A stretch of DNA of 32,000 nt from Pseudoalteromonas tetraodonis (GTDB lineage Bacteria; Pseudomonadota; Gammaproteobacteria; Enterobacterales; Alteromonadaceae): the NCBI RefSeq assembly GCF_002310835.1, contig NZ_CP011041.1, positions 1,290,001 through 1,322,000 of the forward strand, written 5' to 3'. Both the position numbers and the translations under genes were made by a program. This document shows, piece by piece, positions 1 through 32,000 of the stretch. Every line of letters starts with the position of its first letter. Positions within the stretch are counted from its first letter, which is position 1. The notes beneath the pieces are model-generated. The model was not told where the DNA came from and made no database searches. It saw only the letters and a list, made by a program, of their open reading frames with translations.

Positions 1-596
1 TTCAACGTAAAAAAGCCATCTCTGACGCCTTAGCAAATGCCAAAAAATTTGAGCAACGTTTTTGGTCTGGTGTTGACTTAAGTAAGCTATATAACGAAAT
101 TTCATCACGCGGTGGTCAATCAACGGGTATTGAAGCGTTATTCACCTCAGGTTTTAAAGAGTTTGCACGCCACAAAAAAAATACCTTTCAAAGTGCAGGC
201 ATTGTTATGGAAGGCACGCACCGTTCAATGCGGGTTGCGCTTTCTCGTGAAATAGAAAAACTAGAATCAAGCTTATCGTTTTTAGCAACCGTTGGGTCAA
301 TTAGCCCTTACATAGGTTTGTTTGGTACAGTATGGGGTATTATGAATGCCTTTATTGCCTTAGGTGAAGTAAAACAAGCAACCTTACAAATGGTTGCACC
401 AGGTATAGCAGAAGCTTTGATTGCAACAGCGATGGGTTTATTTGCGGCTATTCCTGCCGTTATTGCCTATAACCGATTTGCTAATAAAGTTGAAAAGTTA
501 GAATCTCATTACATTAACTTTATGGAAGAATTTGCCAATATTTTACACCGTCAAGCAGCTACCCAAATAGAGGCTCAAGCGAATGTACCAGCGTAA
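1..596 (+). CDS. tolQ: TolQ, Tol-Pal inner-membrane protein (5' end outside window)
   Basis: The frame is open from the window edge (codons in phase with nt 3) to TAA at 594-596. The translation [26 protein letters not shown]...[11 protein letters not shown]...[26 protein letters not shown] is typical of MotA/TolQ/ExbB. It is followed by tolR-tolA-tolB-pal-cpoB. Confidence 0.9.
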
Positions 597-1014
597 AAAG
601 CGTCGCCCAGTCGCAGAAATTAATGTAGTACCATACATTGATGTAATGTTGGTGTTGCTTATTATATTTATGGCCACTGCGCCATTGATAACCCATGGCG
701 TAAAAGTAGACCTACCAAAAATGGAAGAGTCAGACTTGGTTGATACCAAAGATACGCCGCCCATTATTGCCTCTATTGATTCGCAAGGTAAGTATTATGT
801 AAGCATAGGTACTGATCCGGAAGAGCCAATGGAAGCATTAGATGTAGCCGCTGTAATTAAACTACAACTAATGAAAAACCCTGATACTCCAGTAATGATT
901 AAAGGCTCAGGCAAAGTGTCGTATCAAGAAGTGTTACTGCTTATGGATTTTTTGAAGAATGCAGGTGTACCATCGGTAGGCTTAATGACCGAATCCTTTG
1001 AGGGGACCAAGTAG
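583..1014 (+). CDS. tolR: TolR (ExbD/TolR family)
   Basis: 143 aa. The N-terminus [30 protein letters not shown] is the single-TM ExbD/TolR signature. It overlaps the tolQ stop by 14 nt and sits in tol-pal synteny. Confidence 0.9.
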
Positions 1015-1018
1015 TCAT

Positions 1019-1924
1019 ATGAATACGTCGTTAATCAAATCAGTAATACTGCATTTAGCATTAGGGGGATTTTTGTATGCATCAGCAAACATTCATCCAC
1101 CTAAACCTAAAGTAATGGAAGTGACGCTTAATGCCGCCATTCCTGAGCCAGAAAATGCGGTGTCTGCTGTGACCGTGGATCAACAGCAGGTTGAGCAAAA
1201 AATTGCTGAGTTACGCAAAAAAGAAGAAGATAAAAGGCGCGCTGAAGATAAACGCATTCGTGATTTAGAACGCCGCGCAGCAGACGCACGTAAGCAAAGT
1301 GAATCTGAAGCAAGACGCATTAAAAAGCTAGAGCAGCAGCGCAAAGCTAAAGAGAAAGAAAGAGCTGAAGCCGAAGCTCAAGCTAAAAAAGCCCGCGAAA
1401 TAGAACAACGTGAGCGAGCAAAGGCCAAACAAGCGCAAAAGCAAAAGCAAGAGGCTGAAGATGCTGCTAAAGCGGCTGCCGACAAACGCAAAGCCGAAGA
1501 AGCCGCGCTTAAAAAAGCGGAAGAAGAGCGTAAAAAACGTGCTGAAGAAGCCGAGCGTAAACGTCAGCAAGCATTGCAAGAACAAATACTGCAAGAGCAA
1601 CTTGCCAAAGAGCAGGCTGCTCGTAATAAAATACGTCAACAGCAAGTAGTGAGTGAAGTTGATAAATACCGTGCATTAATTATGGCGCGTATTCAGCAAA
1701 ACTTATTAATTGATGAAAAAATGAAAAACCAGCAATGCCGCATTAATCTCCGTCTTGGGTTTAATGGCTTGGTTACGCAGGTTAAGTCGTTAGGCGGTGA
1801 TAAGTTAGTGTGTGAAGCTGCTTTAAGAGCGGTTCGCATGGCTGACACATTACCGGTATCGAAAGATAAAGACGTATTCGAACAATTAAAGAATATTAAT
1901 ATAACCATCGCGCCAGAGTTTTAA
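1019..1924 (+). CDS. tolA: TolA
   Basis: The ATG at 1019 gives [21 protein letters not shown], an N-terminal TM anchor; the track start at 998 is a TTG. A long K/A/E-rich helical domain II spans roughly nt 1190-1640, followed by a small C-terminal globular domain. It sits between tolR and tolB. Confidence 0.85.
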
Positions 1925-1932
1925 GGGATGAC

Positions 1933-3291
1933 ATGTTTAACAAAATTAAAATAGCCTGTTTAGTTTTAATATTAGGGTTTCAGGGCGTTGCACACGCGGC
2001 ACTTGAAATTGTTATTACTGAAGGAATAGACGGTGCAAGACCGATTGCGATTGTGCCTTTTAAATACCAAGGTATTGGCCCTATTCCAGAGCAGCTTAGC
2101 GATGTTATTGCTGCTGATCTAATGCGCAGTGGTAAATTTAAGCCAGTTAGCGTTTCACAAATGCCTCAACAACCACATAAAGACGGCGATATTGATTACG
2201 GCGCTTGGGTTAATAAAGGCGTTGAAGCGGTTTTAGTGGGTGAAGTAGAACAGCAAACCAACGGACGTTACTTAGTACGTTATGAGCTTGTTGATGTTAT
2301 TCGCGGCCAAATTACTGGCGGTGAAACACAAATGATGAGCAACGGTAAGCTTGTTCAAAGCCAAGACCATATTTTAGAAGCACGTCAAAGCGTAATTGGT
2401 GAAACTGGATTTCGTCGATACTCGCACCGCATTAGTGATGTTATTTATGAAAAGCTAACTGGCGAAAAAGGCGCGTTTTTAACAAAAATAGCCTATGTTA
2501 TTGTACGTGATACCGAAGAAAAGCCTTATCAGTTAGTGGTTGCTGATTACGATGGTTTTAATGAACAAGTATTATTGCGTTCAAAAGAGCCATTAATGTC
2601 ACCGGTTTGGTCACCTGACGGTACTAAGTTAGCGTATGTAACCTTTGAAAATCGCCAGAGCCAAATTTACATTCAAGACATTTATACGGGTAAACGCGAA
2701 TTGATCACCAGCTACAAGGGAATTAACGGCGCGCCGCAGTTCTCGCCAGATGGTAAAAAGTTACTGCTAGTGCTGTCAAAAGATAAAACTGGTGCAACTG
2801 AGGTTTACTTATTAGACTTACTAACACGTAAAGAGACGCGATTAACACGCCATCGTAGTATAGATACCGAACCTTCGTGGTACCCAAATGGTGAAGATAT
2901 AGTATTTACGTCGGAAAGGGGTGGTAATGCTCAGATTTATAAGTTAAATTTAAAAACTGGCAGAACGCAAAGATTAACCTTTGACGGTGACATGAACCTA
3001 GCGGGTTCTATTTCGCCAGACGGAAAAGAATTAGTGATGGTAAACCGTACTAACGGACAGTATCATCTTGCTAAGAAAGAGTTGGCTACAGGTGCGTTTC
3101 AAGTTTTAACACGAACTCGCCTTGACGAATCACCGAGCATAGCGCCGAATGGCTCGATGATTATATACAGCACGCTCCACAATAATAAACAGGTACTTGC
3201 GCTAGTATCGATGGACGGCCGTTTTAAAGCACGTTTACCTGTGCTTGATGGACAAGTAAAGGCACCGGCTTGGTCGCCATATTTACAGTAA
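1933..3291 (+). CDS. tolB: TolB periplasmic beta-propeller protein
   Basis: Signal peptide [22 protein letters not shown]. Repeated propeller strings are present: [53 protein letters not shown] upstream; tol-pal synteny. Confidence 0.95.
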
Positions 3292-3326
3292 TAATTGCTG
3301 GTTTACTCAAAATAGGAATCTACTCA

Positions 3327-3866
3327 ATGCAACTTAACAAAATACTTAAAGGCCTGCTAATTGCTGTGCCAGTAATGACACTAGCAGCTTGTAGCTCATC
3401 TTCAGATATCGACGAAAATGCAGCTAACCAGTCAAACCAAGCAACTGTTGAGCAAACAACAACGGATACAGTTGAAGTAGCCACAATGACGCCAGAGCAA
3501 CAAGCAGAAGAGCAACTTCGTCAAAAGTACGAAGCGCTTCGTCAAGAGCAAATTATCTACTTTGACTTTGATAAAGCGACAGTTGAAAGCAAATATGCAG
3601 ACTTACTTCGTGCACACGCTGAGTTTTTAGTTAAAAATCCTTCTGTTAAAGTATTAATTGAAGGCCACGCAGATGAGCGCGGTACGCCAGAGTACAACAT
3701 TGCACTTGGTGAGCACCGTGGACAAGCAGTTGAAAAATACCTACAAAGCTTAGGTGTTTCTGCAAGCCAAATGTCAGTAGTTAGCTACGGCGAAGAAAAG
3801 CCAATGGTTAAGACTCGCACAGAAGCAGCTTTCGCTAAAAACCGCCGTGCGGTACTAGTTTACTAA
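3327..3866 (+). CDS. pal: Peptidoglycan-associated lipoprotein Pal
   Basis: The ATG at 3327 gives [22 protein letters not shown], with lipobox LAAC. The OmpA-like C-terminus reads FDFDKATV...[26 protein letters not shown]...NRRAVLVY. The track start at 3270 would overlap tolB and lacks a signal peptide. Confidence 0.92.
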
Positions 3867-3879
3867 GATAAGAGATATT

Positions 3880-4632
3880 ATGAAGCCGAAAATTATTTTG
3901 GCAGCCATGATATTGAGCGGGAGCACCCAGTTAATGGCTGCTCCCGCTCCTGTTTCAGAAGCTGCAAGTTCACAGTCAAGCATTGAAAAGCGTTTAGCAA
4001 CACTTGAAAGTATGATGCAACAGCGTAATTTTTTACAAGTAGAGTTACAGCAACAGCTCAATTTACTGCAAGATGAAGTTAGTCAAATACGCGGAGTAAC
4101 TGAAGAGCAAAGCTATAAGCTTGAAAAAGTACTCCAGCGTCAACGCGAGCTTTATCAAGAAATTGAGAACCGTGTTAGCCAAGCTTATGCAAAGCCGACG
4201 GCTCCAGCGCCTACAACAGACTACACACAGCCTAGTAATGAGCAGAGCTACAGCAGTGATTTATCTGAAAACGAAGCGTACGAACGTGCTGTTGCGCTTA
4301 TAATGAAAGATAAACGCTACGACCAAGCTATTCCAGAATTTCAAGCGTTCTTAACAACGTATCCAAATTCAGTGTACACCTCAAACGCACATTATTGGCT
4401 GGGACAACTATTAACGATTAAAAATGACGGTGTAAAAGCAGCCGAGCACTTTAAAGTAGTTGTTAACGAATTTCCAAATTCAAATAAACGCCCAGATGCG
4501 ATGTTAAAGCTTGGTACACTTTTACAAGAGCAAGGTTTGAAGGCAGAAGCACAAAAAATACTGAATGAGCTTATCAATCAGTACCCAAGTACAACTGCTG
4601 CTAAATTAGCCACAGATCGTTTATCAAAATAA
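3880..4632 (+). CDS. cpoB: Tol-Pal system protein CpoB/YbgF (coiled coil + TPR)
   Basis: Signal peptide MKPKIILAAMILSGSTQLMA, a Q/L-rich coiled coil, then a C-terminal TPR-like region YDQAIPEFQAFLTTYPNSVYTSNAHYWLGQ...FPNSNKRPDAMLKLG. It is the last gene of the tol-pal cluster. Confidence 0.85.
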   Translation: MKPKIILAAMILSGSTQLMAAPAPVSEAASSQSSIEKRLATLESMMQQRNFLQVELQQQLNLLQDEVSQIRGVTEEQSYKLEKVLQRQRELYQEIENRVSQAYAKPTAPAPTTDYTQPSNEQSYSSDLSENEAYERAVALIMKDKRYDQAIPEFQAFLTTYPNSVYTSNAHYWLGQLLTIKNDGVKAAEHFKVVVNEFPNSNKRPDAMLKLGTLLQEQGLKAEAQKILNELINQYPSTTAAKLATDRLSK

Positions 4633-4722
4633 ATGTTGATGCTTGATTAGACTGCTTTTTGTCATAAGCGGTCTAAAATTGCTCAACTAGACATAAAAAC
4701 TTAAAAAAAGAGACAATTTCGG

Positions 4723-4750
4723 TTGCACTCATTTTATAAATAAGTATTAT
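4723..4750 (+). promoter_or_regulatory. Putative sigma70 stable-RNA promoter for the tRNA-Lys array
   Basis: -35 TTGCAC (4723-4728), 16-nt spacer, -10 TATTAT (4745-4750), then a GC-rich discriminator AAGCGCCCGC. An A-rich UP-like tract lies at 4691-4719. The promoter is about 54 nt upstream of the first tRNA. Confidence 0.45.
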
Positions 4751-4803
4751 AAGCGCCCGCAGCAAACGAATGGTAACCCCACTCGAAATGCGACAAAAAG
4801 AGC

Positions 4804-4879
4804 GGGTCATTAGCTCAGTTGGTAGAGCAGTGGACTTTTAATCCATTGGTCGATGGTTCAAGTCCATCATGACCCACCA
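4804..4879 (+). tRNA. tRNA-Lys (anticodon UUU), copy 1
   Basis: 76 nt: GGGTCATTAGCTCAGTTGGTAGAGCAGTGGACTTTTAATCCATTGGTCGATGGTTCAAGTCCATCATGACCCACCA. It folds as a cloverleaf with anticodon loop CTTTTAA, T-loop GGTTCAAGTCC and an encoded CCA. Confidence 0.95.
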
Positions 4880-4948
4880 TTCTTTATTGTTAATAAAGTT
4901 TGGTCTTAATCGGCGGATTTACGCAATGTGTTAACAAACACAATGAGC

Positions 4949-5024
4949 GGGTCATTAGCTCAGTTGGTAGAGCAGTGGACTTTTAATCCATTGGTCGATG
5001 GTTCAAGTCCATCATGACCCACCA
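4949..5024 (+). tRNA. tRNA-Lys (UUU), copy 2
   Basis: Identical 76-nt sequence to copy 1. Confidence 0.95.
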
Positions 5025-5089
5025 TTCTCTATTGAATGGTTATAATCGGCGGATTTACGCGTACTTACTTTTTATAAGTAAACCAGAGC

Positions 5090-5165
5090 GGGTCATTAGC
5101 TCAGTTGGTAGAGCAGTGGACTTTTAATCCATTGGTCGATGGTTCAAGTCCATCATGACCCACCA
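5090..5165 (+). tRNA. tRNA-Lys (UUU), copy 3
   Basis: Identical 76-nt sequence to copy 1. Confidence 0.95.
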
Positions 5166-5234
5166 TTCTTTTTATATTAGAATGGTCTAATCGGCGGATT
5201 TACGCGTACTTACTTTTTATAAGTAAACCAGAGC

Positions 5235-5310
5235 GGGTCATTAGCTCAGTTGGTAGAGCAGTGGACTTTTAATCCATTGGTCGATGGTTCAAGTCCATCA
5301 TGACCCACCA
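5235..5310 (+). tRNA. tRNA-Lys (UUU), copy 4
   Basis: Identical 76-nt sequence to copy 1. Confidence 0.95.
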
Positions 5311-5381
5311 TTCTTTTTTATATTTAGAATGGTCTAATCGGCGGATTTACGCGCACTTACTTTTTATAAGTAAACCAGAGC

Positions 5382-5457
5382 GGGTCATTAGCTCAGTTGG
5401 TAGAGCAGTGGACTTTTAATCCATTGGTCGATGGTTCAAGTCCATCATGACCCACCA
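5382..5457 (+). tRNA. tRNA-Lys (UUU), copy 5
   Basis: Identical 76-nt sequence to copy 1. Confidence 0.95.
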
Positions 5458-5528
5458 TTCTTTTTTATATTTAGAATGGTCTAATCGGCGGATTTACTCG
5501 CACTTACTTTTTATAAGTAAACCAGAGC

Positions 5529-5604
5529 GGGTCATTAGCTCAGTTGGTAGAGCAGTGGACTTTTAATCCATTGGTCGATGGTTCAAGTCCATCATGACCC
5601 ACCA
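5529..5604 (+). tRNA. tRNA-Lys (UUU), copy 6
   Basis: Identical 76-nt sequence to copy 1. Confidence 0.95.
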
Positions 5605-5669
5605 TTCTTTACTGAATGGTTATAATCGGCGGATTTACGCAGCCTTACTTTTTATAAGTAAACCAGAGC

Positions 5670-5745
5670 GGGTCATTAGCTCAGTTGGTAGAGCAGTGGA
5701 CTTTTAATCCATTGGTCGATGGTTCAAGTCCATCATGACCCACCA
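5670..5745 (+). tRNA. tRNA-Lys (UUU), copy 7
   Basis: Identical 76-nt sequence to copy 1. Confidence 0.95.
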
Positions 5746-5895
5746 CTTCTGGTACACTTTCTTCGACATGAAATATTTCCTACTATCTCCCTAATTTTTA
5801 TTTATAAACTGCCTTGTTAGATTGCTATTATTTAGTGTTCGTTTCTCGTATAATTTGCACTATTAATTACACTGTAAATAAAGTGGTCGAGAACA

Positions 5896-6936
5896 ATGAG
5901 TTTAGCTCAAACTATTATGCCAGAAGGCTATATCTTTCCTCCTAAGCCAGCTCCGTTAACACAAGACGAAAAAGGCGAATATAAAGCGCGAATAAAGCAG
6001 TTACTGCAAGAAAAAAACGCGGTACTTGTTGCTCATTATTACACTGATCCTGAAATTCAGGCACTCGCTGAAGAAACAGGCGGTTGTGTAGCCGATTCAC
6101 TAGAAATGGCACGCTTTGGCGCTAGACACGAAGCCGACATGATCATTGTCGCGGGCGTACGTTTTATGGGTGAAACCGCTAAAATTTTAACCCCCAATAA
6201 AACTGTGGTTATGCCAACACTTGAAGCGACTTGTTCATTAGATATTGGTTGCCCTGTGGATGAGTTTTCAGCATTTTGTGATCAACACCCAGATCGTAAA
6301 GTGGTGGTATACGCTAACACCTCTACCGCGGTTAAAGCGCGTGCTGATTGGATAGTTACCTCATCGTGTGCACTTGAAATAGTAGAGCACTTAGATGAGC
6401 AAGGCGAAAAAATTATTTGGGGCCCAGATAAGCATTTAGGCAGCTATATTCAAAAGAATACCGGTGCTGATATGATCATGTGGAACGGCGCATGTATCGT
6501 ACATGACGAATTTAAAACCAAAGCCTTAAAAGACATGAAGGCATTGCACCCAGATGCGGGCGTACTTGTGCATCCAGAATCACCGGCTGAAATTGTTGAA
6601 CTCGCTGATGCAGTTGGCTCTACTAGCCAGCTAATTAAAGCCGCTCAAACAATGAGCAATAAAAAGTTTATTATAGCCACCGATCGCGGTATTTTTTATA
6701 AAATGCAGCAACTATGCCCAGAGAAAGAGTTTTTCGAAGCTCCAACGGCCGGTAGCGGCGCTACGTGTAAAACTTGCGCTCACTGCCCATGGATGGCAAT
6801 GAATGGCTTACAAGCGATTGAGGAAGCACTGATTGATGCCAGCGGTAAAGAAGTGTTTGTTGACATGGATTTGCGCGAAGGCGCACTTAAATCATTAAAT
6901 CGCATGCTTGATTTTACAGCCAATATGGCAAAATAA
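5896..6936 (+). CDS. nadA: Quinolinate synthase NadA
   Basis: 346 aa. The strings [51 protein letters not shown] and [14 protein letters not shown] are characteristic NadA motifs, including Fe-S ligand cysteines. Confidence 0.95.
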
Positions 6937-6961
6937 TAGATGGCAATATAATGCATTAGAT

Positions 6962-6990
6962 AAAGGCGATACTCAGGTATCGCCTTTTTT
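6962..6990 (+). terminator. Rho-independent terminator after nadA
   Basis: Stem AAAGGCGATAC (6962-6972) pairs with GTATCGCCTTT (6977-6987) around loop TCAG. The T-run extends to 6990. Confidence 0.75.
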
Positions 6991-7051
6991 ATTTGCTTAT
7001 AGGTGGTTAGTTTGATTATTGAGCAGTTAAAAGCGTGATGTTAAAAAGGCC

Positions 7052-7080
7052 TTGCACCAAGCAAGTGTATTTCATACTAT
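7052..7080 (+). promoter_or_regulatory. Putative sigma70 promoter for tRNA-Ser
   Basis: -35 TTGCAC (7052-7057), 17-nt spacer, -10 TACTAT (7075-7080), GC-rich discriminator AGCGCGC. The layout matches the tRNA-Lys promoter candidate. Confidence 0.45.
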
Positions 7081-7106
7081 AGCGCGCTGTTGCAATGCAA
7101 CATTGT

Positions 7107-7196
7107 GGAGAGATGGCTGAGTGGCTGAAGGCGCACGCCTGGAAAGTGTGTTTAGGTTAATCCCTAACGAGGGTTCGAATCCCTCTCTCTCCACCA
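7107..7196 (+). tRNA. tRNA-Ser (anticodon GGA), class II with long variable arm
   Basis: Acceptor GGAGAGA/TCTCTCC. The D-loop and anticodon arm GAGTGGCTGAAGGCGCACGCCTGGAAAGTGTGT is close to my recollection of E. coli tRNA-Ser(GGA). Long extra arm TTTAGGTTAATCCCTAAC, T-arm GAGGGTTCGAATCCCTC, encoded CCA. Confidence 0.93.
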
Positions 7197-7209
7197 TTAT
7201 TCTATATTA

Positions 7210-7233
7210 GGACGTCTCAGGACGTCCTTTTTT
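7210..7233 (+). terminator. Rho-independent terminator after tRNA-Ser
   Basis: GGACGTC (7210-7216), loop TCAG, GACGTCC (7221-7227), then TTTTTT (7228-7233). Confidence 0.7.
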
Positions 7234-7382
7234 GTGCCTGTAATAAAGTTAAATCAATAGCTTAGCGTCTCATCACGTCCCATCTTGTTTCACCCAAGCT
7301 CAAAGCTTTAGTATCCAATATGGTATTCCTCTAATAAACTGCCATAATAAGGAATACTAAATTAAATTGGAGTTAATTTGTT

Positions 7383-8624
7383 ATGGCCAGATCTACAAAG
7401 CAACTTACTGACACAGCACTAAAAAAAGCAAAAACTGAAGGTAAAGATATAATTTTATCCGATGGTAACGGCCTACAAGTAAAAGTTAGAAAGAGTGGCT
7501 CTAAGCTCTGGAACTTCAACTACTACCATCCAATTACAAAAAAGCGTGTCAACATGGGATTAGGTAAATATCCCGATATATCTATCGTCAATGCACGAAA
7601 ATTAGTCCAAGAAGCCAGAGAGTTGGTTGCTTTAGGCACTGATCCAAAAGAATACAGAGATACAGACCTTGCCCACAAACGAGCACAAGAAGAGTTAACA
7701 CTCAATAAAGTAGCATTAGAGTGGTTTGAGGTTAAAAAGCCTGATTTTACGCAAGCTCATGGCGAAGATATTTGGCGCTCGTTAAATAACCATATACTGC
7801 CGGTTATTGGTAAATATCCAATTGGCAAAATTAACGCACCACAAGTCATAAAAATTTTAAGGCCCATAGAGGCTAAAGGTACTTTAGAAACAGTTAAGCG
7901 TTTGAGCCAAAGATTAAACCAAGTGATGACCTACGCAGTTAATAGTGGTTATATTCAAGCTAATCCGCTTGCTGGAATAAAAGAAACATTTAAAAAGCCA
8001 CAAAAGCAAAACATGCCTTCGTTAAAACCAGAAGAGCTGCCTGAATTGATACAAACGCTTGCAACGGCATCAATTAAACGTGTAACTCGTTTTTTGATTG
8101 AATGGCAGTTGCATACCCTTACCCGCCCTGGTGAAGCTGCCGGTACGCGTTGGGATGAAATTGACTTTGAAAACAAGCTTTGGATTATCCCAGCTGAACG
8201 TATGAAAAAGCGCAGAGAGCATGTCATACCGTTATCACAACAAGCTATAGAGTTATTAGAAGTTATAAAACCAATTTCAGGGCATAGAGACTTTGTTTTT
8301 CCATCAGACAGAAACCCGAGAACTCATATCAACAATGAAACAGCTAATATGGCTCTAAAACGCATGGGTTTTGAGGGCCGTTTAGTAAGCCATGGCTTAC
8401 GTTCGCTTGGAAGTACAACATTAAACGAGCATGAGTTTAATCCCGATATAATAGAAGCCGCACTGGCACATGTAGATAAAAACCAGGTTCGTTCTGCTTA
8501 TAATAGAGCTGAATATATAGAAAAACGTAGAGAGCTAATGAACTGGTGGAGTGAGTATATAGAGAACGCATCACTTGGCTCATTATCTATGTCAGGTACA
8601 AAAAATCTAGCGAAGTTAGGTTAA
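7383..8624 (+). CDS. int: Tyrosine site-specific integrase, P4/CP4-57-like
   Basis: 413 aa. The N-terminal arm-binding region LTDTALKKAK...GLQVKVRKSGSKLWNFNYY is DUF4102-like. Catalytic-type residues are present: LTRPGEAAGTRWDEID (R), HGLRSLGST (H-x-x-R), LAHVDKNQVRSAYNR (H...Y). It lies adjacent to a tRNA gene. Confidence 0.9.
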   Translation: MARSTKQLTDTALKKAKTEGKDIILSDGNGLQVKVRKSGSKLWNFNYYHPITKKRVNMGLGKYPDISIVNARKLVQEARELVALGTDPKEYRDTDLAHKRAQEELTLNKVALEWFEVKKPDFTQAHGEDIWRSLNNHILPVIGKYPIGKINAPQVIKILRPIEAKGTLETVKRLSQRLNQVMTYAVNSGYIQANPLAGIKETFKKPQKQNMPSLKPEELPELIQTLATASIKRVTRFLIEWQLHTLTRPGEAAGTRWDEIDFENKLWIIPAERMKKRREHVIPLSQQAIELLEVIKPISGHRDFVFPSDRNPRTHINNETANMALKRMGFEGRLVSHGLRSLGSTTLNEHEFNPDIIEAALAHVDKNQVRSAYNRAEYIEKRRELMNWWSEYIENASLGSLSMSGTKNLAKLG

Positions 8625-8962
8625 TAGCCATAACTCATTTAGCTAAACAACAATTGTGTCTCGAAATTTGAATCTAGGAATGATTTTAGTTGGCCCATGG
8701 TTTGTAATTTATTGCTAGACATAATTTTTTTCGCGACATAGACTGAACTTAGAAAAAGGATTTTACAAGGATGTTCATTGATGAACACTTTATTTATACC
8801 CCCTAAAAATGTAATAACAGCAGAGCAACCCGCTCGTTTCAAAAGTGTATTAGTCTACAAATCAATATTTTCAGTGTTTTGCCCTGATTCATAATTATTA
8901 ATTAATTTTAATGATGGGCTTATCCATGCCTGAAAACATCATAATTATAAAGGAATAATTCG

Positions 8963-9355
8963 ATGTTTATACAAAACCTCAACAAAGCTCAACAAGAAGT
9001 GCTTCTCAAGTTAGCCAACGACCTAATGATCTCTGATGGTGTTATAGATCAAAGCGAAGAAGAATTGATTAGCTTTATTAAATCTCAGTGTACCGAAGGT
9101 GTATCTGAATTAGAAATCTTCAATCTAAGCGAAATCAAAGATATCTTTGACAGTAAAAAAGCCAAAGTCTCGATGTTACTTGAGCTTATTGGATTAGCTC
9201 ACGCTGATGGGGATTACGGTAAAGAAGAAATGGTTTTTATCAATGAAATAGCTTCAGTACTAAACATAAATGAAGCTAATTTAAATGAGTTGGAAAATTG
9301 GGTTAGACGTCAACTCGATTTAGTGAACGACTCAGTTATGTTCATGGAGGAATAA
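8963..9355 (+). CDS. TerB-like (tellurite-resistance TerB / DjlA-N fold) small protein
   Basis: 130 aa with two copies of the TerB-type hairpin motif: LANDLMISDGVIDQSEEELISFI and LIGLAHADGDYGKEEMVFINEIASVL. AAGGAA RBS. The stop is 2 nt before the next ATG. Confidence 0.6.
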   Translation: MFIQNLNKAQQEVLLKLANDLMISDGVIDQSEEELISFIKSQCTEGVSELEIFNLSEIKDIFDSKKAKVSMLLELIGLAHADGDYGKEEMVFINEIASVLNINEANLNELENWVRRQLDLVNDSVMFMEE

Positions 9356-9357
9356 CT

Positions 9358-10854
9358 ATGCCATTACCTTTATTTTTAGCGGGTGCAGCTATTGTAGCTG
9401 GTGGTTACGGAGTTAAAAAAGGGCTAGATGCGAAGTCTGACTATGATGAAGCTGATAGCATTAATAAGAGAGCTAGAAATATATTTGATGATGCAGAAAG
9501 TTCTTTAAATTCAAAACGTGAACAAGCAAATAGTTCAATGCTGGCTTTAGGAAGGACAAAATTCGATATATATGAGAATTCACTATTAAGTTTCGTGAAG
9601 AGCTTTAGTCAAATTAAAAATATTAATTTTAATGAGAGTGATATAAAAGGTTTAGAGTCTTTACCTGCTGTGGATAAAGCTGATTTAGAAAACTTAACTA
9701 ATTCCGTATTATCAACTCATGATGTTTTATCAGGTGGGGTTACAGCTCTTGGTACTGGTGGGTTAGCTGGCTTAGCTGCATATGGAGGAGTTGGTTTTTT
9801 AGGCACTGCATCAACAGGTACTGCAATAGGGTCTCTAACTGGTGTAGCAGCTACTAACGCTACTTTAGCTTGGTTAGGCGGTGGCTCGATTGCTGCAGGT
9901 GGCTACGGTATGGCAGGTGGTGCTGTTGTATTAGGTGGGTTAGTTGCTGGTCCAGTATTAGCTGTTGGTGGAATGATGCTCGCATCTAAAGCTGAAAGCG
10001 CAAAAATAGATGCATATTCAAATCGTGATAAAGCGAGATTAGCTGCTGAGCAAATGAAAACTGCTGAAGTCGTAACTGATGATATTCACCGTCGTTTTGA
10101 AGAAATTAATGATGTACTTCTTCGATTAAATACTTTCTTTAATTCTATGCTAAAAGAGTTTTGTGGCCTAGTTGCACGCAATATTGATTATTCAAGCTAT
10201 ACAGAAAATGAAAAAAAGCTAGTGTTTAAGGTAGCTGCTACAGCTAAGAGTATGAAGAACTTACTAGAAGTTGTAATAATTAATGAAGATGGCAGTTTAA
10301 CAAGTCAGTCAAACAATATTGCAAGCTTTGGAACGGCTATTATTGAAGGAGAACACCCTGAGCTAGCAAGTTTAGAACCAAACATTGAAGACCTTGATGT
10401 AAAGAAAGAGCCAGAGCCTAAAAAGGACTTAGAGCATTTCATTCGTGAGGTAAGTAGTCATATTGATGATCAAAAGTGGGTATATGCTTTATCACACGGT
10501 AAAAAGCTTAGAGATAAAACCGCATCAGCTGTAAAATCGTATGCACATGAAGACTATGAAGTTGATAGTGACTATAAGAGTGAGCCTTATGGTTTATTAG
10601 TGCTTATTGATACAACTCTTTTTGGTAGTGCCAAAGATGGTTTTTTCATAACTGACACGCATATTTATGGCAAGCCTTCTTACAATGATCGATTTAGCAT
10701 TGATATTAAGAAAATTAAATCAATCAGGGTTGATGATGATGATAGGGAGCTGAGTATAAATGGTGACTATTATGGCTACACACACACTGAAATTACTCCA
10801 GCGATGAAGTTAATTGTGAACGCAATTAAAAAATATTTAGAGCAATTTAAGTAA
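9358..10854 (+). CDS. Glycine-zipper membrane protein with coiled-coil flanks and C-terminal PH/GRAM-like domain
   Basis: 498 aa. Residues ~125-210 (nt ~9730-9987) read GGVTALGTGGLAGLAAYGGVGFLGTASTGTAIGSLTGVAATNATLAWLGGGSIAAGGYGMAGGAVVLGGLVAGPVLAVGGMMLAS, i.e. GxxxG-type zippers. The C-terminus YGLLVLIDTTLFGSAKDGFFITDTHIYG...IKSIRVDDDDRELSING resembles bacterial PH (YokE-like) domains. A GGAGG RBS lies inside the upstream gene's end. Confidence 0.7.
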   Translation: MPLPLFLAGAAIVAGGYGVKKGLDAKSDYDEADSINKRARNIFDDAESSLNSKREQANSSMLALGRTKFDIYENSLLSFVKSFSQIKNINFNESDIKGLESLPAVDKADLENLTNSVLSTHDVLSGGVTALGTGGLAGLAAYGGVGFLGTASTGTAIGSLTGVAATNATLAWLGGGSIAAGGYGMAGGAVVLGGLVAGPVLAVGGMMLASKAESAKIDAYSNRDKARLAAEQMKTAEVVTDDIHRRFEEINDVLLRLNTFFNSMLKEFCGLVARNIDYSSYTENEKKLVFKVAATAKSMKNLLEVVIINEDGSLTSQSNNIASFGTAIIEGEHPELASLEPNIEDLDVKKEPEPKKDLEHFIREVSSHIDDQKWVYALSHGKKLRDKTASAVKSYAHEDYEVDSDYKSEPYGLLVLIDTTLFGSAKDGFFITDTHIYGKPSYNDRFSIDIKKIKSIRVDDDDRELSINGDYYGYTHTEITPAMKLIVNAIKKYLEQFK

Positions 10855-10860
10855 CCTGTT

Positions 10861-10897
10861 ATTCGAGGGGGATACTGACCACCTCGAATCTTTTAAA
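10861..10897 (+). terminator. Hairpin, possible weak terminator or attenuator between genes 2 and 3 of module A
   Basis: ATTCGAGG (10861-10868) pairs with CCTCGAAT (10882-10889) around a 13-nt loop, followed by CTTTTAAA. Confidence 0.35.
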
Positions 10898-10922
10898 TAT
10901 ATTATCGAGCAATAAGCAGCTT

Positions 10923-12356
10923 ATGGAAAATACAAACTCTTCAGCGTCTATTTTGGGTGGGATCTATTCTCAACATTTAACGCAAGATATAACTGAGCGA
11001 ACATATCGGATATTCGGTGATGCAGACCAGCTATCTCAGTTTGCATCCAAATGGCAAAATGTAGTTGCTGATAAGTCTCAAGGTCATATGTTTGAGCAGT
11101 TAGAGACTATAAAATTTAACTTTGATGCCCTAAAAAAAGATAGCGACCTATATGCCAAAACTACTGCAAGTATGGGTTTACCTACAGATCCAGTTGACAT
11201 TATAATTTCAAACGGTAAAAAAACGATACGAGAGATACAGGCAAAGTCCTGTAACAGCGCGGCGAGAAGTGCGTTTGCTTTATCTCAAGAAAAGTATGAT
11301 GAAATGTTCCGCTTGGCTCCAAGTGATCAACACAGCAAAATAGAAGAGTTACTAAAGCAAAGAATACAAAAAGGCACGCTCAAAGCCGAAGATTATGAAC
11401 AGACACTCCGCAATCTAAAAAAGTCATTACAGCATGACGGTATTGCTTCAGAGGGAACAACCTACCAGGAAGCACTGGATGCAACAAATCAAGACCAAGC
11501 TGATAAAATAGCTAACAATTATAAGTTTAAATCTGCTGTTACTGATATGCATAAATCAGGTATGAAGGCTGGAGTTGTAGGGGCTAGTATAACTGGAGGG
11601 ATATCTATTTTAACTGGAGGCTACTCAGTAATAAAAGGTGAGAAAGATATTGCAGAAGCCTCTCTGAATACAGTAATTAACAGTGCAAAGGGTTTTGCAA
11701 CCGGTTATACCGTTACGGCGATCAGTAAAGGTATCACGCATTCTTCCTCTCATTTCTTAGGCGAGCAATTAGCTAAAAGTATCACGAGATCATCTGCGCC
11801 TGTTGCAATCGCTGTTGGAGTAGTTAATACAAGTAAGCACATAGTATCTTATTTAAAAGGTGATATAGAACTAGAAGAGTTAACCGATAATATAAGTCAT
11901 ATAGCTATAACGAGTACTTCATCTTTTTATTATGGTGCTTTGGGGCAGTTAGCGATTCCAATTCCTGTAGTTGGCGCCTTAGTAGGGGCGGGGGTTGGTT
12001 ATTTTATCGGGAATATGATCCATCAATCTGGTTTAGTTGCTTTAGGTGATAGTGCAGTCGTTAAAGCATCGAAAGAGCGCAGAGACCAAATACGCACTAT
12101 TTGTTTAGAAGCCATTCCACAAATTCAAAAAAATAGGGCTGAGCTTCAAAGCTTACTTGATAAACACTTTGCAGAAAGAGAACATATATTTGACTCGACA
12201 TTTTTAGCTATGGATTTGGCGGTAAGTAATACAGAACCAGATCAGTATATAGATGCTTTAAATTCTTTAAATGAAAGGTTTGACTGTGAGTTACCATTTC
12301 AAAACTTTGCCGAGTTTGATCAATTAATGCAAGCAGATCAGAGTTTTGATTTTTGA
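10923..12356 (+). CDS. Membrane protein with uncharacterised N-terminal soluble domain (possible PD-(D/E)xK-like) and glycine-rich TM segments
   Basis: 477 aa. The N-terminus has GHMFEQLETIKFN...DPVDIIISNGKKTIREIQAKSC. The Gly-rich hydrophobic segments are GMKAGVVGASITGGISILTGGY and LAIPIPVVGALVGAGVGYFIGNMI. The C-terminal part is helical. The stop overlaps the next start. Confidence 0.65.
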   Translation: MENTNSSASILGGIYSQHLTQDITERTYRIFGDADQLSQFASKWQNVVADKSQGHMFEQLETIKFNFDALKKDSDLYAKTTASMGLPTDPVDIIISNGKKTIREIQAKSCNSAARSAFALSQEKYDEMFRLAPSDQHSKIEELLKQRIQKGTLKAEDYEQTLRNLKKSLQHDGIASEGTTYQEALDATNQDQADKIANNYKFKSAVTDMHKSGMKAGVVGASITGGISILTGGYSVIKGEKDIAEASLNTVINSAKGFATGYTVTAISKGITHSSSHFLGEQLAKSITRSSAPVAIAVGVVNTSKHIVSYLKGDIELEELTDNISHIAITSTSSFYYGALGQLAIPIPVVGALVGAGVGYFIGNMIHQSGLVALGDSAVVKASKERRDQIRTICLEAIPQIQKNRAELQSLLDKHFAEREHIFDSTFLAMDLAVSNTEPDQYIDALNSLNERFDCELPFQNFAEFDQLMQADQSFDF

Positions 12357-12610
12357 TGGATTTCCCATGTACCAAATGCGGTAAATGCTGCTCAAACGTA
12401 AATTTATCACCTATTACCAGTTACCTGGATAGAGGCGATGGTACTTGTGAGCATTTTGATGATAACACCAAACACTGTAAAATTTACGACAATAGACCTG
12501 AAATTTGTCGAATAGAATTGCAGTTTAATAAATATTACAAAGAAAGATTTAGTTGGAACGAATTTATAGCAATCAACTTGGAGGTATGTGAAAAGCTATC
12601 TGAAAAGTAA
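12356..12610 (+). CDS. YkgJ-family Cys-cluster protein (CxxCxxCC, putative Zn/Fe-chelating domain)
   Basis: MDFPCTKCGKCC...GTCEHFDDNTKHCKIYDNRPEICR matches the CxxCxxCC / C-x-IY-x-x-RP-x-x-CR pattern of UPF0153/YkgJ. The ATG at 12356 overlaps the upstream TGA (TGATG). The track start at 12353 is a TTG. Confidence 0.8.
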   Translation: MDFPCTKCGKCCSNVNLSPITSYLDRGDGTCEHFDDNTKHCKIYDNRPEICRIELQFNKYYKERFSWNEFIAINLEVCEKLSEK

Positions 12611-12999
12611 ATAAAATAGGGAAATTTACATGGTTTTAAAGGTGTATTATGGCATATCTATAAATAGTTTGAGCTTGAAAATGGCACTATTGAATTGTTT
12701 TCGAACGACGAGTTTGTTACCCCAAGTAAGCCTTACTTGATTGAGGAGGCTAAAAAGTTGCATTTATCAATTTAAATGTTAATGGAAATCCACTTAAGAT
12801 GCGGCAGCTGTGATCTTTGTTGATTAAAGGGCTAAGTGATGAAAGTAGTTGTTTTATATCTTAATCATAAATTAAGATCACTTTATTTATCAAACTGCAA
12901 GTATGGAATGTGTCAGTTTTAAGTTGTCCAGAATGTGGTTGGCTTTTTGAGAGAAGTTCTCAACAGAAAAGCCATAATAAAAGATGTATTACAAGGGTG

Positions 13000-13033
13000 A
13001 ACCGGATCTGAGTTAACAAACACAGATCCGGTT
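13000..13033. terminator. Strong hairpin between convergent transcription units
   Basis: AACCGGATCTG (13000-13010) pairs with CAGATCCGGTT (13023-13033). It is followed on the + strand by TATTATTTAT. It lies 7 nt beyond the stop (13040) of the reconstructed minus-strand lipoprotein gene and overlaps the stop of a + strand mini-ORF (13009-13011). Confidence 0.55.
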
Positions 13034-13039
13034 TATTAT

Positions 13040-13404
13040 TTATACGCACTTAAAGTGGATGTATCTATATGAGGATGAAACTGCTTGTGATACAAAACCA
13101 TTATAAGTTTCTGTTGTCAAAATCGTAGGTGATGTTTCAGAACTATTCTCAACTAATATCTCGTATTTACCATCGCACATGTTAAACATTTTTTGTAAGC
13201 ATCTTCACGACGAGCTTCTTTTACAAAAGATGCGCCTTCATTTAAATAACGCATTATTCCAATATTATCATCATTTTGTTTTTCATTCTGTGGGGCGTAC
13301 TTACTAGTTTTAGTAACATCCCCTGGATGCCTTAACACATCAGCTGAGGTGCAACCTACTAGAATAGACACACATGTAATTGACAAGAAAGCTTTTTTCA
13401 TCAT
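13040..13404 (-). pseudogene. Lipoprotein gene interrupted by a frameshift in an A6 run (or assembly error)
   Basis: The track ORF 13153-13404 encodes MMKKAFLSITCVSILVGC (lipobox) ...EDAYKK and dies 14 codons after an A6 tract (T6 on + at 13189-13194). The adjacent frame reads on from that tract as MFNMCDGKYEILVENSSETSPTILTTETYNGFVSQAVSSSYRYIHFKCV, ending in TAA at 13040-13042. That second ORF has no RBS, and a hairpin follows immediately. Confidence 0.5.
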
Positions 13405-13678
13405 GTTCTCCTTTTAATGATTGCAAAAAATATAATAGATTATCAGTACTAATTTACGGTTAAAGACTGATCATATGGCTATGATTTTTAAGGAAAAAGG
13501 AATTATACCAGTCTCCTGTACTTTGGCAATCGAGTAAAACGTGGGAAGTCCATTTTCCTCTGGAGGCTTATCAAGTTTTGGAAAAAAGAAGTGGAATTGT
13601 ATATTATAAAGCTTTAAAGCTTCTGTAACTTATAGCTTTTTAGTAATAGCATTGATTTTTTAGAAGGGATGGAACTTT

Positions 13679-13927
13679 ATGGCAAAAAAGCAAAAATCAA
13701 TTGAGGAAAAGGTTATGAAAGTACTAAAAGCTAACCCTCATTTTAGCTATCAAGAGGCTTGTAGGTTTGTTCTAATTGAAAGAGAAAATAATATAAAAAA
13801 ATTTAAAAAACAGAATACTAAAAAACTATTAACTAACAAAGTTAGCAATACCAAAAAGAAGAAAAAACCACAAAAACGAAAAGCAAGTATATGGACAGTT
13901 TCTGGTGGTGCAGTATCGCCAAAGTAA
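13679..13927 (+). CDS. Small lysine-rich hypothetical protein
   Basis: 82 aa; the C-terminal half is highly basic (KKFKKQNTKKLL...NTKKKKKPQKRKA). GGGATGGAA RBS-like tract upstream. No recognisable family. Confidence 0.45.
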   Translation: MAKKQKSIEEKVMKVLKANPHFSYQEACRFVLIERENNIKKFKKQNTKKLLTNKVSNTKKKKKPQKRKASIWTVSGGAVSPK

Positions 13928-13982
13928 CTTTTAGCCAAATATTAATTTAAAATTATAAAGATTTACAAGAGCATGAAATTGA

Positions 13983-14372
13983 TTGGGAGATCAAGTGTCA
14001 AATAATAAAGATGCCATGAAGGCAAAGTTTGAAGAAATTAAATCATCAATGTGGTTAAAAAAAGAAAATGTCAGAATCATTACTGATGAAAATCGTAATG
14101 CAGAGCCTGAGCAAGAATTGGCTTTTGTTCTTACTTTTAGTGAGGCCTTGGAGTTATATAAAAAACTTAAAAAAGAACATTACGCAGTTTCAATAAGCCA
14201 TACTGAAAAGTTTAGAAACATACCTGCAGGCTGGAATTTAACAACGTGTGCTTCTTATTATATGGGAAAAAGGACTTTGAAAGAGGTGGAAAATGATAAC
14301 ATTAATGTATTTATCGCGGCTGGAATTAGTGAAGAGGAAGCTATAGAGCTCGTTAGTTGTGAGAATGTATAA
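13983..14372 (+). CDS. Hypothetical protein
   Basis: An open frame of about 125-129 aa. The track start is a TTG; a GTG at 13995 preceded by GGGAGA is a plausible true start. No recognisable motifs. Confidence 0.5.
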   Translation: MGDQVSNNKDAMKAKFEEIKSSMWLKKENVRIITDENRNAEPEQELAFVLTFSEALELYKKLKKEHYAVSISHTEKFRNIPAGWNLTTCASYYMGKRTLKEVENDNINVFIAAGISEEEAIELVSCENV

Positions 14373-14458
14373 CGCTTTTTACAAAAAGCTTCAATGTTAG
14401 AAATAGCTTGAGGCCCCTTCAATAAATAATATTACAACAAAGACAAGGAGCTAGTTTT

Positions 14459-16438
14459 ATGAATAAAGCTGAAGTGCACCGCAAAAAAGTTCAAGAAATC
14501 CTCGACGGCAATACTTTACATGGTCACCAAGTGAGTGCTGCCACAAAAACATTTAATGCATTCTCTAATGATGTGAGAGCTGTAGTAACAGCAGCTGAAA
14601 TGCAAGCTGGTAAATCTGGAATAGCGTTAGCTTTGTGTTGTTTGCAGCGTTTAAGCCTTGATGATGAAACAATTTGCCAAAAGCGCTCACTTAAAGACAC
14701 ATTATACTTAGTTACAATGCCAGATACGGCTTTGAGAGATCAAGCAGAAGATGATTTAAGACTTGCAAAGAATGTGGTTGTTAGTAACTTTGTTAATTTC
14801 GAAAAAGCCTTAGAAACAGATTTTAAAGGTAACCCTCCTAAATTAATCATCATCGACGAATGCCATTATGGTTCTAATGTTACCGGTATCCGATATAGCT
14901 CTGTGTTTGACTATCTAGAACAAGAAAATGACTCTTGCAAAGTAGTGTTTATCTCTGCGACACCTTTTGGCGCTCTATATGGTGCAGAAACAGAGTACGA
15001 AGAAGCGCTAGAGGCTAGTTCTGAAGCTGAGGAAGAGCATAACGACAAGCTGTTAAAAGAATCAACTCAAGCGGCGAGTCAAGCGCTTAAAGACTCTATT
15101 TTACGTCGTGATTTTGGTACTCGGTTGGTTTTTCATAAAACGAGTGATGAATACTACGGCGTACGGGAGATGCTAAAAAACAATCGCTTACACAATTTAA
15201 ATGACGAAGAAAGGAACTTCCTGGTTGACTCTGTACACCGCAAAAACTTTATGCAGCAATTCAATACTCATGAAGGCATGGGCTGGTCATTAGTTAGAGT
15301 TCCAGCAGGGACAGCAATGGATGCAAAGCAGTTCTTCATATCTGAAGGTGTTGATGAGGAAAATATTTATATACTAGGAAATTCACTTTCTGGAGTGCCA
15401 GAAGATGAGCTATCTACTATTGATAGGTTTAAAAAAGCATTTGAAGACAGTGAATTGTTTGGAGAAAAGTTAGTCGCGATTACAGTTGCAGGTTGCCGAG
15501 CAGGAATAAACTTCGGCAATTTAATGAAGAATAACCTTATTTCTACTTGGGATAGCACAGTTGCAAGTGTTGCTGCTGTTGTACAGGCTAATGTAGGTCG
15601 TGCGTGTGGGTATCACGGTAATAATACTTCAATGCACTTTACAAATGGGAATGCAGCTGAAGCCTATGGCGCTATATTGGATTACCTAGAACGCACATGC
15701 TCCGATCATGCTGCGTCTGATTTTGATGGCTTAAGAGAGTTTTTTGAAGACGTATGCCAAGAGTACCAAGTAAATGGTTTGGATGTAGGTTTAACAATAA
15801 AATATAAAAGGCGTAGGCCCATAGGTGATGTTGAAACATTCGAAACAGATCACTATGTAGCAGTACCAGCAAGGCTCCTGGACCAAGACTACGACTTTTC
15901 CCAGCATACCCAAGATAAGCTTCTTTTAAGTGCTATAACGGTCTTACGGGAAGAGTTTATTAAAAATGGAGCGCCGTCGGTAAAAGGTAGCAGAGCCATG
16001 CGAGGTAAAAAGAAAAACTGGATAAAAGCCCAGTGGGTTAATGGTGATAGCTATGATAATCCAGAAAAAGCTGGTGTAGACGGCCCTCAAAAAGATAGAA
16101 CAATAATGCTTACCAGCATGTTAGATAATGATGAATATGTTGAGTTTAATAGAGTCGTAGCCCCAGGCTCTGGGGAATTAACTGAGAATAAGTCAGTTAC
16201 AGCAACGGTGTTTAGCGTTTACAACATATCAAGACGTAAAGTGTCTAAAACAATAATGACGGAAAAAGATGTATGGGACATGTGTGATTATTTTGATATC
16301 CCTCATGACGATACTCTATTTGTATTATACAAGCGTGGTGAGTACGACTTTGATAGAACGTTAGCAAAAAAATCCCACAATGAGTTACCTGAAAAGTCAG
16401 GTACATTGAGTGACGAATCACAGTTTTCGGTTAAATGA
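14459..16438 (+). CDS. SF2 helicase-like ATPase, paralog 1 (DEAD/DEAH-type core + unknown C-terminal domain)
   Basis: 659 aa. Motif I is AEMQAGKSG (GKS at 14609-14617), motif II IIIDECHYG (DECH at 14855-14866), motif III FISATPF. Motif V/VI-like strings are AITVAGCRAGINFG and VQANVGRACGYH. AAGGAG RBS. Confidence 0.8.
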   Translation: MNKAEVHRKKVQEILDGNTLHGHQVSAATKTFNAFSNDVRAVVTAAEMQAGKSGIALALCCLQRLSLDDETICQKRSLKDTLYLVTMPDTALRDQAEDDLRLAKNVVVSNFVNFEKALETDFKGNPPKLIIIDECHYGSNVTGIRYSSVFDYLEQENDSCKVVFISATPFGALYGAETEYEEALEASSEAEEEHNDKLLKESTQAASQALKDSILRRDFGTRLVFHKTSDEYYGVREMLKNNRLHNLNDEERNFLVDSVHRKNFMQQFNTHEGMGWSLVRVPAGTAMDAKQFFISEGVDEENIYILGNSLSGVPEDELSTIDRFKKAFEDSELFGEKLVAITVAGCRAGINFGNLMKNNLISTWDSTVASVAAVVQANVGRACGYHGNNTSMHFTNGNAAEAYGAILDYLERTCSDHAASDFDGLREFFEDVCQEYQVNGLDVGLTIKYKRRRPIGDVETFETDHYVAVPARLLDQDYDFSQHTQDKLLLSAITVLREEFIKNGAPSVKGSRAMRGKKKNWIKAQWVNGDSYDNPEKAGVDGPQKDRTIMLTSMLDNDEYVEFNRVVAPGSGELTENKSVTATVFSVYNISRRKVSKTIMTEKDVWDMCDYFDIPHDDTLFVLYKRGEYDFDRTLAKKSHNELPEKSGTLSDESQFSVK

Positions 16439-16442
16439 GTCT

Positions 16443-18302
16443 ATGAATCAAGCAGAAAAGCACAGAGAGTATCTAGAGAAAATAGTATCTAGTGATACTT
16501 TCGAACATCAACAGCATGCTGCACAAAGAGCATTTAGCCATTTTGAAGAAGGTAGTCGTGCTGTTGTAATAACTGCTGAAATGCAATCAGGGAAGTCTGG
16601 TATTGCATTAGCATTAGCTGCTTTACAAAGACTTAGTCTATCAGATACAGATATTTGTGATCGCTCAAAATTAAAAGATACACTTTATTTAGTCACCATG
16701 GCTGATTTGTCGCTACAAGAGCAGGCCAAGCAAGATCTTACCAAATGTAATAATGTTGTTGTGAGTAACTTTACTAATATGAGTCTCGCACTCTCAAGTA
16801 ACTTTAAAGCCCAACCGCCTAAGCTCATTATCATAGATGAATGTCACTATGGTGCAGGTGCTGAGGCCGTTAGATATGCTAAAGTTTTTGAGTATCTGGA
16901 AAAAGAAAACACAAACTGTAAAGTTGCTTTTATTTCAGCCACACCTTTTAGCGCGCTTTACTCAGCAGGCGCAGAGTCTATTCTTCGTCACGACTTCAAA
17001 ACCAGTCTTGTTTTTCATAAAGCAAGTGATGAGTATTTGGGCATCAGGGAGATGCACCGCAACAACCAAATAGTAAAGTTAGCAGAAGAACAGCGTAACT
17101 TTTGTGATGACTCTTTACTACGTAAGCGTTTTATAAGGCAGTTCAAAGAGCACCGCTCATCTGGCTGGTCACTAATAAGGGTGCCAAGTAGTCAGGCAAG
17201 CCTAGCAAAAAGTATCTTATTAGAGAACGGTATAGCTGAAGAGCAAATTATGGTTATTGGCCAAAAGCTGGTGGGAGTTGAGGAAAGTGACTTAGCAAGT
17301 ATTGACGATTTTAAACGTGAATATGAAGCAGCAGCAATGTTTGACGATAAAGTCATTGCAATTACTGTTGCGGGCTTTAGAGCTGGCATTAATTTTGGTC
17401 AAGAAATGAAGAGTACGCTCATTAATACCTGGGATAGCACAATTGCTAATATAGCTGCAATTGTCCAGGCCAATATCGGGCGTGCTTGTGGCTATCACTG
17501 TAATGCGCAGGCCAAACACTATACTAACCTTGATGCTATTAAAGCTTACAGCGACTTACTTAATCACCTTGAATTAAATAGTGATAAAAGCGACTTCGAA
17601 GGTTTACATGCAGTTTTTGAAGATATTTGCGCTAAATATGATGTAAGAGGTTTTGATAGAGGGATTCAAATCTCACCAAATAAGGAATATACCACTTCTT
17701 CTCGGAAGAAAGATGATACTCAAACATATTTAACCCAAAGTTATTTATCGGTTCCAGGTAAGTTAACTACACCGAACTACGATTACTCAAAATACACCCA
17801 AAATCCTTTATTACTTGAGGCTATTGATCTGATCAGGGCAGAGTTATTAAAAGATGATGGCCCACACCGAAAGCAGGGTAGAGCCCTTAAAGGTGAAAAT
17901 CAAAATTGGATCAAAGCGCAATGGGTAAACGGTGTTACCTATGATGATTACACTCCAAGCTGTGCAAAAAGCAGAGCAATAGAATTCACTTCATTATTAG
18001 GTCAAGACCATCCATTAGAATTCAATAAAGTAGTTAACCCCGGTGGTGGAGAGACGACAAAAGATAAACGCGTTATGGCAAGTGTGTTTAGTGTATATAA
18101 CCTGTCTAAAAAAACTGATGCGTTTAAGCGTTCTATGGATGATGACGATTTGCAAGAGGTAAGTGAGCTATTGGGCGTTGAACTTGACGATACAATAATT
18201 TTATTGTTTTTACGCGGTGAATATTCTGATGATTTAACAGTAGCAAAAGAAGAGCAATCAAAATTAGTAGCGTCGAATCTTAAAGATAAATCTATATTTT
18301 GA
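16443..18302 (+). CDS. SF2 helicase-like ATPase, paralog 2
   Basis: 619 aa from the ATG at 16443, which is 4 nt after the paralog-1 stop. The N-terminus MNQAEKHREYLEKIV aligns with MNKAEVHRKKVQEIL of paralog 1. It has the same GKS (16590-16598), DECH, SAT and QANIGRACGYH motifs and is collinear over its full length. Confidence 0.8.
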   Translation: MNQAEKHREYLEKIVSSDTFEHQQHAAQRAFSHFEEGSRAVVITAEMQSGKSGIALALAALQRLSLSDTDICDRSKLKDTLYLVTMADLSLQEQAKQDLTKCNNVVVSNFTNMSLALSSNFKAQPPKLIIIDECHYGAGAEAVRYAKVFEYLEKENTNCKVAFISATPFSALYSAGAESILRHDFKTSLVFHKASDEYLGIREMHRNNQIVKLAEEQRNFCDDSLLRKRFIRQFKEHRSSGWSLIRVPSSQASLAKSILLENGIAEEQIMVIGQKLVGVEESDLASIDDFKREYEAAAMFDDKVIAITVAGFRAGINFGQEMKSTLINTWDSTIANIAAIVQANIGRACGYHCNAQAKHYTNLDAIKAYSDLLNHLELNSDKSDFEGLHAVFEDICAKYDVRGFDRGIQISPNKEYTTSSRKKDDTQTYLTQSYLSVPGKLTTPNYDYSKYTQNPLLLEAIDLIRAELLKDDGPHRKQGRALKGENQNWIKAQWVNGVTYDDYTPSCAKSRAIEFTSLLGQDHPLEFNKVVNPGGGETTKDKRVMASVFSVYNLSKKTDAFKRSMDDDDLQEVSELLGVELDDTIILLFLRGEYSDDLTVAKEEQSKLVASNLKDKSIF

Positions 18303-18381
18303 TTTTTTATAATGATCAATATTCAGATAACTATCAAACTATTTATTTTTCTAAGTAAAGCATGGGTTTAAAGGAACTAGC

Positions 18382-20400
18382 ATGGATGAAAAAACGTTAA
18401 GCTTTATTGAGAAGGCACAGTCAGTTCATGGAGATACTTATTCTTATAATAAATCCATTTATACCGGTAGTAATATAAAATTAACTATTACTTGCAAGCA
18501 CCATGGTGACTTTGAACAAACACCATCAAACCATTTCAAATATCATTGTTCTAAATGCTCAAAAGGGGCTCAAAATAAAGCTAAATTAGAGAAGGCTTCT
18601 GCAGTATACTTAGATAAGGTCATAGCTGTTCATCACGATAAATATGACTTATCAAAAGTAAACTATACAGGGGCCAAAAATAAAGTAACAGTAGCGTGTC
18701 TAGAGCATGGCTTATTTGAAATAACAGCTCAGCACTTTTTAGCTGGTAGTGGGTGTAAACAATGTGGAAATAAAAATACAAGATTAAAAACTATCGATAC
18801 AGCTTCTAAATCTTTTGAATCAAAGGCTAGAAAGATCCATGGGGATATGTTTGATTATAGTAAAGTAAACTACAAGGGGACCACTACAAAGGTTACAATA
18901 ACCTGCCCAGAGCATGGGGATTATATGCAAACACCTCGCAAACACCTAGAGGGTTCAGGTTGCCATAAGTGCGCAATAGATAACTCTGTTTCAAGGCTGT
19001 CTACCAGTGTATTTATAGAAAGAGCAAAAATAGTACATAAAAATAAGTACAACTATGCAAAAACTCAATTTACTAAGTCACATGAAGGTATAATTATCAC
19101 CTGTGAAGAACATGGTGATTTTTCACAAAATCCACATAATCACTTAGCTGGCGCGGGTTGCAAACTCTGTGCTAATGAAAAAATAACCTACACTACAGCT
19201 GAATTCATAGACCGAGCCAATAAGAAGCATAGCTCTTACTACTCATATGAAAAAACAGAGTATGTTGCGTCAAAAGTTAAAGTATTAATTACATGTCCTA
19301 CTCATGGCTTATTTTATCAGAAACCAATACTACATTTACAAGGTTATGGGTGTAATCGTTGTGCGGCTATTAAACGTGGTAAAGACAGCAGCTCATCAAC
19401 CGCTGAATTTATACAATACGCAAATTTCATACATGATTTTAAATGGAATTATGACAAAACAAAATATATAAATAACCATACAAAAGTAATAATAACCTGT
19501 GATACGCATGGTGACTTTGAGCAAACACCTGGAAGCCATAAAAGTGGCAAAGGTTGCCCTAAATGCGGAATTATTAAGTCTACTGAGTCTGGAAAGGTAA
19601 AATATGAAGAGTTTTTATTAAGAGCTCAAAATGTTCATGGTGACAAGTATTTGTATGACTTAGTTAAATATTCTACATACGGTGAAAAGGTTAGTATAAA
19701 GTGCTTACTGCATGGTGTTTTTAATCAATCACCGACTTCACATATTAGAGGAGCAGGGTGCCCAACATGTGGTTTAGAGTCTTCTAGAGAAAAACAGAGA
19801 ATTCCATATAACGTCATACTAAAGAAAGCAAACGAAGTCCATAACTTCAAATATAGTTATGCTGAATGTAGTGATGAAAATTCAGAACGTAAATTACTCG
19901 TCTATTGTCCGGTACATGGAAAATTTGAACAGAAAATTGATGCTCACCTTAAAGGAATCGGTTGCCCAAAATGCAGTTGCATTAAGCGTAATATGCAGAC
20001 AGAAGAATTTATAGACAGAGCTAATGCAATACATAGAGGAAAATATGGCTATGAGTATGTTGACTGTAATGGCACTAAAAGAATACTAAAAATTGAATGC
20101 TATAAGCATGGTATATTTGAGCAAGTAGCTTCTCAACATTTAAAAGGCAGCGGTTGCAGAGACTGCTATGTGGATTCAACAAAACTTACCCTAGAAAATT
20201 ACCTTAAAGATTGTAAAAAATTACATGGTGATAAATATGGCTATTCTAAATTAGAATATAATACTATCAGAGACAAGGTCATTATTACTTGTCATACCCA
20301 TGGTGATTTCCTCCAAACAGCTCATGATCATAAACATGGCGGAGGGTGCCCCAAATGTGCTGAATATTTTAGAAATTTAGACAATAAAGACCCTGATACT
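18382..20400 (+). repeat. Ten tandem coding repeats (64-75 aa each) inside the zinc-ribbon/nuclease gene
   Basis: Repeat boundaries by residue are 1-75, 76-144, 145-210, 211-274, 275-342, 343-410, 411-478, 479-542, 543-606 and 607-673. Each keeps the C-x2-H ... H-x4-C-x2-C ligand set. They are diverged at the nucleotide level. Confidence 0.85.
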
Positions 20401-20709
20401 CCTTGTCACATATATTATTTGCAACTAAAAACAGAGCACCTTATTTTTTATAAAGTAGGCATAACAACGAAAAGCGTAGAAGAACGTTTTTATCGTTTGA
20501 AGAAAGATAATACCAAAATTTTGGATCAACTTAGTGCCCTGACAACTCTTGATAAAGCCATTGTTGCCGAACAAACCATATTAGAAGAGTTTGAAGAACA
20601 TAAACTCTTAATGTCAGATACTTTGGTGTTAAGTGGAGGTGGAACCGAGTGTTTTGCTGATGATGTATTAGGGATGCATGGCTTAGAATTAGAAGACTAC
20701 ATTACCTAG
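18382..20709 (+). CDS. Protein of ten zinc-ribbon repeats fused to a C-terminal T5orf172/GIY-YIG-like nuclease domain
   Basis: 775 aa. Residues 1-673 are ten modules with the pattern F(I/L)xxAxxxHGxKYxYxxxxYxxxxxKVxIxCxxHGxFxQxPxxHLxGxGCPxC. Residues 674-775 read PCHIYYLQLKTEHLIFYKVGITTKSVEERFYRL...AEQTILEEF...GGGTECF, which is GIY/YIG-R-E-like. AAAGGA RBS. Confidence 0.8.
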   Translation: MDEKTLSFIEKAQSVHGDTYSYNKSIYTGSNIKLTITCKHHGDFEQTPSNHFKYHCSKCSKGAQNKAKLEKASAVYLDKVIAVHHDKYDLSKVNYTGAKNKVTVACLEHGLFEITAQHFLAGSGCKQCGNKNTRLKTIDTASKSFESKARKIHGDMFDYSKVNYKGTTTKVTITCPEHGDYMQTPRKHLEGSGCHKCAIDNSVSRLSTSVFIERAKIVHKNKYNYAKTQFTKSHEGIIITCEEHGDFSQNPHNHLAGAGCKLCANEKITYTTAEFIDRANKKHSSYYSYEKTEYVASKVKVLITCPTHGLFYQKPILHLQGYGCNRCAAIKRGKDSSSSTAEFIQYANFIHDFKWNYDKTKYINNHTKVIITCDTHGDFEQTPGSHKSGKGCPKCGIIKSTESGKVKYEEFLLRAQNVHGDKYLYDLVKYSTYGEKVSIKCLLHGVFNQSPTSHIRGAGCPTCGLESSREKQRIPYNVILKKANEVHNFKYSYAECSDENSERKLLVYCPVHGKFEQKIDAHLKGIGCPKCSCIKRNMQTEEFIDRANAIHRGKYGYEYVDCNGTKRILKIECYKHGIFEQVASQHLKGSGCRDCYVDSTKLTLENYLKDCKKLHGDKYGYSKLEYNTIRDKVIITCHTHGDFLQTAHDHKHGGGCPKCAEYFRNLDNKDPDTPCHIYYLQLKTEHLIFYKVGITTKSVEERFYRLKKDNTKILDQLSALTTLDKAIVAEQTILEEFEEHKLLMSDTLVLSGGGTECFADDVLGMHGLELEDYIT

Positions 20710-20733
20710 GCTAGGCGAGTCTTTTCGAATCAA

Positions 20734-20760
20734 AAAAGCCGTTCTACTTGAACGGCTTTT
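20734..20760. terminator. Bidirectional rho-independent terminator
   Basis: AAAAGCCGTTC (20734-20744), loop TACTT, GAACGGCTTTT (20750-20760). The A-run and T-run flanks suit both convergent units. Confidence 0.8.
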
Positions 20761-20780
20761 ATAACAAATCTGTTTGTTAA

Positions 20781-20939
20781 CTATCTACAGGCTTTTGATT
20801 CTTCGATCATTGCACGTTGAACAGCTACTGTTTCTTTGATTACTTTGTCGAAGAATTTTCTCTTTTCTTTCGCTGAACCGTTACGTACAAATTCAGAAAA
20901 AGGCGTAGACTTAACTTTTTCACGAGATTGAACTAACAT
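20781..20939 (-). CDS. Small 52-aa ORF immediately downstream of the zeta-like kinase (not in the supplied ORF track)
   Basis: Minus-strand ATG at 20937-20939, preceded by AGGAG (complement of 20946-20950) at 6-nt spacing and 13 nt after the kinase stop. It translates to MLVQSREKVKSTPFSEFVRNGSAKEKRKFFDKVIKETVAVQRAMIEESKACR, with its stop at 20781-20783. The terminator follows. Confidence 0.55.
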   Translation of the reverse strand: MLVQSREKVKSTPFSEFVRNGSAKEKRKFFDKVIKETVAVQRAMIEESKACR

Positions 20940-20952
20940 GTCATACTCCTAT

Positions 20953-21669
20953 TTATGTTGAATTACCTATACCGGCTATACGCTCTAAGGACGCGCGATT
21001 ATACTTTTTGCCAAGTAGAGCGTCAATATCACTTACATTAAAGTAAGGCTTTTCTTTTGTTCCATCAAGGTTTTTTTCCATAAAAATAATATCTATATCA
21101 TCCTTGAAAATATTTTTTAATTCGCTGACCACACGTTGAGACTCTAAGAACTGATTTACAAAAACCTCAGGTGGAACCCTTCTTCCTTCAACTATTTCGC
21201 GAGCCTTTACTAAGCACCAAGCTTGTTCGGGATCTTGATAAACAAATATAACCAAAACGTAGCGATCTTTACGTAAAGAACGTTCAATATTCGACTTTGC
21301 CTTTTCAAAACTTGAAAGCGTAGAGTCGAGTAAAAAACTAACCTTTTTCTTTAAAGCTCTGTCATGTATTGCTTCCACTAAAATAGTTGCAGGTGTTTGA
21401 AATAGCGGAGAGTTTAACCCCTGGTAGTCATCAAACTCCTTTCTTAGTTCATCATTTTCTATGTGAACAACATCAACCCCATGCTCTTTTTTAAATTGCG
21501 AAATAATACTTTTAGCAGTCTCTGTTTTTCCTGCACCAGGGGAGCCCGCCATAAAAACAGATACAGCACTTTCTTCTTCTGGCAAATGATCAATCATACT
21601 TTTGGCAAGGGTTTTCTTCATTGCTTTAGCTTTAACTAGCGCTTTTTTTGTAATTTCTTCATCTGTCAT
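20953..21669 (-). CDS. Zeta-toxin-family P-loop kinase-like protein
   Basis: 238 aa. Walker A is FMAGSPGAGKTE, followed by VVHIENDELRKEF (the zeta/PezT-type D-x-x-R region). The size and layout are typical of the zeta toxin domain. Confidence 0.7.
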   Translation of the reverse strand: MTDEEITKKALVKAKAMKKTLAKSMIDHLPEEESAVSVFMAGSPGAGKTETAKSIISQFKKEHGVDVVHIENDELRKEFDDYQGLNSPLFQTPATILVEAIHDRALKKKVSFLLDSTLSSFEKAKSNIERSLRKDRYVLVIFVYQDPEQAWCLVKAREIVEGRRVPPEVFVNQFLESQRVVSELKNIFKDDIDIIFMEKNLDGTKEKPYFNVSDIDALLGKKYNRASLERIAGIGNST

Positions 21670-21702
21670 AATGTATCAAATTTAAGGTTAATTCACATAA
21701 AT

Positions 21703-21723
21703 AAAGGGGTTAAAAACCCCTTT
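21703..21723 (-). terminator. Hairpin terminator candidate after the TPR gene
   Basis: AAAGGGG (21703-21709) pairs with CCCCTTT (21717-21723). On the minus strand it is followed by ATTTATGTG. It lies 40 nt downstream of the stop at 21764. Confidence 0.5.
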
Positions 21724-21763
21724 AAATCCAGTAGTATACTAAAGATCACTTTACATTTTTGGC

Positions 21764-22984
21764 TTAGGTCATCCCCCAAAACTCAGATTTAATATCATCA
21801 GCATTATTGTTTTTATATATGTTTTCACTTATCAAGTAAGCTTGAGATTGATTGTTATTAACCATAAAGTGCTTATCATTCTTTTTATAAAGCTTAAATG
21901 CATAGTGGTATTGGCTTGAATATGTCGCAGTAGCTGAAAATACATTGGTGATATTATTTTTCGCTATAAATTGAAAAATAGCTTGAGCGACATAGTTTAA
22001 TCTTTCATCCCGGCCCATATTCATTGTAAACATTGAATGCGAACCTTGATCATCAAATGCAACAAATATCTCAATGACTTCATTTGAATCTTTAAAGATA
22101 AAGTTAACTACTCTACCGTCTAGCTTCATATCACCATCGTTATCAATTTCATATAGGTGGGAGGTTTCATTATTAACATACATAACCTCACCATTTTTAA
22201 CGATAAACATTATATCGACTTCAGCTTCTACTAGCCTCATTCCACCATTGTAATTGATCTTCTGATTGCTAATTTTATTAACGGTCTTAGAAGACTTGCT
22301 TATTGAAATTAATTTATTAAGTATTTTTGTTCTAATTTCAAACATTTTCTGCGGGTCACGGCTGAAGCAACAAAGAATGCCTTTAAAAAAGACAAAAGCC
22401 TGTTGAGTACTACTAGTTTCAGTAACATTTACAAACTCAGAATGATCAATACCGCAATTTAAAGCATACTCTTGGTGTACTCCACCCATTTCTTCAAGCT
22501 CTTTTATCTCCTCATTCACAAAGTGCTTAATAGCATTAAAATCGTTTTTTAAATGTGTATTACTTAAAACTTCAGCCCAGCGAGTTGTAAAATGCTCGAA
22601 GCCATCACTCGCTAGTTGCCCTCTAATTTTATCGCCATTTTGTTCTTCAAAGCTCAGAAATAGCTTTATTCGCTCTAGGTTTTGTAAAGCCATCGGAGAT
22701 GCATGCCCATCATCGAGAGATTGCTTCTTTTGTTCCATATTTATAACTTTAAGGTAATCATCATATGCCTCGAGATATCTCTCTTGAATCGCATAGCAGT
22801 TAGCTCTATTTAAATATACGTTTGAATGGTTTGGGCTGACTTCAAGTGATTTTGTAAAGAATAAAATAGCGTCATCTTGATTGCCATATTGATGATACTG
22901 AAGTGCTTGGCGAAAGAATTGTTCACCTTGGGCTTCTGCCTTAGGGTCCGTTTTAATTCTTGAGAAAAAGCTAAATAGAGACAT
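21764..22984 (-). CDS. TPR-repeat protein with uncharacterised C-terminal domain
   Basis: 406 aa. The N-terminus FFRQALQYHQYGNQDDAILFFTKSLEVSPNHSNVYLNRANCYAIQERYLEAYDDYLKVI is 2-3 TPR units; the remainder is unrecognised. An AAGGAA RBS lies in the 25-nt gap after the upstream gene. Confidence 0.7.
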   Translation of the reverse strand: MSLFSFFSRIKTDPKAEAQGEQFFRQALQYHQYGNQDDAILFFTKSLEVSPNHSNVYLNRANCYAIQERYLEAYDDYLKVINMEQKKQSLDDGHASPMALQNLERIKLFLSFEEQNGDKIRGQLASDGFEHFTTRWAEVLSNTHLKNDFNAIKHFVNEEIKELEEMGGVHQEYALNCGIDHSEFVNVTETSSTQQAFVFFKGILCCFSRDPQKMFEIRTKILNKLISISKSSKTVNKISNQKINYNGGMRLVEAEVDIMFIVKNGEVMYVNNETSHLYEIDNDGDMKLDGRVVNFIFKDSNEVIEIFVAFDDQGSHSMFTMNMGRDERLNYVAQAIFQFIAKNNITNVFSATATYSSQYHYAFKLYKKNDKHFMVNNNQSQAYLISENIYKNNNADDIKSEFWGMT

Positions 22985-23009
22985 ATTATTTCCTTATAAT
23001 AAGGTTGAG

Positions 23010-23915
23010 CTAAAAGCAGTGCGAAAGAGCATACTGTCGATTGTGAAAGTAAGTATTATTGATTTTAAAATCGGTATTTGCTAATAACTCGCTAGGTTTA
23101 TCCAAATATATTGATTGGATATATTCTTTTGGAATATGACTATTAACGAGAATTTCGGCTTGTGAGTCAGTAGGGTCACAAGCTCGTAAATTGATAGGTT
23201 GATTATTAAAAAGCTGTTTTAATGCCACACTTCCTGAAAGGGATGCCTCAGTTGCTGATGCTATAGAAGAGCTAGCAGCATTTGCGGGGCAAAATAAGCA
23301 GTCAAGCTCCCATAAAACACGGGCAGATATTTCTAACACAGCCCAGCTTTCTTCTGGTTGTGCTTGTCTATACTTATAAAACATCTTGTCGTTAGGGTAG
23401 GACACAGATAACGAAATCATGTGAGTTCTGTAGTCAAATCGATTAGCATCGTTGTAAATATGACCTTTAGATATTTCGTTATTATAATCTTTACTATTAA
23501 GGCCTATATCCAAAATGCTTTTAAGGTTTTTCACTTTTGTAAAGTGTATTAATGTAGTAATTCCACGCTCGCTACAAAATTGCTTAATAAGCTCTTTATC
23601 ATCAATATTCGCATATTTACCTAATCCATAATGCTTCATTACGGCATCAATTAATTCAAGACGTAATGAAATAGTATTTTGATAGCTGCCTAAGTCAGCT
23701 ATTAAAGTTGAAAACAGAATGTTAGGGCTATTTAACTCCAGCAGTGGCATCTCAGTCTTTAGTTTTACACCACTGGATTTAGCAAAATTACGAACCAGGA
23801 GAGAGCTTTTGTTAGCGAAAGATAATTCATTTACTACAAATTCAGCTGCAATAGCTGGAGTAGGTAAAAGGGCTAATGTCTTGTTTAACATTGGCTCAAA
23901 CATATTAATTTCCAT
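23010..23915 (-). CDS. DarT (DUF4433)-like ADP-ribosyltransferase domain protein with ~115-aa N-terminal extension
   Basis: 301 aa. The ordered motifs are LIHFTKVKNLKSILDIGL, MISLSVSYPNDKMFY, WAVLEIS...CLFCPANAAS and DPTDSQAEILVNSHIPKEYIQSIYL. These correspond to the H-x-T..NL.SIL, (F/Y)-rich, NA and QAE-x-LV motifs of DarT. Its ATG abuts the upstream TAA. Confidence 0.65.
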   Translation of the reverse strand: MEINMFEPMLNKTLALLPTPAIAAEFVVNELSFANKSSLLVRNFAKSSGVKLKTEMPLLELNSPNILFSTLIADLGSYQNTISLRLELIDAVMKHYGLGKYANIDDKELIKQFCSERGITTLIHFTKVKNLKSILDIGLNSKDYNNEISKGHIYNDANRFDYRTHMISLSVSYPNDKMFYKYRQAQPEESWAVLEISARVLWELDCLFCPANAASSSIASATEASLSGSVALKQLFNNQPINLRACDPTDSQAEILVNSHIPKEYIQSIYLDKPSELLANTDFKINNTYFHNRQYALSHCF

Positions 23916-24605
23916 TTAAATAAATAAATCCTTTTGTACAGGGGAGGCGCAACTTCCGATGCTTTGGCTTAAGTGAGCTATAAACTCATCAGCAGAGCGA
24001 GTAACTTGTTCTAAAGTGCCATTCTTGACTAAAGAAACATATAAAGCAGCTGCTCTAGCCTGGCAATTAACGCTTTTTTTAGGGTTAAATTCAATATCAG
24101 TAAACGCATTATATTGAATAATTTGAGAGTGTAGTTCTTTGTTTAATTTTAAAGCATTAATGTAAATCCAATCATAAAATACAGTTTTAGGTGTGAGTGG
24201 CCAGGTTTTTCCATTACTAAAAAAGCCAGTTAAACAGCCGCTCTCAACTAAACGGCTATCTCGTTTAACTTCATGTGTCGGAATTGTTAGAAGCTCTTTA
24301 AAAGGGCCGCCATTTTCAAACACTTTAGATGCATGAAAAATATTCTCCAGTGGAACTTCGCGACCATTTTTTAATGTAACGATCAAATTGAAAGCACTTA
24401 GGCTTATACCCAAGGTACTCTCACTTTTTGTAGAGATCTCAAGTACATTTAAATCATTAAACAAGTTATGCGCAGCGTTATGTAAAGAGCGAACAGATTT
24501 TTGCTTTTGTGTGGCTGCCATTCCTTTATGCCATTCAAAGTCAATAAGCTCTTCCTGTACATAAGGAAACGGCTTAATCACTTTAAAAACGGGTCTAGTA
24601 GCCAC
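23916..24605 (-). CDS. Hypothetical 229-aa protein, candidate partner or antitoxin of the DarT-like protein
   Basis: A GTG start at 24603-24605, 10 nt after the pglZ stop. No macrodomain-like motifs are visible. The string LSAFNLIVTLKNGREVPLENIFHASKVF is only faintly NADAR-like. It is tightly coupled to the downstream gene. Confidence 0.6.
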   Translation of the reverse strand: MATRPVFKVIKPFPYVQEELIDFEWHKGMAATQKQKSVRSLHNAAHNLFNDLNVLEISTKSESTLGISLSAFNLIVTLKNGREVPLENIFHASKVFENGGPFKELLTIPTHEVKRDSRLVESGCLTGFFSNGKTWPLTPKTVFYDWIYINALKLNKELHSQIIQYNAFTDIEFNPKKSVNCQARAAALYVSLVKNGTLEQVTRSADEFIAHLSQSIGSCASPVQKDLFI

Positions 24606-24615
24606 TTAATCAACC

Positions 24616-26670
24616 TTAGGGTGTTGTTATGTTAATTACGGGGGTTAAGCACTCTTGTATGCTTAAGCCACCATGGTTGTAATAATCACCAGCCACATAA
24701 CCTGCAATACCAGGAGCCATGGCTACAGAGACGTTTTCGTTCCAATGCCATGGTACTTTTAATTCGTCAGTGCTTACATTGTCTTTTAAAATAGCACAGC
24801 GGGCTAAGCGTTTTTTAACCTGATTTTTTGGAATGTTTGCTTCAGCTAATTTACCTGGCACCCATAACCAACCGTGGTCGGTCACAATGCGTATATTTTT
24901 CCAGCCAGCAGCTATTAAGCCTTCAATACGGGTGACTACATCATTTAAGACGCTATCAATATAGCGCGGCATTTTTAGCTGTTGCTTATGCCCCATATTG
25001 TCTAAATCGCCAGTTTGCAGCCATGCATTTATAGATGGGTTGCCAGTATCTAACTCTTTTAAAAACTGCCAATCTTTTTTTCCTAATGCACTACTTAAGT
25101 GATAAGAGCTAAACTCAGAGCCAGACTCGGTTATCTGGGGAATAAAGTTATCGTTTTCTTGAGCGCCACTTAAAATATCGGCCACAGGCGTTACGGCAGC
25201 CTTAGCAGTTGCTGTTAATGAGGGCAGGGCACACCAATTACTTGTTAAATTAACATTTATGTTTAATTTACTAAGCTTATTCTCAAGCATTTTTGCAGTA
25301 TCAAAACGTAGTCCATCAACAAAAAACACAGCTTGGCCGTTGGTGTTATACGTTGCGGTCGACTCATTTATTTCACCGGCACTACTTGGTTTACCTGGGT
25401 AGCCTTCGTCCTTTACTAAGCGTTGAAAGTTCAACGTAACAGCTTCAAGCCAGGGGGTATAAATTACTGCCAGAATATCAGCAACTACTTGCTCCTGGTT
25501 TAAATCAGTAGCAGCAGCCATTGCGTTAATTGCTGCCGCATCTGCTTGCCAGAACCGCTCTTTGTAGGTTTGTGCCATTGCTTCTGCATTTGGGCCTGTA
25601 AAATTAATCTGAGTATGTTTAGCAACGTATTCTAGTTGCTCTAATATATTTAGCCAAGGCGACATACCTAGCTTTTGCCACAGCCAGTTTTTACGCTGTT
25701 CATGTAATTTATACAAGGCAGTTAACTGCTGCCTTAGCTCGGTTGGCGTTACACTGATAATGCTAGCTAATTTATTTGCTAATTCAGCTTCATCTTTTAA
25801 ATTTTCAGATAAAAAATGGCTAGCCTCAAACGCTAAACCAGTAGGAGCTATAGTTTTAAGCTTTTCAACTAAACAAGGTAGATTGTGTGCGGTGTCTTTA
25901 AATCGCTCCCAAACAGTATACCATTCGCCTTCAGCCTCACATAAGCTGTAGATAATAGCGCTTATATCGCTTATATCATCAGGGTCAAAGTTAAATTGGC
26001 TTATACAGGCTTGTTTAAATACAGGCCATTTATTTTCATCCCAAGCTTGCTTTTTTGCTTCGGGGTTATTTAACCAAGCTAGAATATCTTTAGCCGGGTC
26101 ATCCATTACAATGCTTATAAAGTCTTGGGCTTCTAGCTTTTTACCTTTTAATTGCTCAGCTGGCGTTTCAAGTAAATCGGGTAGAATATTGAGTATGGCT
26201 TCTTGCGTTTTTTTGTCTTTGGCAACATCAAGCTCTAATCCCACACGCGGGTTTGTTAAAAATGAGCCAACACTCCAATCCCTACCTGCAGAGTTGTAAG
26301 CCCACCAGCAGCCTCTGTATTGCAATTCGGCTAAAGGTCTTAATTCATCAGGGCATTGCTCTATTGCACGTAAGTCTTTGCGGCCAACACCTGGTAAATA
26401 AATTATCGGGGTTTTATCTTTTGTTAATTCACAGTCTTCCAATACCCCAGCTATCGCACATTTAATCCAAATAGCAGGGCCTATGCGCTCCTCTGGACAA
26501 TAAGTTCCTAGCTCAATGAGCTCAGGTAAATGTTGTTTTATAAACGGCATAGCAGGTTGCCACTGGCATTCAATATCAGTCCACAAAATAGCAGCAGGTG
26601 CAACTTGCACCGCTGAATTATAGGTTGCTGAGCTTCGCAGTTGCGAAGCTAGGTAATCAATTAATTGCAT
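24616..26670 (-). CDS. pglZ: BREX PglZ (alkaline-phosphatase superfamily)
   Basis: 684 aa. FFVDGLRFD (25300-25326) and IVTDHGW are the PglZ-domain metal-site motifs. The N-terminal AILWTD...WQP region and the position downstream of pglX fit BREX. Confidence 0.85.
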   Translation of the reverse strand: MQLIDYLASQLRSSATYNSAVQVAPAAILWTDIECQWQPAMPFIKQHLPELIELGTYCPEERIGPAIWIKCAIAGVLEDCELTKDKTPIIYLPGVGRKDLRAIEQCPDELRPLAELQYRGCWWAYNSAGRDWSVGSFLTNPRVGLELDVAKDKKTQEAILNILPDLLETPAEQLKGKKLEAQDFISIVMDDPAKDILAWLNNPEAKKQAWDENKWPVFKQACISQFNFDPDDISDISAIIYSLCEAEGEWYTVWERFKDTAHNLPCLVEKLKTIAPTGLAFEASHFLSENLKDEAELANKLASIISVTPTELRQQLTALYKLHEQRKNWLWQKLGMSPWLNILEQLEYVAKHTQINFTGPNAEAMAQTYKERFWQADAAAINAMAAATDLNQEQVVADILAVIYTPWLEAVTLNFQRLVKDEGYPGKPSSAGEINESTATYNTNGQAVFFVDGLRFDTAKMLENKLSKLNINVNLTSNWCALPSLTATAKAAVTPVADILSGAQENDNFIPQITESGSEFSSYHLSSALGKKDWQFLKELDTGNPSINAWLQTGDLDNMGHKQQLKMPRYIDSVLNDVVTRIEGLIAAGWKNIRIVTDHGWLWVPGKLAEANIPKNQVKKRLARCAILKDNVSTDELKVPWHWNENVSVAMAPGIAGYVAGDYYNHGGLSIQECLTPVINITTP

Positions 26671-26679
26671 TTAATACAC

Positions 26680-28470
26680 TCAAATACTAGGTAATTTAAA
26701 GAGCTCAACTACTTTAGATACTAAAAGTTCTGTTCTATTTTTGATTTTATCAACAGACCAGCTGGTTTCCGAAGCTAATTTACTATTTAGATACAGACCG
26801 TTTTTATATCCAACCGGGTTGCCTTTCCGATTTGTTCTATCACGTTTCTCTTCGAAGCTCTTATTACCTAATGTGCTGTTGTAGCCTGAAATTGTAAGAT
26901 TCCCTAAATAGTGAACATATTGTTGTTTGTATGTTTGGGCTAGTTCTTTGTCACCATTAGCTATCATATTAACCCAAGACTCAGGTATGTTGTCACCCTG
27001 CGGGAATATATGTTCAATTGTCCAAACATATTGTTTGCCCTCAATTGCCCATAAATTAACGGTTGATTCCCTTGTCATTACACTCTCTTCAATGGCACAA
27101 AGAGCAAAACGACATACCGCTTTATTATCATCATATAGGTTGCCAGATAGCCCTTTAATAAAGTCTTCATCTGATGCACTTACATTTACTAATGACTTAC
27201 AAATAAGGTCATAAATCGCATCACCTTTTAGCTTTGTAGCCTCATCAGAGAGGGACATAAATATTTTTGTTAAATCTCTCGTGGCAGGTGTATCTGTAGT
27301 ATTCCTACGCACAAAAAAAGCAATTAACAAAGTAACAATTTTTTCAAAATGTTCTGATTTCAACTCTAGTGTTTCTTGTTTACTAAACAGTAGGAGTAAT
27401 AATAGATACGATGGAACACCCTGAATGTTTTCTAAGCTAGACAGCAGTCCTGTTAATTTAGGGTTATCCGGAACTTCTTTATTGCCAATAATTTGCGCGT
27501 ACAAATTAGCATGCACCATCATTGTTTTTAAGAAACTGCTAGCATCATTGGCGATCAGTTTTTCGTAAATATGAATAAGGTTAGATTTAGTCGCAACAGG
27601 AACACTAACAATATGCTTTAATTCAGGTTTAAATGCATTGTAGTACTGCCTAAAATATCGTTCTTGTATTCCATAATCATCACCAAGATAAGCTAATACT
27701 TTCATCCAATTATTAAAGTGCTTATCTATTTGCCCTGCATCATCCGACTCAAGTTTTGCCAACAACTTGTTTTTTATTAAATCAATAGCAGTAAGTGGTA
27801 CCCCTCTGTTATTCAAAGATTCAAACAAAGTATATGCATCAGAATGACTAGCCACTTCAATTTTCACTAAGGTGGCTGTATTTACTTTATCTATTAACTC
27901 AGAAAGCGCTGCAAGCTGATCGGTAGCTTGATATAAAACGTCGTCTATCCTTCTACAAAAATGTCTAAAAGCTCGCAATACACGTCGATTTCCAGCATTT
28001 GAGATATGTTCAGCATTTTCTAAAATACCGGCTTGTTTAAGCACCCAAAAATAATCCTGTTGATTGTTATTTTGAACTTGAGGCGTTAGACGAGTCAGCT
28101 CTGGGGAGTTTTTTAATATTAGTTTATTTTTTAAGTTATAAAGTTCTATCTGTTGCGGCATATCGAGAGTTAACTCTAAGTTGCCATAACACTTGTAGAT
28201 AGCTGCCATTAACAAAGATAAAGTAGTCATTCTTTGCTGGCCATCTACTAATTCTAGTTCCTGGATCTTTAATGAATCTAAACTTTGATTTATGCAGATA
28301 ATAGAACCTAAAAAGTAGCTTGGATCATTTTCAAGTAAGTCTTCAAAAAGAGTATCCCATTGTATTTTCCCCCATGTATATTCACGTTGATACCTAGGGA
28401 TGTTATATACAACCGCTGCTTCAATATTAAATAAAGTCGAAACAGGGTAGTTATCAACGGACTTAATCAT
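26680..28470 (-). CDS. brxU: GmrSD-family type IV restriction-like enzyme (DUF262 + DUF1524), BrxU-like
   Basis: The N-terminal DUF262/ParB-like strings are IPRYQREYTWG, FLGSII and VDGQQR (28231-28245). The C-terminal His-Me finger is WTIEHIFPQ...YLGNLTISGYNSTLGNKSFEEK. The ATG at 28468-28470 overlaps the pglX stop by 8 nt (ATGATTAA); the track start at 28503 is an alternative. Confidence 0.8.
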   Translation of the reverse strand: MIKSVDNYPVSTLFNIEAAVVYNIPRYQREYTWGKIQWDTLFEDLLENDPSYFLGSIICINQSLDSLKIQELELVDGQQRMTTLSLLMAAIYKCYGNLELTLDMPQQIELYNLKNKLILKNSPELTRLTPQVQNNNQQDYFWVLKQAGILENAEHISNAGNRRVLRAFRHFCRRIDDVLYQATDQLAALSELIDKVNTATLVKIEVASHSDAYTLFESLNNRGVPLTAIDLIKNKLLAKLESDDAGQIDKHFNNWMKVLAYLGDDYGIQERYFRQYYNAFKPELKHIVSVPVATKSNLIHIYEKLIANDASSFLKTMMVHANLYAQIIGNKEVPDNPKLTGLLSSLENIQGVPSYLLLLLLFSKQETLELKSEHFEKIVTLLIAFFVRRNTTDTPATRDLTKIFMSLSDEATKLKGDAIYDLICKSLVNVSASDEDFIKGLSGNLYDDNKAVCRFALCAIEESVMTRESTVNLWAIEGKQYVWTIEHIFPQGDNIPESWVNMIANGDKELAQTYKQQYVHYLGNLTISGYNSTLGNKSFEEKRDRTNRKGNPVGYKNGLYLNSKLASETSWSVDKIKNRTELLVSKVVELFKLPSI

Positions 28471-31400
28471 TTTTAGCTTCCTTTGCTGCTTTTTTCTCGG
28501 CAAGTGTTAGGTGATGGTCATTTATACGGTCGCCTTGCTTGCCGCCATATTCTAAGCCTAAGTCATACCAAGGAGCTGACGCTACATCGGTGCCGCGGTC
28601 TTTTTTCCAGTGAATATTGGGTTTTGAACGCAAAATGCCAGCGTCTTTTTTACCTACATCTTTCGTTTTCATGAATGGGCGAATGTTCAGACGAACACCG
28701 TCATTTAAGTCTGGGTTCCAGCCGATAGGTTGCTCTGCTAGCGGCTTCCAGCGAACAAAGATATCCAGGCCTTCTTCACCAACCAAAATACTTTCAAGCT
28801 GTTTTCTTAGGTTTCTAGCGGCAGCTAAACGTATTTCAGCGCCTTCATCGCCATCTTTTTCTAATTGAATCTGGGTGCTAATCCAGTCATCAAGGTAGGT
28901 GTAAATTAAACGCTCTAAACCTTTATAATCGAGCATGTGATAATTTACTAATGCAGAAAACCCATCGGGTAAGCCATCCCATATTTGCCAAATGAATGGG
29001 CGATGTTGAAATAGTTTAGAATGTTGTTCGAAAAATTTATCACGTAGCCAAATGTTTAAGTCGCGAGACTTAACGGACTTCAATAAATTATTTAAGACGG
29101 TAGCAGACCATTTATCGCCATAGGCTGCATGCAAAATGGCTTCTAATCTATCAACCGCTGGTTTTTCACCGCGTATTGCAGGAATACAAACAATACCGTC
29201 ATCATCGATCAAACCATCAAACACATTGTTTTGGGCTATGACTTCACGCATTTCAGGTGCTAATTCTATTTCCGTGTCCAGCTCCGCTGGCCATCGGTAA
29301 CCTAATAGGCGAGCAACAGCGATTTGCAGAACGGTCTCGTCTACACGTAGCTCATTTATCGCTGTTGTTTTTGTTTCTTCATCCCAAATTACAGAAGCAC
29401 AAGGGTGTCCGTGAAAAATCCATTGAGTGGAGTCACTACTAAACGGCTGAGATAAAATACTATCATTGAGTACTTTAGCTTGCTCATTCCAGTGCTTTTT
29501 GTCGAAAGGAACTTTTAACAAGGTTGCATTTGTTACACTTCTTTTTTTGTCTAGTTTTCTGACATTTGTGATGTATGTGTTGCTTCCACAATAAGCTAAT
29601 AATGCGTCTAAGTCATTTTCATTTTTAGGAAAAATAACACTAACGCTGGCATCAAACTTAGATCCGCAATAGGCTGAGGTATTTAAACCTTGTTCATTAA
29701 TAATAATGCCTTTACTGTCCCACGCTAGATTCCCAGATTCATGCATATCATGCAGTTTATGTCTATTCTCTCTAGCATATTTAGCGAGCTTTCCATGTCC
29801 TTGCTCCCAATAAATTACATCAAACATTCCTCCCCACGTATCACTTTTTGCATTTGGTGTTCTTAGATAGTCCCAACAAGTAGCATTAATGTCCACCTCC
29901 CAGGTTTTTCTGACAAATTGATCTTTGTCACCAGTTCGAAGTCCTTGATAGCAAAAAGCGTCGTCAGAAAGTGGGCTTGACGAGTCAACAGGCTCATACA
30001 TTATTCTAGAATCAGGATTTCCAACTTGTTCTGATTGTGACAATAGCTTAATTACATTTTGTTTTAAGCTATTCTTTTTTGAGTCTATTACTTGTTCCGG
30101 GGAAACATCAAAGGCCGCTAGCTTACCATCATTATTACTACTATTAGCTAGAGAAATTAATATGGGTGAAACTCCTATTGGTGTTTCAAATGACTTGTCT
30201 CCTAGCCAAGCTAAAACGTCGATACTCACCTGATTTAGTAATTGATTTCTAAAATCAGTGTAACTAGTTAAGAATAACCAATTTTGAGGTAAAACTAGAG
30301 AAACGACTCCATTACTTTTTGAAAACTTAAGGCAACGCGAAATAAAAACAGTCTCTAACGCACTTTTTTCTTTTTTGTAATATTTTTCGATAAAGTCTTG
30401 AAGAAATTGACAAAGCTCTCCTTTAGTTTTGTAGGGAGGGTTTGTTGATATTAAATCATAAGCCTTTGTTAGTACTTCTGCGGCTTTAATTAGCCCATTC
30501 GCAGTTGCTTTAGCATCATTACTGACTTTGGTGTGGTTAGTGACTGCTGCTTGTAGTAAAGACCACGGTTGTGTACTTTCATTTTCCGAAGTTGGTTTTG
30601 GTTTTATCAAACTACCAAGGCTAGGCGCATTTTTAAATGTTTCTTGCATCCAATTAATAGCACTTTTAAGCTCATCATTGTCTTTCGCTACGTCTTTCCA
30701 TTCTTTTTGGGCTTCACTAATAGACAAACCTGAACAAGCAACTTGTAACTCAGGCAATTGACGGTAACCACCAGAATTAGGATAACGCCAAGCTTCAAGC
30801 GCTAAAGCAAATGCCGCTAATTCTACACAGCGTTGGTCGAGTTCTAAACCATGAATATTTTGAGCTAGTACTTTATCAATTGCTTCTTTTGCAGTTAGCT
30901 TCTCTAGCTCCATTCGTATTGGCACTAGCATTAAGAATTTGGCTACTAAAAAGTGGCCTGAACCACAACAGGGATCGAGAGCTTTAAATTCACTTAAATT
31001 ATCTGGCCATTTATCAAAATCACCTGCGGCACAACGCCATACTTTTGATTTTTCATCTTGAACAAAACGTAAATACTCAAGTGGTACGCCGGGAATAGAG
31101 GCTAGATCTCGCAGCTCTTGCTCGCTAGATGCAGTCGCTAGGTCATCTTGTGTTAAGCGTCGTTTAGCCCACCATGCGCCAAGGGCGTTGTCGAGTAAAA
31201 AGCTCACCATATAAGGTTCGGTGAATAGCTGCGTCACCGGGCTTAGTTCTTTAGCGCCAATTTTTACGCCAGATTCGTTAACTTGTTTTTTCTTTTTGTT
31301 TTGCCAAAATTGATAACACCAACCAAGTGCGTCTGATGCTTGAAAGGTATCAGGGTGCAAGTTTGCAATGAGTTCTTCTAACGCTTGAACATGGTTTATC

Positions 31401-31873
31401 GAAAGTTTAACGTCGAACACAGGCGAATCAGCTCGGAATATTTGCGGCAACATCTCTTGCGCTAATTGACCGGCTAATTCCCATCCGTCTTTAATATCTG
31501 GCTCTTCTTCAGCAAGTTCAAAGCACTCTTTTAGGGTGACTTGGGTGTATTGGTCATACATTAACAGGTCACTTTGTTCTAAAAAACGCGCAAACAACAT
31601 ACGGTGCCAATGTTCGTAGGCCATTTCGTTAACAAGCAATTCTGTTTCTTGTTTGCCTGTATCACGATTTAACACATCACCTAATTGACGGCCGTGGGCA
31701 CGTAAACGTGTTCTAAGCTTTCGTTCTGCATCGCTTAAATAGTTCGGTGCATTGCCCTCGCCAATACCTAGACGAGTAAGCGCCTCGGTAACCGCGACTT
31801 CAACAATGTCACGGGCTTTTTCTACTGTTTTTTCAAGCTTGCCGCGTAATGTTTTATCTAATGGTGTTCTCAT
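28463..31873 (-). CDS. pglX: BREX PglX N6-adenine DNA methyltransferase
   Basis: 1136 aa. The SAM-binding motif I is LDPCCGSGHFLV (DPCCGSGHF at 30950-30976) and catalytic motif IV is NPPY (30431-30442). The large size and the N-terminal helical region ending in YQFW are typical of BREX-1 PglX. Confidence 0.9.
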   Translation of the reverse strand: MRTPLDKTLRGKLEKTVEKARDIVEVAVTEALTRLGIGEGNAPNYLSDAERKLRTRLRAHGRQLGDVLNRDTGKQETELLVNEMAYEHWHRMLFARFLEQSDLLMYDQYTQVTLKECFELAEEEPDIKDGWELAGQLAQEMLPQIFRADSPVFDVKLSINHVQALEELIANLHPDTFQASDALGWCYQFWQNKKKKQVNESGVKIGAKELSPVTQLFTEPYMVSFLLDNALGAWWAKRRLTQDDLATASSEQELRDLASIPGVPLEYLRFVQDEKSKVWRCAAGDFDKWPDNLSEFKALDPCCGSGHFLVAKFLMLVPIRMELEKLTAKEAIDKVLAQNIHGLELDQRCVELAAFALALEAWRYPNSGGYRQLPELQVACSGLSISEAQKEWKDVAKDNDELKSAINWMQETFKNAPSLGSLIKPKPTSENESTQPWSLLQAAVTNHTKVSNDAKATANGLIKAAEVLTKAYDLISTNPPYKTKGELCQFLQDFIEKYYKKEKSALETVFISRCLKFSKSNGVVSLVLPQNWLFLTSYTDFRNQLLNQVSIDVLAWLGDKSFETPIGVSPILISLANSSNNDGKLAAFDVSPEQVIDSKKNSLKQNVIKLLSQSEQVGNPDSRIMYEPVDSSSPLSDDAFCYQGLRTGDKDQFVRKTWEVDINATCWDYLRTPNAKSDTWGGMFDVIYWEQGHGKLAKYARENRHKLHDMHESGNLAWDSKGIIINEQGLNTSAYCGSKFDASVSVIFPKNENDLDALLAYCGSNTYITNVRKLDKKRSVTNATLLKVPFDKKHWNEQAKVLNDSILSQPFSSDSTQWIFHGHPCASVIWDEETKTTAINELRVDETVLQIAVARLLGYRWPAELDTEIELAPEMREVIAQNNVFDGLIDDDGIVCIPAIRGEKPAVDRLEAILHAAYGDKWSATVLNNLLKSVKSRDLNIWLRDKFFEQHSKLFQHRPFIWQIWDGLPDGFSALVNYHMLDYKGLERLIYTYLDDWISTQIQLEKDGDEGAEIRLAAARNLRKQLESILVGEEGLDIFVRWKPLAEQPIGWNPDLNDGVRLNIRPFMKTKDVGKKDAGILRSKPNIHWKKDRGTDVASAPWYDLGLEYGGKQGDRINDHHLTLAEKKAAKEAKND

Positions 31874-31896
31874 TTTTTATTCCTTTAGCAAACTTA

Positions 31897-32000
31897 TTAG
31901 CTAGGTACCACAGGGCCATTGGCTAACTCTGAACGAAGTTGTGCTTCAACGTCTGTTAGCCAAGCTTTAAGATCGTCTTCTGATTCGATCATAGGCTTAT
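31897..32000 (-). CDS. 3' end of upstream BREX gene (brxC expected from type-1 gene order)
   Basis: The minus-strand frame is open from the window edge and reads ...KPMIESEDDLKAWLTDVEAQLRSELANGPVVPS, with TAA at 31897-31899. This is 23 nt upstream of the pglX ATG, with an AAAGGA RBS between. The identity is inferred from synteny only. Confidence 0.5.
   Translation of the reverse strand, partial: KPMIESEDDLKAWLTDVEAQLRSELANGPVVPS

Follow-up and report, generated by a model that had tools for sequence, protein, structure and literature searches.

What is the role of the four-gene operon that stands first behind an integrase in Pseudoalteromonas tetraodonis? The window analysed here (32,000 nucleotides, NZ_CP011041.1:1290001-1322000) carries a tRNA-Ser gene at 7107-7196 and an integrase at 7383-8624, and the operon is the first cargo 3' of that integrase. 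A sequence-only reading had placed it there and taken it for a candidate anti-phage module, membrane-acting and ‘abortive-infection-like’, with a composition known from no named system. The position is confirmed: the integrase lies directly upstream and a defence island surrounds the module, with BREX, DarTG, a GmrSD-like enzyme and a zeta toxin encoded in the same window. Helicase-like ORFs at 14459-18302, matched by no PADLOC model, lie ~1.8 kb and three small ORFs away. The answer developed below is that the module probably belongs to the Dionysus (PADLOC PDC-M09) family, in a four-gene variant, acting at membranes against phage and lodged on a tRNA-Ser integrative defence island.

ORF calling recovers all four genes (Table 1) as a tight operon. 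The 2-nt spacing of genes 1 and 2 and the TGATG at which the gene 4 ATG overlaps the gene 3 stop (TGA), both described earlier, are borne out. Gene 4 likely begins at the ATG at 12356, because the same start is called in metagenome copies. Genes 2 and 3 are 68 nt apart, and the hairpin suspected between them is real: a perfect 8-bp stem that extends to 10 pairs (dG -14.4 kcal/mol, z -2.9), with CUUUU on its 3' side; attenuator or RNA stabiliser would be candidate roles. A promoter probably lies in the interval between integrase and gene 1; we infer it rather than assign it, because the sigma-70-like matches at 8868-8895 and 8930-8959 reach only 9/12, and shuffles score equally well. The operon is real and broadly conserved, and its sequence relates it to Dionysus.

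Table 1. Features of the operon and its upstream region (window coordinates)
Feature	Position	Strand	Description
Intergenic region, integrase to gene 1	8625..8962	+	AT-rich; probable operon promoter region
Gene 1	8963..9355	+	130 aa; TerB-like; putative functional counterpart of DinB
Gene 2	9358..10854	+	498 aa; DinC homolog, core residues 1-325 plus extra C-terminal domain
Gene 2 Gly/Ala-rich core	9724..9987	+	residues 123-210; uncharged; predicted membrane-inserting
Gene 2 C-terminal domain	10420..10851	+	residues 355-498; beta-rich; homologous to BnzA N-terminus
Hairpin between genes 2 and 3	10861..10889	+	ATTCGAGG/CCTCGAAT stem
Gene 3	10923..12356	+	477 aa; DinA homolog
Gene 3 N-terminal alpha/beta domain	10950..11552	+	residues 10-210; candidate PD-(D/E)xK-like
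Gene 3 glycine-zipper segment	11901..12050	+	residues 327-376; hydrophobic
Gene 3 C-terminal helical domain	12054..12332	+	residues 378-470; minimal conserved partner of DinC-like protein
Gene 4	12353/12356..12610	+	85/84 aa; YkgJ-type CxxCxxCC cysteine-cluster protein

Dionysus (DinA/DinB/DinC) is a TerB-containing system of P. aeruginosa that blocks phiKZ-like jumbo phages (bioRxiv 10.1101/2025.09.30.679545, September 2025 preprint). Genes 3 and 2 are equated with DinA and DinC because of BLASTP and family HMM matches, and gene 1 with DinB because of its Pfam TerB match and a weak family HMM match. Gene 2 is 37% identical to DioC over 323 aa (BLASTP, E 4e-33), and its family HMM matches DioC end to end (335 bits). 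A PADLOC search, one of the checks named with the original reading, returned PDC-M09A on gene 2 (E 3.6e-30 and 1.6e-28 for the two models), PDC-M09B on gene 3 (E 5.8e-19 and 1.1e-12, again both models) and a partial BnzA match on gene 2; DioC itself matches PDC-M09A. For gene 3, comparison was with the first 399 of the 557 residues of DioA: the family HMM scores 150 bits (E 6e-45) and covers the N-domain and first membrane region, while BLASTP gives E 1e-8 over residues 210-314. Adjacent genes matching PDC-M09A and PDC-M09B are what defines PDC-M09; a DinC-type protein (~330 aa, helical, with a Gly-rich membrane core), a DinA-type protein and an operon-encoded TerB-like protein are the gene-level marks of Dionysus. 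These are all present; the non-abortive block of nucleus-forming jumbo phages at the early infection vesicle is known from the P. aeruginosa system alone. The statement that the composition belongs to no named system therefore does not hold.

The hydrophobic glycine-rich cores ascribed to genes 2 and 3 were found in both, and the two proteins have no detectable mutual homology (hhalign probability 0.2). In gene 2 the core is an 88-residue uncharged run, 30% Gly and 20% Ala, containing a near-invariant ATNATLAWLGGG block (N167 through G176 kept in 92-96% of 83 family members). In the AF2 model this region has pLDDT below 35 and is bracketed by long helices at 8-83 and 206-274; the best Foldseek hits in the PDB are non-significant, to unrelated coiled coils (E 0.12). 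Gene 3 has uncharged runs at 216-237 and 327-366 and a GxxxGxxxGxxxG zipper at 351-363; all of 50 homologs keep G341, G351, G355, G359, G363 and G375.

Each of the two proteins carries a further domain. The C-terminal domain of gene 2 (about 355-498) is modelled as seven strands and a C-terminal helix in a PH-like topology (AF2, pLDDT 80-90) and matches positions 5-94 of the 544 in the PADLOC BnzA model (E 7e-8); its only Pfam signal is EbsA-like (2/11 members, E 0.003), and no PDB match and no significant fold or family match to PH-like domains was found. From its predicted topology and the BnzA match, a PH/GRAM-like sensor is plausible. This domain is confined to a subclade (6/22 C-extended representatives). 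DinC-like proteins are C-terminally extended in 22 of 150 representatives, by at least 15 unrelated types of extension, and appendages so variable fit the swapping of sensors.

The N-domain of gene 3 is an unproven candidate for a PD-(D/E)xK-like enzyme. Its residues G54, E58, N66, D92, Q106-x-K108 and Y125 are invariant in 43 sequences down to 13% identity, and split versions keep them as well. The AF2 model (pLDDT about 90; helix 49-71, strands 77-80, 93-97 and 100-107, helix 113-120, strand 129-131) fits the alpha-beta-beta-beta-alpha-beta core topology of that superfamily, whose canonical positions carry E, D and (D/E/Q)xK, with no significant profile or fold match and no profile match in the PDB. 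Pfam Mrr_cat_2 is reached by 1/43 members (E 0.047), and the local Foldseek matches are non-significant (MmcB-like, E 1.6; Mrr-domain protein, E 1.9). Fold searches likewise gave no significant match for a pore-former assignment. At the other end of the protein, short homologs of 130-165 aa at ten loci align to HMM positions 328-413 only, which correspond to the C-terminal helical domain. These ‘mini’ loci thus retain just that part of DinA, in agreement with the AF3 co-fold of the preprint, in which DinC binds the DinA C-terminus (bioRxiv 10.1101/2025.09.30.679545).

The two small proteins were named correctly from the start, as TerB-like and as a YkgJ-type Cys-cluster protein. Gene 1 matches Pfam TerB (E 6e-9; 36.6 bits, cutoff 24.4) and a PHROG tellurite resistance family (E 2e-6). 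Its family HMM matches DioB weakly (18 bits, E 1e-4), and BLASTP between the two is not significant; with direct similarity so marginal, gene 1 is a domain-level equivalent of DinB and only a possible ortholog. Gene 4 matches Pfam CxxCxxCC (PF03692; E 2e-8; 35.2 bits, cutoff 23) and has the N-terminal CxxCxxCC and conserved downstream Cys of YkgJ proteins: its eight cysteines (C6, C9, C12, C13, C32, C42, C52 and C79) are 95-100% conserved in 62 family members. No counterpart was found at the P. aeruginosa Dionysus locus, where only an unrelated 70-aa zinc-ribbon ORF lies downstream.

Do the four genes belong together? Neighbourhood conservation, a further check named earlier, was counted in 49 fully flanked species loci. 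Beside gene 2, gene 3 is present in 47/49, gene 4 in 41/49 (84%) and gene 1 in 27/49; all four occur together in 23/49, in 18 different gene orders across phyla when all 49 loci are considered. The four genes are indeed inherited together, as a module. The layout seen here recurs identically in Vibrio mobile elements, as variable cargo, and in Duganella. At least 490 species of many phyla encode DinC-like proteins (5,388 clusters at 50% identity), Clostridia, Selenomonadales and Campylobacterota included; in one distant lineage TerD takes the place of TerB, a TerD fusion included. The module is rare on plasmids, was not found in phage genomes and is stably maintained in many chromosomes. Housekeeping genes are most of its immediate neighbours in other species, and about 15 of 79 immediate flanking genes (~19%) match PADLOC families, among them WYL, ZorA, REases, AbiEii, JukA and Eleos.

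How might such a module act? In P. aeruginosa, Dionysus lowers plating of phiKZ-like phages by >10^6-fold and needs all three genes; early infection vesicles and phage nuclei fail to appear, DinA and DinC gather in foci where the phage infects, and the target is the early infection vesicle, not the host membrane (bioRxiv 10.1101/2025.09.30.679545). By homology, gene 2 encodes a DinC-type protein, two long helices around a membrane-inserting Gly/Ala-rich core of 88 residues, and gene 3 a DinA-type protein with a cytoplasmic N-domain, helical linker, glycine-zipper membrane segment and C-terminal helical domain. By analogy with P. aeruginosa, the TerB and DinA-type proteins may monitor phage entry at a step associated with the membrane; through its C-terminal domain DinA would hold or recruit the DinC-type protein, which would insert into and breach a phage-induced membrane structure, so that infection is halted early and the cell survives. 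The family also occurs in Clostridia, Selenomonadales and Campylobacterota, where nucleus-forming jumbo phages are not known, so a mechanism built on the early infection vesicle cannot hold for all of it. In this variant, the BnzA-like, PH-like domain could be an exchangeable appendage that senses lipids or ligands, and the 8-Cys protein a metal- or redox-dependent accessory needed by most lineages. The gene 3 N-domain with its conserved E/D/QxK residues could be enzymatic, possibly a nuclease, and active once the phage compartment is opened.

A bolder proposal, held only tentatively and on balance doubtful, extends this scheme to the whole family: not a Pseudomonas speciality against jumbo phages, but a pan-bacterial, modular ‘breach-and-cut’ immune machine. 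The DinC-type protein would open a phage membrane compartment or entry site, the universally conserved E/D/QxK N-domain of the DinA-type protein would be a membrane-tethered PD-(D/E)xK nuclease and degrade phage DNA once it is exposed, and the 8-Cys protein would be integral to the complete system as its metal or redox subunit. If the proposal is true, the published three-gene definition of Dionysus misses the CxxCxxCC subunit.

Another reading takes the module for one of general response to membrane or ion stress, of the Ter (tellurite-resistance) type. TerB or TerD and the Cys-cluster protein would act as sensors of metal, redox or envelope stress, the glycine-zipper proteins would stabilise or repair the membrane, and some hosts would gain protection from phage as a by-product. 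The association with TerB, or with TerD and a TerD fusion in one lineage, the housekeeping genes that flank most copies, the great breadth of the family and its scarcity on plasmids and absence from phage genomes all speak for this. Against it, the anti-phage effect of the homolog is large and specific, with no stress role reported (bioRxiv 10.1101/2025.09.30.679545); in Pseudoalteromonas the module leads the cargo of an integrase-borne defence island; in Vibrio it is variable mobile-element cargo; direct neighbours match defence families at the rate given above; and the distribution is patchy, shuffled and fusion-rich, as is typical for immune genes. We consider a stress module improbable.

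There is an equally small chance that the operon works as the abortive-infection label implied, the glycine-zipper proteins depolarising the host inner membrane like a toxin and killing the cell before phage release, with TerB and the Cys-cluster protein as trigger or restraint. Long, uncharged Gly/Ala-rich cores suit membrane-perturbing proteins, the preprint classes DinC as alpha pore-forming-toxin-like, and toxin-type neighbours (DarTG and zeta toxin) are present in the window. For the validated homolog, however, that reading is contradicted: infected cells remain viable, take up no propidium iodide and are still protected at MOI 10 (bioRxiv 10.1101/2025.09.30.679545), and the family shows no sign of a toxin-antitoxin relationship and persists stably in many chromosomes. 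Of the earlier proposal, then, the candidate anti-phage module stands, on the defence island and on a homolog with an experimental phenotype, and the abortive part lacks support. A bacteriocin/immunity pair or secretion-system accessory, an assignment that would have contradicted the proposal, is disfavoured as very improbable. It draws on glycine-zipper composition only (a weak Pfam Gly-zipper_Omp match of gene 3, E 0.004), common to some bacteriocins and secretion components; no bacteriocin, immunity or secretion family matches in Pfam, NCBIfam or PADLOC, no secretion genes lie near the module, either in this window or at related loci, and the hydrophilic N-terminus of gene 3 contains nothing like a signal peptide.

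The preferred reading, a Dionysus-type module, can be set against the known systems that it resembles. Membership in a ter operon or TerY-P triad is rejected: no Pfam match to TerC, TerD, TerZ or TerY with kinase/phosphatase companions was found in the four module genes and ten downstream ORFs (13983-28503). Shango (SngA TerB plus ATPase and helicase) shares a TerB-domain protein within a defence system; it is likewise rejected, as neither the four proteins nor the downstream helicase-like ORFs match Sng models (no SngB, no SngC). In Bunzi (Millman et al. 2022) a single protein, BnzA, unites TerB with transmembrane helices and a predicted lipid-interacting domain, elements that are distributed here over genes 1 and 2. 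The BnzA match is limited to the N-terminal 90 positions noted above and no BnzB lies in the module or its neighbours, so that membership is rejected and the likeness is, by these matches, that of a shared domain. Juk (JukA/JukB), also directed against jumbo phages, uses a sensor to recruit a pore-forming effector to the early infection vesicle (PMC13282480); the likeness is in proposed action only, with no sequence relationship detected. A JukA gene directly adjoins the module in one related species locus. ClyA/Hbl/Nhe-type alpha pore-forming toxins share long helical hairpins whose tip is hydrophobic, following the preprint's view of DinC (bioRxiv 10.1101/2025.09.30.679545), but the hydrophobic element of gene 2 is a long Gly/Ala-rich stretch and not a short beta-tongue.

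PDC-M09 (PADLOC-DB v2) corresponds to genes 2 and 3 in adjacency and in matches to both A and both B models; it differs as a two-gene, unvalidated candidate, of which no mention was found in the literature searched, and genes 1 and 4 match none of its models. From validated Dionysus the locus differs in order (B-C-A here, A-B-C in P. aeruginosa), in the size of its TerB protein (130 aa, against 211 aa for DinB), in the extra 145-aa BnzA-like domain on the DinC homolog and in the 8-Cys fourth gene; identity is only 37% (DinC) and about 25% (DinA). Among the fetched loci, the nearest relatives of DioC group in a clade of their own, ordered A-B-C and lacking gene 4; the two variants may therefore not share function or target range. 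What they have in common is unambiguous DinC and DinA homologs, a small TerB-like protein in the operon, predicted membrane localisation and a genomic-island context.

The four genes that follow the integrase in the window have relatives among catalogued defence systems. Gene 2 matches PDC-M09A (E 3.6e-30) and gene 3 matches PDC-M09B (E 5.8e-19), the members of a candidate pair in PADLOC-DB v2; PDC-M09 is a two-gene candidate without validation, and no mention of it was found in the literature searched. The module is also homologous to Dionysus, an anti-phage system of P. aeruginosa described in a September 2025 preprint (bioRxiv 10.1101/2025.09.30.679545). There DinA is given as ‘MAEBL + TM’, DinB as TerB-like and DinC as an ‘alpha pore-forming toxin with four TM’; phiKZ-like jumbo phages plate more than 10^6-fold less efficiently, an effect that needs all three genes; neither early infection vesicles nor phage nuclei form; and DinA and DinC make foci at the infection site (same preprint). 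The module is thus an architectural variant of an already validated Dionysus-type system, and the system itself is no longer novel. The sequence-only reading, a membrane-acting, abortive-infection-like four-gene unit belonging to no named system, stands in part: the unit is conserved, but it is not unnamed and, as discussed below, probably not abortive.

The layout seen from the sequence holds up. Four ORFs lie exactly where they had been placed, as first cargo after the integrase; 2 nt separate gene 1 from gene 2, the stop (TGA) of gene 3 overlaps the start (ATG) of gene 4 in TGATG, and a hairpin lies between the two gene pairs. Pfam confirms both the TerB-like protein and the YkgJ-type Cys cluster. 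The glycine-rich cores are likewise present: an 88-residue uncharged stretch in gene 2 (residues 123-210; 30% Gly, 20% Ala), and two uncharged stretches in gene 3, one carrying GxxxGxxxGxxxG at 351-363. Genes 2 and 3 are not paralogs (hhalign probability 0.2).

Features of the module and its island, in window coordinates
Feature	Position	Strand	Details
tRNA-Ser(GGA)	7107-7196		upstream of integrase and module
Tyrosine integrase	7383-8624		between tRNA-Ser(GGA) and module
Gene 1	8963-9355	+	130 aa; Pfam TerB, E 6e-9
Gene 2 (DinC homolog)	9358-10854	+	498 aa
Hairpin between genes 2 and 3	10861-10889		8-10 bp, dG -14.4 kcal/mol, z -2.9, then CUUUU
Gene 3 (DinA homolog)	10923-12356	+	477 aa
Gene 4	12353/12356-12610	+	85/84 aa; Pfam CxxCxxCC/PF03692, E 2e-8
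Two SF2/ResIII helicase-like ORFs	from 14459, within 14459-20709		659 and 630 aa, overlapping
DUF723/DUF4379/T5orf172 protein	within 14459-20709		775 aa; after the helicase-like ORFs
Zeta toxin, TPR protein, DarT1 + NADAR antitoxin, PglZ, GmrSD-like enzyme, PglX	20953-31873	-	

Further cargo follows. The helicase-like ORFs and the DUF723/DUF4379/T5orf172 protein matched no PADLOC model and may form an uncharacterised defence module inside the island. The minus-strand genes from the zeta toxin to PglX make up a BREX locus in which DarTG and GmrSD are embedded, and which continues past the window end; its GmrSD-like type IV enzyme matches Orf5/HEC-06. Homologs of genes 2 and 3 that are 93-100% identical are annotated in Pseudoalteromonas genomes, and the same island is found in marine metagenomes. 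Seven tandem tRNA-Lys(UUU) genes (4804-5745, spaced by ~70 nt) lie immediately ahead of nadA and of the integration site at tRNA-Ser.

The family, defined here by the first ~325 residues of gene 2, is large. A word-indexed search returned more than 4,300 matches; an exhaustive profile search gave 5,388 clusters at 50% identity (E ≤ 1e-3), 1,338 of them at E ≤ 1e-30; and in a one-genome-per-species collection relatives were confirmed at at least 490 stretches (490 of 600, among the matches listed). The best 80 loci come from Gamma-, Beta- and Alphaproteobacteria, Campylobacterota, Desulfovibrionaceae, Bacillota, Fibrobacter, Spirochaetaceae, Synergistota and Marinimicrobia. Homologs of gene 2 occur in five of 72,556 plasmid records and in no phage genome record; a phage or plasmid origin of the module is therefore unlikely.

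Linkage was scored with an iterated HMM for each protein, run on all ORFs of the 80 fetched loci, with counts restricted to the 49 loci having at least 3 kb on both sides. A gene 3 homolog adjoins the gene 2 homolog in 47 of the 49; gene 4 is linked in 41 (84%), gene 1 in 27, and all four genes occur together in 23. Relaxed thresholds included, no divergent TerB or Cys-cluster genes were found in loci seemingly without them. Eighteen different gene orders were seen, among them 1-2-3-4 in Gamma- and Betaproteobacteria, 1-4-2-3 in Campylobacterota, and 1-4-3-2 or 3-2-4 in Bacillota. That the genes stay linked through such extensive shuffling is strong evidence for a functional unit. The four-gene layout of the module recurs unchanged in Vibrio vulnificus, V. 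alginolyticus and Duganella, and the Vibrio copies are variable cargo beside a relaxase, a WYL regulator and umuDC. In other species, 79 genes lie immediately beside the module, and about 15 of them match PADLOC families (E < 1e-8): five WYL regulators and single cases of ZorA, type II REase, type IV REase, DinG, AbiEii, PDC-S36, PDC-M15B, JukA, LeoA and LeoBC; the other flanking genes are diverse housekeeping genes. One uncultured gammaproteobacterial locus (L029:5021-9404) has two DinC-type paralogs, of 354 and 334 aa, within one module.

The N-terminal domain of gene 3 looks like an enzyme. Its predicted structure runs helix (49-71), three strands, helix, strand (pLDDT ~90). Across 43 sequences that reach down to 13% identity and include DioA, the tabulated Dionysus DinA, residues G54, E58, N66, K108 and Y125 never vary, and D92 and Q106 hardly do. 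The E lies in the first helix, the D starts the second strand and the QxK is in the third; these are the canonical PD-(D/E)xK positions. Family assignments are sparse: a Pfam scan of the 43 members gave no consistent family, with one weak match to Mrr_cat_2 (E 0.047); PDB sequence-profile searches with gene 3 and its N-domain gave no significant match; Foldseek of the whole model against PDB gave only long-helix look-alikes (best E 0.48); and among the short, weak local matches from Foldseek are an MmcB-like (E 1.6) and an Mrr-domain (E 1.9) protein. Chances are about equal for and against a PD-(D/E)xK nuclease fold. The domain is not described in the Dionysus preprint (bioRxiv 10.1101/2025.09.30.679545). 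Use of it in other architectures was considered and rejected: each of the 37 profile matches is a fragment, a split gene or an IS-disrupted copy of this one protein, and still adjoins TerB and DinC-like genes. In Ectothiorhodospira sp. BSL-9 the DinA homolog is split by an IS with an rve transposase (L097:6001-12588), and on another contig it is naturally split into 255-aa and 237-aa genes (L098:5579-8592); both retain the conserved N-domain residues.

Several side observations concern the same protein. DjlA-type J proteins carry TerB-like domains; gene 1 weakly matches DjlA, and the gene 3 model finds its best BFVD match in Bodo saltans virus, in a ‘J domain-containing protein’ of 1002 aa (E 5.9e-5; 19% identity over 288 aligned columns). 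Some gene 3 homologs (P0135, P0144 and others) carry a precomputed Pfam match, PF26373.1. The loss-of-function mutant of Dionysus is DinA H326A (bioRxiv 10.1101/2025.09.30.679545), yet residue 326 of the tabulated DioA is K; DioA H296 aligns with the near-invariant H210 of gene 3, and a putative 30-residue numbering offset would fit.

Gene 4 is an 84-aa YkgJ-type protein whose eight cysteines are conserved in 95-100% of 62 family members, together with G30, Y45, R48, P49 and N75. No relevant paper turned up in literature searches that paired TerB with a glycine zipper or with CxxCxxCC; YkgJ is mentioned for an SGI1-type island, as unrelated cargo. Mini loci, seen in ten species, have a gene 3 homolog of just 130-165 aa, which aligns to the C-terminal helical domain alone (window gene 3 residues ~366-451) and is still flanked by DinC-type and Cys-cluster genes. 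These loci fit an AF3 prediction that DinC binds the DinA C-terminus (bioRxiv 10.1101/2025.09.30.679545), and they define a minimal core: DinC-type protein, DinA C-terminal domain and CxxCxxCC protein.

Gene 2 residues ~355-498 are predicted to form seven strands and a terminal helix (pLDDT 80-90). This domain matches the N-terminal 90 positions of the model of BnzA, the Bunzi protein (E 7e-8); a Pfam scan of 11 members gave no consistent family, PDB sequence-profile searches with gene 2 and the domain gave nothing meaningful, and Foldseek of the whole model against PDB gave only long-helix look-alikes (best E 0.12). BnzA combines TerB, TM helices and a predicted lipid-interacting domain (Millman et al. 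2022); these parts sit in one protein in Bunzi, whereas in the module they are spread over genes 1 and 2. The BnzA-like domain is confined to a subclade: 22 of the top 150 family representatives are C-terminally extended; six carry the BnzA-like type, and the extensions of the other 16 fall into at least 14 unrelated groups. One metagenomic lineage (L006:1913-4269) has a DinC-type protein with a fused C-terminal TerD, and a TerD gene ahead instead of TerB. Swapped extensions are what a specificity or sensor appendage would be expected to show.

The analysis itself establishes the domain anatomy, the conserved linkage of the four genes, and homology to a validated defence system that is non-abortive and membrane-associated. 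How might the parts work together? TerB, described as amphitropic in the literature, and the DinA-type protein would watch for a membrane event as the phage enters; DinA would engage the DinC-type protein through its C-terminal domain, and the Gly/Ala-rich core of the DinC-type protein would insert into a membrane structure associated with the phage and breach it. Phage DNA exposed in this way may then be a substrate for the cytoplasmic E/D/QxK domain of DinA. The CxxCxxCC protein would supply a metal or redox-dependent step, and the BnzA-like domain would tune recognition. Some phyla in which the family occurs are not known to have nucleus-forming phages, which argues for a trigger broader than the jumbo-phage vesicle.

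The glycine-rich cores invite the reading first offered, an abortive system built on a pore toxin; it is improbable, being contradicted by the homolog, whose infected cells survive and exclude propidium iodide (bioRxiv 10.1101/2025.09.30.679545). A Ter-type membrane-stress module, to which the TerB-like protein might point, is just as doubtful, and a bacteriocin or secretion accessory module is very improbable indeed; membership tests rejected ter-operon, bacteriocin and secretion assignments, as they did Shango and Bunzi.

The Dionysus-type reading can be followed protein by protein with the DioA, DioB and DioC sequences (Table S1, bioRxiv 10.1101/2025.09.30.679545; 399 available residues for DioA). 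Gene 2 shares 37% identity with DioC across 323 aa (E 4e-33); the HMM of its family covers DioC end to end (335 bits), a ATNATLAWLGGGSLAAGGYGMAGG block is common to both, and DioC itself matches PDC-M09A. Gene 3 matches the available DioA (BLASTP E 1e-8), and its family HMM (150 bits) spans the N-domain and the first membrane region. Like gene 1, DioB is TerB-like; direct similarity between the two is marginal. Gene 4, in contrast, has no counterpart in Dionysus; what lies downstream in the P. aeruginosa locus is a 70-aa zinc-ribbon ORF unrelated to it. Those of the fetched loci that are nearest to DioC (42-44% identity) are ordered A-B-C, with a TerB of 187-202 aa and without gene 4. Published Dionysus thus represents one clade of the family, and the window module belongs to a different one.

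To our knowledge, Dionysus is among very few systems reported to act against the membrane vesicle that shields jumbo-phage DNA. Its published three-gene form is one clade within a much larger, many-phylum family, most members of which have a Cys-cluster fourth component omitted from the published definition, and its DinA carries a strictly conserved, enzyme-like domain neither described nor mutated before. The fourth component, that domain, the minimal core and the spread across phyla offer leads on a mechanism that is poorly understood so far, and would sharpen the PADLOC and DefenseFinder detection models.

Follow-up and report, generated by a model that had tools for sequence, protein, structure and literature searches.

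The 32,000-nucleotide stretch of Pseudoalteromonas tetraodonis DNA analysed here (the window) carries two tandem helicase genes, helA and helB, that form a conserved unit convergent with pglZ of a BREX-1 locus (NCBI 'PglZ type B'). By analogy with the motors of other BREX types, we infer that their products (HelAB) probably act in place of BrxL as a heteromeric SF2 motor, which would make this a new BREX variant. The gene that follows them, encoding a zinc-ribbon/T5orf172 protein, is variable and swappable phage-type cargo outside the helA-helB unit. The relevant features of the window are:

14459..16438, + strand: HelA, SF2 helicase-like ATPase (ORF, 659 aa)
16443..18302, + strand: HelB, HelA paralogue (ORF, 619 aa from an orthologue-conserved ATG)
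18382..20709, + strand: ten DUF723/treble-clef zinc-ribbon repeats and a C-terminal T5orf172 (GIY-YIG-like) domain (775 aa ORF; Pfam, PHROG)
20734..20760, no strand: GC-rich hairpin between an A-run and a T-run, bidirectional terminator (-16.3 kcal/mol; z = -6.45 against shuffles)
20953..21669, - strand: Zeta-toxin-like P-loop kinase (Pfam Zeta_toxin, 1.4e-33)
21764..24605, - strand: cargo cassette of a TPR protein, DarT and a DarT1-associated NADAR antitoxin
24616..26670, - strand: PglZ, BREX-1 'type B', short form of 684 aa (PADLOC PglZ, 6e-258; NCBI names)
26680..28503, - strand: GmrSD-family (BrxU-like) type IV restriction enzyme (Pfam GmrSD_N, GmrSD_C)
28463..31873, - strand: PglX (BrxX), BREX methyltransferase (PADLOC PglX, E = 0)

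An earlier, sequence-only reading had described two tandem SF2 helicase paralogues followed by a nuclease gene, and the helicase part of this description holds: the duplicated unit is real and conserved. All three genes lie on the + strand in the order proposed, and the coordinates reproduce the claimed gaps of 4 nt between helA and helB and 79 nt between helB and the third gene. The start of HelB is placed at the ATG kept in orthologues; the mechanical ORF start is an upstream GTG at 16410. HelA and HelB share 48% identity along their entire length (BLASTP, E = 0), and both contain the motifs that had been listed for them, namely GKS, DECH, SAT, QANxGRACGYH, NWIKAQWVNG and FSVYN, which are invariant or nearly so across orthologues. 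Membership of SF2 is indicated by motifs I (GKS/T), II (DExH), III (SAT) and VI (QxxGR), invariant in both paralogue groups. Only the N-terminal part of HelA matches Pfam ResIII/DEAD, weakly, and neither protein matches Pfam Helicase_C. HelB consists of a helicase core (aa 1 to ~380) and a C-terminal domain (~385-619); HelA has the same family-specific C-terminal domain and a conserved acidic insert of ~33 aa that follows motif III. Because identities within the family are 71% between HelAs and 64% between HelBs, against 49% between the two groups, and because both groups retain Walker A, DECH, SAT and QANxGRACGYH, the duplication is taken to be an old one, with both copies maintained.

The AlphaFold2 model of HelB (pLDDT 78) has as its best PDB matches RadD, MDA5/LGP2 and DEAH helicases (Foldseek E 4e-7 to 1e-4 against SF2 helicases); most of its structural neighbours are RadD, RIG-I-like or DEAH helicases, with one Snf2-family remodeler, RSC (6tda), ranking 11th. 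Model confidence is low for aa 332-360, a segment that contains motif VI. RadD (E. coli YejH) and ResIII-type SF2 cores (R subunits of type I/III restriction enzymes) are the best match in both sequence and structure, through the N-terminal RecA-like domains, but the likeness to RadD is confined to a generic motor (~15% identity, TM ~0.3). The zinc finger and C-terminal domains of RadD are missing from HelAB, and the HelAB C-terminal domain has no RadD counterpart. This domain, common to HelA and HelB, is modelled confidently (pLDDT 90) and has no structural match in the PDB or among viral predicted structures, in keeping with the earlier remark that the C-terminal region showed no recognised motif.

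In the complete locus, brxR-brxA-brxB-brxC-pglX-(cargo)-pglZ-(cargo) run on one strand, and helA-helB converge from the opposite strand. The BREX type 1 core (brxA, brxB, brxC, pglX and pglZ) occupies a single cluster, according to PADLOC and the gene order of the extended source contig (L034), on which BrxC, BrxB, BrxA and BrxR run on past the window end. The five core proteins match their PADLOC models end to end (BrxC E = 0, BrxB 6e-72 and BrxA 2e-100 in L006 and L034). In 27 genome loci HelB is immediately preceded by a HelA orthologue, and a convergent pglZ is found downstream of the pair in 28 of the 32 species-level genome loci; with 69 metagenome loci pooled in, pglZ is present in 63/64 loci that have at least 5 kb of downstream flank. 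HelAB and pglZ are <300 nt apart in 34/71 loci, the interval holding up to 7 kb of unrelated cargo, and the region upstream of HelA is wholly variable between loci. One locus (L027) has no pglZ within 10 kb, and another (L008) lacks HelA and has a broken pglZ as well. Identities to the window of HelA and HelB correlate with those of PglZ (Spearman 0.81 and 0.74, n = 28), a co-divergence that could stem in part from a common history of the island and not from function. What is conserved is helA-helB together with pglZ, and not the nuclease gene. The module had been placed beside a BREX locus as a stand-alone system; its location was correct, its independence is not supported, and the pair is the sole gene set constantly found with a BREX clade that lacks BrxL.

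This last association was examined in a reciprocal test, with loci gathered using PglZ as anchor. Downstream of short PglZs (678-683 aa, 51-63% identity) come HelB and then HelA, in convergent orientation (L038, L039, L113), whereas in a sister PglZ clade (772 aa, 47% identity) brxL comes directly after pglZ and HelAB is missing (L036, L037, L112); HelAB and BrxL are mutually exclusive between the two clades. Up to ~aa 680 the two forms of PglZ are collinear, and the one linked to BrxL has ~95 further residues (comparison with P0379). No BrxL (a protein with BrxL_N, BrxL_ATPase and Lon_C) is encoded after pglZ in the full source locus L034 or in L038, L039 and L113, and a tblastn search with the L036 BrxL found none in 93/93 loci. 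BrxL, which is found in BREX of types 1 and 4 and joins a Lon-like C-terminal domain to an MCM-like AAA+ ring, holds the post-pglZ position in the sister clade, itself part of the same PglZ type-B family, and does not occur together with HelAB. Both may be regarded as ATP-dependent, DNA-engaging accessories to a BrxABC-PglXZ core, a role that is predicted for HelAB. The two are not homologous: BrxL is the product of one gene, transcribed in the same direction as pglZ, and forms an AAA+ hexamer or heptamer, whereas HelAB comprises two SF2 paralogues, encoded convergently and bearing an unrelated C-terminal domain. The role of BrxL is itself debated, as an effector in E. coli and Acinetobacter and as dispensable or regulatory in Salmonella. 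BrxL is found in just ~74-76% of type-1 BREX systems, and in BREX types 5 and 6 SF2 helicases take its place (PMC12839542).

Like HelAB in the proposed role, BrxHII (Swi2/Snf2; type-3/type-5 BREX) and BrxHI (Ski2/Lhr-like; type-2/type-6) are SF2 helicases standing in for BrxL, and BrxHII is not required for methylation (bioRxiv 10.64898/2026.04.28.721311). In contrast to both, HelA and HelB always occur as a duplicated pair; they have neither the TUDOR and inactive REase domains of BrxHII nor the wHTH, HAS barrel and Lhr C-terminal domain of BrxHI, which also has an adjacent BrxD (and BrxE in type 6). PADLOC, which we take to contain models for both BrxHI and BrxHII, assigned none of the three focal proteins to a family, HelA and HelB having no match at E <= 0.1, and no SNF2, Helicase_C, DEAD_assoc or Lhr-type domains were detected in either helicase with Pfam. 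BrxHII was rejected as an identity on these grounds and on the mainly non-Snf2 structural neighbours; BrxHI was rejected on the same PADLOC result, the lack of Lhr-type domains, the C-terminal domain without PDB match, and the absence of BrxD or BrxE genes from every gene map of related loci. Hachiman, Gabija, Nhi, Zorya ZorD and Druantia DruE were likewise discarded, with 0 PADLOC families and no HamA, GajA or PLD partners in the conserved helA-helB neighbourhood. The earlier view that no named system fits the helicases is therefore upheld by the PADLOC check; the family is unnamed in PADLOC, Pfam and NCBIfam, and no description of it was found in the literature.

In the proposed mechanism, HelA and HelB would together make up a heteromeric SF2 ATPase/DNA translocase, one subunit each, belonging to a BREX-1 clade ('PglZ type B', short PglZ) that presumably lost BrxL. 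By analogy with BrxL, BrxHI and BrxHII, this motor would carry out, driven by ATP, the step of restriction that engages DNA at unmethylated BREX sites and would be dispensable for PglX methylation, while the family-specific C-terminal domain may contact DNA, the BREX core, or both. The more specific proposal, that HelA-HelB is a restriction-phase motor and obligate heterodimer of an unclassified BREX-1 subtype (type-B short PglZ, no BrxL, matchless C-terminal fold), stands at about an even chance. Counted against a BREX motor is the position of helA-helB on the strand opposite to the BREX operon, which makes it a separate transcription unit. The long cargo intervals, two relatives found away from BREX (L040, L041; see below), L027 and L008 were entered on the same side.

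The pair could instead be an autonomous two-gene system for defence or DNA surveillance that merely travels with this BREX clade on the same mobile islands and has no part in BREX. Such a system would explain the convergent orientation, the separate terminator and the intervening cargo genes. In L040 and L041, distant single-copy relatives that share this C-terminal domain (27% identity) occur where there is no BREX locus, and the fold can therefore work without BREX; these genes sit alone in small variable islets, one of them adjoining an MspI-like restriction-modification pair. Moreover, Salmonella BREX can defend without BrxL (PMC12205998), so that a BrxL-less BREX need not have a replacement. 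Autonomy is nevertheless rather unlikely. The linkage persists over a PglZ identity range of 44-95% and in both Gamma- and Betaproteobacteria while everything else around the pair, integrases and cargo included, turns over, the exclusivity with BrxL is strict between sister PglZ clades, with the PglZ C-terminal extension lost at the same point, and a HelAB pair without BREX was never clearly seen. Less probable still is that the pair works for the mobile island, in its replication, excision or repair, and not in defence: an integrase adjoins HelA in L001, L003, L004, L005 and L038, and the closest solved structure is a repair helicase. Most loci, however, have no integrase next to HelA, and the integrases that do occur there come from different families (25-92% identity), while the link to BREX is constant. 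Conserved replication or transfer genes are otherwise lacking in the neighbourhood, and what is shared with RadD is the generic SF2 core only (Foldseek E = 4e-7).

The least probable reading, already contradicted by gene distribution, is that of a single three-gene helicase-nuclease defence system. Within the window the three genes do share strand, close spacing and terminator, and L001 and L044 have the identical arrangement. However, these two loci are the closest relatives of the window, and among ~100 related loci the nuclease gene occurs in no others, so that the nuclease is not the conserved helicase partner it had been taken for. In L043, whose island proteins are 89-94% identical across the integrase, TerB, PDC-M09 and helicase genes, homology to the window breaks at 18247 and resumes exactly at the terminator (20734), and the nuclease slot holds a different small ORF. 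The GC content is also lower in the nuclease gene region (~0.345) than in the helicase genes (0.38-0.41). The domain assignment itself proved sound: the protein has ten C..HG..Q...H....C..C repeats (nine found by regex and one at ~aa 105-128) and matches DUF723 (8e-13) and DUF4379 (7e-12), although the T5orf172 match (PF10544, aa 677-741) is marginal (E = 4.4e-4, 21.1 bits against a cut-off of 20). It matches PHROG 681 'endonuclease' (1.8e-141, mostly via the repeats) and PHROG 559 (3.4e-110), and its family occurs in 1,201 phage records at up to 13 places per genome; an independent homing element, named beforehand as an outcome that would refute the module, is what this multicopy phage family resembles. 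Free-standing phage T5orf172/GIY-YIG homing-type endonucleases (PHROG 681/559; DUF723 proteins) share its repeat-plus-nuclease design and sporadic distribution but differ in their phage genome setting, the third gene lying in a bacterial defence island, where homing is putative. Presence/absence polymorphism and a cassette swap are shown for the gene, with the qualification that the L043 slot holds another ORF rather than an empty site. In the preferred reading the gene is separately acquired, phage-type, homing-endonuclease-like cargo in a cassette slot flanked by helB and the terminator.

If the motor reading of HelAB is correct, a ring AAA+ translocase has been swapped for a dimeric SF2 helicase on the same BREX core, a natural experiment on what the BREX 'effector' step needs. 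A clade with BrxA, BrxB, BrxC, PglX and PglZ, HelAB in place of BrxL and a trimmed PglZ C-terminus is a tractable comparator: should HelAB be needed for restriction and not for methylation, the core would require a generic ATP-driven DNA motor rather than a BrxL-specific architecture. Current tools probably score such loci as incomplete or 'other' BREX.

The defence-island setting described earlier is confirmed, with an integrase, TerB and PDC-M09 upstream of HelA and, on the minus strand downstream, Zeta, TPR, DarT, NADAR, PglZ, GmrSD and PglX. The strong bidirectional terminator that had been proposed at 20734-20760 is supported by its folding energy, though a simple terminator scan did not list it; it is common to the converging units and forms the right-hand border of the cargo slot behind helB. 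Two cargo slots could be mapped (pglX/pglZ and pglZ/helB), both of which gather other defence genes. Between pglZ and HelB, the Zeta-toxin-like kinase recurs in 15/93 loci, abutting the pglZ stop codon in L038, and the TPR/DarT/NADAR cassette is also found in L001, L003, L009, L043, L048, L050 and L093. Between pglX and pglZ, the position of the window's GmrSD gene is taken in other loci by HEC-01 or HEC-06/Orf5 genes.

The helicase pair and the gene that follows it are arranged as follows:

14459-16438, + strand: HelA open reading frame, from the ORF call
16443-18302, + strand: HelB open reading frame, with an ATG start that is conserved in orthologues; the mechanical ORF list begins at a GTG at 16410
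18382-20709, + strand: third gene, after a 79-nt gap

Since orthologues start at the ATG, HelA and HelB are separated by 4 nt, and the three same-strand ORFs with their 4-nt and 79-nt gaps, as described in the sequence-only reading, are borne out by the coordinates. The duplication of the SF2 helicases with shared C-terminal motifs is confirmed as well; full-length identity between the two proteins is 48%, both carry AEMQxGKSG, IIIDECHYG, SATPF and VQANxGRACGYH, and the C-terminal motifs NWIKAQWVNG, PGxGE and FSxYN are common to both. Across 27 loci, identities are 71% among HelA proteins, 64% among HelB proteins and 49% between the two; all ATPase motifs are retained in both paralogues, and HelA also has an acidic insert, conserved and ~33 aa long. 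An old duplication, with copies that are always retained and adjacent, is what would be expected of an obligate heteromer.

Neither protein belongs to a named family in PADLOC, Pfam, NCBIfam or PHROGs, where only weak N-terminal matches of the ResIII/DEAD/RadD type were found; for the helicases, the earlier statement that they correspond to no named system thus holds in PADLOC and Pfam. The Pfam family cpSF2-GREB1 was set aside, being sub-threshold (23.5 bits, cut-off 26.2) and confined to the motif I-II region. Several HelB orthologues from Vibrio, Yersinia, Salinivibrio and Photobacterium (P0039, P0046, P0081, P0088 and P0402) bear the database name 'glutathione synthase', which no detected domain backs. 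HelB has 417 detectable homologues, chiefly in Vibrionaceae, Shewanella, Pseudoalteromonas, Yersinia and other Gammaproteobacteria. Among 1.84 billion cluster representatives, 362 proteins were found at E ≤ 0.001, and the full-length architecture is common to about six 50%-identity clusters. The family is narrow. No member was found in IMG/VR viral contigs, a plasmid collection yielded only a single distant match and a mislabelled chromosome of Aeromonas, and the copy from Escherichia sp. ESNIH1 (L015) had no megablast match in complete E. coli genomes.

Structurally, sequence and profile searches of the PDB returned only RadD and the N-terminus of a type I R-subunit. An SF2 core is seen in the AF2 model of HelB (pLDDT 78), for which Foldseek placed RadD, MDA5/LGP2 and DEAH helicases closest among solved structures, all generic SF2 matches with a TM-score of about 0.3. 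The C-terminal domain is modelled confidently on its own (pLDDT 90, pTM 0.79). In PDB and BFVD, Foldseek found no counterpart of this domain with an E-value under 0.4, and a profile search was likewise without match; the faint rows for herpesvirus alkaline nuclease (probability 0.01-0.03) give no grounds for assigning a PD-(D/E)xK fold. Conservation within the family is highest at WDSTxAxxAAxVQANxGRACGYH (HelB aa 332-360, window ~17436-17522), a stretch that includes motif VI and is the lowest-confidence region of the model (pLDDT ~40). This poor modelling, together with the lack of a Pfam Helicase_C match in HelB, indicates that the second RecA-like domain is atypical.

The genomic setting of the pair is that of a BREX locus. 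On L034 (GCA_007991235.1), a contig extending past the window end and found by exact PglX match, BREX continues with BrxC, BrxB, BrxA and BrxR, and BrxL is found on neither side of the locus; the same look-up also returned marine metagenome copies. With one genome scanned per species, 32 loci were obtained, onto which the window proteins were mapped and in which all ORFs were clustered. The recurrent architecture consists of HelA and HelB in one direction, zero to four variable genes, and then, in the opposite direction, PglZ, a cargo slot, PglX, BrxC and BrxB. The region 5' of HelA varies between loci throughout. With 69 metagenome loci added to the genome loci for pooled counts, 64 loci extend 5 kb or further past the second helicase gene, and 63 of these have a convergent pglZ; the distance to pglZ is less than 300 nt in 34/71 loci (minimum 11 nt), and BrxL occurs in none of 93 loci. 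Compact copies, with less than 100 nt between the helB and pglZ stop codons, are found in Shewanella, Vibrio and Enterobacter. The closer a locus is to the window in PglZ identity, the closer it also tends to be in HelA and HelB (Spearman 0.81 and 0.74, respectively).

The reciprocal test, anchored on PglZ, separates two groups cleanly. Short PglZ proteins (at least 51% identity, ~680 aa; L038, L039 and L113, from Photobacterium damselae, Rahnella and a metagenome) are accompanied by convergent HelB and HelA without BrxL, whereas for the long ones (46-48% identity, 772 aa; L036, L037 and L112) a canonical brxL, with BrxL_N, BrxL_ATPase and Lon_C domains, begins 1 base after pglZ, and HelAB is absent. 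Many of the short matches lie on contigs equal in length to those of HelB matches. The two forms align collinearly up to residue ~680, and the BrxL-linked form has ~95 extra C-terminal residues. Salmonella type-A PglZ has a C-terminal β-barrel extension (PMC12205998); the segment missing from short PglZ may correspond to this barrel.

According to a 2026 survey, BrxL is present in 74-76% of type-1 BREX, and is replaced by BrxHII (Snf2) in type 5 and by BrxHI (Ski2/Lhr-like, with BrxD and BrxE) in type 6 (PMC12839542). The SXT/ICE BREX systems examined all have BrxL. HelA and HelB are unlike either replacement; no PADLOC model matched them, they lack SNF2, Helicase_C and Lhr-type domains, and their loci, unlike type 6, are without BrxD or BrxE. 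No description of the pair was found in the literature on BREX helicases and BrxH variants, in which subscription papers were thinly covered. We consider it probable that the helicase pair takes the place of BrxL in a BREX-1 type-B variant not described before, which is of interest because it touches the unsolved BREX restriction step. The main rival, a rather unlikely one, is that HelA-HelB is an autonomous two-gene system tightly co-inherited with BREX. In the one exceptional locus (L027), no pglZ lies within the 10-kb flank, which is taken up by Zeta and a PsyrTA-like pair together with an integrase and a group II intron. There is also a distant clade (27% identity to HelA/B, same C-terminal domain) of single genes away from BREX, which may be a stand-alone ancestral form; two Photobacterium examples are:

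L040:10001-11977: single-copy HelA/B relative, alone in a small insertion
L041:10001-11965: single-copy HelA/B relative, alone in a small insertion

By annotation, further single-copy relatives occur in Vibrio and Enterovibrio, likewise alone in small insertions. One member of the clade adjoins a restriction-modification pair (MspI-like endonuclease and C5 methylase).

That HelA, HelB and the nuclease gene form a three-gene helicase-nuclease system, as proposed in the sequence-only reading, is essentially excluded; the features observed there are real, but were mis-assembled into one unit. The third protein does contain ten zinc-ribbon repeats of 64-68 aa each, with Pfam matches to DUF723, DUF4379 and, marginally, T5orf172 (aa 677-741). 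The three-gene neighbourhood is not conserved, as among the related loci the nuclease gene recurs only in L001 and L044, the closest relatives of the window. L043 carries the same island (integrase, TerB, PDC-M09A/B, CxxC, HelA and HelB at 89-94% protein identity) with a different small ORF in this slot, dissimilar to the nuclease gene and Sel1-repeat-like by eye; homology to the window stops at 18247 and restarts exactly at the terminator at 20734. Partnership with the helicases is also contradicted by the best matches of the protein, which are phage families (PHROG 681 'endonuclease', 1.8e-141; PHROG 559, 3.4e-110), by tblastn matches in 1,201 phage records at up to 13 places per genome, and by the GC content of its gene, below that of HelA and HelB. 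The third gene is swappable cargo and no partner of the helicases.

A second cargo slot is the pglX/pglZ junction (window 26680-28503; also L002, L017 and L022), where a GmrSD/BrxU-like enzyme, another gene of GmrSD type (PADLOC Orf5/HEC-06), a HEC-01 pair (PARIS-like ATPase and DUF4276) or no gene at all is found. A Zeta-toxin-like P-loop kinase (window 20953-21669) lies between pglZ and HelB in 15/93 loci, in each of them in the same direction as pglZ. In L038, a locus of the short-PglZ group, the kinase gene (12049-12756) starts right at the pglZ stop and is followed by a small ORF of ~52-54 aa; the kinase may be one more accessory linked to BREX, or part of a toxin-antitoxin pair. Beyond the window end, L034:2786-4183 encodes a 465-aa DUF723/CapR zinc-ribbon repeat protein just outside brxR, distantly related (24% identity) to the nuclease-gene product. 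Zinc-ribbon repeat genes are thus found at both ends of the BREX-plus-cargo region.

The remaining features of the island are:

7107-7196: tRNA-Ser(GGA), at which the island is inserted
7383-8624: tyrosine integrase (Arm-DNA-bind_3, Phage_int_M, Phage_integrase)
8963-12610, same-strand block upstream of the helicases: TerB-domain protein, PDC-M09A/B, CxxCxxCC protein
20734-20760: terminator hairpin
downstream of the helicases, - strand: Zeta-like kinase, TPR protein, DarT, NADAR, PglZ, GmrSD/BrxU-like enzyme, PglX

It is likely that the tRNA and integrase (7107-8624) mark the left end of the defence island and its attachment site; integrases in related islands are different or absent. The upstream block, whose PDC-M09A/B genes are a candidate pair of PADLOC (3.6e-30 and 5.8e-19), also occurs in L043 and is absent from other HelAB loci. 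The folding energy of the hairpin (-16.3 kcal/mol, z = -6.45) agrees with its earlier description as a strong terminator. Just 5' of HelA (13679-14372), two small ORFs without family match encode proteins of 82 aa (lysine-rich) and 129 aa, shared with L044 (75% and 86% identity) and no other locus. Seven tandem tRNA-Lys(UUU) genes (4804-5745), spaced by ~140-145 nt, lie 5' of nadA (5896-6936).

Follow-up and report, generated by a model that had tools for sequence, protein, structure and literature searches.

T5orf172 homing endonucleases of phages are the closest described counterpart of the gene analysed here, with ICP1 gp165 and gp174 and the enzymes of Vibrio phage Helene as examples (Barth, Nguyen & Seed 2023, PMC10448857). 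In these proteins repeated Zn-finger units lead, as 'beads on a string', into a C-terminal T5orf172 domain, and in 2023 an arrangement of repeated CapR/DUF723/DUF4379 fingers N-terminal to T5orf172 was presented as characteristic of homing endonucleases in phages. Up to six units are illustrated, their number changes by recombination between units, tails are exchanged between family members by domain shuffling, and the genes are inserted singly between other genes (PMC10448857). The origin-directed protein Odn (ICP1 Gp88, PMC8263062) is the experimental proof that a T5orf172 tail cuts DNA, as it showed cleavage in vitro that the E180A substitution abolished. Its T5orf172 domain carries a conserved Arg and Glu and leaves targeting to a separate RepA_N DNA-binding domain; Odn is encoded by a phage and acts against a satellite. 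CapR, the repressor of the capsid operon of PLE, a Vibrio cholerae satellite, has a homologous Zn-finger module. EMSA showed that CapR binds DNA, and its conserved cysteines were changed to Ser to ask whether they matter for this binding (PMC8096241). I-TevI and other GIY-YIG homing endonucleases of T4-like phages also join a nuclease to an extended DNA-binding region with a degenerate treble-clef Zn finger, and genes of this type are placed between conserved genes.

We analysed a gene for a long finger-array protein in a 32,000-nucleotide window of the Pseudoalteromonas tetraodonis chromosome. The gene resembles the phage enzymes in its order of fingers and tail, in a change of repeat number (an 11-unit allele exists), in tail swapping within its family, and in being a single-gene intergenic insertion. 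It differs in carrying ten units and in lying in a chromosomal defence island. As in Odn, targeting would be left to a module apart from the T5orf172 domain, here a finger array rather than RepA_N. Unlike this protein, CapR has neither a nuclease tail nor a long array and acts as a repressor, and its ligand pattern is C-x2-C...C-x-C rather than the C-x2-H...C-x2-C found here. I-TevI is more distant, with an N-terminal nuclease, one Zn finger, NUMOD and helix-turn-helix elements, and it gave no significant match in sequence or fold (Foldseek against PDB; hhalign with an approximate I-TevI sequence).

Ten tandem treble-clef units

The first-pass annotation, made from the sequence, had described a tenfold repeat in a 775-aa protein, and the open reading frame and repeat number are exactly as it gave them (Table 1). 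Some of its figures needed correction. The units measure 61-69 aa (61 in unit 1, 64-69 in units 2-10) rather than 64-75, the spacing before the last two cysteines is H-x5-C-x2-C in nine of ten units rather than H-x4, and the array (aa 1-661) makes up 85% and not 87% of the protein. All ten units can be aligned without internal gaps, and a profile of the unit matches the protein ten times at E values of 1e-25 to 1e-30 each, far beyond chance expectation. Using unit numbering, H22, C44, H47, G48, C63 and C66 are invariant in 10/10 units, including the complete tetrad of predicted Zn ligands (C44, H47, C63, C66), and Y28, F50, Q52, H57, G60 and G62 recur in at least nine. Protein identity between units is 25-44% (mean 35%) and DNA identity is ~49%. 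Tandem Repeats Finder and a direct-repeat search detected no DNA-level repeat inside the gene, indicating that the units are old and, as had been proposed, did not arise by recent slippage.

Table 1. Features of the array gene and its insertion slot (window coordinates)
Feature	Position	Strand	Description and basis
Left slot junction	18254..18302	+	Last ~50 nt of helicase H2; blastn breakpoints, junction alignment
Cassette leader	18303..18381	+	79 nt, AT-rich; AAAGGA ~8 nt before ATG
ORF	18382..20709	+	775 aa, ATG start; ten predicted treble-clef Zn-finger units and T5orf172 nuclease-like tail
Ten-unit array	18382..20364	+	Unit alignment; Pfam; phrog_4605; AF2 model of units 9-10
Unit 1	18382-18564		
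Unit 2	18565-18771		
Unit 3	18772-18978		
Unit 4	18979-19176		
Unit 5	19177-19368		
Unit 6	19369-19572		
Unit 7	19573-19776		
Unit 8	19777-19980		
Unit 9	19981-20172		
Unit 10	20173-20364		
T5orf172-type (GIY-YIG clan) nuclease-like domain	20365..20706	+	aa 662-775; Pfam, invariant residues, AF2, Foldseek
Right slot boundary, bidirectional terminator hairpin	20734..20760	.	11-bp stem, A-run and T-run flanks; fold and junction alignments

Profile searches assigned the units to a known finger family. On the array, Pfam DUF723 scored 48.6 bits (gathering score 20.9, E 7.9e-13) and DUF4379 scored 45.7 bits (gathering score 24.5, E 7.4e-12), and phrog_4605 matched the protein in 10 stretches. Since the CapR model PF21817 reached only 15.8 bits, below its cutoff of 24.2, the profiles place the protein in the DUF723/DUF4379 branch and not in CapR proper. 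An AF2 model of units 9-10 (pLDDT 92) shows in each unit an alpha-helix followed by a beta-hairpin, whose turn bears C-x2-H, and finally C-x2-C at the N-terminus of a helix. The four predicted Zn ligands thus lie in modelled treble-clef geometry, formed by a hairpin knuckle and a helix N-terminus. The modules had first been called zinc ribbons; their predicted Zn-binding type and their fusion to a T5orf172-type tail were correctly seen, but the ribbon class is not supported by the 'treble clef' description of the DUF723/DUF4379 module in Pfam or by the model geometry. Searching PDB sequences with the full protein, with the unit profile and with a profile of units 9-10 plus tail yielded nothing meaningful, Foldseek with the three-domain model found no significant PDB match, and NCBIfam holds no model for the protein.

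A T5orf172-type tail

The 114-aa tail bears the motif series HIYYL...YKVGIT...RF...AEQ...GGTECF. Pfam T5orf172 (PF10544) scored 21.1 bits with the whole protein and 22.2 bits with the tail alone, a small margin over the cutoff of 20. Among 20 related tails, ten match T5orf172 (best E 1.8e-6) and five match MUG113. Across 21 diverse relatives, residues Y678, K691, G693, R702, E730, E756 and F758 do not vary, and they include a GIY-YIG-type pattern, with Tyr Y678 on strand 1, K691-x-G693 on strand 2, Arg R702 and Glu E730; catalytic roles of Y678, R702 and E730 are putative, by analogy only. The AF2 model of the tail (pLDDT 89.5) has a beta-beta-alpha-beta-alpha topology compatible with GIY-YIG. 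Foldseek of this model against BFVD, a comparison of predicted with predicted structures, returned 64 viral matches at E<=1e-3 with probability 1.00 and TMq 0.6-0.75, named T5 Orf172 domain, CapR homology or intron-associated endonuclease. Together the HMM and the common predicted fold support membership in T5orf172.

The earlier assignment to GIY-YIG nucleases is upheld for the T5orf172 family and the motif residues. Direct comparisons with solved or canonical GIY-YIG domains gave no significant match. Foldseek of the tail against PDB gave nothing at E<=0.001; the 50 matches listed, all at E > 0.7, include no GIY-YIG entry. The tail profile matched no PDB sequence, and hhalign against one Pfam GIY-YIG protein and an approximate I-TevI domain sequence returned probabilities below 1%. 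Because these comparisons are not significant, the link to the superfamily rests on the Pfam clan placement and on PMC8263062.

A single-gene insertion in a variable slot

Comparison with related loci demonstrates that the array gene was added as a discrete insertion of ~2.4 kb, placed between the stop codon of helicase H2 and a terminator hairpin (-16.3 kcal/mol, z = -7.0). Loci of Colwellia, Thalassotalea and others are homologous up to the H2 stop codon and again from the hairpin onwards; in loci lacking the array gene this hairpin lies within ~5 nt after that stop codon. One close relative (L055) matches the window at 95.6% and 99.1% identity in its two flanks and holds an unrelated 152-aa Sel1-like ORF in the slot; its homology stops at 18253 and restarts, with the 99.1% flank, at 20734. 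Empty-site alleles (L006) remain homologous up to ~18300. The slot is also empty in L060. In L056-58 it is filled by an 11-unit allele, in which the additional unit of 204 nt shares 80% identity with its neighbour. Alleles that are otherwise collinear differ in the presence or absence of this singly inserted intergenic gene.

Junction alignment shows that the leader is missing from loci without the array gene, and its AAAGGA is likely the ribosome-binding site. Scanning the leader region for promoters and terminators revealed nothing convincing. As no terminator separates H2 from the array gene, read-through from the helicase operon is possible.

Array length and family distribution

The tenfold array had been regarded as unusual. 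However, the architecture of finger array plus T5orf172 is already known from phages (PMC10448857), and the gene adds a long chromosomal example. Its finger module is present in 32,002 protein clusters. Among the best 120 database matches, arrays of 6-11 units predominate; 6-9 units are common, the longest array seen has 14, and ten lies in the upper tail of the distribution. The best 50 viral proteins with the tail fold (BFVD) are only 116-541 aa long and therefore hold at most ~6 units. A tail-only homology search, intended to give an unbiased distribution of array length, returned two fragments only. Among phage families the protein matches phrog_681 'endonuclease' (E 1.8e-141) and phrog_559 (E 3.4e-110), and relatives are found in 1,201 phage records with up to 13 copies per genome; IMG/VR viral contigs contained no close relative (best 38% identity). 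The array is fused interchangeably to T5orf172, to DUF559/Vsr-like tails (HGDFWHGNP) and to other restriction-endonuclease-like tails, and homing-endonuclease domain shuffling has been described for such tails (PMC10448857).

Orthologues, selection and genomic context

All ten units persist in orthologues that share 50-59% identity, and homology to these is confined to the ORF. The ORF is intact in 7/7 orthologues examined, and dN/dS is 0.12-0.18 over dS up to 0.8, indicating that the gene is functional. These values, together with the colinearity of the ten units down to 50% identity, bear out the suggestion that the units are kept by selection. When orthologues are compared, the tail ranks with the best-conserved regions of the protein.

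The gene was expected to lie in a bacterial island, and we indeed find it in a tRNA-Ser-integrated defence island with BREX, DarT1-NADAR, zeta toxin and GmrSD as neighbours. Orthologues occur elsewhere beside McrBC, IS66 and Y1 transposases (L044) or DprA, and one (L004) is accompanied by a split, decaying second copy. PADLOC-DB v2 contained no family matching the array protein or either helicase at E<=0.01.

Probable independence from the upstream helicases

The first-pass annotation had linked the array gene to the neighbouring helicases H1 and H2. An unbiased survey from the helicase side found the array gene at 1/33 helicase loci, and the pair lacking it in the other 32, across many genera. 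The array gene follows the pair only in one Pseudoalteromonas island lineage, and its orthologues occur without the pair. No conserved third gene follows H2 in other loci. The idea of a variable third nuclease after H2 was rejected, as the ORFs there are unrelated and carry no Pfam nuclease domain. Likewise, a Rosetta-stone link was dropped, since the helicase parts of fusions between such arrays and SF2 helicases are unrelated to H1/H2. Given also the discrete insertion and the differing slot content in close relatives, we read the array gene as functionally independent of both helicases and acquired as a single gene. According to the annotation, a mobile homing endonuclease with no relation to its neighbours would break the proposed link, and this is largely what we observe.

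Discussion

Our preferred reading, which we give an even chance of being correct, is that the gene is a free-standing homing-endonuclease-type cassette of the T5orf172/CapR-DUF723 family that spreads by cutting and copy-in repair or by flank-mediated exchange. The phage-family identity, the slot polymorphism and the orthologues in unrelated contexts speak for it. Ten Zn-coordinating treble-clef units would be arranged as beads on a string and jointly read a long or degenerate DNA target, and the T5orf172 domain, with Arg702 and Glu730, would then cut the DNA nearby. We infer DNA binding by the fingers from CapR and cleavage by the tail from Odn. The cassette would persist if alleles lacking it were cut and the cassette copied in during repair; alternatively, it could spread by exchange through the flanks between island variants. 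A single fixed homing site is disfavoured because orthologues occupy several unrelated sites, which strict site-specific homing does not predict. Co-option of the cassette for defence is also possible.

The chief alternative to homing or exchange is a role that benefits the host; the long purifying selection on the chromosome (dS up to 0.8) and the recurrent placement beside defence genes suit it at least as well. The gene would then be a domesticated stand-alone defence nuclease, kept for cutting phage, plasmid or rival-island DNA, whose many fingers would recognise several or degenerate targets by the same biochemistry as in homing. We consider this possible, if somewhat unlikely. It accounts for the low dN/dS and the ten-unit layout retained among orthologues, and it agrees with the neighbours of long arrays, which besides BREX, DarT1-NADAR and zeta toxin in the window and McrBC include AbiH, SIR2 and E1/E2; another long-array member lies in an island with an AAA_13 ATPase and a resolvase. 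No close phage relative was found in IMG/VR viral contigs, and Odn and CapR set a precedent for homing-endonuclease parts co-opted in phage-satellite conflicts (PMC8263062, PMC8096241). However, the defence neighbourhood is drawn from 6 contexts, no PADLOC model matched, no self-protection gene (methylase, immunity) travels along, and defence islands also gather selfish DNA, as the IS66/Y1 flanks and the decaying paralogue illustrate. A bolder form of this proposal is unlikely. It holds that island finger-nucleases with long arrays (at least 8-10 units) are a distinct class of domesticated, single-gene, restriction-like immunity, natural 'zinc-finger nucleases' whose many units evolve independently and read several or degenerate invader sequences; specificity would be re-tuned by gain and loss of units (10 versus 11 in one slot) and by turnover of surface residues while the scaffold stays fixed.

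The other readings fare worse. A helicase-helicase-nuclease defence system, in which the helicases translocate on or sense DNA and the array nuclease is the effector, is very unlikely and already largely refuted by the phyletic pattern. The array gene starts 79 nt after H2 on the same strand, without an intervening terminator, the trio is kept in Pseudoalteromonas island variants while other cassettes vary, and fusions of arrays to SF2 helicases exist elsewhere (P0016, P0087, P0112). Yet the helicases of those fusions are not related to H1/H2, neither the gene nor the helicases matched PADLOC, conserved co-occurrence fails at all but one of the loci surveyed, close relatives have an empty slot or the Sel1-like ORF, and the gene has orthologues without helicases. 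It is equally improbable that the protein is a non-cleaving, CapR-like regulator whose array represses or occludes DNA and whose tail is catalytically silent. CapR shows that the finger family can repress transcription (PMC8096241), and the T5orf172 score barely exceeds the Pfam cutoff; against this, the putative catalytic residues are invariant across the 21 relatives, the tail is conserved between orthologues, and CapR itself has no nuclease domain. Least probable is the suggestion, made in the first-pass annotation, of a modified-DNA reader, molecular ruler or multivalent decoy, for which we found no supporting evidence. Nothing points that way except the length of the array and the nearness of BREX and GmrSD, systems concerned with DNA modification. 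Pfam, PADLOC and NCBIfam revealed no known domain that reads modified bases, the proximity to BREX comes through the helicase pair and not the array gene, and the documented behaviour of the family is sequence-directed binding and cleavage (PMC10448857, PMC8096241, PMC8263062).

If the preferred reading, a homing-endonuclease-type cassette, is true, the result is mostly a clean annotation and the removal of a spurious 'helicase plus nuclease system' hypothesis. Phage-type T5orf172/Zn-finger homing-endonuclease genes would then be swappable single-gene cassettes in bacterial defence islands, in which unusually long arrays are maintained by selection. A single slot with occupied, empty, replaced and 11-unit alleles offers material for comparing homing with defence co-option and for asking how many fingers target recognition needs. 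Should a domesticated immunity class exist and its units have a decipherable recognition code, it would supply a new programmable DNA-binding scaffold.

A separate subject is the tandem helicase pair, found conserved in ~30 genomes and usually convergent with BREX pglZ. A megablast search of E. coli genomes for this BREX context gave no match. The conserved, paralogous helicase-like pair faces pglZ in many genera, with a cargo bay between them, and may matter more for defence biology than the array gene. In one large Aeromonas record the region around the pair is disrupted by IS copies.

Architecture of the array protein

A motif scan of the array protein finds ten C-x2-H-G and ten C-x2-C sites, evenly spaced. 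Cutting after each C-x2-C yields ten units of 61-69 aa, spanning residues 1-661 and aligning without internal gaps. Residues H22, C44, H47, G48, C63 and C66 (numbered within the unit) are invariant in all ten, and Y28, F50, Q52, H57, G60 and G62 are present in at least nine. Identity among units is 25-44% for protein and ~49% for DNA, and neither Tandem Repeats Finder nor a direct-repeat search detects a DNA-level repeat within the gene. Motif scan, unit alignment and repeat search thus bear out the open reading frame, the ten units and their DNA-level divergence reported in the first-pass annotation. Its finer details need correction: the units are shorter than the 64-75 aa described, the spacing is H-x5-C instead of H-x4-C, and repeats make up 85% of the protein instead of 87%.

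In Pfam the repeats match DUF723 (E 7.9e-13) and the "probable treble clef zinc finger" DUF4379 (E 7.4e-12). In an AF2 model of units 9-10 with the tail (pLDDT 92), each unit runs from a helix to a beta-hairpin with C-x2-H at its turn and then to C-x2-C at a helix N-terminus. The modules had been described as zinc ribbons; the Pfam families and the modeled geometry speak for a treble clef instead of a two-knuckle ribbon.

The tail (aa 662-775) matches T5orf172 at residues 677-741, with a score barely over the Pfam gathering score. PHROGs phage "endonuclease" families match the array protein very strongly (phrog_681, E 1.8e-141; phrog_559, E 3.4e-110), and phrog_4605 is matched in ten stretches. 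Modeled alone (pLDDT 89.5), the tail has a beta-beta-alpha-beta-alpha topology and matches 64 viral predicted structures (E<=1e-3, TMq 0.6-0.75) that carry the names T5 Orf172 domain, CapR-homology or intron-associated endonuclease. Y678, K691, G693, R702, E730, E756 and F758 are invariant across 21 diverse relatives; half of 20 individual related tails match T5orf172 and 5 match MUG113. Direct comparisons with solved GIY-YIG structures or canonical GIY-YIG sequences were negative or uninformative, therefore the superfamily placement stands on established classification. Accordingly, the T5orf172 part of the proposed "T5orf172-type GIY-YIG" assignment holds on Pfam and viral fold matches, the GIY-YIG part by classification.

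Distribution of related arrays

The full-length protein has more than 4,252 database relatives, and among the best 120 the usual layout is 6-11 units ahead of a tail of ~110-135 aa. An exhaustive profile search with the unit placed it in 32,002 representative clusters, with E<=1e-30 for 15,208 of these; among the best 150 clusters about 15 have ten or more units, and the longest array seen has 14. Ten units are therefore the upper tail of a continuous length distribution and not a separate kind. Relatives occur in 1,201 phage genome records, at up to 13 places per record. Viral proteins with the same tail fold measure 116-541 aa, leaving space for ~0-6 units, and IMG/VR viral contigs hold no close relative.

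The array-T5orf172 architecture was already described by Barth, Nguyen & Seed 2023 (PMC10448857): 200 of the 229 phage T5orf172 enzymes of the homing-endonuclease type in their set bear CapR, DUF723 or DUF4379 zinc fingers, in many cases as serial repeats ("beads on a string"), and inter-repeat recombination and domain swapping were reported as well. CapR binds DNA in EMSA, and Cys-to-Ser mutants were made to probe its conserved cysteine pairs (PMC8096241). In vitro, the DNA cleavage shown by the T5orf172 protein Odn is lost in the E180A mutant (PMC8263062). The length and bacterial setting of the present array are noteworthy, yet not categorically new.

At least three kinds of nuclease tail are found on related arrays (T5orf172, DUF559-like and Vsr-like "HGDFWHGNP"); others carry further restriction-endonuclease-like tails or SF2 helicase/methyltransferase modules. 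Three relatives of 1,137-1,294 aa (P0016, P0087, P0112) join finger arrays to an SNF2/DEAD helicase and Methyltransf_8 module. On a 428-kb jumbo-phage-like contig (L051 8001-12685), an 829-aa array protein without nuclease tail adjoins a helicase-methyltransferase encoded as a separate gene. Arrays beside or fused to a helicase-methyltransferase represent another use of these fingers, as yet unexplored.

Relation to the helicase pair

H1 and H2, the tandem helicase-like genes upstream, belong to a compact family of 417 clusters. Pfam covers only their N-terminal half (ResIII/DEAD), and PADLOC has no model that matches them, BrxHI and BrxHII included. The mechanical call starts H2 at GTG 16410, overlapping H1; alignment with its paralogue and with 619-aa homologues that begin MNxAEKHR points to ATG 16443 as the real start, 4 nt past the H1 stop codon.

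A genome scan found 33 genuine helicase loci in many genera, nearly all with the tandem pair. Only a single Pseudoalteromonas locus has the array gene downstream. Of the 32 remaining loci, 27 show the pair convergent with BREX pglZ, and what lies between H2 and pglZ varies (zeta toxin in 12 loci, DarT1/NADAR/TPR in 6, other genes elsewhere). In a few other loci H2 is followed by ORFs; these are mutually unrelated and have no Pfam nuclease domain, and the helicase parts of array-helicase fusion proteins show no relationship to H1/H2. Therefore the array gene and the helicases do not form a conserved partnership, and the functional link proposed earlier falls away.

Conservation of the helicase pair extends over many Gammaproteobacteria, with further occurrences in an Oxalobacteraceae MAG and a Rhodanobacter. 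Most loci with the pair lack a BrxL-sized gene after pglZ. The pair may be an undescribed BREX accessory, a BrxL substitute, or a two-gene system travelling with BREX. The stretch that separates the H2 and pglZ 3' ends (20734-24605 in the window, the equivalent gap in L006-L035) behaves as a cargo bay for interchangeable cassettes. Elsewhere it contains a ~480-aa protein (3 loci), small three-gene sets, a Sel1-like ORF, or nothing.

The array gene as a cassette

DNA homology to Colwellia, Thalassotalea and other loci stops at the H2 stop codon (~18300) and restarts at ~20729; in those loci a hairpin terminator lies within ~5 nt of the H2 stop codon. The slot between H2 and the hairpin varies among close helicase relatives. 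L055 matches the window closely in both flanks (95.6% and 99.1% identity) but has an unrelated Sel1-like 152-aa ORF there; in L060 it is empty; in L056-58 it holds an allele of 843 aa that has eleven units. The extra unit of 204 nt is 80% identical to its neighbor (L056 6479-6886, also in L057 and L058) and flanked by a duplicated peptide stretch, which marks a recent unequal crossover and is direct evidence for how unit number changes in this lineage. These comparisons show the array gene to be a discrete, swappable cassette.

At 50-59% identity, orthologues still have the full set of ten units, and homology is confined to the ORF; their neighborhoods differ (McrBC; between IS66 and Y1 transposases; a DprA/helicase gene). 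Further relatives with long arrays come from a V. harveyi island, an AbiH/SIR2 defence island and a jumbo-phage-like contig. Directly downstream of the 50%-identical orthologue that adjoins the DprA/helicase gene (L004 9759-11141) is a second CapR-array/T5orf172 gene split into ORFs of 267 and 175 aa, which looks like a frameshifted, decaying paralogue.

Between orthologues dN/dS is 0.12-0.18 with the ten units colinear in all, in keeping with the earlier view that the repeats are maintained rather than recently slipped. Unit 8 evolves fastest, and unit 1, unit 10 and the tail slowest; within units, scaffold residues are fixed and the positions between them turn over freely. These data mark a functional gene rather than one in decay.

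The evidence best supports a free-standing, sequence-directed nuclease cassette of the homing-endonuclease type that is independent of the helicases. A ten-finger DNA-binding array would deliver the T5orf172 nuclease, and the gene entered as a single insertion between the last stop codon of the helicase operon and its terminator. For its persistence we choose homing or cassette exchange, which we rate at about an even chance: such behavior is documented for the family, contexts are rich in transposases and include a decaying copy, and no immunity partner accompanies the gene. Retention as a co-opted single-gene defence nuclease is a more tentative proposal, to which purifying selection and the recurrent company of defence-island genes lend support.

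A three-gene helicase-helicase-nuclease system is unlikely, as is a CapR-like regulator. The same is true of the reader of modified DNA or decoy suggested in the first-pass annotation.

Island surroundings

The window starts with tolB-cpoB, seven tRNA-Lys genes, nadA and tRNA-Ser. The island follows with an integrase, TerB, candidate system PDC-M09A/B, the two SF2 helicase-like genes and the array gene, and, on the opposite strand, zeta toxin, a TPR protein, DarT1-NADAR, PglZ, a GmrSD/BrxU-like gene and PglX.

Features of the island and its flank (window coordinates)
Feature	Position	Strand	Remarks
tRNA-Lys(UUU) x7	4804-5745	+	tandem, equal scores, spacing ~141-147 bp, between cpoB/ybgF and nadA
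tRNA-Ser(GGA)	7107-7196		island's integration site, adjoining P4-type integrase
TerB-domain protein, then two PDC-M09A/B proteins	8963-12356	+	PADLOC candidate system, E 3.6e-30 and 5.8e-19
H1, H2 (tandem SF2 helicase-like)	14459-16438, 16443-18302	+	full-length paralogues, 48% identity
Array gene	18382-20709	+	775 aa
Terminator hairpin	20734-20760		-16.3 kcal/mol, z -7.0; same as in loci without array gene
GmrSD-family (BrxU-like) type IV restriction gene	26680-28503	-	between pglX and pglZ

The island is a recombination mosaic, dS ranging from 0.02 to 1.4 across it for one genome pair. The TerB/PDC-M09A/B block is present in the window and L003; L001 and L055 carry DUF6998 and small ORFs there instead, and the island therefore has a second variable bay, beside the integrase. 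At the GmrSD position, sister islands L001/L002 encode a 216-aa protein and a 426-aa AAA_15/SMC_N ATPase (L001 17327-19254), and in L003 pglX and pglZ directly abut.

Follow-up and report, generated by a model that had tools for sequence, protein, structure and literature searches.

A putative three-gene DarTG1 variant carried as mobile cargo behind pglZ of a BREX-1 operon in Pseudoalteromonas tetraodonis

DarTG1 is a known toxin–antitoxin family of phage defence, represented structurally by DarT1 of E. coli C7 (8baq in the PDB) and the NADAR of G. lovleyi (8bat) (Schuller et al. 2023, PMC11543638). Its canonical form comprises two genes, darT first, with a single-domain toxin of ~210 aa. How infection activates DarTG1 is not understood, and the published work notes that NADAR is not known to bind DarT1. 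The related DarTG2 systems of Thermus, M. tuberculosis and EPEC pair DarT2 with a macrodomain protein, DarG. Elsewhere, toxin–antitoxin pairs have acquired a dedicated third gene, as in TAC (toxin–antitoxin–SecB-like chaperone), where the addition presumably controls the activity of the toxin or of the antitoxin. Defence genes also occur inside type 1 BREX operons, such as BrxU/GmrSD in E. fergusonii pEFER, and comparative work has proposed that 'auxiliary/backup effectors' are embedded in BREX loci (Rakesh & Krishnan 2026, PMC12839542). That survey reports BrxL in 76% of type 1 BREX loci and its absence from 24%, and contains 0 occurrences of DarT or NADAR.

We analysed a 32,000-nt stretch of the P. 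tetraodonis chromosome (NZ_CP011041.1, positions 1,290,001 to 1,322,000; hereafter the window) that holds part of a BREX operon on the minus strand. The operon enters with pglX (28463-31873; 1136 aa; PADLOC PglX, 1558 bits; Eco57I and N6_Mtase domains), whose start lies 127 nt from the window end. In the 95%-identical sister locus L001 the order is WYL-BrxA-BrxB-BrxC-PglX-PglZ. A GmrSD/BrxU-like type IV restriction enzyme (26680-28503, minus strand; GmrSD_N E=1.6e-34, GmrSD_C E=4.3e-17) follows in a cargo slot between pglX and pglZ. This gene is missing from L001, and in L003-7 and L011-14 an AAA_21 and DUF4276 pair takes its place. The full-length pglZ (24616-26670, minus strand; 684 aa) is of the BREX-1 'type B' kind, matching NCBIfam NF033450 (BREX_PglZ_1_B) at E=3e-262 over profile positions 2-675 of 675 and PADLOC PglZ at E=6e-258. 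The joint presence of a PglX methyltransferase and a PglZ phosphatase in one operon is a feature of type 1 BREX.

Three further minus-strand genes follow pglZ, and their open reading frames, junctions and terminator are as first described. Ten nucleotides (24606-24615), the upstream boundary of the cargo, separate pglZ from a 229-aa gene with a GTG start (23916-24605). Homology backs this start: orthologues begin M-A-(L/S)-R-P, with ATG at the aligned position. The stop codon abuts the start of a 301-aa gene (23010-23915) in the string TAAATG (23913-23918), and a 25-nt gap containing AAGGAA precedes a 406-aa gene (21764-22984). An intrinsic-terminator-like hairpin (21702-21724, minus strand; 10-bp stem, 4 GC pairs, T-run), the first such site past the stop of the 406-aa gene, is the predicted end of the transcription unit that includes pglX. 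Past it lies a separate cargo gene, a Zeta-toxin-like P-loop kinase (20953-21669, minus strand; Pfam Zeta_toxin E=1.4e-33). A convergent, plus-strand pair of helicase-like genes (14459-18302; 659 and 630 aa; weak N-terminal ResIII/DEAD and RadD-like matches) bounds the cargo slot. A tRNA-Ser and a tyrosine integrase gene (7107-8624, plus strand) mark the edge of a genomic island containing the whole defence cluster.

The 229-aa protein had been set down as unknown, a possible non-canonical antitoxin. Profile and PDB comparisons instead identify it as a canonical DarT1-associated NADAR, the predicted antitoxin and a DarG1-type guanine-ADP-ribose glycohydrolase. It matches Pfam PF22397 (NADAR-DarT1; E=2.1e-85, profile positions 1-210 of 212) and the G. 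lovleyi structure 8bat (E=9.2e-63), is 49-51% identical to plasmid-borne DarT1-associated NADARs and carries the DarT1-associated N-terminal extension. All four mapped residues are conserved, E87/K94/K114/D170 corresponding to E88/K95/K115/D171 of E. coli C7. Two of them, the catalytic E87 and K94, fall within PLENIFHASKVF, a NADAR-like string that the first-pass annotation had noticed and distrusted. Its reading that macrodomain features are lacking holds: none of the three cassette proteins has a Macro match in Pfam. PADLOC detected only DarT in the cassette, weakly (E=3e-9), and left NADAR unmatched.

The 301-aa protein belongs, as suggested, to the ART/DUF4433 fold. Its catalytic domain (aa 110-301; 23010-23588) matches PF14487 over aa 124-274 (E=1.3e-18) and 8baq by sequence (E=3.7e-29), and a Foldseek search with the AF2 model recovered 8baq at E=6e-17 (TMt 0.85, rmsd 1.8 Å). 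Matches of the model to DarT2 structures were weak by comparison (E about 1e-4 to 1e-5, TMt about 0.3-0.57). Alignment with 8baq, mapped onto the residues listed in PMC11543638, showed 17 of 17 DarT1 residues kept: H124 (H17 in C7 DarT1), F125 (F18), T126, S133, N155, D156, R159 (R52), D161 (D54), S170 (S63), M178 (M71), F179 (F72), Y180, K181 (K74), Y182 (Y75), N212 (N104), Q252 (Q150) and E254 (E152). Most of the mapped catalytic and guanine-binding positions are invariant across homologues, among them the QAE motif picked out at first reading (Q252-A253-E254). As none of the mapped residues for catalysis or guanine binding has been lost, the protein is a predicted DarT1-type guanine ADP-ribosyltransferase. 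A DarTG2 identity was considered and rejected, given the missing macrodomain, the weak DarT2 structure matches and S170, the DarT1 serine standing where thymine-specific enzymes have the tyrosine of H-Y-E. Because the 229-aa protein is a DarT1-associated NADAR and the 301-aa protein a DarT1-type ADP-ribosyltransferase, the cassette is, on sequence grounds, DarTG1 in a rare three-gene form.

Two parts of the cassette depart from the canonical system. Both had been described before, but their significance was missed. The N-terminal extension of DarT (23589-23915) proved real, at ~109 aa rather than the ~115 first estimated, and is conserved in about 27 homologues. The motif EFVxNELSFANKSSLxVRNFAKSSG…LDSPN is kept in ~300-aa homologues down to 41% identity. 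AF2 places helices at residues 6-96 with high pLDDT (whole-protein pTM 0.84); searches of the PDB and Pfam returned no match to this domain, and only 6 representative clusters out of 1.84 billion contain it. It is confined to one small, mostly marine gammaproteobacterial clade of DarT. Purifying selection acts on all three genes and on the N-terminal domain, with dN/dS of 0.13 for NADAR (against L001), 0.16 for the 406-aa partner and 0.24 for the N-terminal domain (overall range 0.13-0.24).

The second departure is the 406-aa partner. Its TPR assignment stood, in a narrower form: repeats are limited to aa 23-103, with TPR_1/TPR_2 matches at 23-85. The protein is laid out as TPR repeats (aa ~14-105), a helical middle (~106-235) and an α/β C-domain (~240-403), and its AF2 model (pLDDT 86.9) has helices across 14-230 and an α/β region at 249-403. 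No Pfam or PDB family and no recognisable fold relative was found for the C-domain. Homologues are modular, with TPR repeats, an LRR insertion (as in the Shewanella copy) and a C-domain that can be split off or lost, and they show mosaic recombination.

We weighed whether the TPR gene could be an unrelated hitch-hiker, the functional unit being a two-gene DarTG1 and the DarT extension mere decoration without regulatory meaning. The 13-30 nt between darT and the TPR gene across loci, the latter's own ribosome-binding site and its lack of any sequence- or fold-based link to ADP-ribosylation speak for such a view. Its distribution speaks against it. Wherever the downstream sequence is long enough, long-form DarT has a TPR-family gene immediately behind it (the window, L001, L003, L011-14, L015-16, L018-20, L024, L026-28, L031-34, L036 and L037); in L017 the gene at this position is called shorter, at 346 aa, with no TPR match. 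The TPR and middle module accompanies long-form DarT across DarT identities of 35-96%. It is present on the L037 contig, where the 1.6 kb upstream hold no NADAR, and in the four-gene versions L026 and L036, where the C-domain has split off. By contrast, a TPR homologue occurs in 0 of 73 canonical short DarT1 loci. Together with the purifying selection on the TPR gene, these patterns make the hitch-hiker very improbable. Gene order differs as well: canonical loci run DarT>NADAR in 59 of 73 cases and the reverse in 1 of 73, and plasmid loci L029 and L030 likewise run DarT>NADAR.

We then considered what the cassette is to BREX. The first-pass annotation had placed it in the position of brxL. The window indeed encodes no Lon-like BrxL, and no MCM-AAA+/Lon-like BrxL turned up there or within the 10-kb flanks of L001-L009 and L111. 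The idea of an occupied position does not survive comparison, as no brxL appeared in any of the PglZ type B BREX-1 loci examined, with or without the trio (L001-L009, L011-14, L031-34, L111). Since brxL is not found in these loci either way, the trio is not a BrxL replacement. The slot 3' of pglZ is variable: sister loci carry nothing there, a Zeta-like kinase, an MqsA-like gene, a Sacsin/NERD-UvrD helicase pair or IS elements. In L004, L008 and L009 the orthologue of the Zeta-like kinase gene begins 9-10 nt behind pglZ. The helicase-like pair is conserved throughout the BREX-1B loci examined (L001-L009, L011-14, L032-34 and L111), at PglZ identities of 51-95%; PADLOC returned no match for it.

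The trio also occurs well beyond BREX. It sits on chromosomes of V. vulnificus and V. harveyi that have no BREX, beside the Tn7-like genes TniQ/TnsD, in the SXT/R391-type ICE hotspot between traN and ssb-bet-exo, and in Shewanella. Copies also travel on integrative islands bearing integrase, relaxase or T4CP genes, and one in Aliivibrio is 2.3 kb away from a canonical BREX. The contexts outside BREX number at least five, and the earlier suggestion of an alternative BREX effector finds no support. A core BREX component was likewise rejected, the trio being absent from L002, L004-L009 and L111 and present outside BREX. The trio is an autonomous, self-contained mobile cassette, and is accessory cargo in a variable slot 3' of pglZ.

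A looser form of involvement deserves weighing, in which the trio is integrated into BREX-1B and DarT1 serves as an executing or back-up effector triggered by BREX. DarT1 could, for instance, strike ssDNA or nicked phage DNA that PglZ and the helicases expose, while NADAR would shield self DNA and the TPR protein would bridge to BREX proteins. Operonic fusion to pglZ, across gaps of 10-31 nt, is seen in at least two divergent DarT clades (window, L001, L031 and L032 versus L003, L011, L012 and L033), which are only about 62% identical and fall in separate places in a quick NJ tree. Each of the four long-form metagenome loci whose upstream flank is long enough is embedded in BREX-1B, the Aliivibrio copy adjoins a canonical BREX, and auxiliary or back-up effectors have been proposed for BREX loci (PMC12839542). 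Against this, BREX-1B loci of the same architecture lack the trio or hold unrelated cargo, and complete, conserved trios with their own upstream region exist in the non-BREX contexts. Canonical DarTG1 is moreover described as defending alone (PMC11543638, and PMC11257639 as cited there). We regard an integrated component as improbable; the recurrence of the pglZ fusion in two clades and the Aliivibrio copy near BREX nevertheless mean that some coupling should not be dismissed.

The travels of the trio on mobile elements raise another reading: an addiction or stabilisation module of the tRNA-Ser island or of the mobile elements, without a dedicated antiviral role, the TPR protein being only an accessory in transcription or proteostasis. 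Stabilising such elements is a classical role of toxin–antitoxin pairs. Yet the neighbours of the trio are almost exclusively defence genes (BREX, GmrSD, PDC-M09, HipAB and a UvrD-like helicase), and variable TPR/LRR modules suit the recognition of many different ligands more than a housekeeping role in stabilisation. DarTG1 is also, in the cited literature, experimentally a phage-defence system. Stabilisation alone therefore seems quite improbable.

BREX-embedded copies begin 10-31 nt after pglZ, whereas non-BREX copies lie 125-600 nt from the upstream gene. No terminator-like hairpin was found on the minus strand between the pglZ stop and 21724, and with a spacer of only 10 nt the earlier proposal of a DarT toxin–antitoxin or abortive module embedded in the BREX operon stands. 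As the copy here lacks the 125-600-nt upstream region, transcription by read-through from pglX-brxU-pglZ is predicted as most likely. A promoter lying within pglZ, near its 3' end, may instead drive the cassette; a promoter scan was uninformative here, with 26 sites against 30.8 expected.

Taken as a whole, the locus is best explained as a three-gene DarTG1 variant, self-contained mobile cargo lodged after pglZ and second-line to BREX, a reading to which we give roughly three chances in four. As all C7 DarT1 NAD+-binding, guanine-coordinating and catalytic residues are retained, DarT is predicted to attach ADP-ribose to N2 of guanine in ssDNA, which would block replication and transcription. 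The NADAR glycohydrolase would strip this mark and keep the cell alive. Strict co-occurrence, variable partner repeat modules and mosaic recombination in the partner suggest that the N-terminal domain of DarT cooperates with the TPR protein as a regulatory or sensing layer, the partner either keeping DarT inactive or freeing it upon a phage cue. The cassette was presumably captured in the slot immediately 3' of pglZ in a PglZ type B BREX-1 on the tRNA-Ser integrative island, where it would act as a second-line abortive back-up. A bolder version, which we consider unlikely, makes the N-terminal domain and the repeat-variable TPR/LRR partner a dedicated infection sensor within a system of three components, sensor, toxin and antitoxin, with DarT gated by a ligand rather than released by antitoxin decay, and allows that the pglZ fusion could reflect coupling to BREX-1B. 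DarT1 might in that case act on ssDNA or nicked phage DNA made by PglZ and the helicase pair.

Several consequences follow. A variant toxin that has an N-terminal domain all its own, and with it an obligatory partner of swappable repeats, may offer a handle on how DarT is regulated or triggered. A non-nuclease, ADP-ribosyltransferase toxin–antitoxin cassette joins the catalogue of BREX-embedded modules. The comparison also marks out a slot for variable cargo 3' of pglZ in a BREX-1 lineage that yielded no brxL, and points to an uncharacterised helicase-like gene pair as the invariant partner of that lineage. Because PADLOC misses NADAR here, the locus is useful for defence-system annotation.

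Set beside described systems, the cassette is closest to DarTG1, with which it shares both enzyme families, two adjacent genes in a single operon and a place inside a defence island. It differs in its order, NADAR>DarT>TPR, in the extra ~109-aa helical domain at the DarT N terminus and in its obligatory third gene for a modular TPR protein. With DarTG2 it shares a DarT/DUF4433 ART toxin, here predicted to act on ssDNA, and a glycohydrolase antitoxin that would reverse the toxin mark. It resembles TAC in its dedicated third gene; the partner here has TPR and novel domains without a SecB-like or other chaperone fold, and it is the toxin, rather than the antitoxin, that appears to bear the extra docking domain. 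As in pEFER-type BREX, an extra module sits within a type 1 BREX operon, and the window too has GmrSD/BrxU, between pglX and pglZ. Here, what is embedded is a toxin–antitoxin cassette with an ADP-ribosyltransferase rather than a nuclease, and its host is the 'PglZ type B' lineage with a conserved convergent helicase-like pair.

The minus-strand genes run from pglX (28463-31873) through a GmrSD/BrxU-like gene (26680-28503) and pglZ (24616-26670) to open reading frames of 229 aa (23916-24605, GTG start), 301 aa (23010-23915) and 406 aa (21764-22984), exactly as the first-pass annotation had described. Its junctions were likewise reproduced: 10 nt separate the pglZ stop from the start of the 229-aa ORF, whose TAA directly joins the ATG of the 301-aa ORF (TAAATG, 23913-23918), and a 25-nt gap containing AAGGAA precedes the 406-aa ORF. 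The first terminator-like hairpin on the minus strand past pglZ also falls where it had been proposed (21724-21702). GTG initiation is confirmed by orthologues of the 229-aa protein, which begin M-A-L/S-R-P and carry ATG at the aligned codon. A promoter scan was uninformative, returning 26 sites against 30.8 expected.

The 229-aa protein had been read as an unknown antitoxin, an idea ruled out by the first Pfam scan. It matches the full profile of PF22397, "DarT1-associated NADAR antitoxin" (E=2.1e-85), as well as the G. lovleyi NADAR crystal-structure protein 8bat (E=9.2e-63). Four residues required by mutagenesis in E. coli C7 NADAR, E88, K95, K115 and D171 (PMC11543638), correspond to its E87, K94, K114 and D170. 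The neighbouring 301-aa protein carries a DarT domain at aa ~110-274 (PF14487, E=1.3e-18), and its closest solved relative is the guanine-specific E. coli C7 DarT1 (8baq, E=3.7e-29). An AlphaFold2 model (pLDDT 87.9, pTM 0.84) superimposes on 8baq with a TMt of 0.85 and an rmsd of 1.8 Å; DarT2 structures fit far worse. Combining a sequence alignment to 8baq with published residue roles, we found that the NAD+-binding, catalytic and guanine-coordinating residues of DarT1 are all kept: H17, F18, T19, S26, N48 and D49 align with H124, F125, T126, S133, N155 and D156; R52, D54, S63, M71, F72 and Y73 with R159, D161, S170, M178, F179 and Y180; and K74, Y75, N104, Q150 and E152 with K181, Y182, N212, Q252 and E254. 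Because a DarT1-associated NADAR adjoins a protein closest to DarT1 with every key residue intact, the pair is, as judged by homology, assigned to DarTG1, a family of toxin–antitoxin systems already published as phage defence. The original proposal that a DarT toxin–antitoxin module is embedded in the BREX operon thus held up; its unknown antitoxin and its view of the trio as a BrxL replacement did not. A contig look-up for a 387-aa DarT from Tabrizicola (P0032) gave none.

The window DarT differs from canonical toxins at its N terminus, where residues 1-109 form a predicted helical domain (helices at 6-96 in the AlphaFold2 model). This domain is kept in ~27 homologues of ~300 aa, at identities down to 41%, with F26, E30, F44, R85, M93, G99 and Y101 invariant in the alignment, and its dN/dS of 0.24 indicates purifying selection. 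A shorter DarT starting at Met93 was rejected on the strength of that conservation and dN/dS. Searches of Pfam (E≤10) and the PDB found no relative of the domain, and when 1.84 billion representative proteins were searched exhaustively with phmmer, it turned up in only 6 clusters: four were DarT proteins of ~300 aa and two were short fragments. A canonical-order DarT1 on V. parahaemolyticus plasmid pVPH2 (L029, 3204-4094) is annotated with a different N-terminal extension, containing a (VEP)n low-complexity repeat and a hydrophobic leader and unrelated to the domain described here.

Wherever sufficient sequence is available downstream, long-form DarT is directly followed by a TPR-family gene (window, L001, L003, L011-14, L015/16, L017/18, L019, L020, L024, L026-28, L031-34, L036 and L037); in one of these, L017 from V. 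harveyi, the gene at this position was called at only 346 aa and has no TPR hit. The window partner comprises TPR repeats (aa ~14-105), a helical middle domain (~106-235) and an α/β C-domain (~240-403). For the DarT N-terminal domain and the partner's middle and C-domains, Foldseek comparisons with the PDB and BFVD produced no matches beyond DarT and generic TPR proteins, and the latter two had no credible Pfam match at E≤10. No recognisable family emerged for the C-domain from these searches or from a profile search of the PDB, whose sole match, a 27-residue β-hairpin motif in designed 'Cake' propellers, was judged a repeat artefact.

Variants reveal the partner's modularity. In L024 an inserted LRR block extends it to 601 aa. 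L026-L028 (4397-7690) and L036 have four genes, encoding NADAR, a 298-aa DarT, a 376-aa TPR protein with a different C terminus, and a separate 176-aa ORF that is a homologue of the window partner's C-domain. In L037 (1609-3340), a distant long-form DarT (311 aa, 35% identity) precedes a 260-aa protein made up solely of TPR and middle domains, and the 1.6 kb upstream yielded no detectable NADAR. The TPR protein may here keep the toxin in check by itself, in a variant lacking NADAR; alternatively, the locus could be incomplete or decayed. In L022 (6001-7442), a 304-aa protein consisting of the middle-plus-C module without TPR repeats is encoded immediately before a small HEPN-domain gene, an adjacency which suggests that the module can pair with another toxin type. 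Between the window and its sister locus (L001), dS reaches 1.2 in the middle domain versus 0.13-0.3 in neighbouring sequence, so recombination has exchanged this domain. From these patterns of co-occurrence, modularity, variation and recombination, we infer that the TPR and middle domains dock on the DarT N-terminal domain, with which they would form a regulatory or sensing layer.

The host locus belongs to a BREX-1 lineage, BREX-1B. Its PglZ matches NCBIfam NF033450, "BREX-1 PglZ type B" (E=3e-262), covering 2-675 of 675, a full-length match that led us to reject truncation of pglZ by cargo insertion. We compared relatives with 51-95% PglZ identity from ten genome loci, several metagenome loci and Aeromonas, the last an unannotated 'plasmid' record whose genes were mapped by BLAST. 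All examined share the layout WYL regulator-BrxA-BrxB-BrxC-PglX-[slot 1]-PglZ-[slot 2], followed by a convergent helicase-like pair. Looking for brxL beyond the window's edge, we found none within ±10 kb at the sister locus (95% PglZ identity) or at nine further loci, nor was BrxL present in the available sequence of any BREX-1B locus examined. In a published survey, only 76% of type-1 BREX systems have BrxL, and DarT and NADAR are not mentioned (PMC12839542). Since no brxL was found in the lineage, slot contents vary and BrxL-less type-1 BREX is already published, the statement that the trio occupies the brxL position was a misreading: it sits in a variable cargo slot and does not stand in for BrxL. 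The helicase-like pair (14459-16438 and 16410-18302, plus strand; 659 and 630 aa) is found 3' of pglZ in all 'PglZ type B' loci examined, with an integrase gene within a few kb in most. It shows weak ResIII/DEAD and RadD-like N-terminal matches; PADLOC and NCBIfam gave no identity and the PDB a weak RadD match. The pair could be a functional BrxL substitute in BREX-1B, or island backbone.

Slot 2, between pglZ and the helicase-like pair, is empty in L002 and L006. It holds the trio in L003/L034, L011, L012-14 and L033, the trio at a contig end in L031, and the trio with a Zeta-like kinase in the window, L001 and L032. Elsewhere it contains the kinase alone (L004, L008, L009), an MqsA-like gene (L005), a Sacsin/NOV_C protein with a NERD-UvrD helicase (L007) or IS elements (L111). 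No gene for an epsilon-type antitoxin lies near the window's Zeta-toxin-like P-loop kinase (20953-21669, minus strand; 238 aa, Pfam E=1.4e-33). Where an orthologue of this kinase is the slot's sole content, it begins 9-10 nt past the pglZ stop, which makes the kinase another recurrent occupant of the slot. A 775-aa protein (18382-20709, plus strand) with repeated zinc-ribbon-like modules (DUF723, DUF4379) and a C-terminal T5orf172 domain is confined to the window and L001, where its gene lies between the helicase-like pair and the kinase gene. Slot 1, between pglX and pglZ, contains GmrSD/BrxU in the window (26680-28503, minus strand) and L033, an AAA_21/AAA_15 ATPase and DUF4276 pair in most relatives (AAA_21 with DUF4276 in L003-7 and L010-14), and nothing in L001, L002, L031 and L032. 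This second variable slot has an equivalent in L003-L007, L010-L014 and L111. Comparison of the window (28463-31873) with L001 (6591-10001) gives only 69% identity for PglX, versus 92-96% for PglZ, NADAR, DarT and Zeta, which indicates that the methyltransferase/specificity gene was replaced by recombination in an otherwise near-identical locus.

Complete trios also occur outside BREX, in two V. vulnificus neighbourhoods and V. harveyi, beside TniQ/TnsD, and next to a RecD2-like helicase in Shewanella. In SXT/R391-type ICEs, the complete trio occupies the traN|ssb-bet-exo hotspot with HipAB adjoining, and a complete Aliivibrio trio lies outside a canonical BREX, 2.3 kb away. Given complete copies in several non-BREX settings, the trio is autonomous. 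That it is functionally coupled to BREX strikes us as improbable; in favour of coupling, the BREX-embedded copies fall into two DarT clades, ~62% identical, that do not group in a quick NJ tree, a separation that may reflect capture on more than one occasion, or else long residence with export. Non-BREX copies have 125-600 nt of upstream sequence versus a pglZ gap of only 10-31 nt in embedded copies, so the latter are probably expressed by read-through.

The autonomous cassette, like the BREX and GmrSD genes, resides in a defence island whose left edge is marked by tRNA-Ser(GGA) (7107-7196) followed by a tyrosine integrase (7383-8624), both on the plus strand, as are seven tandem tRNA-Lys(UUU) genes (4804-5745) upstream of nadA. 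GC content drops from ~0.40-0.43 outside to 0.32-0.39 inside. Besides the Zeta-like kinase, the island is packed with defence candidates: at 8963-12356 (plus strand), a TerB-like protein (130 aa) is followed by two proteins matching the PADLOC candidate system PDC-M09A/B (E=3.6e-30 and 5.8e-19), a region that is another putative defence module.

By homology, DarT1 would use NAD+ to ADP-ribosylate guanine N2 in ssDNA, and NADAR would hydrolyse this ADP-ribose mark. The N-terminal domain and TPR partner may gate DarT activity or sense infection, and the cassette could form an abortive second line of defence backing up BREX and GmrSD. No account of the DarT–NADAR–TPR trio, or of a DarTG1 embedded in BREX, was found, and neither the reversed-order, N-terminally extended three-gene form nor its recurrent fusion to BREX-1B pglZ appeared in the searchable literature, whose incomplete coverage makes this absence of evidence only. 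The family itself is known: it is DarTG1. Among 73 canonical short DarT1 loci from metagenomes, 59 have the order DarT>NADAR and one NADAR>DarT; 11, mostly on short contigs, have no NADAR, one has it on the opposite strand and one gave no hit. Two annotated plasmid DarT1 examples are also DarT>NADAR, and a TPR-family gene is absent from all 73. Thus, whereas canonical DarTG1 pairs a DarT lacking the 109-aa N-terminal domain with NADAR, usually in the order DarT>NADAR and without a third gene, the window form reverses that order, carries the additional domain and adds a TPR partner.
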